Shown: piece by piece, positions 1-64,000 of the stretch
Layout: every line of letters begins with the position of its first letter
Numbering within the stretch: the first letter of the stretch is position 1
Assembly: GCF_044704955.1 (NCBI RefSeq)
Contig: NC_091985.1
Span: 64,356,001 to 64,420,000 of the forward strand
Direction of reading: 5' to 3'
Origin: Pristiophorus japonicus
Lineage: Eukaryota
DNA length: 64,000 bases
Notes under the pieces: generated by a model
The model's database searches: none
What the model was told of the DNA's origin: nothing
Seen by the model: the letters and a program-made list of their open reading frames with translations, nothing else
Program-made: the position numbers and the translations under genes

Positions 1-539
1 GGCATTAAAGATGGTGGGAATAGAAAGAGATTTGGGCATTCTAGTGCATGCATTCTTAAAGGTACATGAGCAATGCTGTGCAATGATAGCTAGAGTAAAT
101 AGGGTGTTGGGGTGTATCCATAGGACAACTGAGTATATGACGAGCCGTACTGTCTTGTCCTTGTACAAGACTTTGGTCAGGCCGTACTTGGAATACGGTG
201 TCCAGTTTTGGTCTCCTCACATGGTGGGTGATATTGAGGCTCTGGAAAGGGTGCAGAAAAGGGTCACTAGACTAATTCCACGTCTAAAGCATCTTAGTTA
301 TCAAGGTAGGCTAAAAGAGTTGGGACTCTATACCTTAGAGCAGCGCAGACTTAGAGGCGATCTGATTGAGGTTTATAAGATAATGATGGGTGTTGCAGCT
401 GACAGTTTATTTCAATTAAATTGGTTAGGCAGGGCCAGGGGTCACAAATTTAAGTTGTATAAGGCTAGATCTAGGTTAGATGTCAGGAGATGGTTCTTTT
501 CTCAGAGAATGGTAGATCTCTAGAACAAGCTGCTATTTC
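1..539 (+). mobile_element. CR1 LINE ORF2 3' portion (older family), left part
   Basis: Encodes [19 protein letters not shown]...[13 protein letters not shown]...FFSQR; continues at 3832 after a nested insertion. Confidence 0.9.
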
Positions 540-3500
540 CACGTGCTAGTCAGAGTAGGAATCGCAGGATAGCGCAGATGAATACGTGGCTTGAGCAGTG
601 GTGCAGCAGGGAGGGATTCAAATTCCTGGGGCATTGGAACCGGTTCTGGGGGAGGTGGGACCAGTACAAACCGGACGGTCTGCACCTGGGCAGGACCGGA
701 ACCAATGTCCTAGGGGGAGTGTTTGCTAGTGCTGTTGGGGAGGAGTTAAACTAATATGGCAGGGGGATGGGAACCAATGCAGGGAGACAGAGGGAAACAA
801 AAAGGAGGCAAAAGCAAAAGACAGAAAGGAGATGAGAAAAAGTGGAGGGCAGAGAAACCCAAGGCAAAGAACAAAAAGGGCCATTGTACAGCAAAATTCT
901 AAAAGGACAAAGGGTGCTAAAAAAACAAGCCAGAAGGCTTTGTGTCTTAATGCAAGGAGTATCCGCAATAAGGTGGATGAATTAACTGTGCAAATAGATG
1001 TTAACAAATATGATGTGATTGGGATTACGGAGACGTGGCTCCAGGATGATCAGGGCTGGGAATTCAACATCCAGGGGTATTCAACATTCAGGAAAGATAG
1101 AATAAAAGGAAAAGGAGGTGGGGTAGTATTGCTGGTTAAGGAGAAAATTAAGGCAATAGTTCGGAAGGACATTAGCTTGGATGATGTGGAATCTATATGG
1201 GTAGAGCTGCAGAACACCAAAGGGCAAAAAACGTTAGTGGGAGTTGTGTACAGACCTCCAAACAGTAGTAGTGATGTTGGGGAGGGCATCAAACAGGAAA
1301 TTAGGAGTGCATGCAATAAAGGTGCAGCAGTTATAATGCGTGACTTTAATATGCACATAGATTGGGTTAACCAAACTGGAAGCAATACGGTGGAGGAGGA
1401 TTTCCTGGAGTGCATAAGGGATGGTTTTTTAGACCAATATGTCGAGGAACCAACTAGGGAGGAGGCCATCTTAGACTGGGTGTTGTGTAATGAGAGAGGA
1501 TTAATTAGCAATCTCGTTGTGCGAGGCCCCTTGGGGAAGAGTGACCATAATATGGTGGAATTCTGCATTAGGATGGAGAATGAAACAGTTAATTCAGAGA
1601 CCATGGTCCAGAACTTAAAGAAGGGTAACTTTGAAGGGATGAGGCGTGAATTGGCTAGGATAGATTGGCGAATGATACTTAAGGGGTTGACTGTGGAAGG
1701 GCAATGGCAGACATTTAGAGACCGCATGGATGAACTACAACAATTGTACATTCCTGTCTGGCGCAAAAATAAAAAAGGGAAGGTGGCTCAACCGTGGCTA
1801 TCAAGGGAAATCAGGGATAGTATTAAAGCCAAGAAAGTGGCATACAAATTGGCCAGAAATAGCAGCGAACCCGGGGACTGGGAGAAATTTAGAACTCAGC
1901 AGAGGAGGACAAAGGGTTTGATTCGGGCAGGGAAAATGGAGTTCGAGAAGCAGCTTGCAGGGAACATTAAGACGGATTGCAAAAGTTTCTATAGATATGT
2001 AAAGAGAAAAAGCTTAGTAAAGACAAACGTAGGTCCCCTTCAGTCAGAATCAGGGGAAGTCATAACGGGGAACAAAGAAATGGTGGACCAATTGAACAAG
2101 TACTTTGGTTCGGTATTCACTAAGGAGGACACAAACAACCTTCCGGATATAAAAGGGGTCGGAGGGTCTAGTAAGGAGGAGGAACTGAGGGAAATCCTTA
2201 TTAATCGGGAAATTGTGTTGGGGAAATTGATGGGATTGAAGGCCGATAAATCCCCAGGGCCTGATGGACTGCATCCCAGAGTACTTAAGGAGGTGGCCTT
2301 GGAAATAGTGGATGCATTGACAGTCATTTTCCAACATTCCATTGACTCTGGATCAGTTCCTATGGAGTGGAGGGTAGCCAATGTAACCCCACTTTTTAAA
2401 AAAGGAGGGAGAGATAACAGGGAATTATAGACCGGTCAGCCTGACATCGGTAGTGGGTAAAATGATGGAATCAATTATTAAGGATGTCATCTCAGTGCAT
2501 TTGGAAAGAGGTGACATGATAGGTCCAAGTCAGCATGGATTTGTGAAAGGGAAATCATGCTTGACAAATCTTCTGGAATTTTCTGAGGATGTTTCCAGTA
2601 GAGTGGACAAGGGAGAACCAGTTGATGTGGTATATTTGGACTTTCAGAAGGCTTTCGACAAGGTCCCACACAAGAGATTAATGTGCAAAGTTAAAGCACA
2701 TGGGATTGGGGGTAGTGTGCTGACATGGATTGAGAACTGGTTGTCAGACAGGAAGCAAAGAGTAGGAGTAAATGGGGACTTTTCAGAATGGCAGGCAGTG
2801 ACTAGTGGGGTACCGCAAGGCTCTGTGCTGGGGCCCCAGCTGTTTACACTGTACATTAATGATTTAGACGAGGGGATTAAATGTAGTATCTCCAAATTTG
2901 CGGATGACACTAAGTTGGGTGGCAGTGTGAGCTGCGAGGAGGATGCTATGAGGCTGCAGAGCGACTTGGATAGGTTAGGTGAGTGGGCAAATGCATGGCA
3001 GATGAAGTATAATGTGGATAAATGTGAGGTTATCCACTTTGGTGGTAAAAACAGAGAGACAGACTATTATCTGAATGGTGACAGATTAGGAAAAGGGGAG
3101 GTGCAAAGAGACCTGGGTGTCATGGTACATCAGTCATTGAAGGTTGGCATGCAGGTACAGCAGGCGGTTTAGAAAGCAAATGGTATGTTGGCCTTCATAG
3201 CGAGGGGATTTGAGTACAGGGGCAGGGAGGTGTTGCTACAGTTGTACAGGGCCTTGGTGAGGCCACACCTGGAGTATTGTGTATAGTTTTGGTCTCCTAA
3301 CCTGAGGAAGGACATTCTTGCTATTGAGGGAGTGCAGCGAAGGTTCACCAGACTGATTCCCGGGATGGCGGGACTGACCTATCAAGAAAAACTGGATCAA
3401 CTGGGCTTGTATTCACTGGAGTTCAGAAGAATGAGAGGGGACCTCATAGAAACGTTTAAAATTCTGACGGGGTTAGATAGGTTAGATGCAGGAAGAATGT

Positions 3501-3831
3501 TCCCAATGTTGGGGAAGTCCAGAACCAGGGGACACACTCTAAGGATAAGGGGTAAGCCATTTAGGACCGAGATGCGGAGGAACTTCTTCACCCAGAGAGT
3601 GGTGAACCTGTGGAATTCTCTACCACAGAAAGTTGTTGAGGCCAATTCACTAAATATATTCAAAAAGGAGTTAGATGAGGTCCTTACTACTAGGGGGATC
3701 AAGGGGTATGGCGAGAAAGCAGGAATGGGGTACTGAAGTTGCATGTTCAGCCATGAACTCATTGAATGTGGTGCAGGCTGGAAGGGCCGAATGGCCTACT
3801 CCTGCACCTATTTTCTATGTTTCTATGTTTC
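540..3831 (+). mobile_element. Young CR1 LINE, 5'-truncated in ORF1: ORF1 esterase C-terminus, ORF2 (APE endonuclease + RT) and TTTCTATG tail; disabled
   Basis: ORF1 GFKFLGHW...DGLHL; ORF2 [44 protein letters not shown]; frameshift near 2412, stop codons near 3170 and 3284. Confidence 0.96.
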
Positions 3832-4167
3832 ATGTGGTGGATGCAAACTCGCTGAATTCCTTCAAGCAAAAGCTGGATTTGTTTCTGGTTGTGGCAGATA
3901 TTATCTCTTACAGAAGGTAGGTACTGCAGGGAATTCAAGGGCAGAGTTCGATCTCCTGGACTAGTTTTAATCGCCTAGATGGATCGGAGAGGAATTGCCC
4001 AGATTTTTTTCCCCAAATTGGCCTGGGTTTTTTGCCTCTCCCTGGAAATCACAGTTTCGGCTGGGGTGGAGTGTATATGTTGTGATACACAAGGTATCGT
4101 AATTGTGTGGAACAGGCTCGATGGACCAGATGGTCTTTACCTATCCGTCATTGTTCATATGTTCATA
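3832..4167 (+). mobile_element. CR1 LINE 3' end, continuation of the 1-539 element
   Basis: HVVDANSLNSFKQKLD resumes the interrupted ORF2 end; TGTTCATA-type tail. Confidence 0.75.
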
Positions 4168-4284
4168 CCCATTCAGTTTCTTATTTTCTAAGGTGTAGAT
4201 GATGTTTATATTTTTCCTACCAAAGTGCATTACCACTGTTAATTAATTACTGTTGGAGTTTAGTTACGGTTATGTAGGCAAATT

Positions 4285-4500
4285 CAGAAGCCAAATTGAG
4301 ATAGTTTACCAGCTAATCTGTTTTGGTGCTATTGGATGAAAGATAAATGTTGGCCAGGATACTGGGAGAACTCCCCTGCTCTTCTTCAAATAATGCCATG
4401 GGATGTTTTACACCCCCTTGAATAGGCAGATAGGACCTTGCCTTAATATCTCATCGGAAATATGACACCTCTAACAATAGAGATCACCTGTGGCACTGTA
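4285..4500 (-). mobile_element. Degenerate Deu-domain SINE fragment
   Basis: Reverse-complement similarity to the SINEs at 16975 and 20810 (ttgaagaagagcagggagttctc core). Confidence 0.6.
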
Positions 4501-5610
4501 TAGAACTGAGAGAGCAGACAAAACGCTATCTTTGATTGCTGCACCATCACAGGAGTTGTCATCAGGGCAGGAGACATGAACAGACATCTTAACACACAAT
4601 AGATTGTTTCACACCCCATCTACTTGAATAGTAAAACAGGCACATGAATAGCCTCCTTCCATGCTGTAAGATTCTAAGAATTGATTAATAACATGAATGC
4701 CTGCCAGGTGGTAAAGATCTTTTGTATTGTCATCAGCCTTGGAATCCCCAAAATAATTGTATATTGAGTATGAGTTTTCCTGTATCTTCACTTTCCTGTT
4801 TGCCTGCCCTTTCCATGTTGTGACAATGGAAAGGGCGCCAAGCATCTAAATTGTGATCATCAAATACTATTAAACTGCAAAGGTTTTGGACTCTGACTAT
4901 TTAGTTTTGTTGCAATTTAAGCAATGAGTAAAACTGTTGTACTGCAGGTTACGTGCTGTATTCCTGTATAATCATCTTCCTTGTAAGTCATTTGGACTAT
5001 TAGCTTTAGACTGGGCAATACAATCTGAAAGAGTGTGGTGTTTTCTGCGCCCTTCCCCCCCCCCTCCCCCTCTCATGGACAACCCACGTGCATCTCTAGC
5101 ACTCACCCTGTGATAAAAGAGGAAGCGTTAGTAATTCTTGCACCACACTGTCCCATTCACAACCCGTGTACATAGAGAATTTCCTCGGAACTCTGCTGCC
5201 GTAACTTAATCAGCCATAAGGTTGCAAGTTTCAGATCACAGGAGATACTGGTCTGTCTTTGGCAACCTCCATTTTGCTCTGAATCTGAGTAACTACTGAG
5301 AGGGGCTCTACTTCAAGTAATGCCAAGACAAGAACAAGGGAAACTGGGCTACACATTCGTAAAAAGTCAATTTAGTCTTGATGTCTGGAAGGATTTATTC
5401 CGACAGAGACATCAACATCTGGAATGCTCTGAGTCAGGTAGTAGAAGCACATACCTTAGTCAAGATACAGTTGGATATGATGATTGTAATTTGTTTTATA
5501 CTGGATAAGCTAAATAGAGATGAATGAGCTTCTGCCTTTAGGGTGACTCTGTGAAGCCTCCACTGACACCCTCCACTGGTTCTCTTCAAGCCTGCACCTG
5601 CACCCCCTCT

Positions 5611-6225
5611 CATCATCATCCTCGGCAGTCCCTCGAAATCAAGACTTGCTTCCACTCTAAAAGTGAGTTCTTTTGACTGAACAGTCCAATACGGGAATTA
5701 TAGTCTCTGTCACAGGTGGGACAGACAGTCATTAAAGGAAAGGAAAGGGTGGGTGGGGAGTCTGGTTTGCTGCACGCTCCTTCCGCTGCCGTGCGGAAGG
5801 AGGATGCTCTTCCTTCACTTAAGGCGGTCTTTGGCCAGGGACTCTCAGGTGTCAGTGGGGATGTTGCATTTTATCAAGGAAGCTTTGAGGGTGTCCTTGA
5901 AACGTTTCCTCTGTCCACCTGGGGTTTGCTTGCCGTGTAGGAGTTCTAAGTAGAGCGCTTGCTTTGGGAGTCCTGTGTCTGGCATGCAAACAATGTGGCC
6001 CGCCCAACGGAGCTGGTCGAATGTGGTCAGTGCTTCGATGCTGGGCATGTTGGCCCGATCGAGTACACTAACGTTGGTGCGTCTGTCCTCCTTGGGGATT
6101 TGCAGGATCTTGCGGAGACATTGTTGGTGGTATTTCTCCAGTGATTTGAGGTGTCCACTGTATATGGTCCACGTCTCTGAGCCATACAGGCGGGTATCAC
6201 TACAGCCCTGTAGATTTGGGAGCCT
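5611..6225 (-). mobile_element. RTE-clade LINE 3' fragment
   Basis: Encodes LYGSETWT...CLRKILQI...QLRWAGHIV.MPDTGLPKQALY.EL..GKQTPGGQRKRFKDTLK; (GAT)n tail. Confidence 0.88.
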
Positions 6226-6289
6226 GATCTTGGAACACTCTCTTCCTCGGGTCCTATGTGTAGCCCCCACCCACACCTTCCCCTCTCAG

Positions 6290-6396
6290 TGGAGACCCAC
6301 CCCGCCCACACCCTTTTCCTCTTGTCCAATCCGACAATACCCGCGCGACCTGGAAACAGTGCTGCTGACCCGGAAGTTGCCGGCGCATTGTCCAAG
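6290..6396 (+). promoter_or_regulatory. MRPS10 proximal promoter/5' UTR: GC box and ETS/GABP motif CCGGAAGT (6370-6377)
   Basis: CpG-rich patch with CCCGCCC near 6300 and CCGGAAGT just upstream of the ATG; GABP (NRF-2) sites are typical of nuclear-encoded mitochondrial genes. Confidence 0.6.
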
Positions 6397-6450
6397 ATGG
6401 TGCCGCGGAGTTTGTGTTGTGTCTTCAGGCGGCTGCTCCAGCAGCACCAG
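6397..6450 (+). CDS. MRPS10: MRPS10 coding exon 1 ([18 protein letters not shown], mitochondrial transit-peptide-like)
   Basis: AAGATGG Kozak context in a CpG-rich patch; CAG|GTAACG donor; Arg-rich N-terminus with no acidic residues. Confidence 0.85.
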
Positions 6451-9400
6451 GTAACGCTTCGCCGCTTTTACATATTGGACACAGACTCCCCATCACCGTT
6501 TAAATATTCTCGCCGCTTCCATGATGGCGCGTTACCCGGGCAACTGTCACTCATATGGCCTCACACAGCCTCCGAGCTGGAGACCGACCCCGAGACTGAG
6601 AGAGAGCAACATATTTCTCCTGCTCTCAATGTCCAAGTGAATTTGTGATGTGCAGTTTCATCGATATCGTCCTATAATGTGGAGCCCAAAACGGCACACA
6701 GTACTCCAACTGTGATCTTACTAAGGTTTCATATAGATTCACCATTACATCTCAATTTTTATATTTTATATCCCTCGTCATAAAAGACAATATTCCACTA
6801 GTTTGTTATGGTCTTATTCGCTTGGAGTGCTGTTTTTAATGTATTCAATATCTCTCGGCTGTCCCCCCCCCCCCCCCGTATAATTATTCCTTTTATGTTT
6901 TTTTAGCAAATGTACCATCTTACATTTACTGACATTGAATTCCATCTACCTTTTTGCCCATTTCCACTATCTTCTCAATATCCAAATTATTTACTATGCC
7001 TCTTTAGTATGATCTGCACTTTTAATCTAATCCAATTTGCTACCTACCCCCTAATTCCACACCCCTTAATCTTCTCCAATTGTCTCAGTGTAGGTGACCG
7101 CATACCTGATCACATTCTCCAGGAAAACCTTCAGCATCCCGCGGTCTCCTCATAGATCAAAAACTTTCTGAAAGTCCACGTACACCACATCCATTACATT
7201 TCCATCATCCATCATATTTGTCACCTCGTCATAGAACTCCATCAGATTTGTCAAACACAACCTTCCTTTATGAAGTACTTGTTAGCTGCTTCTAATTATT
7301 TTCTCCTCTTCATGAGAGATCAACACCTGGAGCACGTGTTAAAAATCGACCCCCTGAACCCCATGGGAGAACTCAATTCCCCAGACTGTGTAAAAGATCA
7401 ACCCCAGACCCCATGTGTGAGATCAGCCCCCAGAACACATGTGAAAGATCATCCCCTTCACTCCTCAGCTCTCAATATAGGGATGAGTAGTGGTGCTGAG
7501 CAATATCTTTCTCATTTTAAGTAGTGATTTTGGAACCTTGACAAACTGCTCAATCCCAAGCTTCCTTCCCCACATCCAATCTCTTACTAAGTTTGCTTTA
7601 ATCGACCTACAAAATACTGCTCCATCCCTACTTCTTCCTCCTTCTGCCAAAGCTCCACACCATTATCACCCAGTGACTTGACTTGTGCAATGTGCTTCTT
7701 GCTGGAATCCCAAACTGTATCCTGAGTAAAGTGCAAGTCATTCAGAACACAGAGCTTTCTCTTGCATGAAATGCTGCACTCCCGTCACCTCTATTCTTGC
7801 CAAGCTTGTCTGGTTCTTGTGACCTATCACATGCACTTAAAGATCCTTATATCCTCCTTTTGAAATCCCTCTTTGGCCTTGTCCCACACTACCAGAGCAA
7901 TCTTTCCCAGTGGGCACTCCCTTACTATACCAATGTCCTCCTTGCCCTCCACTCCCTTTCCTCCATCATCAGCGGTTGCCTCTTCAACCACTATAATCTT
8001 TCCCTTTGGAATTTCCTTCAGAAATCACTCCACCTTGCGACCTCCCTCATTGCTTTTAAAAGTCTCCTTAAAAACCCTGGCTTTTGACAATGTTGGTGGT
8101 CCCTGAAACTTTTCTTTCTGCTCAGTGTTCACTTTTTACTCTCTTCCTTTAACATTCTCAAAAATGTCTTTCTCCCTAGAAGTTACATGGTTTAAAAGGT
8201 GTTCAATTGGTTTTAACTTCATCTCTGTAGAGTGTCTTCATCAGGAGGAGGTAACATTCAGCTGTAGCTTAAGCAAAGTTCAATATGTTGGCTATGTGGG
8301 ATCGCCATGTTAGCTCAGTTTTCTTTTGAACGGTAAAGATATACATGTCTGAATAACTAAAAAATTCATACTGTTTGACTTTCAGGTTAATCGAGTGCCA
8401 CCTTTGAATTATGCCAGCAATAATATGATAACAGTATGCCTTTGGTAAGTTTAAAGATATTAGGTTCCCTCAGATTAAGATTATTCCTATCAATATTCTT
8501 TTCAAAAATAAGCAGAAACAAGGAATTTTTAGGGTACATTTCTACAACAACTAATATTGGTACAAAGTGTTATAGTGTAATTGCAGCCCAAATCTAGATT
8601 CAGAACTTGAACTGGAGGAGGGAGTCTCAATATGCTATGCACTAAAGATCCCCTCATACCTTCGCTAGCATCGAATTAGTAGTGTAAATACTGAAGGGGA
8701 TTCTGAAGGGGATTTACAGGGTAGATGCTGAGAGGTGGTTTCGCCCAGCTGCAATGTCTAGGGGGCACTGTCTTAGGATCAAGGGTAGGCCATTTAAGAC
8801 AGAAATGAAGAGGAATTTCTTCACTCAGAGGGTTGTGAATCTTTGGAATTCACTGCCCCAGAGGGCTGAGTCTCTGAATATATTCAAGGCTGAGATAGAT
8901 AGATTTTTGGGGTCTAGGGGAATCAAGGGATATGGGGATAGGGCAGGAAAGTGGAATTGAGGTCGATGATCAGCCAGGATCTTATTGAATGGCGGAGCAG
9001 GCTCAAGGGGCTAAATGGCCTACTCCTGCTCCTATTTTTTATGTTCTTATGTGATACGTTTTATAATAAAAGATGAAACTGAATACTGTGTAATGAGCAA
9101 GTGTGACCGTAGCTCCTTTTAATAAGACTCCAGAGTTCAGGCACCTCGTGGGTGGCCTGCTTATATACCGTGTTCCCAAGGGATGCTGGGATCCCTTGGG
9201 ACTCCAACAGGTAGACCCTCTGGTGGTGTAATACAGGTTGCAAGGGGTTAAATACATAACATCACTCCCCCGTAAAGTCAACAGTACACTTATTTACAAG
9301 CTGAGACGATCTGAGGCTTTACGCTCCCTTGTCGATCGTCTTGGTACAAATGTGGGTAATTCAAAGGTTGTGGGTGAGTTGGTTGGTTCTTCGCTGGGCT

Positions 9401-12400
9401 GCTGGGCAGCCGGCCTTGCCCGGCTGCTGGGGATGGTGAGTTCGGCTTTATGGTCACAGTGTGTTGGAGGGCCAAAGTTGGTGGTGTCCTCTTCGGGTTG
9501 TTCGTAGCTGTTGGTGAACCGCAATTTGATTTGGTCTAAATGTTTTCTGCGTGTTAGTCCATTGGCCAATTTGACCTGAAACACCCTACTCCCCTCTTTG
9601 GCTATGACCGTGCCAGTGAGCCATTTGGGACCATGTCCATAATTGAGTACAAACACAGGGTCCTTGACCTCAATATCGCGTGACAAATTTGCGCAGTCAT
9701 GGTACACACTTTGTTGATGCCGCTTGCCCTCCACGTGATCATGGAGATCAGGGTAGACAAGAAAGAGCCTTGTTTTGAGCGCCCTTTTCATGAGCAGCTC
9801 GGCTGGGGGTACCCTGGTAAGTGAATGTGGTCTGGTGTGGTAGCTGAGCAGCACTCGGGATAGTCGGGTCTGCAGGGAGCCTTCCGACACTCGTTTCAAG
9901 CTTTGCTTGATGGTCTGAACTGCTCGTTCTGCCTGGCCGTTGGATGCGGGCTTGAACGGTGCAGATATGACGTACTTGATCCCATTGCGAGTCATGAATT
10001 CCTTGAATTCAGCACTGGTGAAACACGGACCAAACATAGAAACATAGAAAATAGGTGCAGGAGTAGGCCATTCGGCCCTTCTAGTCTGCGCCGCCATTCA
10101 ATGAGTTCATGGCTGAACATGCAACTTCAGTATCCCATTCCTGCTTTCTCGCCATACCCCTTGATCCCCCTAGTAGTAAGGACTTCATCTAACTCCTTTT
10201 TGAATATATTTAGTGAATTGGCCTCAACAACTTTCTGTGGTAGAGAATTCCACAGGTTCACCACTCTCTGGGTGAAGAAGTTTCTCCTCATCTCAGTCCT
10301 AAATGGCTTACCCCTTATCCTTAGACTGTGACCCCTGGCTCTGGACTTCCCCAACATTGGGAACATTCTTCCTGCATCTAACCTGTCTGAACCCGTCAGA
10401 ATTTTAAACGTTTCTATGAGGTCCCCTCTCATTCTTCTGAACTCCAGTGAATACAAGCCCAGTTGATCCAGTCTTTCTTGATAGGTCAGTCCCGCCATCC
10501 CGGGAATCAGTCTGGTGAACCTTTGCTGCACTCCCTCAATAGCAAGAATGTCCTTCCTCAAGTTAGGAGACCAAAACTGTACACAATACTCCAGGTGTGG
10601 CCTCACCAAGGCCCTGTACAACTGTAGTAACACCTCCCTGCCCCTGTACTCAAATCCCCTCGCTATGAAGGCCAACATGCCATTTGCTTTCTTAACCGCC
10701 TGCTGTACCTGCATGCCAACCTTCAATGACTGATGTACCATGACACCCAGGTCTCATTGCACCTCCGCTTTTCCGAATCTGTCACCATTCAGATAATAGT
10801 CTGTCTCTCTGTTTTTACCACCAAAGTGAATAACCTCACATTTATTCACATTATACTTCATCTGCCATGCATTTTCCCACTCACCTAACCTATCCAAGTC
10901 ACTCTGCAGCCTCATAGCATCCTCCTCGCAGCTCACACTGCCACCCAACTTAGTGCCATCCGCAAATTTGGAGATACTACATTTAATCCCCTCGTCTAAA
11001 TCATTAATATACAGTGTAAACAGCTGGGGCCCCAGCACAGAACCTTGCGGTACCCCACTAGTCACTGCCTGCCATTCTGAAAAGTACCCATTTAATCCTA
11101 CTCTTTGCTTCCTGTTTGACAACCAGTTCTCAATCCATGTCAGCACACTACCCCCAATCCCATGTGCTTTAACTTTGCACATTAATCTCTTGTGTGGGAC
11201 CTTGTCGAAAGCCTTCTGAAAGTCCAAATATACCACATCAACTGGTTCTCCCTTGTCCACTCTACTGGAAACATCCTCAAAAAATTCCAGAAGATTTGTC
11301 AAGCATGATTTCCCTTTCACAAATCCATGCTGACTTGGACCTATCATGTCACCTCTTTCCAAATGTGCTGCTATGACATCCTTAATAATTGATTCCATCA
11401 TTTTACCCACTACTGAGGTCAGGCTGACCGGTCTATAATTCCCTGCTTTCTCTCTCCCTCCTTTTTTAAAAAGTGGGGTTACATTGGCTACCCTCCACTC
11501 GATAGGAACTGATCCAGAGTCAATGGAATGTTGGAAAATGACTGTCAATGCATCCGCTATTTCCAAGGCCACCTCCTTAAGTACTCTGGGATGCAGTCCA
11601 TCAGGCCCTGGGGATTTATCGGCCTTCAATCCCATCAATTTCCCGACTAATATGGATTTCCCTCAGTTCCTCCTCACTAGACCCTCTGACCCCTTTTATA
11701 TCCGGAAGGTTGTTTGTGTCCTCCTTAGTGAATACCGAACCAAAGTACTTGTTCAATTGGTCTGCCATTTGTTTGTTCCCCGTTATGACTTCCCCTGATT
11801 CTAACTGCAGGGGACCTATGTTTGTCTTTACTAACCTTTTTCTCTTTACATATCTATAGAAACTTTTGCAATCCGTCTTAATGTTCCCTGCAAGCTTGTT
11901 CGCGTACTCCATTTTCCCTGCCCTAATCAAACCCTTTGTTCTCCTCTGCTGAGTTCTAAATTTCTCCCAGTCCCCGGGTTCGCTGCTATTTCTGGCCAAT
12001 TTGTATGCCACTTCCTTGGCTTTATTACTATCCCTGATTTCCCTTGATAGCCACGGTTGAGCCACCTTCCCTTTTTTATTTTTACACCAGACAGGAATGT
12101 ACAATTGTTGTAGTTCATCCATGCGGTCTCTAAATGTCTGCCATTGCCCATCCACAGTCAACCCATTAAGTATCATTCGCCAATCTATCCTAGCCAATTC
12201 ACGCCTCATCCCTTCAAAGTTACCCTTCTTTAAGTTCTGGACCATGATCTCTGAATTAACTGTTCATTCTCCATCCTAATGCAGAATTCCACCATATTAT
12301 GGTCACTCTTCCCCAAGGGGCCTCGCACAACGAGATTGCTAATTAATCCTCTCTCATTACACAACACCCAATCTAAGATGGCATCCCCCCTAGTTGGTTC

Positions 12401-15400
12401 CTCGACATATTGGTCTAGAAAACCATCCCTTATGCACTCCAGGAAATCCTCCTCCACCGTGTTACTTACAGTTTGGTTAGCCCAATCTATGTGCATATTA
12501 AAGTCACCCATTATAACTACTGCACCTTTATTGCATGCACCCCTAATTTCCTGTTTGATGCCCTCCCCAACATCACTACTACTGTTTGGAGGTCTGTACA
12601 CAGCTCCCACTAATGTTTTTTGCCCTTTGGTGTTCTGCAGCTCTACCTATATAGATTCCACATTATCCAAGCTAATGTCCTTCCTAACTATTGCATTAAT
12701 CTCCTCTTTAACCAGCAATGCTACCCCACCTCCTTTTCCTTTTATTCTATCCTTCCTGAATGTTGAATACCCCTGGATGTTGAGTTCCCAGCCCTGATCA
12801 TCCTAGAGCCACGTCTCTGTAATCCCAATCACATCATATTTGTTAACATCTATCTGCACAGTCAACTCATCCGCTTTATTACGGATACTCCTTGTCGCTG
12901 ACTCGGACATCAGGCAGGTTGTGTGTGGCAAACATGGTTCGCAGGCTTTCAATAGTGGCCGTGGATGTGCTTACAGACATTATTGCACATTCAGTCCATT
13001 TTGAGTAAGCATCCACGACAACCAAAAACATTTTGCCTAGAAATGGGCCCGTATAATCCATGTGGATCCTCGACCACGGTTTGGAGGGCCACGACCACAA
13101 ACTTAGCGGTGCCTCTCTGGGTGCATTACTCAGCCGAGAGCAAGTGTTGCACTGGCGTTCCAGTTCCAGCGGATTTTTCCCAGCCAGCTTCTGCCAAACG
13201 ATCCACAGCGGGAGTTCGTGTACTGCTCCATCATAGGAGACTTTGACTTCTGCACTGCCAATTACAAGGATTAGCTCCTTGGTGTAAGTCCTTAGTTTGG
13301 TGTGAATGGGGCTGAGCTTGGGCCTGTGTGCCTTTTTGCCCCACAGCCTGTCGAAGGCCTTTTTACTCATTATGGACTGACTTGCACCCGTGTCCAGTTG
13401 CATAGATAATGGAATTCCGTTCAGTTCAACTTTCAACATTATTGGTGGACATTTCGTGGTGAATGTGTATACCCCGTACACTCCTGCCTCCTCGGTACGA
13501 GTCTCCAATTCAGCCTGATCCACAGTGGATCGATCTTCCTCTGCACCGTGGTGGTTTGCAGGGTTTGCAGCTCGCTTGCACATTCGCTGGAGGTGTCCCA
13601 TTGTACTGCAACTGTTGCACGGATAGTGCTTGAAGCAGCATTGATGGGGCCGATGATCACCTCCACAGCGCCAACAAGGTGTTAACTGCCTCGCATTAAC
13701 GATTGATGACAGACTCTGGGTCATCTGAGATCGGGCAGCAGCAGCTGGCGTGTATGTTCTGCCATGTATATTCCTGCTCGAAAACGACGTTACTTTGTGC
13801 ACAGTACTGGCCGAAACTTCTTTCTTCTGCGAAATCTGTTTGGTGTTGTCGCTGGTGGATATAAATGCCTGGGCTAGCGTTATGGCTTTACTTGGATTCG
13901 GAGTTTCAACAGTCAACAGTTTGCAAAGGGTTACTTCATGGCCAATGCCCAGTACAAAAAAGCATTTGTTCTAGAAATCCCTCAAATTCGCAATGTCCTG
14001 CGAGTCGCCTTAGTTCAGCGACATAGCTCGCCACTTCCTGGCCCTCCGACCGTTGCCACATGTAGAACCGCTATCTCACCATCAAAACGCTTTCCTTAGG
14101 ATTTAGGTGCTCCCGGACCAGCGTACACAATTCTTCATAGGATTTAGCTGTTGGTTTTGCCGGAGCTAGGAGATTCTTCATGAGGTCATAGGTTGTTGCC
14201 CCACAGACAGTTAGGAGGATCGCCCTTCGTTTGGCAGCATTCTCGTCCCCGTCCAGCTTGTTGGCTACAAAGTCTTGGTCGAGTCTCTCCATGAAGGCCT
14301 CCCAATCGTCCCCTTCTGAGAACTTCTCCAGGGTACCAACTGTTCTTTGCATTTTTGCGCCGTTGTTCGTTACCTCGTCGCCAATTGATACGTTTATAAT
14401 AAAGGATGAAACTGAGTACTGTGTACAATGAGCAAGTGTGACCTTAGCTCCTTTAGTAAGACTCCAGAGTGCAAGTACCTCGTAGGTGGCCTGCTTACAT
14501 AGCGTGCTCTAAGGGATGCTGGGATCCCTTGGGACTTCAACAGGTAGTCCTCTGGTGGTAGTGTAATACAGGTGGCAAGAAATTAAATACATAACATTAT
14601 GAATGTTCCTTCATTAAATAGTAGCACTCTAACCTATATCAGCAGAGTAATTTTAACTCACCCATTCCTAATGATGCTGGATGCCATTATAGCATATTAG
14701 TTTTGCCAGATTCACTAGCAGTGTGTGCAGTAAGCAGGTTAATTTGTTTTACTAATTATTGCTTGTATCCGTGGTTTAAGATTGCTGGTCCAGTTAAGCT
14801 TCTGGTCAATGGTGAACCCCAGGATGTTGATAATAATGGACATGGCATTGGTGGTGCCTTTGAAGGTCAAGAGGATGGGATTGGGCCTTTTCTTATTGGA
14901 GTTGGTTATTTCCCAAGACTTATGTGCTGTGAATCTTACCTGCTATTTATTAGGCCAAGCTTGGATATTGTTCAGGTTCTGCTATAGGCTGGTTGGGGCT
15001 GCTTCATTATTGGAAGAGTTGCTGTGAATGGAATGCCACAGAAAATCAACCAGTGTCTTGTGTAAAACTATTTTCTGTCACTTATACAGTCACCCTTCTG
15101 TCACTCTTAGTTAAACAACAATAACATACATTTATATAGCGCCTTTAACGTACTAAAATATCCCAAGGAACATAATCAGACAAAAATTGACACAAAGCCA
15201 TTGGACAAGTGACCAAAAACTTGGTTAAAGAGGTAGGTGGAGAGGCAGAGAGGTTTAGAGAGGGAATTCTAGAGTTTAGGGCCTAGATGGCATAAGGCAT
15301 GGCTGTCAATGGTGGGGCAAAGGAGGCCAGAGTTGGAGGAATGCAGCGTTCTCGGAGGATTGTAGGGGTTACAGACCGAGGGAGGGGTGAGGCCGTGGAG

Positions 15401-18400
15401 GGATTTGGACACGAGCATAAGAATTTTAAAATCGGGTTGTTGGTGAACTGGGAGCAAATGCAGGCCAGTGATCAGAGGTGCGATGGATGAATGGGACTTG
15501 GTGTGAATTAGAATTCGGGCAGCAGGGTTTTGGATGAACTTAAGTTTGTGTAGGGTGGAAGGTGGGGGGCCAGCCAGGAGAGCATTGAAATAGTCAAGTC
15601 TGGAGGTAACCAAAGCACGGATGAGGGTTTCAGCAGCAGATGTGCTGAGGTAGAGGCAGAGATGGGTGATATTCCGAAGGTGGAAGTAGATGGTTTTGGT
15701 GATGAAGAGAATATGGGGTGGGAACCATAACTTTGGGGTACCCGTAGCATAGTGGTTATATTACTGGACACGTAATCCAGAGTCTGGACTAATGATCCGG
15801 GGCCATGAGCTCAAATCCCACCAGGGTAGCTGGGGAATTTAAATTCAATTAATTAAACAAATCTAGAATTAATAGGCAAATCAGTAATGGTGACCATAAA
15901 TCTACCAGATTGTCATAAAAACCCATCTGGTTCACTAATGTCCTTTAGGGAAGGACAACTGCTGTCCTTACCCGGTCTGGCCGATATGGAGCTCCAGACT
16001 CTCAGCAATGTGGGTGACTCTTAACTGCCCTCTGAAAAGTCCGATCATGCCATTCAGGTGGCTCACCATCACCTTCTCAAGGGAAATTAGGAACGAGTAA
16101 TAAATACTGGAATTGCCAGTGACGCCCACATCCAGTGAATGAATAAAAAAAGCTCAGCTCAGAGTCAAATAAAAGACCGAGGTTGCATACAGTCTGGTTC
16201 AGCCTGAGACAGTGGCCAGGGAGAGGGATGGAATTGATGGCTAGGGAACAGAGCTTGTGGCAAGGGTCAAAGACAATGACTTCGGTCAACCCAATGTTTA
16301 ATTGGAGGAAATTTTGGCTCATCCAAGACTGGATGTCATATAAGCTGTCAGACAACACAGAGGCAATGGATGGGTCGTGACAGGGTGGTGGTGAGGTGGA
16401 GATTATCCAAGTGGGAGTTAAGTCTGGGATGGCGGTAAGAGAATAGGAAGGTCGAGGAGTAGTGATGGATTGGGGTTGAATTGCCCAATAGTCAAACATT
16501 ATAATCAGCCCAAATTTATTCTAACCATGGCAAAGTTGTTAGGCAAATGAATTCAATTACATCTGATAGGGTCATTCTTCTGATTTACTACCAGTTAGAG
16601 CAGACCATAGAAAAGAAAGTTGAAACAAATGAAAAAGAATTGAACAATCCAAGGTAGGTGTAAATTTAGCTTAAATGATTCTTACAATTCGGATAATTCA
16701 CACTTTCTGTCTTCTTCATTTACAAGTGCAATGCAATGTTAAAATGTCGTGTTTCAGCTTTCCCTCTCAGAACATGCCAGTTCCACAATGCATCCTACTT
16801 GTTAACTGGCCTGTCAAATTAAGAAAGCCAGGGTTCTCAAATGCAACCGCACATCAAAGAAAACTTTGTATTTATTTTCAGGATTTCAGTTATATAGTTT
16901 TCAAGGGAAACACGTTTATATTCTATTTTACATGGTAAAATGCCCAGTGCTAATAAAGCCTCCGACTTACCGCTAGTTAGCTTGACTGAGTGGTAACACT
17001 ATTATCTCAGTGTCAGAATGTTGTGGGTTCAAGTCCCATTGCAGAACCTCAGTACATAATCTAGTTTAACTTTTCAGTGCAGGACTGAAGGAGTGCTGCA
17101 TTGTTGGGAGTGCTGTCTTTTGGATGAGATTAAGGTAAGATACTGGTTCAGGCAGACCTAAAAAGATCCTGTAATACTATTTTTGAAGAGGAGCAGGGCG
17201 TTCTCTTGGTAACCTGGCCAACCAACATCAACAAAACAGATTAACTGGTCATTTATATCGCTCACTGTTCCTGGAATCTTTCTGTGTGCCAACTGGTTGC
17301 CATGTTTGCTACATAACAACTATGACTACGTTTCAGAAGTAATTCAGTGGCTGTTAAATGCTTTGAGATGTCTTGAAACACGAAAGGTGCTATGTAAATG
17401 TAAGTCTTTCTTTAGAAGCTTTTTAAATACAATTTAGTTTTTGTAAAATTCAGATACTGTACATACAAATAATTTTATAATAAATAATTATTTCATCTAC
17501 AATGTTTTTGTTTAACAGCAGTAAAAGGCCAGCGCTGACATTATCAGCGGGAATCCATTTGGGGTCTCCACACTATACCACAGCTCCATTGGTAAGGTTT
17601 TCTGCAAATTTTATTTAGTCTGTTATGATATGTGCTGTATATTTTAAAGTAGTTAGCTTGTCAAGTACAGCAGTTTTATTCACTTAATTCTTAAGAGATC
17701 ATAATAGAAAATGCCCAAACTAGAGATGAATCAAAACTCGGCTGCCCGTGTCCTAACTCTCACCAAATCCCGCTCACCCATCACCTCTGTGCTCGCTGAC
17801 CTACATTAGCTTCCAGTTAAGCAACGCCTCGATTTCAAAACTCTCATCCTTATTTTCAAATCTCTCCATGGCCTCGCCCCTCCCTATCTCTAAAGTCCTC
17901 CAGCCCCACAACTCCCCGAGATGTCTGCACTCCTCTAATTCCGCCCTCTTGAGCACCCCTGATTATAATCCCTTAACCATTGGTAGCCGTGCCTTCTGTT
18001 GCCTCGGCCCCAAACTCTGGAACTCCCTGCCTAAACCTATCCACCTCTCTACCTCTCTACCTCTCTTTCCTCCTTCAAGACGCTCCTTAAAACCTACCTC
18101 TTTGACCAAGCTTTTAGTTACCTGCGCTAATTTCTACTTATGCATCTTACTGTCAAATTGTTTTATCTCATAATACTCCTGTGAAGCGCCTTGGGATGTT
18201 TCACTACGTTAAAGGCGCTATATAAATACAAGTTGTTGTTGTTTACATAGTTATTTACTTTTCTAGGAACAAAATTATCTGGGCATCTTTTAGAACATGT
18301 TGAATTTTGTATAAAAATACGATTGATACTTGTCCATATTTGTAACAGTATATCCATAGACGTTACAACACGGAAATAGGCAATCAGCTCAATCAGTCCG

Positions 18401-21400
18401 TGCCAGATATCAATATTCCTTTGCAGTTTCCGAATTTGATATCATCTGCAAATTTCAACGCCACTCCCGCTAGACCTATATCCAAATTATTGATATATAC
18501 AGTGGACAGAAGTAGATTATCTTAAGAGGCAGAATCACTTTTAAAAACAGAAAGTCCTCAGTAGTTTACTGGATATCTTTGCACATTCAACATTCAACAA
18601 AATCATCTGGCAGATGTAGAAATAAGAAATCTTCATTTGTAAACTCTCTTAATATTCAGTCACTGTTTCAAAATTTGAGTTTAACTTAAAGAATAACATG
18701 CAGTTGTATTAAATAAGTGCATTTGGTTACAGTTGGTTGAATAATTTTTCACGATCGCTAATTTCCCATATTTTGGGATATAAGTCTTACTGCTACCTCA
18801 AGTGACCATTTTCACCCATGATCTTGGACAGTGGGCTAATTGACTGTGAACTATCACCGTGGAGCCTAATCCTTTTCTCATGAACCATCTATACAATGCA
18901 GTCTCATCAAGTGTTGCTGGATGGTTATCAGAATCATGATACCTGGCTGATCTCTCATCCCACCTTCCTAGCCAAGACTAAGGGGGGAATTTTCTGGGGG
19001 TCAGCGGGCGCCATCTGTGGCGGGTCGGGTGGAAAACATTTTTTTGACGGGGTCGGCACTCCGCTCTCAACCCACTGCCACGTGCCTTTACCAAATGTCG
19101 GGTCTGCCAACACTGAGCAGACTCGACACACAGCGGCAGAGGAAGCAATTAAAATCATTAGTGGCTTGTTTACAGCCACTTAATGCTTTATTTTACCCAG
19201 CTTTTTGTTTTTGACAGGTCACCCATTGGTTTACTGCTGTGCCTAGACCTTGTCTGTGAAGCTGAGACATGAGGTCACTGGCCATTGTTTCAGCTGATGA
19301 GCTGATAGCTTCAAATGTCAAGTCAAAGCTCCCAGCTGATTGAAAAATGTTCCTTCAGCTAATAGCTTCTCTTAACTGCATTTCCACTACCGATTGCTGC
19401 AAGTCTTTACACAAGTCTCCATCCAGTCTGACATTACCTCTCTCACCATTGACAGATCGCTTCTGTCATCTCTACTTCACCTGCCATCTATTCCATCATC
19501 ATCGATGCACTTTATACTCTCTCACCTTGGTCCTCAGAATCCCACCACAATCAGCCCGACCACCAGGCATACAAGCAGCATCAACAACACCACCGACTTT
19601 CTCCACAATCAACTGATGCTGCACAGGACGCAAGACATCAGGACCCGACCACATTGTTGCCCAGGAGGCCAGGCATGGCCTCACCATAGCCAGATTTACG
19701 TCACTTGACTGCCGCATGTGCCAGGTTGGCACCATCCCACACCAACACCATAAAGCAGCGCCACAATGCCCAAGCCATTCCTTACACATTCATGACCATT
19801 GTTTGTGGGTAATGTTATGTCTCACCATTCACTGCAACTCACTATGCCACTTCCACAGGTGCACACAAATCTGTCCAAGAATGCAAAGCATTGAAAATAA
19901 AGGTTTCAATGTATGACACCACAGTAACAGAAATTTTACATGACCTTGTGTGTTGTTAGTTGATATGATTGCATTAGGATGAGGGTGGCTAGTGAGATGG
20001 GGATGTGATAATGTCGAGAGAGGGGGATGGGTGGAGGTGCAAGGTAAGTTGGTGTGAGAAGGATGTGCAGGAGTAGGGTAGGGAAGGCAGAGTGATGGGA
20101 ATGTGATGAGAGTGGCTTTGTACTAATATTTCGTGATCTACGGAGATCATTGAAACATTCGCGGCATTGCACCCAGGTCCTCCTGACGATATCCCTGCTT
20201 GTGCCCTCCTGTGCAATGTGCAACCAGGCTGTGTTCGTCTCCTGGGGAGGTTTCTTCCACCCATGCGAAGAGAAGAGGACCTCCCTGTATGCTATGACTC
20301 CTTCCAAAAACATATGGAGGAATTCATGAGACAGCCTGGGTGCCACCCTGCACCTTTGTGTAGTGATTGTCAGTGTTTGCAGCACCTCAATGCTGTAGAA
20401 CACTGACAGCACAAATATCAAAATAAAGTTGGCCATGGTCCCTTTAAGGAAACCGGCTGATGACGCACCATCAAATCAAGTCATCAGACCCATTTCCTAT
20501 AATTGGCCGGGAAACGCACTGGGTGGGCTTAACAAGCCCAATCAGGGGAAAATCATTCTAGACAGTGGGCTGGAGCCAGCAATGGGGCTGGGACCCACCA
20601 CCGACGTAGCCTGTCACGGACCCGCTTAGGTTCATAAAATCCAGCCCTAAGTGTTGCACCCTGCATACCACTCTTGCTGAAATTGATTTAGTACAGGACA
20701 GGAATCAGACGTGGGAGTCTTGTGATTTGCATGGCCAAGTACCTAGTTATGCAGTGTACTTAACCCTTTGACGTATCAGCTCGACGTAGCAGAGTGAGAG
20801 TTTAAGCCCCTCTGAAGGACACTGGCATATAACCCAGACTGATGCTTCAGTGCAGTTCTGAAGGAGTCCTGTATTGTTAGAGGTGCCGTCTTTCAGATGA
20901 GATGTTAAACTGAGGCCCTGTCTGCCTGTTTCAGGTGGATATAAAGAACTCATAACATTTTTTTTGAAGAAGAGCAGCACATTCTCCTGGTGTCCTTGGC
21001 AAAGTTCATCCTTCAGCTAACACTACCAAAACAGATTAACTGTTTTTTGTTTGTTGGAACCTTGATCTGTCCAAATTGGCTGCTACGTTTGGCTAAAAAC
21101 AAGTGACTACACTTCAAAAATTATTAATTGACTGTGAAGCATTTTGGAATGTTCTGTGGACGTGAAAGGTGTCATATAAAAATGAGAATTATTTCTTCCA
21201 AGTCATTTGGTGGAGTGGGGGCTGGTTTAAACATTTTCTACTTCATTTTTATTTGCTTTACTGTTTATTGCCGAAGGTGCAAATTTAAATCTGTCAAGTT
21301 TTAGAGTATTTGGCTGCTTTGGAACTTTGAGACATTTCATTCTAAAGATACCTGTGCAATAAGTTATTTTGTTTGTTGTGCTTTATGATTTTATGCCAAT

Positions 21401-24400
21401 GCAGGTAATAGTAACTGATGCGCCTGATTCACTTTACAAGAAGATCTCAGTGATGGTGAAGGGCCATGATAAAACTGTACTGGATAGTTACGAATATTTT
21501 GCCACACTTGCTGCTAAAGAGCTGAATATCAATGTTGATAAAGTGTAAGTACTTAATTGCTCTTATAAGCAGCTTCCTTGCATCTTTTTGGATTTAATAT
21601 GCCAAGTGGATTAGTTTCAAATTTGGACTTGTGTCCCTATCAACATCACTGAAACAGATTACCAGGTCATTATCACATTGCTGTTTGTGGGAGCTTGCAG
21701 TGTGCAAATTGGCTGATGTGTTAGACATAGAAACACAGAAAATAGGTGCAGGAGCAGGCCATTCAGCCCTTCGAGCCTGCACCGCAATTCAATATGATCA
21801 TGGCTGATCATGCAACTTCAGTACCCTACTCCCGCCTTCTCTCCATATCCCCTGATCCCCTTAGCCGTAAGGCCACATTTAACTCACTCTTGAATATGTG
21901 CAATGAAATGGACTCAACAACTTTCTGTAGTAGAGAATTCCACAGGTCCACCACTCTCTGGGTGAAAATGTTTTTCCTCATCTCGGTCCTATACGGCTTA
22001 CCCCTTATCTTAGACTGTGACCCCTGGTTCTGGTCTTCCCCAACATCGGGAACGTTCTTCCTGCATCTAACCTGTCCAGTCCCATCATAATTTTATGTTT
22101 CTATGATATCCCCTCTCATTCTTCTAAATTCCAGTGAGTATAAGCCAAGCCGATCCAGTCTTTTTTCATATGTCAGTCCTGTCAACCCGGGAATTAGTCT
22201 GGTGAACCTTTGCTGCACTCCCTCAATAGCAAGCACGTCTTCCTCAGATTAGGAGACCAAAACTGCACACAATACTCAAGGTGTGGTCTCACCAAGACCC
22301 TGTACAACTGCAGTAAGGCCTCCCTGCTCCTATACTCAAATCCTCAGGCCAGCATGCCATTTGCTTTCTTTACTGCCTGCTGTTCTTGCATGGCTACCTT
22401 CAGTGACTGATGTACCATGACACCCAGGTCTCTTTGCACCTCCCCTTTTACTAATCGGTTACCATTCAGATAATCTGCCTTCCTGTTTTTGCCACCAAAG
22501 TCGATAACCTCACATTTATCCATATTATACTGCATCTGCCATGCATTCGTTATAATCTACCAAAATTCTCTGGACTCTGGGGAGGTACCAGCGGATTGGA
22601 AAGCAGCTAATGTAACGCCTCTGTTTAAAAAAGGGGGCAGACAAAAGGCAGGTAACTATAGGTCGGTTAGTTTAACATCTGTAGTGGGGAAAATGCTTGA
22701 AACTATCATCAAGGAAGAAATAGCGGGACATCGAGATAGGAATAGTGCAATCAAGCAGACGCAACATGGATTCATGAAGGGGAAATCATGTTTAACTAAT
22801 TTACTGGAATTCTTTGAGGATATAACGAGCATGGTGGATAGAGGTGTACCGATGGATGTGGTGTATTTAGATTTCCAAAAGGCATTCGATAAGGTGCCAC
22901 ACAAAAGGTTACTGCAGAAGATAGAGATATGCGGAGTCAGAGGAAATGTATTAGCATGGATAGAGAATTGGCTGGCTAACAGAAAGCAGAGAGTCGGGAT
23001 AAATGGGTCCTTTTCGGGTTGGAAATCGGTGGTTAGTGGTGTGCCACAGGGATCGGTGCTGGGACCACAACTGTTTACAATATACATAGATGACCTGGAA
23101 GAGGGGACAGAGTGTAGTGTAACAAAATTTGCAGATGACATTAAGATTAGTGGGAAAGCGGGTTGTGTAGAGGACACAGAGAGGCTGCAAAGAGATTTGG
23201 ATAGGTTAAGCGAATGGGCTAAGGTTTGGCAGATGGAATATAAGGTTGGAAAGTGTGAGGTCATCCACCTTGGGGGAAAAAAAACAGTAAAAGGGAATAT
23301 TATTTGAATGGGGAGAAATTACAACATGCTGAGGTGCAGAGGGACCTGGGGGTCCTTGTGCATGAATCCCAAAAAGTTAGTTTGCAGGTGCAGCAGGTAA
23401 TCAGGAAGGCGAATGGAATGTTATCCTTCATTGCGAGAGGGATGGAGTACAAAAGCAGGGAGGTCCTGCTGCAACTGTATAGGATATTGGTAAGGCCGCA
23501 CCTGGAGTACTGCGTGTAGTTTTGGTCACCTTACTTAAGAAAGGATATACTAGCTTTGGAGGGGGTACAGAGACGATTCACTCGGCTGATTCCGGAGATG
23601 AGGGTGTTACCTTATAATGATAGATGGAGTAGACTGGGTCTTTACTCATTGGAGTTCAGAAAGATGAAGGGTGATCTTATAGAAACATTTAAAAGCATGA
23701 AAGGGATAGACAAGATAGAAGCAGAGAGGTTGTTTCCACTGGTAGGGGAGACTAGAACTAGGGGGCACAGCCTCAAAATACGGGGGAGCCAATTTAAAAC
23801 CGAGTTGAGAAGGAATTTCTTCTCCCAGAGGGTTGTGAATCTGTGGAATTCTCTGCCCAAGGAAGCAGTTGAGGCTAGCTCATTGAATGTATTCAAGTCA
23901 CAGATAGATAGATTTTTAACCAATAAGTGAATTAAAGGTTACGGGGAGAGGGCGGGTAAGTGGAGCTGAGTCCACGGCCAGATCAGCCATGATCTTATTG
24001 AATGGCGGAGCAGGCTCGAGGGGCTAGATGGCCTACTCCTGTTCCTAATTCTTATGTTCTTATTTACCCATTCACCTAACCTGTCCAAGTCACCCTGCAG
24101 CCTCTTAGCATCCTCCTCACAGCTCACACTGCCACCTAGCTTAGTGTCATCTGCAAACTTGGAGATATTACATTTAATTCCTTCGTCTAAATCATTAATG
24201 TATATTGTAAATAGCTGGGGTCCCAGCACTGAACTTTGCGGCACCCCAGTAGTCACTGCCTGCCATTCTGAAAAGGACCCGTTTATTCCCACTCTTTGCT
24301 TCCTGTCTGCCAACGAGTTCTCTATCCACGTCAATACATTACCCCCAATACCATGTGTCTTAATTTTGCACACTAACCTCTTGTGTGGGACCTTGTCAAA

Positions 24401-27400
24401 AGCCTTTTGAAAGTCCAAATACATCACATCCACTGGTTCTCCCTTATCCACTCTATTAGCTACATCCTCAAAAAATTCTCGAAGATTTGTCAAGCATGAT
24501 TTCCCTTTCATAAATCCATGCTGACTTGGACTGATCCTGTCACTGCTTTCCCAATGCGCTGCTATTACATCTTTAATAATTGATTCCATGATTTTCTCCA
24601 CCACCGATGTCAGGCTAACCGGTCTATAATTCCCTGTTTTCTCTCTCCCTCCTTTTTTAAAAAGTGGAGTTACATGATCTACCCTCCAATCCATAGGTAC
24701 TGATCCAGAATCCATGGAATTTTGGAAAATGACCACCAATGCATCTACTATTTTATTAGCCACTTCCTTAAGTACTCTGGGATGCAGACTATCAGGCCCT
24801 GGGGATTTATCGGCCTTCAGTCCCATCAGTTTCCCTAACACCATTTCCTGGCTAATAAGGATTTCCTTCAGTTCCTCCTTCTCGCTAGACCCTCGGTCCC
24901 CTAGTATTTTCGGGAGGTTATTCATGTCTTCCTTCGTGAAGACAGGACCAATGTATTTGTTCAATTGGTCTGCCATTTCCTTGTTCCCCATTATGAAGTC
25001 ACCTAATTCTGACTGCAAGGGATTTACATTAGTCTTCACTAATCTTTTTCTCTTCACATATCTATAGAAGCTTTTGCAGTCAGTTTTTATGTTCCCTGCA
25101 AGCTTACTCTCATACTCTATTTTCCCCCTCTATTTAAACCTTTAGTCCTCCGCTGCTGAATTCAAAATTTCTCCTCGTCCTCAGGTCTGCTGCTTTTTCT
25201 GGCCAATTTATATGCCTCTTCCTTGGATTTAACACTATCCCTAATTTCCCTTAGCCATGGTTGAGCCACCTTTCCTGTTTTATTTTTACATCAGACAGGG
25301 ATGTACAATAGTTGTAATTCATCCATGTAATCTTTAAATGTCTGCCATTGCCTATCCACCATCAACCCTTTAAGTATCATTCGCCAGTCTATCCTAGCCA
25401 AATCTCGTCTCATACCATCGAAGTTTCCTTTCTTTAAGTTCAGGACCCTAGTCTCTGAATTAACTGTGTCGCTCTCCATCTTAATGAAGAATTCTACCAT
25501 ATTATGGTCACTCTTCCCCAAGGGACCACGCACGATCAGATTGCTAATTAATCCTCTCTCGTTACACAAGACCCAGTCTAGGATGGCTTGCTCTCTAGCT
25601 GGTTCCTCGACACATTGGTCGAGAAAACCAACCCTTATATACTCCAGGAATTCCTCCTCCACAGTATTGCTACCAGTTTGGTTAGCCCAATCTATATGCA
25701 GGTTAAAGTCACCCATGATAACTGCTGTACCCTTATTGCACACATCCCTAATTTCCTGTTTGATGCCATCCCCAACCTCCCTACTACTGTTTGGTGGCCT
25801 GTACACAACTCCCATTAACGTTTTCTGCCCTATATTACAACAGTGACTACACTTCAAATAGTACTTCATTGGCTGTAAAGCACTTTGGGACATCCAGTGG
25901 TCGTGAAAGGGGGAAGGCAGATTGTAATTTACTGTACCACTCAGTTCACCACTACTGTATTATAAAAATGTCCTTACCCACGCATCTTTATTCCACATAC
26001 CATTAGGAATGAGCACATGGACCATGCACTCTTGGGGATTCTAAACAGGAGCTTGCTAAATAGCTTGTTGGCCGAGCTTGATGCTTCCTTACAGTTATGT
26101 AGCTAGAATCATAGAATGGTTACAGCACAGAAGGCGGCCATTTGGCCCGTCGAGCCCGTGCCGACTCTCAGCTAGTTCCACATCCCTGCCCTTTCTCCGT
26201 AGCCCTGCAATTTTTTTTCCTTCAGATACTTATCCAGCTCCCTTTTGAAAGATAAGATTGAGTCTGCTTCCCCACCACCCCTTCAGGCAGTTCATTCCAG
26301 ATCCCAACTACTCACTGCGTAAAAAAAAGTTTTTCTTGCATTGCCTTTGTTTTTTTTGCCAAACACCTTAAATCTGTGTCCTCTGGTTCCTGACCTTTCC
26401 GTCAATGGGAATAGTTTCTCTCTATCTACTCTGTCCAGACCCCTCATTTTTTTTTAACATCTCTATTAAATCTCCTCTCAATCTTCTCTGTTCTAAGGAG
26501 AACAACCCCAGCTTCTCCAGTCCATCAACTCAGATAAATAACTCAGCAGCCTGAGGATTAAGCCATTTTGTGACAGCAAGTGTCACAATCATAAAATGTA
26601 TACATAACTGATCCATCTCAAAAGAGACAGAATGAGCCAGGTGTTGCATGGAATGTGGAGGACATTTTCATTCCGAATAATAGGTAGGTTATTTCCCTTT
26701 ACTTTTAGTGTCATCCAGATTTTACACAGCCCAGTCAACCTATGATGAAAATTATTCAGATGTATAGTAGGGGGAGAATTTCTGTGGGGTTTGCCAAATC
26801 TCATGCTAGAACTTTGGCAGAAGGTCGGTGGAAACCCTGAAGAAATAGCGTACTTGGCCATTTTTAGCCATTTACTGCTTTTCTTCATGGGTTCCACTGA
26901 TCACCCCACCAGAGAATCCTCATAGAAACTCTAGATGCATCTGTTTTGTTTGCTTTATTCTAGGCTTGTACTTTTTTCTAGTTTTCTCCACACTCTCTTA
27001 TAGAACATACAATTGCAGCAACACTGAAAGCAGTCGTTTTGATATTTATACGCATCTGACACATTGCATTGGTAAAGTGAATGGGCTCAAATTTCCCCAG
27101 GAATTGCTGGTTTTTTTTTTGGAGCAACTTGATTTTTCTAGAGTATCTTTTTAGTTGCAATTCTGGCCATTTAATTTGCACCAGTGTAAGTGAGTTCGTT
27201 AGGTTTTTTTTCTAGTTTAGTTTTTTTTTCAAAAGGGGGCATTACCAGCCACTTACACTTGTTTTGGCCATTTAAGCAAGTTTAGCCAGCTAAAAGTTAC
27301 TCCAAACTAACTTAGGCCAGTGTAATTGGGCACTCTTGTACATTCAGAAAAACCTTGCGGTGACTTAAGAAATCAGCGCAGGAAGCCAGAGATAGAGGGG

Positions 27401-30400
27401 GGAAGGAGACCTTGCAAAGCACTAAACACCTTCACAACAACATTAAAGAAGCATAAATACATTTAAAGCACCAAGCACTAAACAAAGCAGTACATTTGCA
27501 CCAAGTTCTAAACAAAGCACAAAAAGTAATAAGCAATGAATTAACAAATAAAAAATAGAAGGAATCCTGCACCTAAAGCACCAAGATCAAAGTAATAAGC
27601 AATCAATCAATCAGTAAATAACAAATAAAAAATAGAAGTCCTACCTTGGGGAATGCCGATGAGGGAGCCCATTCAGCCAGGGATAGGGACGGCGTGCTTC
27701 GGGCCCCTCCCACAAAGCCTGCAGCGCGCACTCTCAGATTCGGCCTGCCAGGAGCTACTGCACACGCGCGCAGACTCTAGCGCGAATGTGCAGAGGTCCC
27801 GGCACTGTTTTCAACGCCGGGACCTGGCTCTGCCCCCAATCCACTGGGCTATGCTACGCCACCACCAAGGAGAGGCTGGGGAACGGCCAGAATCAGGAGG
27901 AAGATTTTCGGTACTGTTGCACGCGGACAAAAGCGGTGCACCTCGGGTGAGGGCGCCAGAAAAAAGGGTTGGGGAAATTTGAGCCCATAAACACTAAAAT
28001 CGATGTCCTGTGGTTTAAAGTAACATTTTGTGAAGTTAATTAGCATTTTTTTAATAAAACTTTTCTAGGTATGAGCCTGCAAAGAAAATTGATAGAATGA
28101 CACTTCTCAAATCTATTCACATTTTCAAGAAGCACAGAGTTCAGTATGAGATGAGAACCCACTACAGATGTATAGAGGCAAGTAAAAGGCATGGTAGATC
28201 TCTTACTATAAACTTTCAGCTGCTAGATGCTAAACATTCGAACTTCAAATAATTTTGAACCATTAAATGAAGCTAAAGTGAAGGTCATTTTAATTATTAC
28301 ATTGCTTCCTATTTTTGCCCTTTATCTGCTCACTGTGATGTCAAGCAATTAGTAAATTGCCATAAACTTTGAGGACAAGGGTAAATTTGTTTTCTTTGCT
28401 CCTTATTAACCAAAGAAAATGTTTCTTCTTGATATGCATTGATTCGTGTAAGTACGGTGATCATGTGGCATGATATTCTGACAGGTTAACAAAATTTTAA
28501 ATGTATTTTGTTTCACAAACCCATTGTATAGAATTACTTCGCTGGTAAATAGTCAGCTTTATTCTTGTCTCATTGGGAGTCAGCCAAACAGCTGGACATT
28601 CTAATCATAGTCCCAGTGTGAAATATGCTGGTAGTAGGTATATGGGAAGGCAATCTGACATCTGTCACTTAGATTATCTGCAGCTTGTGATATAACTCTG
28701 ACTATCCAGCCTTTTAATATCAAGCATAACCAAAATTTCATTTTTCTCCAGCAGATGAAACCCTTTATGTTCTGTCAAATCCTCTTTGATTTTATAATAC
28801 CATTGGCCCAAGTTTCCACATGATTTGCGCCTGATTTTTAGGAGCAACTGGTGGAGAACGGACTATCTTAGAAATCGCAATTCTCCACATTTTTTTTTCT
28901 GCAGTTCTAGTCAGGTAGAACAGTTCTACTTTGGAACAGAATTTTTTCTTCAAAAGGTGGCGTGTCCGGCCACTGACGCCTGATTTGAAAGTTTCCACAG
29001 TGAAAACGTACTCCAAACTAAAGTAGAATGGAGCAAGTGAAGATTTTTGTAGAATTGAAAAAACCTGTTCTACACATTAAAAAATCAGGCGCAGGTTACA
29101 AATTAGGCATCCAGAACGAGGTGGAGGGGGGAAGGGAAGTCATTAAATTCTATAATAAATCCTTATTTATACTTATACAAATATTATACAAATAAATCCA
29201 ACCTGAATAAACATTTATAAGCAAAGAAAAGATTAAATAAACCATCTTCCTACCTCTGAAAGTGCTTCAGCCAGGGAGAATTCTGCAGCTGTTCGTGCCG
29301 CTGAGCGGGAGGGGGGGGGCAGAAAAAGCCGTTCGTGCCGCTGAGCGGGGGGGGGGGGGGGGGGGCGAGGAGAAAGCGGTTTGTTGTTGTGGAGGGGAGG
29401 GAGGGGAAGGAGACAGCGGTTTGTTGCCGCGGAGGGGAGGGAGGGGAAGGAGACAGCAGCTTGTTGCCGTGGAGAGAGGGGAGGGAGGGGAAGGAGACAG
29501 CGGCTTGTTGCCGTGGAGGGAGGGGAGGGAGGGGAAGGAGACAGCGGCTTGTTGCCGTGGAGAGAGGGGAGGGAGACAGCGGCTTGTTGCCGCGCAGTGG
29601 AGGGGAGGGAGGGGAAGGAGACAGCGGTTTGTTGCCGCGGAGGGGAGGGAGGGGAAGGAGACAGCGGCTTGTTGCCGTGGAGGGAGGGGAGGGAGGGGAA
29701 GGAGACAGCGGCTTGTTGCCGTGGAGGGGAGGGAGGGGAAGGAGAGAGCCGTTTGTTGCCGCGGAGGGGAGGGAGGGGAAGGAGACAGTGAGAAGGGTCG
29801 CCTCAGTGCTGATGTGCTGATGGCAATGTGATTTTATTAAAAAATGTTCAAAAATTAAACAGCTACAAAGAACTACAAAAATGGCCGAGTGCCAATGTTT
29901 TTTTTCACACTGAGCATGCGCAAACACTCCAACGCGCACGCGCAGCGTTGCCGGCAGGAAAAAAACTAATTTAAATAGTACCCGCCCCCTCCCACTTACA
30001 AAATCGGCGCGAGTGTAGGCTCCGCCCCCCTGTCGAGAATAGCGCGTTTTTTTTCTGGCGCGAAAAACGGGCGCCCAGCTCGGAGGGGCGCCCGTTTTTT
30101 ATCCTGTGGAAACTTGGGCCCCATATACCTACAGCAGACAACAGAACAGGCAATTTACTTCCAAATCTTTGCAATTGTCAGTTTTCAATCAACTGTTATG
30201 GTGTGTAACAGCAGGCCAGCAAAAAAAACTTCTTCCAAGTTTTTCTCCTCTTTTTGGGGAGACTGCCAGCCTGTGTATAGCTGAGTGGAAATTAAGTAGA
30301 GTAGGGTATGCCATGTGTTGATGCTCCAAAGTACATCCTACAAATGTATTTTACTACTACAATCTACTTTCTTTTTGCCTATTTCCTTCCCAGGTCTAAT

Positions 30401-30949
30401 GATCAAAATTTTCTGCCTTTTGTTAATGAATTGTATTTACTTCTGTAGCTATTCTTGGAATAGTAGTTGGTTTGTACAGGGAGTACTGCTGATTGATGAG
30501 CTGTCCCCAACAGCAGTCATTTTACAAATCCTCATAATGAAAGAGAAAGAAAAAACACTTTTTACTGGTGCATTCATTTTTTGTGAAATACAACTGAATT
30601 GTTAAATAGAAATATAGGACAGTTTTGAAGCCTGTGCTTGTGTGTGATTGAAGAATTCTGGCTTACTTTTAATACTGTTGCTGTTCTCTGCCAGCTCAAA
30701 TATCTGACTGGAAGCACTGCTGATGTGTACTTGGAATATATCCAGCGCAATCTTCCAGAAGGGGTCGCTATGGAGGTGACCAAGGTCAGTCTTGTATTGG
30801 TACTGGTACAATTTTTCTGATTGTCATGCATGTCTGTAATTTATAAAACTTTTCTGCCTTTTCAGACAATGTTAGAAAAACTACCTGACCACATTAAAGA
30901 ACCTGTTTGGAACACACATTCTTCTAAAGATGAAGGCAAACCAAACTGA
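6397..30949 (+). CDS. MRPS10: Mitochondrial small ribosomal subunit protein S10 (uS10m), 202 aa; join(6397..6450,8386..8444,17519..17591,21405..21544,28069..28177,30695..30784,30866..30949)
   Basis: Spliced translation contains [53 protein letters not shown] and [27 protein letters not shown], closely matching vertebrate MRPS10. Exon lengths 54+59+73+140+109+90+84=609 nt keep the frame from ATG to TGA. Confidence 0.96.
6635..7310 (-). mobile_element. Old degenerate CR1 fragments
   Basis: Remnant RT motifs (reverse complement of DVVYVDFQK near 7165-7195 and LEYCVPFW near 6685-6710). Confidence 0.6.
8386..8444 (+). CDS. MRPS10: MRPS10 coding exon 2
   Basis: tttcag acceptor and TG|GTAAGT donor; 59 nt open frame whose phase fits exons 1 and 3. 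Confidence 0.78.
8690..9051 (+). mobile_element. CR1 3' end; target of the Gypsy insertion
   Basis: Encodes [16 protein letters not shown]; CR1 3' UTR with TTCTTATG tail. Confidence 0.88.
9052..9261 (-). repeat. Gypsy 3' LTR
   Basis: Direct repeat of 14386-14596; preceded on - by the purine tract GGGGGAGTGA. Confidence 0.93.
10032..12894 (-). mobile_element. Young CR1 LINE (near-complete ORF2, frameshifted) nested in the Gypsy integrase
   Basis: Near-identical to 950-3831 in the opposite orientation; TTTCTATG tail at 10032. Confidence 0.96.
14373..14383 (-). other. Primer-binding site TGGCGACGAGG, complementary to the 3' end of tRNA-Ser(GCU)
   Basis: Lies 2 nt after the 5' LTR; vertebrate tRNA-Ser(GCU) ends in ...CCUCGUCG-CCA. 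Confidence 0.75.
14386..14596 (-). repeat. Gypsy 5' LTR
   Basis: Direct repeat of 9052-9261; followed on - by the PBS. Confidence 0.93.
15115..15720 (-). mobile_element. L2-clade LINE 3' fragment
   Basis: Encodes [14 protein letters not shown]...IQNPAARIL...; GGCGCTATATAAAT 3' end with a (TTG)-like tail. Confidence 0.8.
15738..16151 (+). mobile_element. tRNA-derived SINE inserted in the L2 fragment
   Basis: A-box-like GCATAGTGG, B-box-like GCTCAAATCC, GAATGAATAAAAAAA tail; related reverse copy near 35385-35745. Confidence 0.7.
16152..16385 (-). mobile_element. L2 LINE fragment (continuation)
   Basis: Encodes [23 protein letters not shown]...[11 protein letters not shown]. Confidence 0.75.
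16975..17413 (+). mobile_element. Deu-domain tRNA SINE (SacSINE1-like)
   Basis: GGTTCAAGTCC B box, central CAGTGCAGGACTGAAGGAGTGCTGCATTGT domain, L2-type GAAAGGTGCTATGTAAAT tail; family name from memory. Confidence 0.72.
17519..17591 (+). CDS. MRPS10: MRPS10 coding exon 3
   Basis: tttaacag acceptor (NAGNAG) and TTG|GTAAGG donor; 73 nt restores phase 0. Confidence 0.8.
17735..18243 (+). mobile_element. L2 LINE 3' end
   Basis: Encodes [24 protein letters not shown]; GGCGCTATATAAATACAAG(TTG)n tail. Confidence 0.85.
18982..20647. mobile_element. PIF/Harbinger DNA transposon derivative carrying a Myb/SANT-like protein remnant (-)
   Basis: Imperfect TIRs GGGGGGAATTTT / AAAATCCAGCCC; TAA on both flanks; [33 protein letters not shown] is the Harbinger Myb/SANT signature. 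Confidence 0.82.
20810..21195 (+). mobile_element. Deu-domain tRNA SINE
   Basis: Same organisation as 16975-17413. Confidence 0.7.
21405..21544 (+). CDS. MRPS10: MRPS10 coding exon 4
   Basis: Encodes [46 protein letters not shown]; gcag acceptor and GTAAGT donor. Confidence 0.95.
21723..25830 (-). mobile_element. CR1 LINE (TTTCTATG family) inserted in a SINE and itself split by another CR1
   Basis: ORF2 segments 21723-22545 and 24064-25830 are contiguous once the + insert is removed; SINE halves lie at about 21630-21722 and 25831-25910. Confidence 0.92.
22541..24063 (+). mobile_element. CR1 LINE (TTCTTATG family), 5'-truncated, nested in antisense orientation
   Basis: RT motifs [19 protein letters not shown]; tail TTCTTATGTTCTTA. 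Confidence 0.94.
26105..26525 (-). mobile_element. CR1 3' fragment with ATTCTATG tail
   Basis: agaatcatagaat terminus on + followed by the CR1 3' UTR and ORF2 end. Confidence 0.8.
27083..27986. mobile_element. Non-autonomous PIF/Harbinger-like element (MITE)
   Basis: Perfect TIR GGGCTCAAATTTCCCC / GGGGAAATTTGAGCCC; no coding capacity; TSD unclear. Confidence 0.8.
28069..28177 (+). CDS. MRPS10: MRPS10 coding exon 5 (GC donor)
   Basis: Encodes [36 protein letters not shown]; ttttctag acceptor and GAG|GCAAGT donor. Confidence 0.95.
28804..30121. mobile_element. Non-autonomous PIF/Harbinger-like element with an internal minisatellite
   Basis: TIR (T/G)GGCCCAAGTTTCCACA / TGTGGAAACTTGGGCCC; 3-bp TSD CAT. 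Confidence 0.85.
29365..29790 (+). repeat. G-rich minisatellite, unit about 40 bp (GGAGGGGAGGGAGGGGAAGGAGACAGCGGCTTGTTGCCGT), about 10 copies
   Basis: Tandem units visible directly; units differ in the number of GAGGG subunits. Confidence 0.95.
30695..30784 (+). CDS. MRPS10: MRPS10 coding exon 6
   Basis: Encodes [30 protein letters not shown]; ccag acceptor and GTCAGT donor. Confidence 0.96.
30866..30949 (+). CDS. MRPS10: MRPS10 coding exon 7 (terminal)
   Basis: Encodes [27 protein letters not shown]; follows an 81-nt intron ending ttttcag. Confidence 0.94.
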   Translation, partial: TMLEKLPDHIKEPVWNTHSSKDEGKPN

Positions 30950-31014
30950 TAAAGGCAATGGACATTTTGCTGTAACTGTTTCTGCTGTTCATTTTAAATT
31001 AAAATAGCTCACTA

Positions 31015-31020
31015 AATAAA
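31015..31020 (+). terminator. Candidate MRPS10 polyadenylation signal AATAAA (ATTAAA also at 30998-31003)
   Basis: Hexamer about 65 nt after the stop codon, followed by T/GT-rich sequence. Confidence 0.6.
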
Positions 31021-31323
31021 ATTCATTTGTCAAAATGCTTTACCTTTGTGTTAGATTATCCAGGCTGCATTTTATAAAACAGACTAAAAATAGTAACATA
31101 CCATTTTACTACTCTTGCAGACAGTGCCCTCAAATGTGCCAAAAATCAGGGTAAACTACTAAATAGAGCAAAAGGTGGAGCAATTAAACAGGAATATTTT
31201 TAATGGATTGGGAAATAATGAAACCTTTAGGCATTTGTCCAAATAACCTGAATTTGAGATGGTTAGAAATCAACAATCACAGCTGTTTGTATTTGGAGTT
31301 ACCTGGGCAATAGCAGGACTAGG

Positions 31324-34316
31324 TATAGAACACAAGAACTAGGAGCAGGAGTAGGCCATTTGGCTCCTCGAGCCTACTCCGCCATTCATTAAGATCATGG
31401 CTGATCTGATCATGGCCTCAACTCCACTTTCCTGCCTGCTCCCCATAACCCATGACGCCCCTATCGTTCAAAATACTGTCCATCTCTACCTTAAATATAT
31501 TCAAAGACCCAGCCTCAACAGCTCTCTGGGGTAGAGAATTGCAAAGATTCACGACCCTCAGAGAAGAAATTCCTTCTCATATCTGTTTTAAATGAGCGAC
31601 CCCTTATTCTGAAACTATGCCCCCTAGTTCTAGATTCCCCCACGAGGGGAAGCATTCTCTCTGCATCTACCCTGTCCAGCCCCCTCAGAATCTTAAGACG
31701 TTTCAATAAGATCAACTCTTATTCTTCTAAACTCCAATCAGTATAGGCCCAATCTGCTCAACCTTTCTTCATAAGACAATCCCTTCATCTTAGGAATCAA
31801 CCTAGTGAACCTTCTGAACTGTCTCCAACGCAAGTATATTCCTCCTTAAATGAGACCAAACTGTACACGGTACAGCAGGCGTGGTCTCACCCAACGCCCT
31901 GTACAGTTGTAGCAAGACTTCCCTACTTTTATACTCCATCCCCCTTGCAATAAAGGCCAACATTCCATTTGCCTTCCTAATTACTTGCTGTACCTGCATG
32001 TTAACTTTGTGTTTCATGTATAAGGACCCCCAGATCCCTCTGTACTGCAACATTTTGTGGTCTCTCGATTTAAGTAATAATTTGCTTTTTTATTCCTACC
32101 AAAGTGGATAACCTCACATTTTTCCACATTATACTCCATCTGACAAATGTTTTCCCACTCACTTACCTATCTGTATCCCTTTTGCAGATTCTTTGTGTCC
32201 TCTTCACAATTTGCTATCCCACCTATTTTTGTATCATCAGCAAATTTAGCTACATTACACTCGGTCCCTTCATCTAAGTCATTAATATAGATTGTAAATA
32301 GTTCGAAGCCCCAGCACTGATCCCTGTGGCACCCCGCTAGCTAGTTTGCCAACCTGAAAATTAGCCATTTATCCCGACACTCTGTTTACTGTTAGTTGGC
32401 CAATCCTCTATCCATGCTAATATATTACCTCAACCCTGTGAGTTCTTGTGCAGTAACCTTTTATGTAGCACCTTATTGAAGGCCTTCTGGAAATCTATAT
32501 ACACTACATTTACTGGTTCTACTTTATTCACCCTGCTCATTACATCCTCAAAGAACTCAAGGAAATTGGTCAAACATGATTTCCTTTTCATAAAACCTTG
32601 CTGACTCTGCTTGATTGTATTATGATTTTCTAAATGTCCTGCCACTACTTCCTTAATAATGGACTCCAGTATTTTCCCAATGGCAGATGTTAGGTTAACT
32701 GGTCTATAGTTTCCTGCTTTCTGTCTCCCTCCTTTCTTGAATAGGGGCATTACATTTGTCGTTTTCCAATCCGCTGGAACCTCTCCAGAATCCAGGGAAT
32801 TTTGGTAGATTACTATCAATGCATCCACTATCTCTGCTGCCACTTCTTTTAAGACCCTAGGATGCAGGCCATTAGGTCCAGGGGACATGTACTTCCTTAA
32901 TCCCATTAGTTTGCCTAGTACTTTTTCTCTCGTGATGGTGATTGTTTTAAGTTTCCCCTCTCCCTATAGCCCTCTGATTATCTATTATTATTGGGATGCT
33001 TTTAGTGTCTTCTACCGTAAGACCAATAAAAAATATTTCTTCAAAGTCTCTGCCGTTTCCCTGTTTCCCATTATTAATTCTCATCCTCTTAGGTACCAAC
33101 GTTTACTTTAGCTACTCTTCCTTTTTATATACCTGTAGAAGCTCTTACTGTCTATTTTTATATTTCTTGCTAGATTACTCTCATCTACTTTTTTTTAAGT
33201 CGTCCTTTGCTGATTTCTAAAAGATTTCCCAATCCTCTGACCTACCTCTAATCTTTGCAACATTATATGCCTTTGTTTTCAATTTGATACCATCCTTAAC
33301 TTCCTTAGTTAGCCATGGATGCTTCATCCTTTTCTTAAGTCATTTTTTCTTACTGGAATATATTGTTACTGAGTTATGAAATATCTCCTTAAATGTCTGC
33401 CACCACTTTTCTACCGTCTTACTCTTTAATCTAATTTACCAGTTCACATTAGCCAACTCTGCCTTCATTCCTTTGTAATTGCCTTTATTTAAGTTCAGGA
33501 CACTGGTTTGAGACCCAAGTTTCTCACCTTCAAACTGAATTTGAAATTCTAACATGCTATGATCACTCTTTCCTGGAGGATCCTTTACTATGAGATCATT
33601 AATTAATCCTGTCTCATTACACATTACCAGATCTAAAATAGTCTTATCCCTGGTTGATTCCACATCATATTGCTGTAAGAAACCATCCTGAATACACTCT
33701 ATGAATTTGTCCTCAAGACTACCTTTGCCAATTTGATTTGTCCAATGTATATGAAAATTAAAATCACCCATGATTATTGCCATAACTTTCTTACAAGCCT
33801 CCATTATTTCTTGATTTATACTCTGTCCTACAGTGTAGCTGTTAGGTGGCATTTAGACTATTCCCACCAGTGACTTATTTCTTATTATTTCTTATCTCAA
33901 CCCAAACTGATTCTACATCTTGATCTTCTGCGCCAATATAATTTCTTATCACTGCACTGATCTCATCCTTTCTGCCTATCCTTCCGAAATGTCAAATTCC
34001 CCTGAATATTCAGTTCCCAGCCTTGGTCACCTTGCAATCACGTTTCTAATGGCTATCGGATCATACCCATTTATTTCTATTTGTGCCATCAACTCATCTA
34101 TCTTGTTACGAATGCTGCGTGCATTCACAAAGAGCTTTTAATTTTGTCTTTTTACCATTTTTCCTTACTCTGACCCTTCTTTCTGGTGCACTCTTATGTT
34201 TATATCTCTGTCCCTTCCTGTCACACTCTGGTTATCATTACCCTGCACTATTTCCTTCTCCTTTCTCTGACTTTTTTAATTTCCCCTCACCTGAACCTCC
34301 CCCACCATATTTAGTA
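31324..34316 (-). mobile_element. Degenerate CR1 LINE ORF2 (near full ORF2 length)
   Basis: Fragmented endonuclease and RT ORFs (IIMGDFN, SDH, YIDFQKAF); CR1 3' UTR at 31324-31450. Confidence 0.9.
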
Positions 34317-34659
34317 TGAGGAATGGGAGAAATACTTGGGCTAAGCCAACCTTGCTGGTTGCTCCATGTGGTGCAGGTTGCTGCCATCATCAAAGGAAGT
34401 ATCATTGTTACAAAAGCAGAATTTTCACTTTGTGAAATAGGGAAAATTTCTGCCTTATCTCTAGTATATTATAAATCATAACTCGGGTTAATTGTTAATC
34501 CTGTGGTATGCAATCCAACTCTCACCTGGTTTTGGTTTGTAGGCGACTCAGCGTACTTATGCAAACTGACTTTTTGACATAAGCACAAGTGTTGGGAGAA
34601 AATTCAAACTGTATCAAAAGGGGTTAGGCAAACAATGAGGACTGCAAAGGATTCAGCAA

Positions 34660-35350
34660 TACTTAGACAATGCATTCAGGGAGGACAAGCAAAGAATGGG
34701 AGTATACATTCAGTGGGAAGATGCTAAAGGGTGTGGATTAGCAGAGACAGCTGGAGGCTCAAATACATAATTCCCTGAAGATGCAAGTACAAATAAAGCC
34801 ATAAAAAATGTCAATAGCATTTTGAATTTTCTAAATAGGGACATAGAGTACAAGACTAAAGAGGTATTGATAAATTTAAGCAAGGCAATGGCTAAGCCAA
34901 AGTTATAGTACCACAGGTATATGCAATTTTGGATGCAAATAGAAAGGACATTAAATCCATAAAAAGCATACCACATATATTCACCCAGGTGATGCTAGTG
35001 TTGGGAGGTTATAGTTATAAGACGATATTTGAGATTGGGACTATTTCCATCAGCAGAAAAGGTCAAGAAGAAACGTAACAGGGTTTTAAAATTATTAAGT
35101 GTTTTGATAGAATGAATGGGAAAAGATGATGGTTGGAGAATCAGTAACAAGGGCTCATCAATTTAAAATTGTCACTAAGAGTGAGGAGAGAGGTCAAGAT
35201 AAATGGCTTTATGGAGAGTTGGCACATGGAATGCTTTGCCACAGTGAGTGAATGGAAAATTGTATATTTGAAGCAGAGGAAGATGGAAGAGCAAGACAAT
35301 GGGAAGTCTTGAATCACTCTAGCAAAGAGTCAGCACACACATGATCAGTG
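34660..35350 (+). mobile_element. Old CR1 3' fragment
   Basis: Remnants resembling LNRDIEYKTKEVLINL and TRAHQFKI. Confidence 0.55.
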
Positions 35351-36607
35351 CTATGCTTACAATGGAGGTTTGCCAGTTATCTTTTTAATTCATTCTCAGG
35401 AAGTGGATGTTGCTGCCCATTCCTAGTTGCCCTGAAAAAGAAATGTTGAACCTTCTTGAACCACTGCAGTCCGTACGGTTACTCTTGTAGCGGTTTGATA
35501 CAACTGAATGACTTACTAGGCCACTTCAGAGTCAACCATGCTGATGTGGGGTTGGAGTCACATATAGGCCAGACTTTTCCTAAAAGGCACCAACAAATAG
35601 TTTTTGCAAAAGTCCAACAGCTTTGTATTCACTTTTTTGTTTTGTGTTTCAAGATTTTTTAAGCTGAATTCAAATTCACCAACTGCTGTGTTCTCTGGAT
35701 TATTAGTCCATGCCTCTCGGTTACTAGTCCAATAACATTCACTGCAGTTGTTGCTAATGAATCTTATTCCTTTTCTAATGAATTTCATATTTTTGAATGT
35801 GAATAGGAATTTTAAAACTGAACTTCAAAAAAAGACAACAATTAATTTTCAAAACAGATTTTTATTAATTCACAAAGAGTTTGTCACCCACATAATATAA
35901 ATGCTCGTGGAATACAGTAAGGTTATCTGAATTTTCCCACCGTTTCCAGGCCTGGAACTAGGCTTCAGGATGGAAGTTTTCTACATCGAGGATCATCAGA
36001 TGTCATGCTGATCTTACATCATGCTTCTAAGATCATTCCTATACTTATGTACTTTTCTTGCAATGCAAAGTCTGTTAACTTGGCAAGTGAACTTAAAAGT
36101 AAGCTCATATGTGAGACATTAAAGCTGTTAGCTTAATTATGGACGGTGTAGTGAATAGCTAATAAATAAGGCTTTAAAAATGAAAATTAAAGATCGCAAA
36201 TTTCGAATTTTATTTTATGCTGCTGATTCTTTATACTTTAGCTTGAGAATTATTTACATTCGATGGCACATGTTCATCATGCGGGATGTATCCCATTTCC
36301 AGATGTTAGATGTAAAATAAAAATCAATAACTTTAGAATGGGAGATATGTGCAGAAAAATGTATATTTAACTGGATTCCTCAGGAATTATGTGCATCTTT
36401 ACATAGAATTTATGAAGCATCACATTATTCATTTTAAAATCCAGACACACCAACAGCTCTGATAAAAGCAGCAACTTTCTGGTTTTATTTACCACCAGTT
36501 GGGAAAAATATTCTCAGCACATTTTGCTTAAGTGATTTTTGATGAAGATGCTTTTTTAGGCTAAAAGTGGCATTCAGAGCCCCTTCCACCATGTGTGCGC
36601 GCGCGGG

Positions 36608-36775
36608 AGAACATAAGAAATAGAAGCAGGAGTAAGCCACCTGGCCCCTCGAGCCTGCTCCGCCATTTAATATCATGGCTGATCTGATCATGGATTCAGC
36701 TCCATTTCCCTGCTCGCTCCCCATAACCTTTTATTCCCTTATCGCTTAAAAATCTATCTCAACCTTAAATATAGG
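36608..36775 (-). mobile_element. Short CR1 3' end
   Basis: gaacataagaaatag tail on + and CR1 3' UTR stem region. Confidence 0.8.
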
Positions 36776-38093
36776 GTAACAGAGCACTCCAGATTAGTAT
36801 ATTTTACATGCCTAAAGTCAAATTTTAAAAAGATTAAAATGGATCAGTCTTTGAATTTAAAATATATTTTGAAAACAGACTTTATGAAATGTTGAATAAT
36901 GTACCTTTGAAAGCATTTCATATATGCAATATTTTATCTGGTATTTGGTAATGTTCCACTGTCTTGGGACTTTCGTTCCACAAGTTTGTTGAGCCTGTAG
37001 TTAGGTACAGTAACACATAACTAGGTAAACATGATTCAAGACTAGTTAGCTAGCTAGAGAATCTCATTGCAAAAGCAACTTCAGTGCTTTTTTCAGCTGC
37101 ATTTTATAATTTCATTAAGATTCATGTAATGTTGCTATGCAATATCTATCAAGTACTGAAAACAATCCATTTTTACTTTGAAAATCCTTTTTATTTCCCA
37201 TTTCTTTGAAATATTTGTTCACTCAGCATTTATTCTTGCCTGTTTCTTAAATTGATTTATCTGACCGTTATATACTTAATGCTGCCATTCATTACTGTTT
37301 GCAATGAGTGTTATTTCTCATTTTAAACCAATGTTTCCAATTTATTCATTTTTTTTTTTAATGCATTTAATTATATCACTGTGGCAGTTTGGTTCTCCTC
37401 CAAATTTCTCCACTCATCCATCTCTCAAAGAAAAATGTGGATCCTATAGGCTTCCGCCACTCCTCTAGCATTTAATTTGAGAATCTGAACAATGAGCTTT
37501 CCTGGACTACTCACTATAGCCAAGCCCAAGCCCATCTTTATCCACCATTGCAGTTTATACAAAACTGTCAGACTAATTGCTTTCCTCTACATAACCTGGG
37601 TATGTTAATATCACCCCTGCTGCCGTCCCAACTAGTATCTACCCAAACACAAATTTGGGACCTTTCTAGCCTGCACAACTAAATGCTCCACCATGTGGTG
37701 AATAAAGCTTTTTTTGGAGGTTTGGAGGGGGGGGAGGGGGGGGGGGGCAGTGCAGTCAACACCTGCACTAATTTCTTTTGGACTACATGCAATGAAACAT
37801 GGTAATGAGCTGTAAGCTGTGTAGTAAACATAGAAGACCATCTTATCTTTTTCTTCTTGCAAGTCCAAGCGACATCTTCACAGGTACTGTTCCTGTCAAA
37901 CTCTCAGAAGACATCAGAAATAGTATCAATTAGATCACAGTTACCATTCTTGACAATTTGAGATAGAACTATTATCAGAAGCTTTGAAAAACATTGGTCA
38001 CCCAAACACCAAGACATTAGAATGCAAAGAAGTTTTACTCTTATTTCTAAACCTGGTTGAAGCAGCCAGAGGTATACTTGTCCAAACAAAATA

Positions 38094-38427
38094 CAGGTTG
38101 AACCTCCCTTATCCGGAACCCTCGGAACCTGGCCTGTTCTAGATAAGGGACTTTTCCGGACGAGGGATGGTCATGTAAAATTGGATGGTCTCAGGTACTG
38201 AGAAAGGGGATATCAGGGCTGGCTGGCTTGGGAGTGCGGCAGAGAGATCATGGAAGGGGGGCGGTGGATCGCGGGGTCAGGCCAGCGATTGCGGGAGTCG
38301 GCAGCAAGGAAGGACTTCAATTTGTTCATGGCGGAGCTGTGTGCATGCGGCACCCGGTGGCCGGGAATGGTTCCGGACGAGGGGCGGTTCCGGATAAGGG
38401 AGTTCTGGATAAGGGAGGTTCAACCTG
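38094..38427. mobile_element. Tc1/mariner (pogo/Tigger-like) MITE
   Basis: TA-CAGGTTGAACCTCCCTTATCC...GGATAAGGGAGGTTCAACCTG-TA: TIRs with TA target duplication. Confidence 0.9.
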
Positions 38428-39169
38428 TACAAACAAAGCGAGGATGAACACAGCAAAATCATTCCACTGATTTGCCTCTGTCTGACTTCCTCTCCTTTCC
38501 AAGGTGGCACTCAAGGTGGGGTATGGTTCTACACACATCTGTAGCCTCTTGGTACCGTACATAACTACTTCTGGAATGAAAGGACACATTTGGTCCATGA
38601 AGCCAGTGCATCCCAAGACCAAAGATTAAGTTATTAATTAATATGGATTTCTCTTCCTACACTGTTCATTTCTTTAACACATTCTTTTCCCCACCTCTCC
38701 AGGTGTAACTAAATATCAAGCAGGGTCATTACTATCTCTAAAACACATATCCTCTTGTTCACTCTATGCATCAGCCATCTTATTAATTTTAATTTATTTT
38801 TGTTTGTTTTGTTGGTTGGGTCACTCTGAGTGTTTAGTGCTGTTGCCCCTTTAAGGAAAGCACCTGTTTATTCCAGGGGCTGAATTTAGCCAAACCCTAC
38901 AATTCTCATTAGCCTATCTTAAATAGGTCCCCTTCATGTTGTACACATTTATTATTACCTGTTCCTATATTACCCTACATTTTTCCACGTTAAATTCCGC
39001 CATATCTCATCTCACTCATGTAACTGTTTCAAATGATCAATCATTACTTGCCAGCATATCTATATCATCAAATACTACCAAACTAGATATCCTTTTCCAT
39101 ATCAATCACACATATTGTGAACAAAAGGTGCCCTAGAAGATATCTGTGAAACATCACTAATTACTCTTT

Positions 39170-39900
39170 CCTAGGAGGAACATATACCATTTATCACTGC
39201 CTTCTTAAGTTAATGCTCAATCCAATTAGACAATGTATCTATGCCATAAGCTTTTATCCTTCCCTATTAGTCGCACGTGAGGAACGTTGACAAATGTCTT
39301 GAAAATCAAAATTAATTACAACTGCTCCATTACCCTTGTCCATTATCTTAGTTACCTGCTCAAGGAATTCCTATATTGTATGCCATGATTCTTACTTTTA
39401 AAACAATGCCAACTCTTTTAGATGTTCATTTGCAGCATCCTGTAGAATACCTCAAGCAGTTTTCCCACTTTGGATGTGAAGTTAACCAGCAGCCTGCAAT
39501 GATTAATTTTGTGCCTTAATTCTTTGACTATTGGAGTTACATTTGCTATTCACCAACCCTCAAGTATTATCCCAGTAGTTCTGGGGTTCTTAAAAATACC
39601 ATAATTTCTTCAATGCATTGAGGTTTCCCATCTGGTCCAGGTGCCTTGTGAATGTTTAATCCTTCAAGTTCCTGCATAACATATTTTCCAACTTTTAAGC
39701 CTTACAGATTGTTCAGGTCCATTTACTTTGGTATTTATCTATAGTCCCCTTTTGTGAAAAGATACGATATTTGATATATCTGCCATATCTTGGTCACCTG
39801 TAACAATCTGTCCCACTCATTCTTTGACCTTTCCCCTATTAACATAATTGTGAAACTGTTTTGGGTCCCTCTTGCGTGATCTGTTTCTCTTGTATTTTTC
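39170..39900 (-). mobile_element. Highly degenerate CR1 RT fragment
   Basis: Remnants of DFQ.AFD, PGPDG and LTS.VGK motifs on the - strand. Confidence 0.55.
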
Positions 39901-39975
39901 TAATAAGTGTCCATTTTTCTGTGAGCCCAAAAAGTAAGTGCTGATAGACTATTTGATCGGTGGGGACATTACAGC

Positions 39976-42900
39976 CATAAGAACGTAAGAATTAGGAACA
40001 GGAGTAGGCCATCTAGCCCCGAGAGCCTGCTCCGCCATTCAACAAGATCATGGCTGATCTGGCCATGGACTCAGCTCCACTTACCCGCCCGCTCCCCGTA
40101 ACCCTTAATTCCCTTATTGGTTAAAAATCTATCTGTGATTTGAATACATTCAATGAGCTAGCCTCAACTGCTTCCTTGGGCAGAGAATTCCACAGATTCA
40201 CAACCCTCTGGGAGAAGAAATTCCTTCTCAACTCGGTTTTAAATTGGCTCCCCCGTATTTTGAGGCTGTGCCCCCAAGTTCTAGTCTCCCCGACCAGTGG
40301 AAACAACCTCTCTGCCTCGATCTTGTCTATCCCTTTCATTATTTTAAATGTTTCTGTAAGATCACCCCTCATCCTTCTAAACTCCAACGAGTAAAGACCC
40401 AGTCTGCTCAATCTATCATCATAAGGTAACCCTCTCATCTCCGGAATCAGTCTAGTGAATCGTCTCTGTACCCCCTCCAAAGCTAGTATATCCTTCCTTA
40501 AGTAAGGTGACCAAATCTGCACGCAGTACTCCAGGTGCGGCCTCACTAATACCCTATACAGTTGCAGCAGGACCTCCCTGCTTTTGTACTCCATCCCTCT
40601 CGCAATGAAGGCCAACATTCCATTCGCCTTCCTGATTACCTGCTGCACCTGCAAACTAACTTTTTGGGATTCATCTCCAGGTCCCTCTGCACCGCAGCAT
40701 GTTGTAATTTCTCCGCAATAAAATAATATTCATTTTACTGGGTTTTTTTCCCCCAAGGTGGATGACCTCACATTTTCCGACATTGTATTCCATCTGCCAA
40801 ACCTTAGCCCATTCGCTTAACCTATCTAAATCTCTTTGCAGCCTCTCTGTGTCCTCTACACAACCCGCTTTCCCACTAATCTTTGTGTCATCTGCAAATT
40901 TTGTTACACTAGACTCTGTCCCCTCTTCCAGGTCATCCATGTATATTGTAAACAGTTGTGGTCCCAGCACCGATCCCTGTGGCACACCACTAACCACCGA
41001 TTTCCAACCCGAAAAGGACCCATTTATCCCGACTCTCTGCTTTCTGTTCGCCAGCCAATTCTCGATCCATGCTAATACATTTCCTCTGACTCCGCGTACC
41101 TCTATCTTCTGCAGTAACCTTTTGTGTGGCACCTTATCGAATGCCTTTTGGAAATCTAAATACACCACATCCAACGGAACACCTCTATCCACCATGCTCG
41201 TTATATCCTCAAAGAATTCCAGTAAATTAGTTAAACATGATTTCCCCTTCATGAATCCATGTTGTGTCTGCTTGATTGCACTATTCCTATCTAGATGTCC
41301 CGCTATTTCTTCCTTAATGATAGCTTCAAGCATTTTCCCCACTACAGATGTTAAACTAACTGGCCTATAGTTACCTGCCTTTTGTCTGCCCCCTTTTTTA
41401 AACAGAGGCGTTACATTAGCTGCTTTCCAATCCGCTGGTACCTCCCCAGAGTCCAGAGAATTTTGGTAGATTATAACGAATGCATCTGCTATAACTTCCG
41501 CCATCTCTTTTAATACCCTGGGATGCATTTCATCCGGACCAGGGGACTTGTCTACCTTGAGTCCCATTAGCCTATCCAGCAGTACCCTCCTAGTGATAGT
41601 GATTATCTCAAGGTCCTCCCCTCCCACATTCCCGTGACCAGCAATTTTTGGCATGGTTTTTGTGTCTTCCACTGTGAAGACCGAAGCAAAATAATTGTTT
41701 AAGGTCTGAGCCATTTCCACATTTCCCATTATTAAATCCCCCTTCTCATCTTCTAAGGGACCAACATTTACTTTAGTCACTCTTTTCCGTTTTATATATC
41801 GATAAAAGCTTTTACTATCTGTTTTTATGTTTTGCGCAAGTTTACTTTCGTAATCTATTTTTCCTTTCTTTATTGCTTTCTGAGTCATTCTTTGCCGTCG
41901 TTTAAAATTTTCCCAATCTTCGAGTTTCCCACTAACCGTGGCCACCTTATACGCATTGGTTTTTAATTTGATACTCTCCCTTATTTCCTTGGTTATCCAC
42001 GGCTGGTTATCCCTTCTCTTACCGCCCTTTTTTTTCACTGGAATATATTTTTGTTGAGCACTATGAAAGAGCTCCTTAAAAGTCCTCCACTGTTCCTCAA
42101 TTATGCCACCGTTTAGTCTGTGTTTCCAGTCTACTTTAGCCAACTCTGCCCTCATCCCATTTGTAGTCCCCTTTGTTTAAGCAAAGCACGCTCATTTGAG
42201 ACACTATTTCCTCACCCTCAATCTGTATTACAAATTCAACCATACTGTGATCACTCATTCCGAGAGGATCTTTTACTAGGAGATCGTTTATTATTCCTGT
42301 CTAATTACACAGGACCAGATCTAAGATAGCTTGCTCCCTTGCAGGTTCTGTAACATACTGTTCCAAGAAACAATCCCTTATGCATTCTATGAATTCCTCC
42401 TCAAGGCTACCCCGTGCGATTTGATTTGACCAATCGATATGTAGGTTAAAATCCCCCATGATTGCTGCCGTTCCTTTTTCACATGCCTCCATTATTCCCT
42501 TGATTATTGCCCGCCCCACCATGAAGTTAATATTTGGGGGCCTATAAACTACACCCACCAGTGACTTTTTCCCCTTACTATCTCTAATCTCCACCCACAA
42601 TGATTCAACATTTTGTTCATTAGAGCCAATATCGTGTCTCACAACTGCCCTGATATCATCTTTTATTAACAGAGCTACCCCACCTCCTTTTCCTTCTTGT
42701 CTATCTTTCCGAATTGTCAGATACCCCTGTATGTTTAATTCCCAGTCTTGGCTCCCCCTGCAACCACGTTTCTGTAATGGCCACCAAATCATACCCATTT
42801 GTAATGATTTGTGCCGTCAACTCATTTACTTTATTTTGAATGCTGAATGCGTTTAGGTGGAGTGCTTTAATACTAGTTTTTAAACCATGATTTTGAGTTT

Positions 42901-43315
42901 TGACCCCTCGTGCAGCCCCTTTTTATTCATACATATTGTCCCTTCCTGTCACCTTGTGGTTTACACTTACCCCAGTGCTACTCTGCTCTGTTGCCTCCTG
43001 CCTTTTGCATTCTTTCTTGGGGTCCTGTTCATCTGAGTTCTCACCCACTCTAACTAGCTCAGAGCCCTGTTCTGGGTTCCGAATACTCCTTGCATTGAGG
43101 CACCGAGCTTTCATGCTTGCCCTTTTATTACACTTTGACCCTTTAGAATTTTGCTGTACAGTGGCCCTTTTTGTTTTTTGCCTTGGGTTTCTCTGCCCTC
43201 CACTTTTACTCATCTCCTTTTTGTCTTTTGCTTCTGTCTCCATTTTGTTTTCCTCCCTCTCCCTGCATTGGTTCCCATCCCCCTGCCATATTAGTTTAAT
43301 TCCTCCCTAACAGCC
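39976..43315 (-). mobile_element. CR1 LINE (TTCTTATG family), truncated at the ORF1/ORF2 junction, with a chimeric ORF2 N-terminus
   Basis: 494-aa RT ORF at 40671-42155; endonuclease fragments at 42301-42870; ACAGCCA repeated at both ends (39971 and 43310). Confidence 0.95.
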
Positions 43316-43319
43316 AGGC

Positions 43320-44090
43320 TGGATTCCATTGTCACCCAACATCAAGTCTCGGTGAGTCAATATTTCCTCAGCTCAAGGTTGGCAAAACTAAAACTATTGT
43401 TTTCAGCTCCAGCCAGCACCTATGTGCCTCTGGTGCCGACTCATCAATTCCACGGCTGCCATCAGTCTGAATCCAGCAGTACACAATCTCAGCTGCCTGT
43501 TTGACTTCTGGCTGACCTTTTTATCCCACATACAGTCCACTACCAAGACTATATTTCTTCACTGCTGCAGCACTGCCTGCTTATGATCTACCTCAAAGCT
43601 GCAAAAACCGTAATCTATGCCTTCTTCACCCAGAGAACTGACTTTTCAAGTGCTCTCATCCTCTACTCCACCACCAAACCAGCTAATCCAAAACTCAACA
43701 GCTCAATTCTTTTTCACATCCCTGCTGAGCTCTGCTGGCTAGCTGTGCTCTAATATATCTGCAATTCCCTCCATCGCCTTGTTCCGCCCTGTCTGAGCGA
43801 TCTTCTTCAGTCATATGTCCCTCCACTTCTCTGACCCCAGTTTAGTACTTGCTCCCCACTCCATCATCAAAGGCCCATCCATTTAGTCACTGCCCCCTGT
43901 GTTCAAATTCCAAAACTATTTTGTCATTCCATCTCCCTCCCACTTTCAAGCCTTCTTAAAATCTCTCTCTTCAAACATGCTTTCCTTGCCATTAAATTCA
44001 TCTTTTTCCTGCTTGGTGTCCACCTATTTGTTTTGTGATGCACTCTAAGGCTTTCTTAACCTGAGAAGCAGATTATAACTACAAATTGTG
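43320..44090 (+). mobile_element. Old L2 LINE 3' fragment
   Basis: Remnants resembling FPQLKVGKTKTIVF and LIQNS; similar to 17735-18243. Confidence 0.6.
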
Positions 44091-46057
44091 ATGCTGCTGA
44101 CAACTTTCACGTTTTCTAACGTAGGGCTATTGGGCAGCAACCTTAGTTGATTTTCCCCCTCCTCTAGTCAGGAACACTGACCAACTATTGTGCCTCACAG
44201 CTGCCTGAGCACAGCCAGTGATCATCATTGTCTATATGGCTCAGTATTAAAACACAAAAGTGCATTTACCTACTGAGTCATTGTGGCATTTAAAATCATG
44301 CTATTTGTAGCAAGAACAGCAGTTTAAAGGACAGTAGCTACTTCACAATTGGGCTAATCAACATTATTTTGCACAGGTTCAGGTAACACCACTAAATAAA
44401 GAAAATGATTATGCAAAAACTTCTCACCTGAATTCAGTGCTCAAGCCTTCCCAGTCGTCTCAGCATCTCCATAGGCCACACAGGGTGCAATACCTATATT
44501 ACCCTTCAGGAGACAACAACAGCATCAATCTTACACCACAGTAAAAGGTGGTGATTAAAATTAAATTTAATAATCACATGCAATATTGAAGATGAAAATT
44601 AGAAAAATTGGTTAACAGGCTTATTGCATGAACAGCCTAAAAAAACTTAAGAGCAGGTTTTAAATTGGACAAAATTCAAATCACTACATTTTAATTACCT
44701 ACAGATCTTGTTTCAACGGTTAGGTCTATAAATTAAAGTATTAATCTCTTCTAATGCTACCTTTTAATATTAATATATTACTGGAAGCCAGGTATGTAGT
44801 GGGACATGCCCACATAAAATTTAGTTAACCATACCTTAACAAATTATTGTCTCTTCGTATATACAATTCCTGCTTGCAGATTTAAGACCCAAGGTAGAGC
44901 TAGCCTAAGGTTAACTTGAACAGCACACTGGTCAGAAGATAGAATTCAGCCCTCAGCACAAAGGAAACTAGCAAGGTTCGTTGTTAAACGAACTGCTTTA
45001 GTGGCAAGTTAGGTTGTGATCCTCCTGGAAGATGGCAGGCTGTTCCATAATACTTTTTCCCGTTGTTACGTTATGTTTCTCTGCCACTAACATGGCAACA
45101 TTAGAAAGAATTACAGTTGTTCATTAAATTCTTTGCAGCAAATACTGATAACACTTTCATTAGAATATTCATATGAATATATGGTAAAAGTTACTATACA
45201 TTACTTCATTAAAATATTCAAATGAATGTAGTTAGATACATTAACTGTCTAACATTTTTGTTTGTCAAACATAACATGTTACACTTCAATTGTTGTTTAA
45301 TAACAAAATCAAAAGGGTCAAGCTGCATTGTATAGATATTTTGGGAAAATGAATTTAAAACCCTTTGAAATTCACAATTGTTTTAAATATTTTTTTTATT
45401 TTCTCAGGAGTTTTTCATTATGCTCTTTCTGGTTCAGAAAGTAACATTAATCCACATTTACTTCAATTACATTATTTAGTGTTTATAACAGTTCAAAAGT
45501 TAAAACAGTGTGATTTTGTTTCCACGTATGGAATAATCCAGCCATTAACTACTTTTACTTTACATTGTTACTTGCTGTCAGTATTTTCAAATTTAAAAAC
45601 ACTTCACTTCTATAAAATAAGGATGCACAAGCAATATTTCTAGACAAACAACATTATTAAAACAATCACAGCTACCTAAGCTAAAATAGCTGCACAAAAG
45701 TATTTTCAAACTGCATAAAAGTAGACTGCATGATTCTTTACAAAGATAAATGCTTGACCTCGGCAGAGACATCTAGACATAAAACATGAATGGTATTTAA
45801 TCATTCAAGATTTGTGTGTGCATGAGGCACCGAAAGGAGTCCATACAGCTTATATAAAACAATGCTTCGAAAGTCCAAGGAGTCACAGAAATATATATTT
45901 GTATGGCTTGTGCCATCTGGTGCATGAGGGCTGCTGCAAATATTGTTGACAAGTCTCAACTAAGTTTCTTTGCCAGCTTTACTATTTGCTGTTCCTAGTC
46001 CGGCCATCTCAAAACTTTTTGTGTGCGCCCCACTATACAATTTAACAGTAAGTGGCT

Positions 46058-46148
46058 TTAAAAGCGTCTGCCACCTGGCGGTCCAGGCCATCTCTGGCCC
46101 CGTCCAGGTGGCGGAGGTGGCGGCGGCACACCAGGTCCATTGTGAAAG
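46058..46148 (-). CDS. RGG/Pro gene coding exon 5 (stop)
   Basis: Encodes [29 protein letters not shown]; pyrimidine tract followed by acacag acceptor. Confidence 0.85.
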
Positions 46149-49100
46149 CTGTGTAAAAGGATAAAATCACAATTTTTTTTGTTTTATGGTGTACTTTTCT
46201 TTATTAAAAAAATTAAAGCTAGTTATAAAAATCGAACAGTTACACTATTTTTAATTATTTTATACACTAAATAGTAATTTGTAACATTCTTGACATGCAG
46301 ATTTTTATAGGCTTCCAAAATATAACATTACTCACTACATTAAGGGCTAATTACAAAAATTAGATCCAAGTATTTTGTTTTAACTTAGAGAAGAAGAATT
46401 TACAACGTTTTGGGAAAATGATCCCACACAACAAGCCTGAGATTCACTTACCCTCTCCGAGGTGGGAAAACCCCTCTTCGCATGCCTCTACCTCGAATAA
46501 AGGGGGGTCTTCCTCTGAAGCGCATTGGTCCTGGAGGAGGAGGAAGGGGTAGTGGTGGAGGAGGAGGAGGAGGAGGAGGAGGAGGGCCACCACTCCTAAA
46601 TCTGCAAGACAATTATCAAATATTAATAACCAAAGAAAGCAAATCAAAACATATTTTATTGAAACTAGAGTGAAGGTGAAGTTCTAAGCAACTGAATGAG
46701 GCTACAGAGGGTGGGGACAGTTGGAGTCGGAACATATAGAAAGTCACATTCTCAGCTTAGGATTTGTAATAAAAATATTGACATTTTCATTGCTTAGTAA
46801 TACAACAGACTGCATATCTTTTCTGCTAAAATCCCTTGCAAGCCATATCCTTACAATCACGAAAATTTGAATGAGCCGCACAGCCAGTTAAAGGAACCAC
46901 GCACAAAAAAAACATTAGAGGGAACATTGGCCTTGATCTAACTGAATTGCAGAACTGGCTTGAGGGGCTGAATGACTGTACAGTATCCAGTTATGCTGTA
47001 CCAAATCTAGTAGGATTTGATGTCAACATTAATTGCCCAAAATAAAACTTTTACTCTCCAGCATAAACACCTTTCATTGATTTGCCAATGCAGGTCAGCA
47101 ACCACAGGGGTGTTGGATGAGCAGCACTTGGTGCAGGATAGGATACAGGAAACAGAGTTTTTGATGAGTGGAGATTTATGGAGGTTGGGGGATAGGAAGC
47201 TGCCTAGGAGAGCATTAGAATAGTTGAGTGTCCACATGGATGAGGGTTTCAGTAGCAGATTGGCAGGGGCAGAGATGGGCAAATAGAGACGTGAAAGTAG
47301 GCAGTCTTTCTGATGGAAAGTATATGAGGCAGGTGGCTCTGTTCAGGGTTAAATAGCATGCCAAGATTGCAAACAGTTAGCTTCAACTTGAGACAGGGGC
47401 CGGGGAAGGGATGGAATCGCTGGCGAGGGAATAGAGCTTGTGGCAGAGGCCAAAGACGGTGTTTAACTAGAGGTTAATTGCAGCTTATCTAGGACTAGAT
47501 GTCAGACAAGCAGTCTGACCACACAGAGGCAGTTGAGGGTCCATTTGGGTTTATTTGGCAGTATTGGCATACTTTCATATTCTCTGTTCACATCAGGGCC
47601 ATGGCAAACCAATCAATTGCTGCTGGTGCCTGAATGGATTAAAATTTTGCCCTAAAGTTCATTTATCCATATTTTAGGGGTCATCTGTGTGCAATTTCAT
47701 ATTTCTGATATGGAAAATAGCCTTGCTGCTGGTACTCGTTTCTGCCTAAAGAATAAGCAATGTTCAAGTTCTTGATTTATGCAACTTGTATGGAGAGACA
47801 AAATAATTCTAATGATGCATGAAAGGTGTCCCATTCAAAAGAAGAAACCCTTACAATTTAACCATCTTTGCTGTATTTAAAACACCACCTTCTGTTAAAT
47901 TACAGCTTGCAACATCCAAGCTTCATCCATTTAATGTCTACTAGCTTTAAAGATTTCAATCTCTCTAGTAATGCAACTTAAGTTCAGTAAGTTGTGAATG
48001 TTCCAGTCTTGTCCTTGCACATGATCTGGCTCAGGGGTTCTCACCAAAGTGTTACCAATTCTCTATCAAATCCTACAATTCCTTACCTTGGTGGGGGTGG
48101 GAAAGGCATATCTCCTCGTCCACCAAATGGACATTCCATCCCTCTCCTCATAAGTAGTGGTCCATGCCTAGGCGGACCTCTTCGACCACGAGGATCTGGG
48201 TATGGGCGCATTCTAGTATTTCCCATACCACGTCTAAAACAGAAAACATATTTTAACTCTCAAAATGAGTAAACACAATTCACATAAAGTTAACATTTTT
48301 AACTATGACCATAAAATCTGTTAAAATTAAACTCTCTCAAACTTTTTTTTGTGTGAATCAAAGTGCCCAAGTTAGCACCAAGAAAATAGAACTTACTATT
48401 CATGCACCCAGTGTCAGCAAACATTCAGTTAGATGCAGAATGAAACTCCCTCTATTCTACCCCAACAAAATAATATAATTTTAAGTATTTTACATATTAT
48501 AATTAAAATAATGGATAATGTTAAAAGCTTTGCCAGTCAGAATGGAAGGAGTCAAAACATCCTATAGATCTGGCACAGGCACGATGGGCTGAATGGCCTC
48601 CTTCTGTGCTGTAAGATTCTATGATTCTCCGTGACACAAACAGTGGTTAATTGGGAAAATACACCACATGGATTGCCAGTGAGCCATACAGATCATAAGA
48701 ACATAAGAAATAGGAGAAGGAGTAGGACATGCGCCATTCAATAAGATTAGGGCTGATCTTCTACATCAACTTCACTTTCTTTCCCTATCCCTATATCCCT
48801 TAATGCTCCTAAATATATCGATCTCAGTCTTGAATATACATAGGATTACATACGTTATACAGCACAGAAACAGGCCATTCAGCCCAACCAGTCCAGGCTG
48901 GCGTTTATGCTCCACTCGAGCCTCCTCCCTTCATTCCTCATCTAAATTCATCCACATAACCCTCTATTCCCTTCTCGCTCATATGCTTGTCTAGCCTACC
49001 CTTAAATGCATCTATACTATTCGCTTCAATCACTCCATGTGGTAGCGAGTTTCACATTCTCACCACTCTTTGGGTAAACTTTCTTCTGAATTCCTTATTG

Positions 49101-52100
49101 GATTTCTTGGTGACTATCTTATATTAATGGCCTCGAATTATCTTCTTCCCCACAAGTGGAAACATTCTCTCTGTATCCACTCTATCAAAACCTTTCATAA
49201 TTTTAAAGACCTCTATTGGGTCACCCCTCAGACTTCTGTTTTCAAGAGAAAAGAGACCCAACTTGTTCATCTTTCCCTAATATGTATCCCTCGCATTTCT
49301 GGTATCATCCTTATAAATCTTCAGTGCATTTATATCATTTTTATAATATGGTAACCAAAACTGTATGCAGTACTCAAAGTGTAGTCTAACCAAGATTTGA
49401 TACAGATTTAACATAAATTCCCTACCTGTAGAAATAAACTCTAGTGCTTTTCTATGGCCTTGCTAACCTGTGTCACAACATTTAATTTGTGTATTTGTAC
49501 TCCGAGATCCCTTTGTTCCTCTACCCCACCTAGACTCGCACCCTTCAAGTAATAAGTGACCTCCCTATTCTTCCTACCAAAATGTAATACCTCACATTTA
49601 TCTGTGTTGAACTTCATTTGCCAATTATATGCCCATTCTGCAAGTTTATTAATGTCCTCCTGTAATTGTTGCAGTCCTCCTCAGTATTAACTATCCCCCC
49701 AATTTGGTGTCATCTGCAAAGTTAGAAATTGTGTTTTTGATTCCAATGTCTAAATCGTTAATATAAATTGTGAACAGTGGTCCCAACACTGATCCTTGTG
49801 GAACACCACTACCCACCTTCTGCCACTGTGAATAGCTACCCTTTACCCCTACTCTCTGCTTTCTGTCTTGAAGCCAGCTAGCTATCCAGTCTTCTACTTG
49901 TCCCCTGACTCTGCATTCTCTGACCTTCTTCATCAGTGTATTATGGGGTACCTTATCGAAGGCCTTTTGAAAATTTAGGTAAATTACATCTACTGCATTA
50001 CCATTGTCTACTCTCTCTGTTACCTCTTCAAAAAATTCAATGAGGTTGGTCAAGCAAGACTTTCCCTTTTGAAATCCATGCTGACTATTCATTACTATTT
50101 TTTTGGTTTCTAGATGTTCTATTTTCTCCTTTAATAGGGATTCCATTATATTTCCTACCACCGATGTTAAGCTGACTGGTCTATAATTCCCTATACATGT
50201 TCTATCCCCCTTCTTAAATGCAGGTTGAACCTCCCTTATGCGGAACCCTCGGGACCTGGCCTGTTCTGGATAAGGGATTTTTCAGGACGAGAGGTGGTCA
50301 CGTTAAATTGGATGGTACAGGTACTGAAGTAAGGGGATATCGGGGCTAGTTGGCTCGGGGCTGGGAGTGCGGCAGAGATCATGGGGGCGAGGCGGTGGAT
50401 CGCGGGGTCAGGCTAACAATTGCGGGAGTCGGCAGCGAGTAAGGACTTCGATTTGTTCATGTCAGAGTTCTGCGCATGCACCACCCAGTGGCCGGGAATG
50501 GTTCCGGACGAGGGGTGGTTCTGGATAAGGGAGGTTCAACCTGTATAGTATTATGTTAGCTATCCACCAGTCCTCTGGCACTACACCTTTTTCGAGCGAA
50601 TTATTAAAGATGTGTAGTAATGCCTCTGCTATCTCTTCCCTAGATTCTTTTAAAATGTGTGGATGCAATCCAAGGGATTTTATCCTCTTTGAGTTTGATT
50701 AGTTTATTTAATATGTCCCCTCTTTTTATTTTAAATGCACTTATCTCATCATCCAATGTCATGTCCACCTGTTCTATCTCCCTGGTAAATAATGAAGCAA
50801 AATAATTATTTAATATTTCTGCCATCGTTACCTGTGGTATTACCCTGTCTATTGCTTAATGGCCATATTCCCATCCCAATCTTCCTTTTTTTATTGATGT
50901 GCCTGTAAATTATTTTACTATTGTTTTATGCTCCTTGATAATTTAATTTCTTTTGTCTCTGGGTTAGGGTAGAGGGAAAAATATATAGATGACGCCCCAC
51001 ATTTTCACCATCAAGCGACCTTCTGCAAATACAAACATGCAGACTACTGGCTGAGGGCAAGGTTGACACTGGCTTTGATGGCCCCAAGTCAAATATGCTA
51101 TCAACACATAACTGTCCATGTTCACCAATAAAGAATAATCACTTGAATAAGCCACTGGAGCGCTACTGCTTCTGGAAGTGTACCCAGATCAAGTGATCAT
51201 CTTAAGGATAAGAGGGCAGAAAATTGGGAAAGAAGAAAGAAATACCTTGCAGGGCCAAATCCATTTGCCGCTGCTTGTCCTCGCCTAAATCTGCCAGCTG
51301 GTCCACCTCTACTCGGTGACCCTAGATCCTTAGGTCCTCCAAAAGCATCTCTGCTGCCTCTTCCTCTGCCACCTCTGGCCATTCGCCCGCCTTTTCCTCT
51401 TCCTTTACCTCCACGGCCCCTGCTCAAAATAGTAGCATTACATTTTACTTCTCTTCACTGCATATTACATTTAGTATAAGATGGCACTATAATCCAAACA
51501 GCAGAAAATATTCAGGGACTTGGACTTTTAATAAATAAGTCCGTCCAGTACCATTGCAATATGGAATTAATTAGTAAGTTATTTTCCCCAACTATCCATC
51601 TCGGTTTAAAAAGTTAAACGTTAAGTATTTTCCCACATCCAAGTGCAATTATTTTCCTGAATACAGGTCTTAGAAATTGGCCAGAAAACAAATGCATACT
51701 TTTGGCCATTTAGCTTAGAAGAAACAAGTAGTGGACTATTTGTATGATTCATAGGTATTTTCCAGTAATAGAAAACATAGAACATAGAAAAAATAGAAAA
51801 TAGGTGCAGGAGTAGGCCATTCGGCCCTTTGAGCCTGCACCACCATTCAATATGATCATGGCTGATCATGCATTTCAGTACCTCATTCCTGCTTTCTCTC
51901 CATACCCCTTGATCCCTTTAGCCGTGAGGGCCACATCTAACTCCCTTATGAATATATCTAACGAACTGGCCACAACAACTTTCTGTGGTAGAGAATTCCA
52001 CAGGTTCACCACTCTCTGGGTGAAGAAGTTTCTCCTCATCTCGGTCCTAAATGGCTTATCCCTTATCCTTAAACTGTGACCCCTGGTTCTGAACTTCCCC

Positions 52101-55100
52101 AATATCGGGAACATGCTTCCTGCATCTAACTTGTCCAATCCCGTCAGAATTTTATATGTTTCGATGAGATCCCCTCTCATTCTTCTAAATTCTATTGAAT
52201 ACAAGCCTAGTTGATCCAGTCTTTCTTCATATGTCAGTCATGTCATCACGGGAATCAGTCTGGTGAACCTTCGCTGCACTCCCTCAATAGCAACACATCC
52301 TTCCTCAGATTAGGAGACCAAAACTGTACACAATATTCAAGGTGTGACCTTATCAAGGCCCTGTACAACTATAGTAAGATCTCCCTGCTTCTATACTCAA
52401 ATCCTTTCGCTATGAAGGCCAACGTGCCATTTGCTTTCTTTACTGCCTGCTGCACCTGTATGCCAACCTTGGCACCCAGGTCTCGTTGCACCTCCCCCTT
52501 TACCAATCTGTCACCATTCAGATAATAAACAGCCCTCCTGTTTTTACCACCAAAGTGGATAACCTCACATTTATCCACATTATACCGCATCTGCCATGTA
52601 TTTGCCCACTCACCCAACCTGTCCAAATCACCCTGCAGCCTCTTAGCATCCTCCTCACAGTTCACACTGCCACCCAGCTTAGTGTCATCTGCAAACTTGG
52701 AGATATTACATTTAATTCCTTTGTCTAAATCATTAATGTACATTGTAAATAACTGGGGTCCCAGCACTGATCCTTGCGGTACCCCACTAGTCACTGCCTG
52801 CTATTCTGAAAAGGACCCGTTTATTCCTACTCTCTGCTTCCTGTCTTACAACCAGTTCTCTATCCACGTCAGTACATTACCCCAATACCATGTGCTTTAA
52901 TTTTGCACACTAATCTCTTATGTGGGACCTTGTCAAAAGCCTTTTGAAAGTCTAAATACACCACATTCACTGGCTCCCCCTTGTCCACTCTACTAGTTAC
53001 ATCCTCAAAAAATTCTAGAAGATTTGTCAAGCATGATTTCCCTTTCATAAATCCATGCTGACTTGGACTGATCCTTTCACTGCTTTCCAAATGCGCTGCT
53101 ATTTCATCTTTAATAATTGATTCCAACATTTTCCCCACCACCGATGTCAGGCTGACCGGTGTATAATTCCCTGTTTTCTCTCTCCCTCCTTTTTTAAAAA
53201 GTGGGGTTACATTAGCTACCCTCCAGTCCATAGGAACTGTTCCAGAGTATAGAATGTTGGAAAGTGACCACCAATGCATCCACTATTTCTAGGGCCACTT
53301 CCTTAAGTACTCTAGGATGCAGACTATCAGGCCCTGGGAATTTATCGGCTTTCAATCCCATCAATTTCCATAATACAATTTGCTGACTAATAAGGATTTC
53401 CTTTAGTTCCTCCTTCTCGGTAGACCCTCGTTCCCCTAGTATTGGTTTCATACCAATTTAACATCAAAATGTTAAATTGGTATGAAACCAATTAGTTCAC
53501 TTAAGCACAGAAAGGTTTGTAAAATAAAGTTTATTTGTTTTCAAGATATCTTAGGATAGCTAACAGTTTGTGGAACTCACTTTAGTGGTAACATTTTCAG
53601 CTCATTATATTTCCTAAATTATGCATGTCCATGTTATTTCTGATACGATGACATTTCCTCAAACATTATAAGAACATAATAAAAAGGAGCTGGAGTAGGC
53701 CATTTGACCCTGCTCTGCCATTCAACAAGATCATGGTTGATTTACCTCAACACCTTTCCGCACTATCCCCATATCCCTTAATTCGCCAAAATTTATCGAC
53801 CTCAGTCTTGAATATACGCACTCTGGGGTAGAGAATTCCAAAGATTCACAACCCTTTGAGTGAAGAAATTTCTCCTCATCTCAGTACCTACCAGCCGACC
53901 CCTCATGCTGAGACTGTGACCCCGTGTTCTAGATTCCCCAGCCAAAGGAAACATTTTCTCAGCACTGTCAAGCCCTATAAGAATTTTATATGTTTCAATT
54001 AGATCACCTCAATCTTCTTAACTCTAGGGAATATAGGCCTAGTTTGCTCAATCCCTCCTCATAGGGTAATCCCCTCATCCCAGGAACCAGAGAAATGAAC
54101 CTTCATTGTACTCCCTCTAAGGCAAGTGTGTCCTTCCTACATTACAACAGTGACTACACTCCAAAAGTACTTCATTGGCTGTAAAGCACTTTAAGACATC
54201 TGGTGGTCCTTCCTTCCTTTCTTCCTTCCGTAAGGAGACCGGAACTGTATATAGCACTCCAGGTGTAGCCTCGCCAATGCCCTGTATAATTATAGTAAGA
54301 TTTATTTACTCTTATACTCTAATCCCTTTGTAACAAAAGATAACATACTATTTGCTTTCATCTTTGCTTTCATCATTGCTTTCTGTACCTGCATGTTAAC
54401 TTTCTGTGATTCATGTACAAGAACACTCAGGTCCCTCTGAATGCAAACATTTCCCAGTCTCTTACCATTTAAAAAATATTCTACTTTTTTGTTTTTCCTA
54501 CCAAAGTGGATAACTTCACACTTCCCCACATTGTATTCCATTTGCCATGTTCTTGCCCACTCAGTCAACCTGTCTATATCTCTCTGCAGCCTCTTTTCGT
54601 CCTCCCCACAGCTTATTTTGCCACCTAACTTTGTACCATCAGCAAATTTGAATACGTTACACTCAGTCTCTTCATCCAAGTCATTAATATAGATTGTAAA
54701 TAGCTGAGCCCAAGCACTGATCCTTGCGGTACCCCACTAGTTACAGCTTGCCAACCCGAAAAAGTCCTGTTTATTCCTACTCTGTTTTCTGTCCATCAAC
54801 CAATGTTTAATCCATGCTAATATATAACCCCCAATTTCACGAGTCCTAATTTTGTGTAATAACCTCTTGCTTTTTGAAAATCCAAATACTACATCTACTG
54901 GGTCCTCCTTATAAGAACATAAGAACATAAGAATTAGGAACAGGAGTAGGCCATCTAGCCCCTTGAGCCTGCTCCGCCATTCAACAAGATCATGGCTGAT
55001 CTGGTCGTGGACTCAGCTCCACTTACCCGCCCTCTCCCCGTAACCCTTAATTCCCTTATTGCTTAAAAATCTATCTATCTTTGACTTGAAAACATTCAAT

Positions 55101-56754
55101 GAGCCAGCCTCAACTGCTTTCTTGGGCAGAGAATTCCACAGATTCACAACCCTCTGGGAGAAGAAATTCTTTCTCAACTCGGTTTTAAATTGGCTCCTCC
55201 GTATTTTGAGGCTGTGCCCCCTAGTTCTAGTCTCCCCCACCAATGGAAACAACCTCTCTGCCTCTATCTTGTCTATCCCTTTCATGATTTTAAATGTTTC
55301 TATAAGATCACCCCTCATCCTTCTGAACTCCAAGGAGTAAAGACCCAGTCTACTCAATCTATCAGCATAAGTTAACCCCCTCATTTCTCGAATCAGCCTA
55401 GTGAATCGTCTCTGTACCCCTTCCAAAGCTAGTATATCCTTCCTTAAGTAAGGTGACCAAAACTACACGCAGTACTCCAGGTACGGCCTTACCAATACCT
55501 TATACAGTTGCAGCAGGACCTCCCTGCTTTTGTACTCCATCCCTTTCGCAATGAAGGCCAACATTCCATTTGCCTTCCTGATTACCTGCTGCACCTGCAA
55601 ACTAACCTTTTGGGAAAAAAAGAGTTTCATGCACAAGGAGCCCCAGGTCCCTCTGCACCACAGCATGTTGTAATTTTTCCCCATTCAAATAATATTCCCT
55701 CTTACTGTTTTTTTTCCCAAGGTGGATGACCTCACACTTTCCGACATTGTATTCCATCTGCCAAACCTTAGCCCATTCGCTTAACCTATCCAAATCTCCT
55801 TGTAGCCTCTCTGAGTCCTCTACACAACCCGCTTTCCCACTAATCTTAGTGTCATCTGCAAATTTTGTTGCACTACACTCTGTCCCCTCCTCTAGGTCAT
55901 CTATGTATATTGTAAACAGTTGTGGTCCCAGCACTGATCCCTGTGGCACACCACTAACCACTGATTTCCAACCGGAAAAGGATCCATTTATCCCGACTCT
56001 CTGCTTTCTGTTCGCCAGCCAATTCTCTATCCATGCTAATACATTTCCTCTGACTCCGCATACCTTTATCTTCTGCAGTAACCTTTTGTGTGGCACCTTA
56101 TCGAATGCCTTATCCATCCTACTAGTTACATCATAAGCAAGTTTGTAAAATCTCACCGTCAAGGATTTTTTACATGAAGTGCAACTAGTTTATAAACCAC
56201 TAAAACACCCCAAACAGGAATTTATAAGTAATGAGTTATTCCAAAGCAAACATCTGATTGAGTGGATGATATTAAACCAAAAAAGGTCACATGGCTTATA
56301 AGAACATAATGGTCGTTAGATGACATAATAGCCCTGAAAACCAAGTTTTTGAAATGTGTATTACACATTTCAGGGGCTGCAGCAATTCAGATGGGGGCCT
56401 TTACTGCATCCAAAATGGCCCCAAATATAGATACTAATGCTATTAATGCACAACAGTGATGTGATCACTCCAAGTTGATCAAGGATTAATCCACGTTATC
56501 TTGTAGAATCATTCAAATGATTTCAATTGATTGCCAACAAATGACATGATCACTGTGTATTTATATGATTTCATTGCTCCACATACTTCTCAACCTGTTG
56601 TGCCAAGGCTTTTTTTTTAAAAACCTTATTTCAAATGGACCTTTACCATATTTCATTTTACCAACCTATTTATATCGAAATGTCCAAAATCATATATCCA
56701 TACATTAGCTTACCTAATGTTGTCACCGCCACCAGTCTGTTCATCAAAATCCAT
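46058..56754 (-). CDS. Uncharacterised 200-aa RG/RGG- and proline-rich low-complexity protein; complement(join(46058..46148,46452..46601,48087..48233,51246..51419,56714..56754))
   Basis: Five exons (41+174+147+150+91=603 nt), all with AG acceptors and GT donors, splice into one frame: [35 protein letters not shown]...[14 protein letters not shown]...FRSGG(P11)[23 protein letters not shown]...[16 protein letters not shown]. The exons are GC-rich islands in AT-rich introns. Confidence 0.88.
46452..46601 (-). CDS. RGG/Pro gene coding exon 4 (polyproline, includes (CCT)9)
   Basis: Encodes FRSGGP11[33 protein letters not shown]; cttgcag acceptor and GG|GTAAGT donor. Confidence 0.88.
47075..47540 (-). 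mobile_element. Old L2 LINE fragment
   Basis: Encodes [27 protein letters not shown]. Confidence 0.65.
48087..48233 (-). CDS. RGG/Pro gene coding exon 3
   Basis: Encodes [48 protein letters not shown]; gttttag acceptor and AG|GTAAGG donor. Confidence 0.88.
48845..50960 (-). mobile_element. CR1 LINE (older family) with a nested MITE
   Basis: ORF 49691-50161 with [26 protein letters not shown] and FADD. Confidence 0.9.
50221..50543. mobile_element. Second copy of the pogo/Tigger-like MITE
   Basis: Same TIRs and interior as 38094-38427; left TA mutated to TG. Confidence 0.88.
51246..51419 (-). CDS. RGG/Pro gene coding exon 2 (RGG box)
   Basis: Encodes [28 protein letters not shown]...NGFGPA; gagcag acceptor and AG|GTATTT donor. 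Confidence 0.88.
51768..53443 (-). mobile_element. CR1 LINE (TTTCTATG family), 5'-truncated
   Basis: RT and C-terminal ORF fragments; extended CTATGTT-type tail. Confidence 0.93.
53441..53492. repeat. Perfect 24-bp inverted repeat with a 4-nt loop
   Basis: ATTGGTTTCATACCAATTTAACAT-CAAA-ATGTTAAATTGGTATGAAACCAAT. Confidence 0.97.
53667..56135 (-). mobile_element. Older CR1 (53667-54910 and 56110-56135) containing a younger CR1 (54911-56110) and a SINE tail fragment (about 54137-54225)
   Basis: Host frame [15 protein letters not shown] is split by an element with an AAGAACAT-repeat tail (on +). Confidence 0.88.
56714..56754 (-). CDS. RGG/Pro gene coding exon 1 ([13 protein letters not shown])
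   Basis: ttgcag|ATG acceptor directly before the start codon; AG|GTAAGC donor. Confidence 0.8.
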
Positions 56755-56859
56755 CTGCAAATCAAAATTAAAAAAAAATATTCAAGTTGCCTTGCTTAGT
56801 ACATTTCACCAAAGCTCATTAACCCCCAACTAAGCCCCATCACAAAAATCAGCCCTTTC

Positions 56860-57500
56860 TAGCCTGCACTATGAGAGCGCTGACCCAGCTCCTTACCATT
56901 CAACTTCCCCTTTTCATTTCCATGATCAGTAGGATCATCAACCATCTCTACCCTGACTCAGTGCCGTATCTTTCAAAACCACCAGCAACAACCCCCTCAA
57001 AAAAATCTACTCTCAACCACTCCATTCTCAACGACTGCTGATCTCTAACTTTCCCTTTCTCTCGAAAGTCTCTAAAGCATTCCAACTATGCTCCCACCTC
57101 CATCACCACATTCTGTTCAAAGCCCTTAACTATGTTTCCGTCCTACTCACAGTACAGAAGCACTTATCCTATGTGCTAGTGACCAATGTTGACTGCCCCT
57201 CCTCAACTTTCAACATTGTCAACCCACTCCATTTTTCTCGATTGTTTCATCTCCAAAGTTCATGTTTGTGGCATGCTCTTTGCTGGTTCAATTTCTTACT
57301 GTTGTACCATAGACATTACATTGCTTCAACTGGCTTCTTCGTGCATATCTGCACAATTGTTTCTGGTATATCCTGGTATTCTCATCTTGGCTCTCTGCTC
57401 CTCATCATTTACAAGCTACTCCTTGGTAATGTTATCCATGGGATTTGCTTTCACATGTATGCTGATGACACCCACTCTACCGTGCCACCTCTGCTTCATT
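56860..57500 (+). mobile_element. Old L2 RT fragment
   Basis: Encodes ISNFPFLSKV, HSTEAL and FHMYADDT. Confidence 0.65.
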
Positions 57501-57874
57501 GCCTGGTGCTGTCCCCAACTCCCTCCACTCCAAGATGGTAGAAAGCAAACTAGATGGACCGAATATCTGGCAGAATACAAGCAGTTAAGTGTTGGACAAG
57601 CTGCAGCTCATGAATGATGGATAATAGGAAGGCAGCAAAGAGACATTTGAAAAATGGGGTCTAATAGTGACAAAGCATGGCTAAGAGTTTTAGTGACGGT
57701 GGTACTGAGGGGCAGAGGCAAGTAATGTGGAAATAAGTGGTCTTCGTGATGGATAGGACGTACATTTGAAGCTCAGTTTTGAGTCGATCAGAACACCATC
57801 TAACCAGTCCTACACTATGTAGTTGACTCTTAATGCCAGTAGGGCAACTAGGAATTGACAATAGTGTCTTTAAG

Positions 57875-58188
57875 TGTCAGCTGTGGCCCAGTGGACAGCA
57901 GTCTTGCCTGAGTCAGAAATAGGTGAGTTCAAGCCCCACTCCATAGATTTGAGCACATTTATTATAAAGGAAGAGGCACTGTTTCAGATGAGACAGTAAA
58001 CTAGGCCTCGTCTGCCCTCTCATGTGGACATCAAAGATGTCAAGGCACTATTGGTGTACAAATTGACTTCTACATTTCCCTACATTACAACAGTGACTAC
58101 ATTTCAAAAAGTGCTTGTTTGACCATGATGTGCTTTAAGACATCTTGAAGTCTTGAAAGCCACTATATAAATGAAAGTACTTTCTTTC
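57875..58188 (+). mobile_element. Deu-domain tRNA SINE (internally deleted)
   Basis: GTGGCCCAGTGG A box, GTTCAAGCCC B box and the same 3' tail as the other copies. Confidence 0.7.
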
Positions 58189-59371
58189 AATGGAGGATGG
58201 CGGCATGACTGACCGTATCAAATGCTACGGAGAGATTAATGAAGACAAGGAGGGATCATGAATCATAGTCACAGTGAATGTAATTGGTGACTTTAGTCAT
58301 TGTTGTCTTCAAACTTGTGAGCAATGCAGAAGCTGGACTGTGAGAATTCAAACAAGGAGCTTTTGGAGAATGGGTTACAGAGCAGATTGAGGACAACATG
58401 TCTGAAGATCTCAAGACAGGAAAGGAAGGTTAGAGAAGTGGTAGTAGTTAAAGAGAATGCATAGTTTGAGGGTATTTTCTTTTAGGAGGGGTGACAATGA
58501 CAGTTGACAGAGGGTGGGATCAATGAGCAAATAGCACCATTAACAATGTTAGCTAGCAAGGGGGCCAGGAGAGGTAGTTAATTGTGATTAGGAGTTAAAT
58601 GGGGAGGTAATTGAGGGAGCAGAAGACATGAGCCTATAGAGAATGTAATGATGGGAGTGAGAAACTATGAAGTATCAGGAATTGGAGCTGGAGTGAGTGG
58701 GCTACTGGAGACATGTCAGGAGCAGGAAGAGAGGAAGGGGAGGTCATGTCATAAGCAGATGCATGACATTTTCAATCTGAGGCTAAGAAATCCATAAACC
58801 ACTTGGTATCTGAGGTTAGCATGAAGGTGTGGGCAAAAGTTTCAGTGAGAGAAAAGGAGACATAGGTATATAATTGGTTTTGAAACATAACTGGAAAGTA
58901 GATATTTTGTTTTATGGAAATGGAGTTAGTTTCATAAATAAATATCATCCATTACCTATAATAAAGGTTTGCAGAACAAGCAAATGGAATGAAAAACAAA
59001 AGTTTTGAGTGTTTTCTGCATCCTTGATTTACAGGAGGAGCTACTATCCATTTTTTCTCTTTGGGGTTGAGGAAAGAGAGAGGCAAATAAGTGAAATTTA
59101 GGACCAGCATCACACACCAATTCTGAGAGAGTTAAACTTTAGGTTAACAATCTGCTTATCGTGAAAGGAAAATGTGAAAGGATCATTTCGTGTAGGGAGA
59201 CGGGGAAGCTGCAAAGTGGACACACTGACAGAGAATGAATCAGGTTGAAGTCAACTGGGGGTGGAGTGAGGGTAAAACGAAACAACTCACTGTTGCTGTT
59301 CTGACACCTACACAATAGAATACGATAAACGGGACTGTTTAAACACAGGAACCGGTTATTAATACATTCGC

Positions 59372-59488
59372 GTTCTGACGAAGGGTCATCGACCCGAAAC
59401 GTGCACAGATGCTGCCTGACCTGCTGAGATTTCCAGCATTTTCTGTTTTTATTCCAGATTCCAGCATCCGCAGAATTTTGCTTTTTTG
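59372..59488 (+). mobile_element. Penelope-like element terminal fragment with a hammerhead-ribozyme core
   Basis: CTGACGA-A-GGGTC-ATC-GACCC-GAAAC followed by GATGCTGCCTGACCTGCTGAG..TCCAGCA; flanked by the direct repeat TATTAA(T/C)ACATTCGC. Confidence 0.7.
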
Positions 59489-59794
59489 TATTAACACATT
59501 CGCTCGGCGTTCTGGTTAAGAGCATCAATGGGTGTATTCTTTTAAATGGAGAGTATTTCGCATTTCTAACGCATATTACTGATATTTACAAAGGATCTAG
59601 TTTTTTTTTAAACATTGCCAAATATGAGAAAAAGTTTGTCGGAAACACTTGGGGATGGACGAGAGTCAGTCAGTGAGATCCCGGCTCAAGACAAAGGACC
59701 CAGCTCAAAGCCTGGGCCGCGGCTTTAAATCCCCCACCGCAGCGCAGCGCTCGGACAGCGAGAGTGAGAAAGGCGCGCTTGATTGCATACTTGC

Positions 59795-59960
59795 CTCCAC
59801 TGTGCAGGTGGGATTAAAGGTAAAAGGCGCGCTCTTTAATTTAAAAAAAAACTTCCCTCGAGTCAAACCACACGCGGTGCATGAACGGTTTTTAATTCCA
59901 AAGGAAAGTCCCAATGATGCTAGCTAACGGTAACCGCTGACCACAAAATGGCGAGTTACT
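59795..59960 (-). other. Putative non-coding first exon of the RGG/Pro gene (GC donor)
   Basis: Starts at a CGCCATTTT (YY1-type) motif and ends at GAG|GCAAGT. Splicing to 56754 would give a strong GAGATGG Kozak context. The transcription start is only estimated. Confidence 0.5.
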
Positions 59961-60286
59961 GCGCGGCTCAACCAAACTTTGGCTCTGCCAACCCCGCCCC
60001 CTCCTCTTTCCTGATTGATGGTTCGCTTTCCGTTTGTTGACGCCTACTCCCGAAGCGGGCCGTTGATTGGACGCAGTCCACGTCAATTACATCTCACCGC
60101 CAGCTCTGGAGACAGAATTGATCAAATTCGGAGTCAGGGAGGCGGCTGAACCAATCGCACGAGGCCGTATTGGGAGGTGGAATCAGACCAGCCGATGGAA
60201 ATTGTCCAATCAAATCCGCAGCAAACACGCGGTGCTCAGTGACGCCAGCAAGTTGGCTGGAACAAGTGTGTTGTGTGGTATGTGAA
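59940..60286. promoter_or_regulatory. Bidirectional CpG-rich promoter shared by the RGG/Pro gene (-) and UTP25 (+)
   Basis: YY1-type AAAATGGCG at 59945-59953; GC box CCCCGCCCC at 59992-60000; CCAAT/ATTGG boxes at 60066, 60151, 60169 and 60206 in both orientations. Confidence 0.75.
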
Positions 60287-60396
60287 ATGGGGAAAAGAAA
60301 GAGCAGTGGACGGTCGCGGGAGAGTGGGAGCAACTTAACCAAGAAACAGATGAAACACCTCCGGGAATTCGGGGAGGAACATCCCTTTCACGATAA
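60287..60396 (+). CDS. UTP25: UTP25 coding exon 1
   Basis: GAAATGG start; encodes KHLREFGEEHPFHD; AA|GTGAGT donor. Confidence 0.93.
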
Positions 60397-63300
60397 GTGA
60401 GTATGTCTGCTATCACCTTAAACTGGCACCCGTCTCTTGGAGCAAGCTTTCGGCCACCTTTCCATCCAAGCTCGGCGCATCTTCCTTTATTCAGCCGAAG
60501 CTCCTTGGGGTGATCTACGTTTAAATCTCTGTAAAAAGTCCAACTTTTGTTGAGATTTTCTAGCAGGCCCCATTGCCCCATGTCTGCATTTCAGCACGGG
60601 TCCAATGTTTTCTAAACTTTTGAAGATGTGGGTCTCGCTGGTAAGGCTGGCATTTATTGCTCATTCCGAGTTGCTGCAGTCCATGCTAGGTCTAAGTCGG
60701 GATGGTGCACTTGGAGTTGATGGTGTTCCCATGCAACTACTGCCCTTTCCTTCTAGGTGGAGTTTGTGGGTTTGCGAGGTGTTCCTCACAAAGCCTTGAT
60801 GAGTTGCTGCAGCATATCCTATAGATAGTACACACTGTAACCATGGCATGCTGGTGGTGGAGGGAGTGAATGTTTAATGTGGTGGATGGGGTGTTGATCA
60901 AGCAGACTGCTATGTCCTCGAAGGTGTTTAACCTCTTCGGTGGTGTTGGAGCTGTACCCAACTAAGGGAGTGGAGTGCATTTCCATCGCACTTATGCTTT
61001 GTAGGTGAGCCACTCACTGCAAACTACCCAACCTCTGACCTACTCAGGATTTAAATTGCTGTTGGTGTCTGTACATTCATACATTTACTTTGTGTTTTTG
61101 CATTTCAATAGAAAAACATTACATTTATGTTGGGGGCAACAATGTTTCTGCACAACTGCTAAATTTATCGATGAAAGACTTATCTAACCTAGTAGAAAAT
61201 GTGGGTACACAAGTACTAATCTAAATTCTGTCTTAAAAATAGGCTAGTGCCAGTAGCCAGTGTTGTAACGTTTGGGTATTGTTTTGCAGGGTTTCTGAAA
61301 AAGCAGTGCCAGCTCAAATTGTTGAACTGGTGAGTTTCAATTATTTTTTGTGTTTAGTATCTACTGATTACAGTGCTTCTCAAACACAAAGCTTTCGGCC
61401 ATCTCTCCACCCAACTATTTATATACCAAGCATCAAGCTTGGTTACAGATAGAACTGAACACCTGGAAACAGATGACCCTGTGAAACATAGAAACATAGA
61501 AAAATAGGTGCAGGAGTCAGCCCTTCGTGCCTGCACCACCATTCAATAAGATCATGGCTGATCATTCATCTGAATACCCCTTTCCTGCTTTCTCTCCATG
61601 CCCCTTGATCCCTTTAGCCATAAGGGCCATATCTAACTCCTTCTTGAATATATGTAACGAACTGGCATCAACAACTCTCTGCGGTAGAGAATTCCACAGG
61701 TTCACAACTGAGTGAAGAAGTTTCTCCTCATCTCGGTCCTAAATGGCTTACCCCTTATCCTTAGACTGTGATCCCTGGTTCTGGACTTTCCCCAACATCG
61801 GGAACCACCTTCTTGCATCTAACCTGTCCAGTCCCATCAGAATTTTATATGTTTCTATGAGATCCCCCTGATTCTTCTAAAGTCCAGTGAATACATGCCC
61901 AGTCGATCCAGTCTCTCCTCGTGAATCAGTCTGGTAAGCCTTCGCTGCACTCCCTCAATAGCAAGAATGTCCTTCCTCAGATTAGGAGACCAAAACTGAA
62001 CACACAATTCCAGGTGAGGCCTCACCAAGGCCCTGTATAACTGCAGTAAGACCTCCCTGCTCATATACTCAAATCCCCTAGCTATGAAGGCCAACATGCT
62101 ATTTGCTGTCTTCACTGCATGCTGTACCTGCATGCCAACTTTCAATGACTGATGTACCATGACACCTAGGTCTCGTTGCACCTCCCCTTTTCCTAATCTT
62201 CTGCCATTCAGATAATAATCTGCCTGCAGTCTCTTAGCATCCTCCTCACAGCTCACACTGCCACCCAGCTTAGTGTCATCTGCAAACTTGGAGATATTAC
62301 ACTCAATTCCTTCATCTAAATCATTGATGTAAAATGTAAATAGCTGGGATCCCAGCACTGAGCCCTGTGGCACCCCACTAGTCACTGCCTGCCATTCTGA
62401 AACTGTGCACTGTCAGTCCCACTGAGCTTGACAATGGTGAACGCATGTTGGATGAGGATGGTGTGGTCAACCATGTCAGAAGCTGCAGAGAGGTTTAGGA
62501 GGTTGGGAAAGAAATTACACACAATCCCTGTCTGAGGATGTAATTTGTGACTTTGATTAGTGTTGTTTCAGTGCTGTGGTAGGGAAGTACTATGGTATGG
62601 ATGGCACCCTGTTTCCAATTCAAACATGGAATTGCAGGACAGTTGGCACAAAGGCAACAACACGTTCAAGCGCTTTGGAGAGGAATGGGATGTTGAAGAT
62701 GGGACAGTAGTTTTCAAGGACAAAGGGCTTGAGGGTGGATTTTTGAGGGTGGCGGCGATGGTGGTTTTGAAAGCCAGGACACTACCTGAGGAGCAGGAAC
62801 CATTGATAACGCCAACTATCTTGGGGGCCCAAGAAGAGAAGGTAGTGGGTTGGGAGGTGATCAGCAGTTTAGTCAGAATGGGGTCAAGGGAGCATGAGGC
62901 AAGTCTCTTGGACAAGATGAGGTTAGCGAGGGATGAATGGGGATGAGAAATTGGAGAAAAATGTTGGTTCATGGATAGGGTGGGGGGGAGCATGGGGGCA
63001 GGCAGACTAAGTGGTGAAGCAGCTGAATGGTTGGTCTCAATCTTGGTGACAAAGAAGTCTCTTGGTGGTGAGCGGAGAGGGGTTTAAGGAGGCAGTTTGT
63101 AGTGGAGAAAAGACTGGAGGAGTGATAATTTTGCTCTCCAGGATGATTCTGCAGTCGTGTGTGGTTTTGGCAGAGGAGACTGAGACTCAATTGTGCTTGA
63201 TGTGGTCCAGCCAGTTCAAGTGATGGGCAGCTAAATCTGTTGAGCACCAGATATGCTCAAGTCTGCTCTTGGAAATTAAGTATGCATCCTCCCCCAAAAT

Positions 63301-64000
63301 GTGAAAGAGAATACTATTAATGGTGAGATTTTCTGGAATATTTTATAAAAGCATTAAAATTTTACAATTCTGTAAAATCTCATTCTTCAAATTAGCCTCA
63401 AGTTCTTAACATTGCAGTTCTAGAATCTGAATCGGACATCACAGTACCTGGAACTGCATTTGTAAGTCCTTCTGAAAACACCTAATACATTTACAAAGCT
63501 TGCATAAACATAGGTGCAATCTATGTGTTAATAGAATACATATTAGGGACTAGTGGGATACAAAAATAAGTGTTATGAATCATTTGCTGTTCAGCAGTAT
63601 TTTAGTATATACTAAACTATTGGTATCAGGTGTATGCCTCATTTCGACCATTTAGAATGGCAATAACATTTAATGACATTTGTGTGTTTTATGTCTGTTC
63701 AAATATTTGGTACAGACTACAGCTTATCAATGTTTTTCATGGTTCCTCAGAAAAGATCCTAGACTTTATCTCCCAATGTTGGACTAAAGTCAAGAATTCC
63801 TTTTCTGGGGAATCTGTGACACGAAATGCCTGAAGAACACTTTGTGTCTACAAATATTCTTCAGATTATTTATATTCAAATATATTTTCAGGCTGACAGC
63901 TCAGAACAGTCCGATTCAGAGAGTGATGCAGAATCTGGCTCTGAACAGGTGACTGCCTACCAACATCTGTGCTCCACCTTAAATGTCGCAGAGGATGAAG
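60287..64000 (+). CDS. UTP25: U3 snoRNA-associated protein 25 / digestive organ expansion factor, 5' part; join(60287..60396,61290..61329,63892..>64000)
   Basis: Translation MGKRKSSGRSRESGSNLTKKQMKHLREFGEEHPFHDKVSEKAVPAQIVELADSSEQSDSESDAESGSEQVTAYQHLCSTL matches the UTP25/DIEXF N-terminus (LTKKQxKHLRxFGEEHPF, then an acidic Ser-rich tract); canonical splice sites. Confidence 0.93.
61290..61329 (+). CDS. UTP25: UTP25 coding exon 2
   Basis: ttttgcag acceptor and CTG|GTGAGT donor; 40 nt encoding VSEKAVPAQIVEL. Confidence 0.88.
61483..62402 (-). mobile_element. CR1 LINE (TTTCTATG family), 5'-truncated with internal deletions
   Basis: ORF 61855-62385 with GVPQGSVLG and FADD; tail at about 61483-61505. 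Confidence 0.92.
62405..63235 (-). mobile_element. L2 LINE RT fragment
   Basis: Encodes SCSLDPILTKLL..INGSCSSG; LLNLSAASDMVDHTIL-like motif. Confidence 0.7.
63892..64000 (+). CDS. UTP25: UTP25 coding exon 3 (truncated by window end)
   Basis: ttttcag acceptor; encodes ADSSEQSDSESDAESGSEQVTAYQHLCSTLNVAEDE. Confidence 0.9.

What the first reader, a model, noticed from the sequence alone, without database searches (positions are those of the whole stretch)
46058..59960. Uncharacterised, intact RGG/polyproline gene between MRPS10 and UTP25
Seen: five clean exons splice to a 200-aa protein made almost entirely of RG/RGG repeats, polyproline tracts (P11, P7) and GPP/RF motifs. It has an R-x-x-PY motif (RMRPY) after a basic stretch and no recognisable folded domain. 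The ORF track misses it because the exons are short and low-complexity. Established: RGG boxes bind RNA, are methylated by PRMTs and drive nucleolar/condensate localisation; polyproline binds WW/SH3/GYF domains; basic...R-x(2-5)-PY is the transportin-1 PY-NLS consensus. Inference: a fully disordered nuclear RNA-binding or condensate protein, co-regulated with the SSU-processome factor UTP25. I recognise no named human orthologue.
Basis: partly seen in the sequence, partly recalled or inferred. Interest (0 to 1): 0.8.

Follow-up and report, generated by a model that had tools for sequence, protein, structure and literature searches.

The report
Uncharacterised disordered protein of non-mammalian vertebrates
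This is a real, spliced shark gene for a small unstructured arginine/glycine/proline-rich protein; relatives were found in fishes, amphibians, lizards and turtles but not in birds or mammals, and it probably helps handle RNA in the nucleus, which nobody appears to have tested.

Summary
Five phase-2 GT-AG exons on the minus strand give a 200-aa protein (P 24%, G 23.5%, R 19%). Contigs from 4 of 4 public runs join the first three coding exons and add a non-coding first exon with a GC-AG intron.

The gene is not new. It is already annotated: a public shark record shares its last 186 residues. It belongs to the uncharacterised family carrying the zebrafish placeholder name si:ch211-51e12.7. The 89 hits come from sharks, chimaera, bowfin, teleosts, amphibians, turtles and squamates, under many unrelated automatic names; none is from a bird, crocodilian or mammal (capped search).

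There is no Pfam domain, PDB match or predicted fold. Short motifs are conserved: R-x-x-PY in 79 of 89 (24 expected), FRGRPP, and a near-invariant C-terminal tail. RGG triplets are few (3), and P11 is species-specific.

Best reading (0.4): a transportin-imported nuclear adaptor binding RNA and WW/GYF-domain factors. The UTP25 link is a real shared promoter here but seems absent in teleosts. New lead: the MRPS10|UTP25 junction holding the gene is broken in human and cattle.

The parts
59795..59959 (-). Non-coding first exon (5' UTR) with a GC-AG donor (GAG|GCAAGT); holds a 13-codon out-of-frame uORF from 59882 and a YY1-like motif at 59946 (motif name recalled)
   Evidence: Joint 56754/59795 in 4 of 4 runs; contigs of 3 runs start at 59953-59959; donor and uORF
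59250..60300 (.). CpG-island bidirectional promoter shared with UTP25: CCAAT boxes at 60066, 60151, 60169, 60206, GC box at 59994, no TATA. UTP25 ATG at 60287 on +
   Evidence: CpG o/e 0.88-1.03 in windows starting 59250-60000, against 0-0.33 in the flanking windows away from the island edges; motifs; Utp25_C match on + about 32 kb past the window end
56714..56754 (-). Coding exon 1: ATG at its first base; short acidic N-terminus
51246..51419 (-). Coding exon 2: RG-rich basic segment ending in the conserved NGF motif; skipped in some shark isoform records
48087..48233 (-). Coding exon 3: conserved RMRPYPD core (putative basic PY-NLS)
46452..46601 (-). Coding exon 4: variable polyproline tract (P11 here), then the conserved PPG..FRGRPP motif
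46149..46451 (-). Short last intron (303 nt); if retained, the frame stops at once and the protein ends in ...RRG
   Evidence: shark records ending in RG; intron-covering contigs in 2 of 4 runs, a weak hint
46058..46148 (-). Coding exon 5: P7 and the near-invariant C-terminal tail [14 protein letters not shown][FY], then the stop
45380..46057 (-). 3' UTR with AATAAA at 45400 (the 45380 end is an estimate); a candidate alternative acceptor at 46032 would give a G-A-H tail like that of teleost isoform records
   Evidence: contigs cover 45407-46149
28082..30781 (+). Neighbour MRPS10 (two matched exons), tail-to-tail with the gene
   Evidence: Pfam S10 matches; best PDB hits are 28S mitoribosomal S10, E 5e-14

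Best explanation
A single-copy, housekeeping-type gene encoding a 21 kDa, strongly basic, fully disordered protein of the si:ch211-51e12.7 family. It most likely works as a domain-less nuclear adaptor in RNA processing, like a free-standing version of the SmB/B' tail. Transportin-1 would import it through the central basic PY-NLS. The RG/FRG segments would bind RNA and be arginine-methylated. The PPG/PPLP segments and the invariant C-terminal [10 protein letters not shown][FY] tail would dock WW/GYF-type domains of mRNA-processing factors, with multivalency favouring condensates. Alternative 3' processing (last-intron retention or downstream acceptors) removes the tail and could act as an off switch.

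Shown: gene, splicing, disorder, conservation, motif selection, isoform classes in public gene models. Inferred: localisation, partners and function. Confidence that the gene is real is about 0.98; the figure given is for the mechanism.
For: Splicing. 89 homologues from shark to squamate; one match in the own genome. No Pfam family in 31 of 31 aligned members, no PDB match, no secondary structure. pI 12, net charge +32. All sequence rules for a PY-NLS are met: disorder, basic character, basic N-terminal stretch, RX2-5PY (passages of PMC2408616). Motifs against composition-matched shuffles: PY 79 vs 24.1; NG-hydrophobic-R 82 vs 5.0; FRGRPP-type 57 vs 1.2; PPPG[RH] 40 vs 4.3; PPLP 41 vs 4.9, each of 89. 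The last 15 residues average 13.9/15 identity in the 41 proteins selected for carrying that exon. SmB/B' tails combine RG regions with proline motifs and recruit CD2BP2-GYF and FBP21-WW (passages of PMC5127646 and PMC11412891).
Against: The exact OCRE consensus RPPP(P)G-phi-R and the CD2-type PPPPGHR occur in 0 of 89. Only 3 RGG and no di-RGG. A PY motif appears in 15% of shuffles of this protein, so it is persuasive only through conservation, and conservation could reflect another partner. Motif counts use patterns that I chose after seeing the alignments, on related sequences, so they overstate independence. A gene dispensable in mammals and birds (if the absence is real) is unlikely to be a core spliceosome part.
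Confidence: 0.4

Rival explanations
1. Nucleolar ribosome-biogenesis cofactor co-expressed with UTP25 from the shared promoter, acting like the GAR domains of fibrillarin or GAR1.
For: Transcript starts about 280 bp apart on one CpG island, estimated from contig ends; very basic, RG-rich sequence.
Against: Three teleost models carry a bHLH exon directly upstream on the same strand (one on a 31-kb contig), and the best shark match of that bHLH lies on another contig. The sequence is proline-rich with few RGG, unlike GAR domains (recalled). Head-to-head housekeeping pairs often share no function (established knowledge).
Confidence: 0.12
2. Shuttling or cytoplasmic RNP-granule protein (stress granule, P-body, germ plasm) that binds GIGYF/Smy2-type GYF or WW proteins to control maternal mRNA; this would suit retention in egg-laying lineages with external or yolky development.
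For: RG-rich disordered proteins bind transportin-1 and still enter stress granules (CIRBP; abstracts in the listing); PPG motifs; no hit in mammals.
Against: No PPG-hydrophobic motif in the window protein (that motif class is recalled); no hit in birds either; housekeeping-type promoter; tissue expression not known.
Confidence: 0.18
3. Short-lived regulatory peptide whose conserved end is a C-terminal degron or a specific receptor-binding tail: R at -3 in the full form, -RG in the intron-retained form, so isoform choice sets its half-life.
For: R at the -3 column in 39 of 41 tail-bearing proteins; 4 of 89 records end in RG; KLHDC3 targets -RG and TRPC4AP targets R-3 (passages of PMC7458402).
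Against: These degrons are 1-2 residues long and common in an R/G-rich protein; they do not explain 15 conserved residues including W; other short isoforms end in GVT (11 of 89).
Confidence: 0.12
4. Actin or signalling scaffold whose polyproline tracts bind profilin, EVH1 or SH3 domains, as the automatic names (formin-like, WAS-like) suggest.
For: P11, FPPPP and LPPPP, PxxPxR in the window protein.
Against: Polyproline length is the least conserved feature; the names follow composition only and differ between isoforms of one gene; the conserved parts are the basic PY and FRG motifs.
Confidence: 0.06

Closest known systems
si:ch211-51e12.7 family (uncharacterised; name carried by teleost records P0029, P0039, P0075, P0082, P0102, P0146)
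   Same: Profile E-values 4e-10 and 3.5e-7 from a shark-only alignment; same order of motifs and same C-terminal tail; no Pfam domain.
   Different: Teleost members have a longer acidic N-terminus and His-rich proline segments, and seem to lie next to a bHLH gene instead of UTP25.
SmB/B'/N C-terminal tail and WBP11/SIPP1 (proline-rich ligands of WW, GYF and OCRE domains)
   Same: Disordered RG segments next to PPPG motifs; multivalent.
   Different: No Sm fold; OCRE and CD2 consensus motifs in 0 of 89; no sequence homology found.
Basic PY-NLS cargoes of transportin-1 with RG-rich signals (yeast Hrp1 and Nab2; FET proteins)
   Same: RG-rich basic stretch followed by RX2-5PY in a disordered region.
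   Different: The PY lies mid-protein; there is no RRM, zinc finger or prion-like domain, so the whole protein is the disordered part.
Fibrillarin, CPSF6, SNRPB, SF3B4, formin, WAS (names given to members by annotation pipelines)
   Same: Amino-acid composition only.
   Different: None of their folded domains is present; isoforms of one gene carry different names.

Membership tests
si:ch211-51e12.7 family | Significant full-length similarity to members that carry the name | tested here: met
si:ch211-51e12.7 family | Shared motifs in order (NG-F, RxxPY-PD, FRGRPP, C-terminal [11 protein letters not shown][FY]) | tested here: met
si:ch211-51e12.7 family | Single copy in this genome (no paralogue to confuse orthology) | tested here: met
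   1 match among 9 scored candidates with the exon-3 peptide; only the last exon of this locus matched the family part of P0048
si:ch211-51e12.7 family | Same gene neighbourhood as in teleosts | tested here: inconclusive
   No vertebrate genome but the own one could be read; fused teleost models point to a different upstream neighbour
Basic PY-NLS cargo of transportin-1 | Disordered segment of 30 or more residues, overall basic, basic N-terminal motif, RX2-5PY | tested here: met
Basic PY-NLS cargo of transportin-1 | RanGTP-sensitive binding to transportin-1 and PY-dependent import | not testable with these tools
   needs a bench assay
RGG-box RNA-binding proteins (FET, fibrillarin, nucleolin, GAR1) | Clustered RGG repeats | tested here: not met
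   3 RGG, no di-RGG; three tri-RG clusters are present
RGG-box RNA-binding proteins (FET, fibrillarin, nucleolin, GAR1) | Folded RNA-binding or catalytic domain | tested here: not met
   0 Pfam families in 31 members; 0 PDB matches
SmB-type proline-rich ligands | PPG core in a disordered, Arg-flanked context | tested here: met
   PPG at residues 143, 184, 194; PPPG[RH] in 40 of 89
SmB-type proline-rich ligands | RPPP(P)G-phi-R (OCRE) or PPPPGHR (CD2-type) consensus | tested here: not met
   0 of 89 for each
SmB-type proline-rich ligands | Measured binding to WW or GYF domains | not testable with these tools
   no complex job was sent

The most novel reading that the evidence does not exclude
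An ancient jawed-vertebrate gene made only of linear motifs: no fold, yet a 15-residue C-terminal tail almost unchanged from sharks to lizards. It defines an undescribed docking motif that alternative 3' splicing switches on and off in every lineage. The gene was lost separately in archosaurs and mammals, and in the line to placental mammals the chromosome broke in the very interval it occupies, splitting MRPS10 from UTP25. It would be a non-mammalian RNA-processing or condensate regulator missed because it is absent from human, mouse and chicken and hidden under more than 15 wrong automatic names.
Probability: 0.25. Interest if true: 0.68.

Novelty: new member of a known kind. Interest (0 to 1): 0.42.

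Why it matters
The gene is already in databases, but the searches here found no description of it as a family: 0 papers for the zebrafish name, no Pfam model, and misleading names. A foldless protein with motifs conserved across jawed vertebrates is a clean test case for linear-motif function. It can be studied at once in zebrafish or Xenopus. If its absence from mammals is real, the coincidence with a synteny break gives a testable example of gene loss at a rearrangement. It does not point to a new kind of system.

Tried and rejected
Artefact or chance exon chain: rejected. Orphan shark gene: rejected. Fibrillarin/CPSF6/SNRPB/formin identity: rejected, no domains.

Blank searches, none of which shows novelty: Pfam on four single exons; ESM Atlas gave one unnamed chordate cluster of 122 members, possibly its own, and no usable named hit for a gecko member; the 50%-representative search gave 7 proteins, all found already; Rfam 0 matches in 30000-64000; earlier scan notes had nothing. 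No RNA holder was listed on record.

Paper searches: the zebrafish name gave 0 papers in main texts (supplements are not searched and may list it). MRPS10 + DIEXF gave 4 papers whose titles are unrelated, listing only. The breakpoint search gave 2 papers; passages of one were read and do not name this junction. Passages of PMC4436281 gave only general support for multivalent WW binding.

dN/dS was not computed: no homologous coding DNA was available, and one search shows only part of the differences. No complex prediction was sent, since no suitable partner was in hand. Searches used exon starts that were one base off and were redone; the C-terminal identity figure was offset by two columns and was redone. 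Contig depths were not used to rank isoforms.

Full report
OBSERVATION. On the minus strand, exons 56754-56714, 51419-51246, 48233-48087, 46601-46452 and 46148-46058 join to 603 nt, an open frame of 200 aa. All four introns are GT-AG and phase 2. The protein is 24% P, 23.5% G and 19% R, with net charge +32 and pI 12; it has 19 RG, 3 RGG, proline runs of 4, 11, 4 and 7, and one PY in RMRPY. The introns hold diverged reverse-transcriptase-type repeats.

TRANSCRIPT EVIDENCE. The run search listed 24 holders, none on record as RNA. I laid 4 of them, from 4 studies, on 44400-60400. In each, one contig joins a 5' exon (59795 to about 59959) to the ATG exon, to the 51419 exon and to the 48233 exon, at the predicted positions. 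The first intron is GC-AG. The last two junctions are not among the joints shown. They rest on an X3 contig that holds both the 48233 exon and the last exon with 120 nt between, and on a public record. That record (P0004, named Pristiophorus japonicus in UniRef) is identical over the last 186 residues, and its different N-terminus maps to 54175-54141 of this window. So the locus is already annotated. The 3' UTR is covered down to 45407, next to an AATAAA at 45400.

FAMILY. The exon-3 peptide found 6 shark proteins. A shark alignment found 35 proteins, among them records named si:ch211-51e12.7. A broader alignment found 89. By source name I sorted these into 7 shark, 1 chimaera, 1 bowfin, 55 teleost, 7 amphibian, 4 turtle, 11 squamate and 3 unnamed. 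None is from a bird, crocodilian, mammal, lamprey or invertebrate. Both profile searches scored only 8000 candidates, so absence is not proven. The unindexed search of 1.84 billion representatives gave 7 hits from the same groups. Members carry more than 15 unrelated automatic names, often different for isoforms of one gene. The own genome has one match. There is no Pfam family (0 of 31 members), no PDB match, and the AlphaFold model of P0004 has mean pLDDT 58, pTM 0.18 and no secondary structure.

WHAT IS CONSERVED. Against composition-matched shuffles of the 89 proteins: [RKH]x2-5PY in 79 (24.1 expected), NG-hydrophobic..R in 82 (5.0), FRGRPP-type in 57 (1.2), PPPG[RH] in 40 (4.3), PPLP in 41 (4.9). 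I chose these patterns after seeing the alignments, and the sequences are related, so they show conservation and are not independent tests. Of the 89, 41 carry the canonical last exon; their last 15 residues match the window protein at 13.9 of 15 on average, 14 of them exactly (selected by part of that motif). Of the other 48, 11 end in G-V/I-T/A/I, 4 end in RG, 10 go on with GA(H/L)S- or GT-like tails, 3 read on with VTP, and 20 are partial or other. In the window, retaining the 303-nt last intron stops the frame at ...RRG, and an acceptor at 46032 would give a G-A-H tail like the teleost ones. So loss of the tail by alternative 3' processing recurs in gene models across lineages; these are models, not measured isoforms.

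NEIGHBOURHOOD. MRPS10 lies tail-to-tail on the + strand. UTP25 starts head-to-head: ATG at 60287, Utp25_C match about 32 kb past the window end (that the 60287 exon is its first exon rests on position and on my recall of the human N-terminus). The two share a CpG island with CCAAT and GC boxes and no TATA. Three teleost models (P0027, P0048, P0051) fuse an HLH exon upstream of the homologue (P0027 below the Pfam cut-off). The best shark match of that bHLH is on contig C7, not C9. The UTP25 pairing is therefore probably not family-wide.

SYNTENY BREAK. In this genome C9 carries TBCC (63.57 Mb), MRPS10 (64.38), this gene, UTP25 (64.45) and a SERTA-domain gene (65.05; not confirmed as SERTAD4). 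C17 carries DUF4504 (108.87 Mb; = C1orf74, recalled) and TAF8 (114.38). In human the order is C1orf74, IRF6, DIEXF (UTP25), SYT14, SERTAD4 (table passage of PMC3751720). In human and cattle it is TAF8, GUCA1A, GUCA1B, MRPS10, and in cattle further TRERF1, UBR2, PRPH2, TBCC (table passages of PMC2758866 and PMC8396740). So in placentals MRPS10 and UTP25 each lie next to genes whose neighbours sit on shark C17, on the sides that face this gene. A passage of PMC9550189 calls an HSA1/HSA6 association ancestral to mammals, with support in platypus and marsupials, without naming this junction. Against a simple story: the two C17 markers are 5.5 Mb apart, so more than one event is needed; no monotreme, marsupial or bird protein was found, so loss may predate the break; and I could not read any other vertebrate genome.

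MECHANISM. Shown: a real, conserved, foldless, basic protein built of linear motifs. From established knowledge: disorder, basic character, a basic N-terminal stretch and RX2-5PY define a basic PY-NLS (passages of PMC2408616). RG regions next to PPG motifs, as in the SmB/B' tail, recruit GYF and WW splicing factors (passages of PMC11412891 and PMC5127646). Inferred (0.4): a nuclear, multivalent RNA-processing adaptor whose C-terminal tail is a specific docking site that can be spliced away. Against: the OCRE and CD2-type consensus motifs occur in 0 of 89, RGG triplets are few, and no functional data exist. Rivals: cytoplasmic or maternal RNP granule protein (0.18); nucleolar UTP25 partner (0.12); degron-controlled peptide (0.12; -RG and R-3 degrons from passages of PMC7458402); actin scaffold (0.06).

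NOVELTY. The gene and its homologues are annotated, so this is a member of an existing but uncharacterised family, and in kind an RG/proline-rich disordered protein. Main-text searches for the zebrafish name found no paper; supplements and most subscription journals were not searched. What this work adds is the family outline, its conserved motifs, the recurring tail-less isoform models and the coincidence with a synteny break. Papers were seen as listings or passages only; none was read whole. Interest 0.42.

Noticed in passing
window 54175-54141 (minus): The N-terminus of public isoform record P0004 is encoded here, inside intron 1 of the coding region, at a spot where many repeat-like contigs end: probably a repeat-derived alternative first exon in the annotation.
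   Followed up: partly
window 59794 (minus): The first intron has a GC donor (GC-AG), seen in 4 of 4 runs; the 5' exon also holds a 13-codon out-of-frame uORF starting at 59882.
   Followed up: partly
window 46057-45870 (minus): The 3' UTR just after the stop looks conserved: off-frame tails of teleost and monitor-lizard models (P0080, P0091, P0071) resemble off-frame translations of the shark last exon and UTR, including a G-A-H acceptor at 46032 and a V-T-P stretch near 45887.
   Followed up: partly
P0027, P0048, P0051: Three teleost gene models fuse a bHLH exon (mesogenin-like by recall) to the homologue; probably annotation fusions of neighbours, but read-through was not excluded.
   Followed up: partly
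P0033, P0062 (leatherback turtle): These records lack the PY motif and have a divergent middle segment, which may mean relaxed selection or a model error in that species.
   Followed up: no
window 29230-29830: G+C-rich tandem-like repeat with long open frames in several phases, inside an MRPS10 intron.
   Followed up: no
window 9294-10097 and 12879-14508 (minus): Open frames resembling gag/protease/integrase pieces of an LTR retrotransposon (by recall), interrupted by LINE-type insertions.
   Followed up: no
G000:C4167:174841-175125: A full-length, intron-less Ribosomal_S10 match with one TGA on a small contig: could be a processed pseudogene or foreign DNA in the assembly.
   Followed up: no
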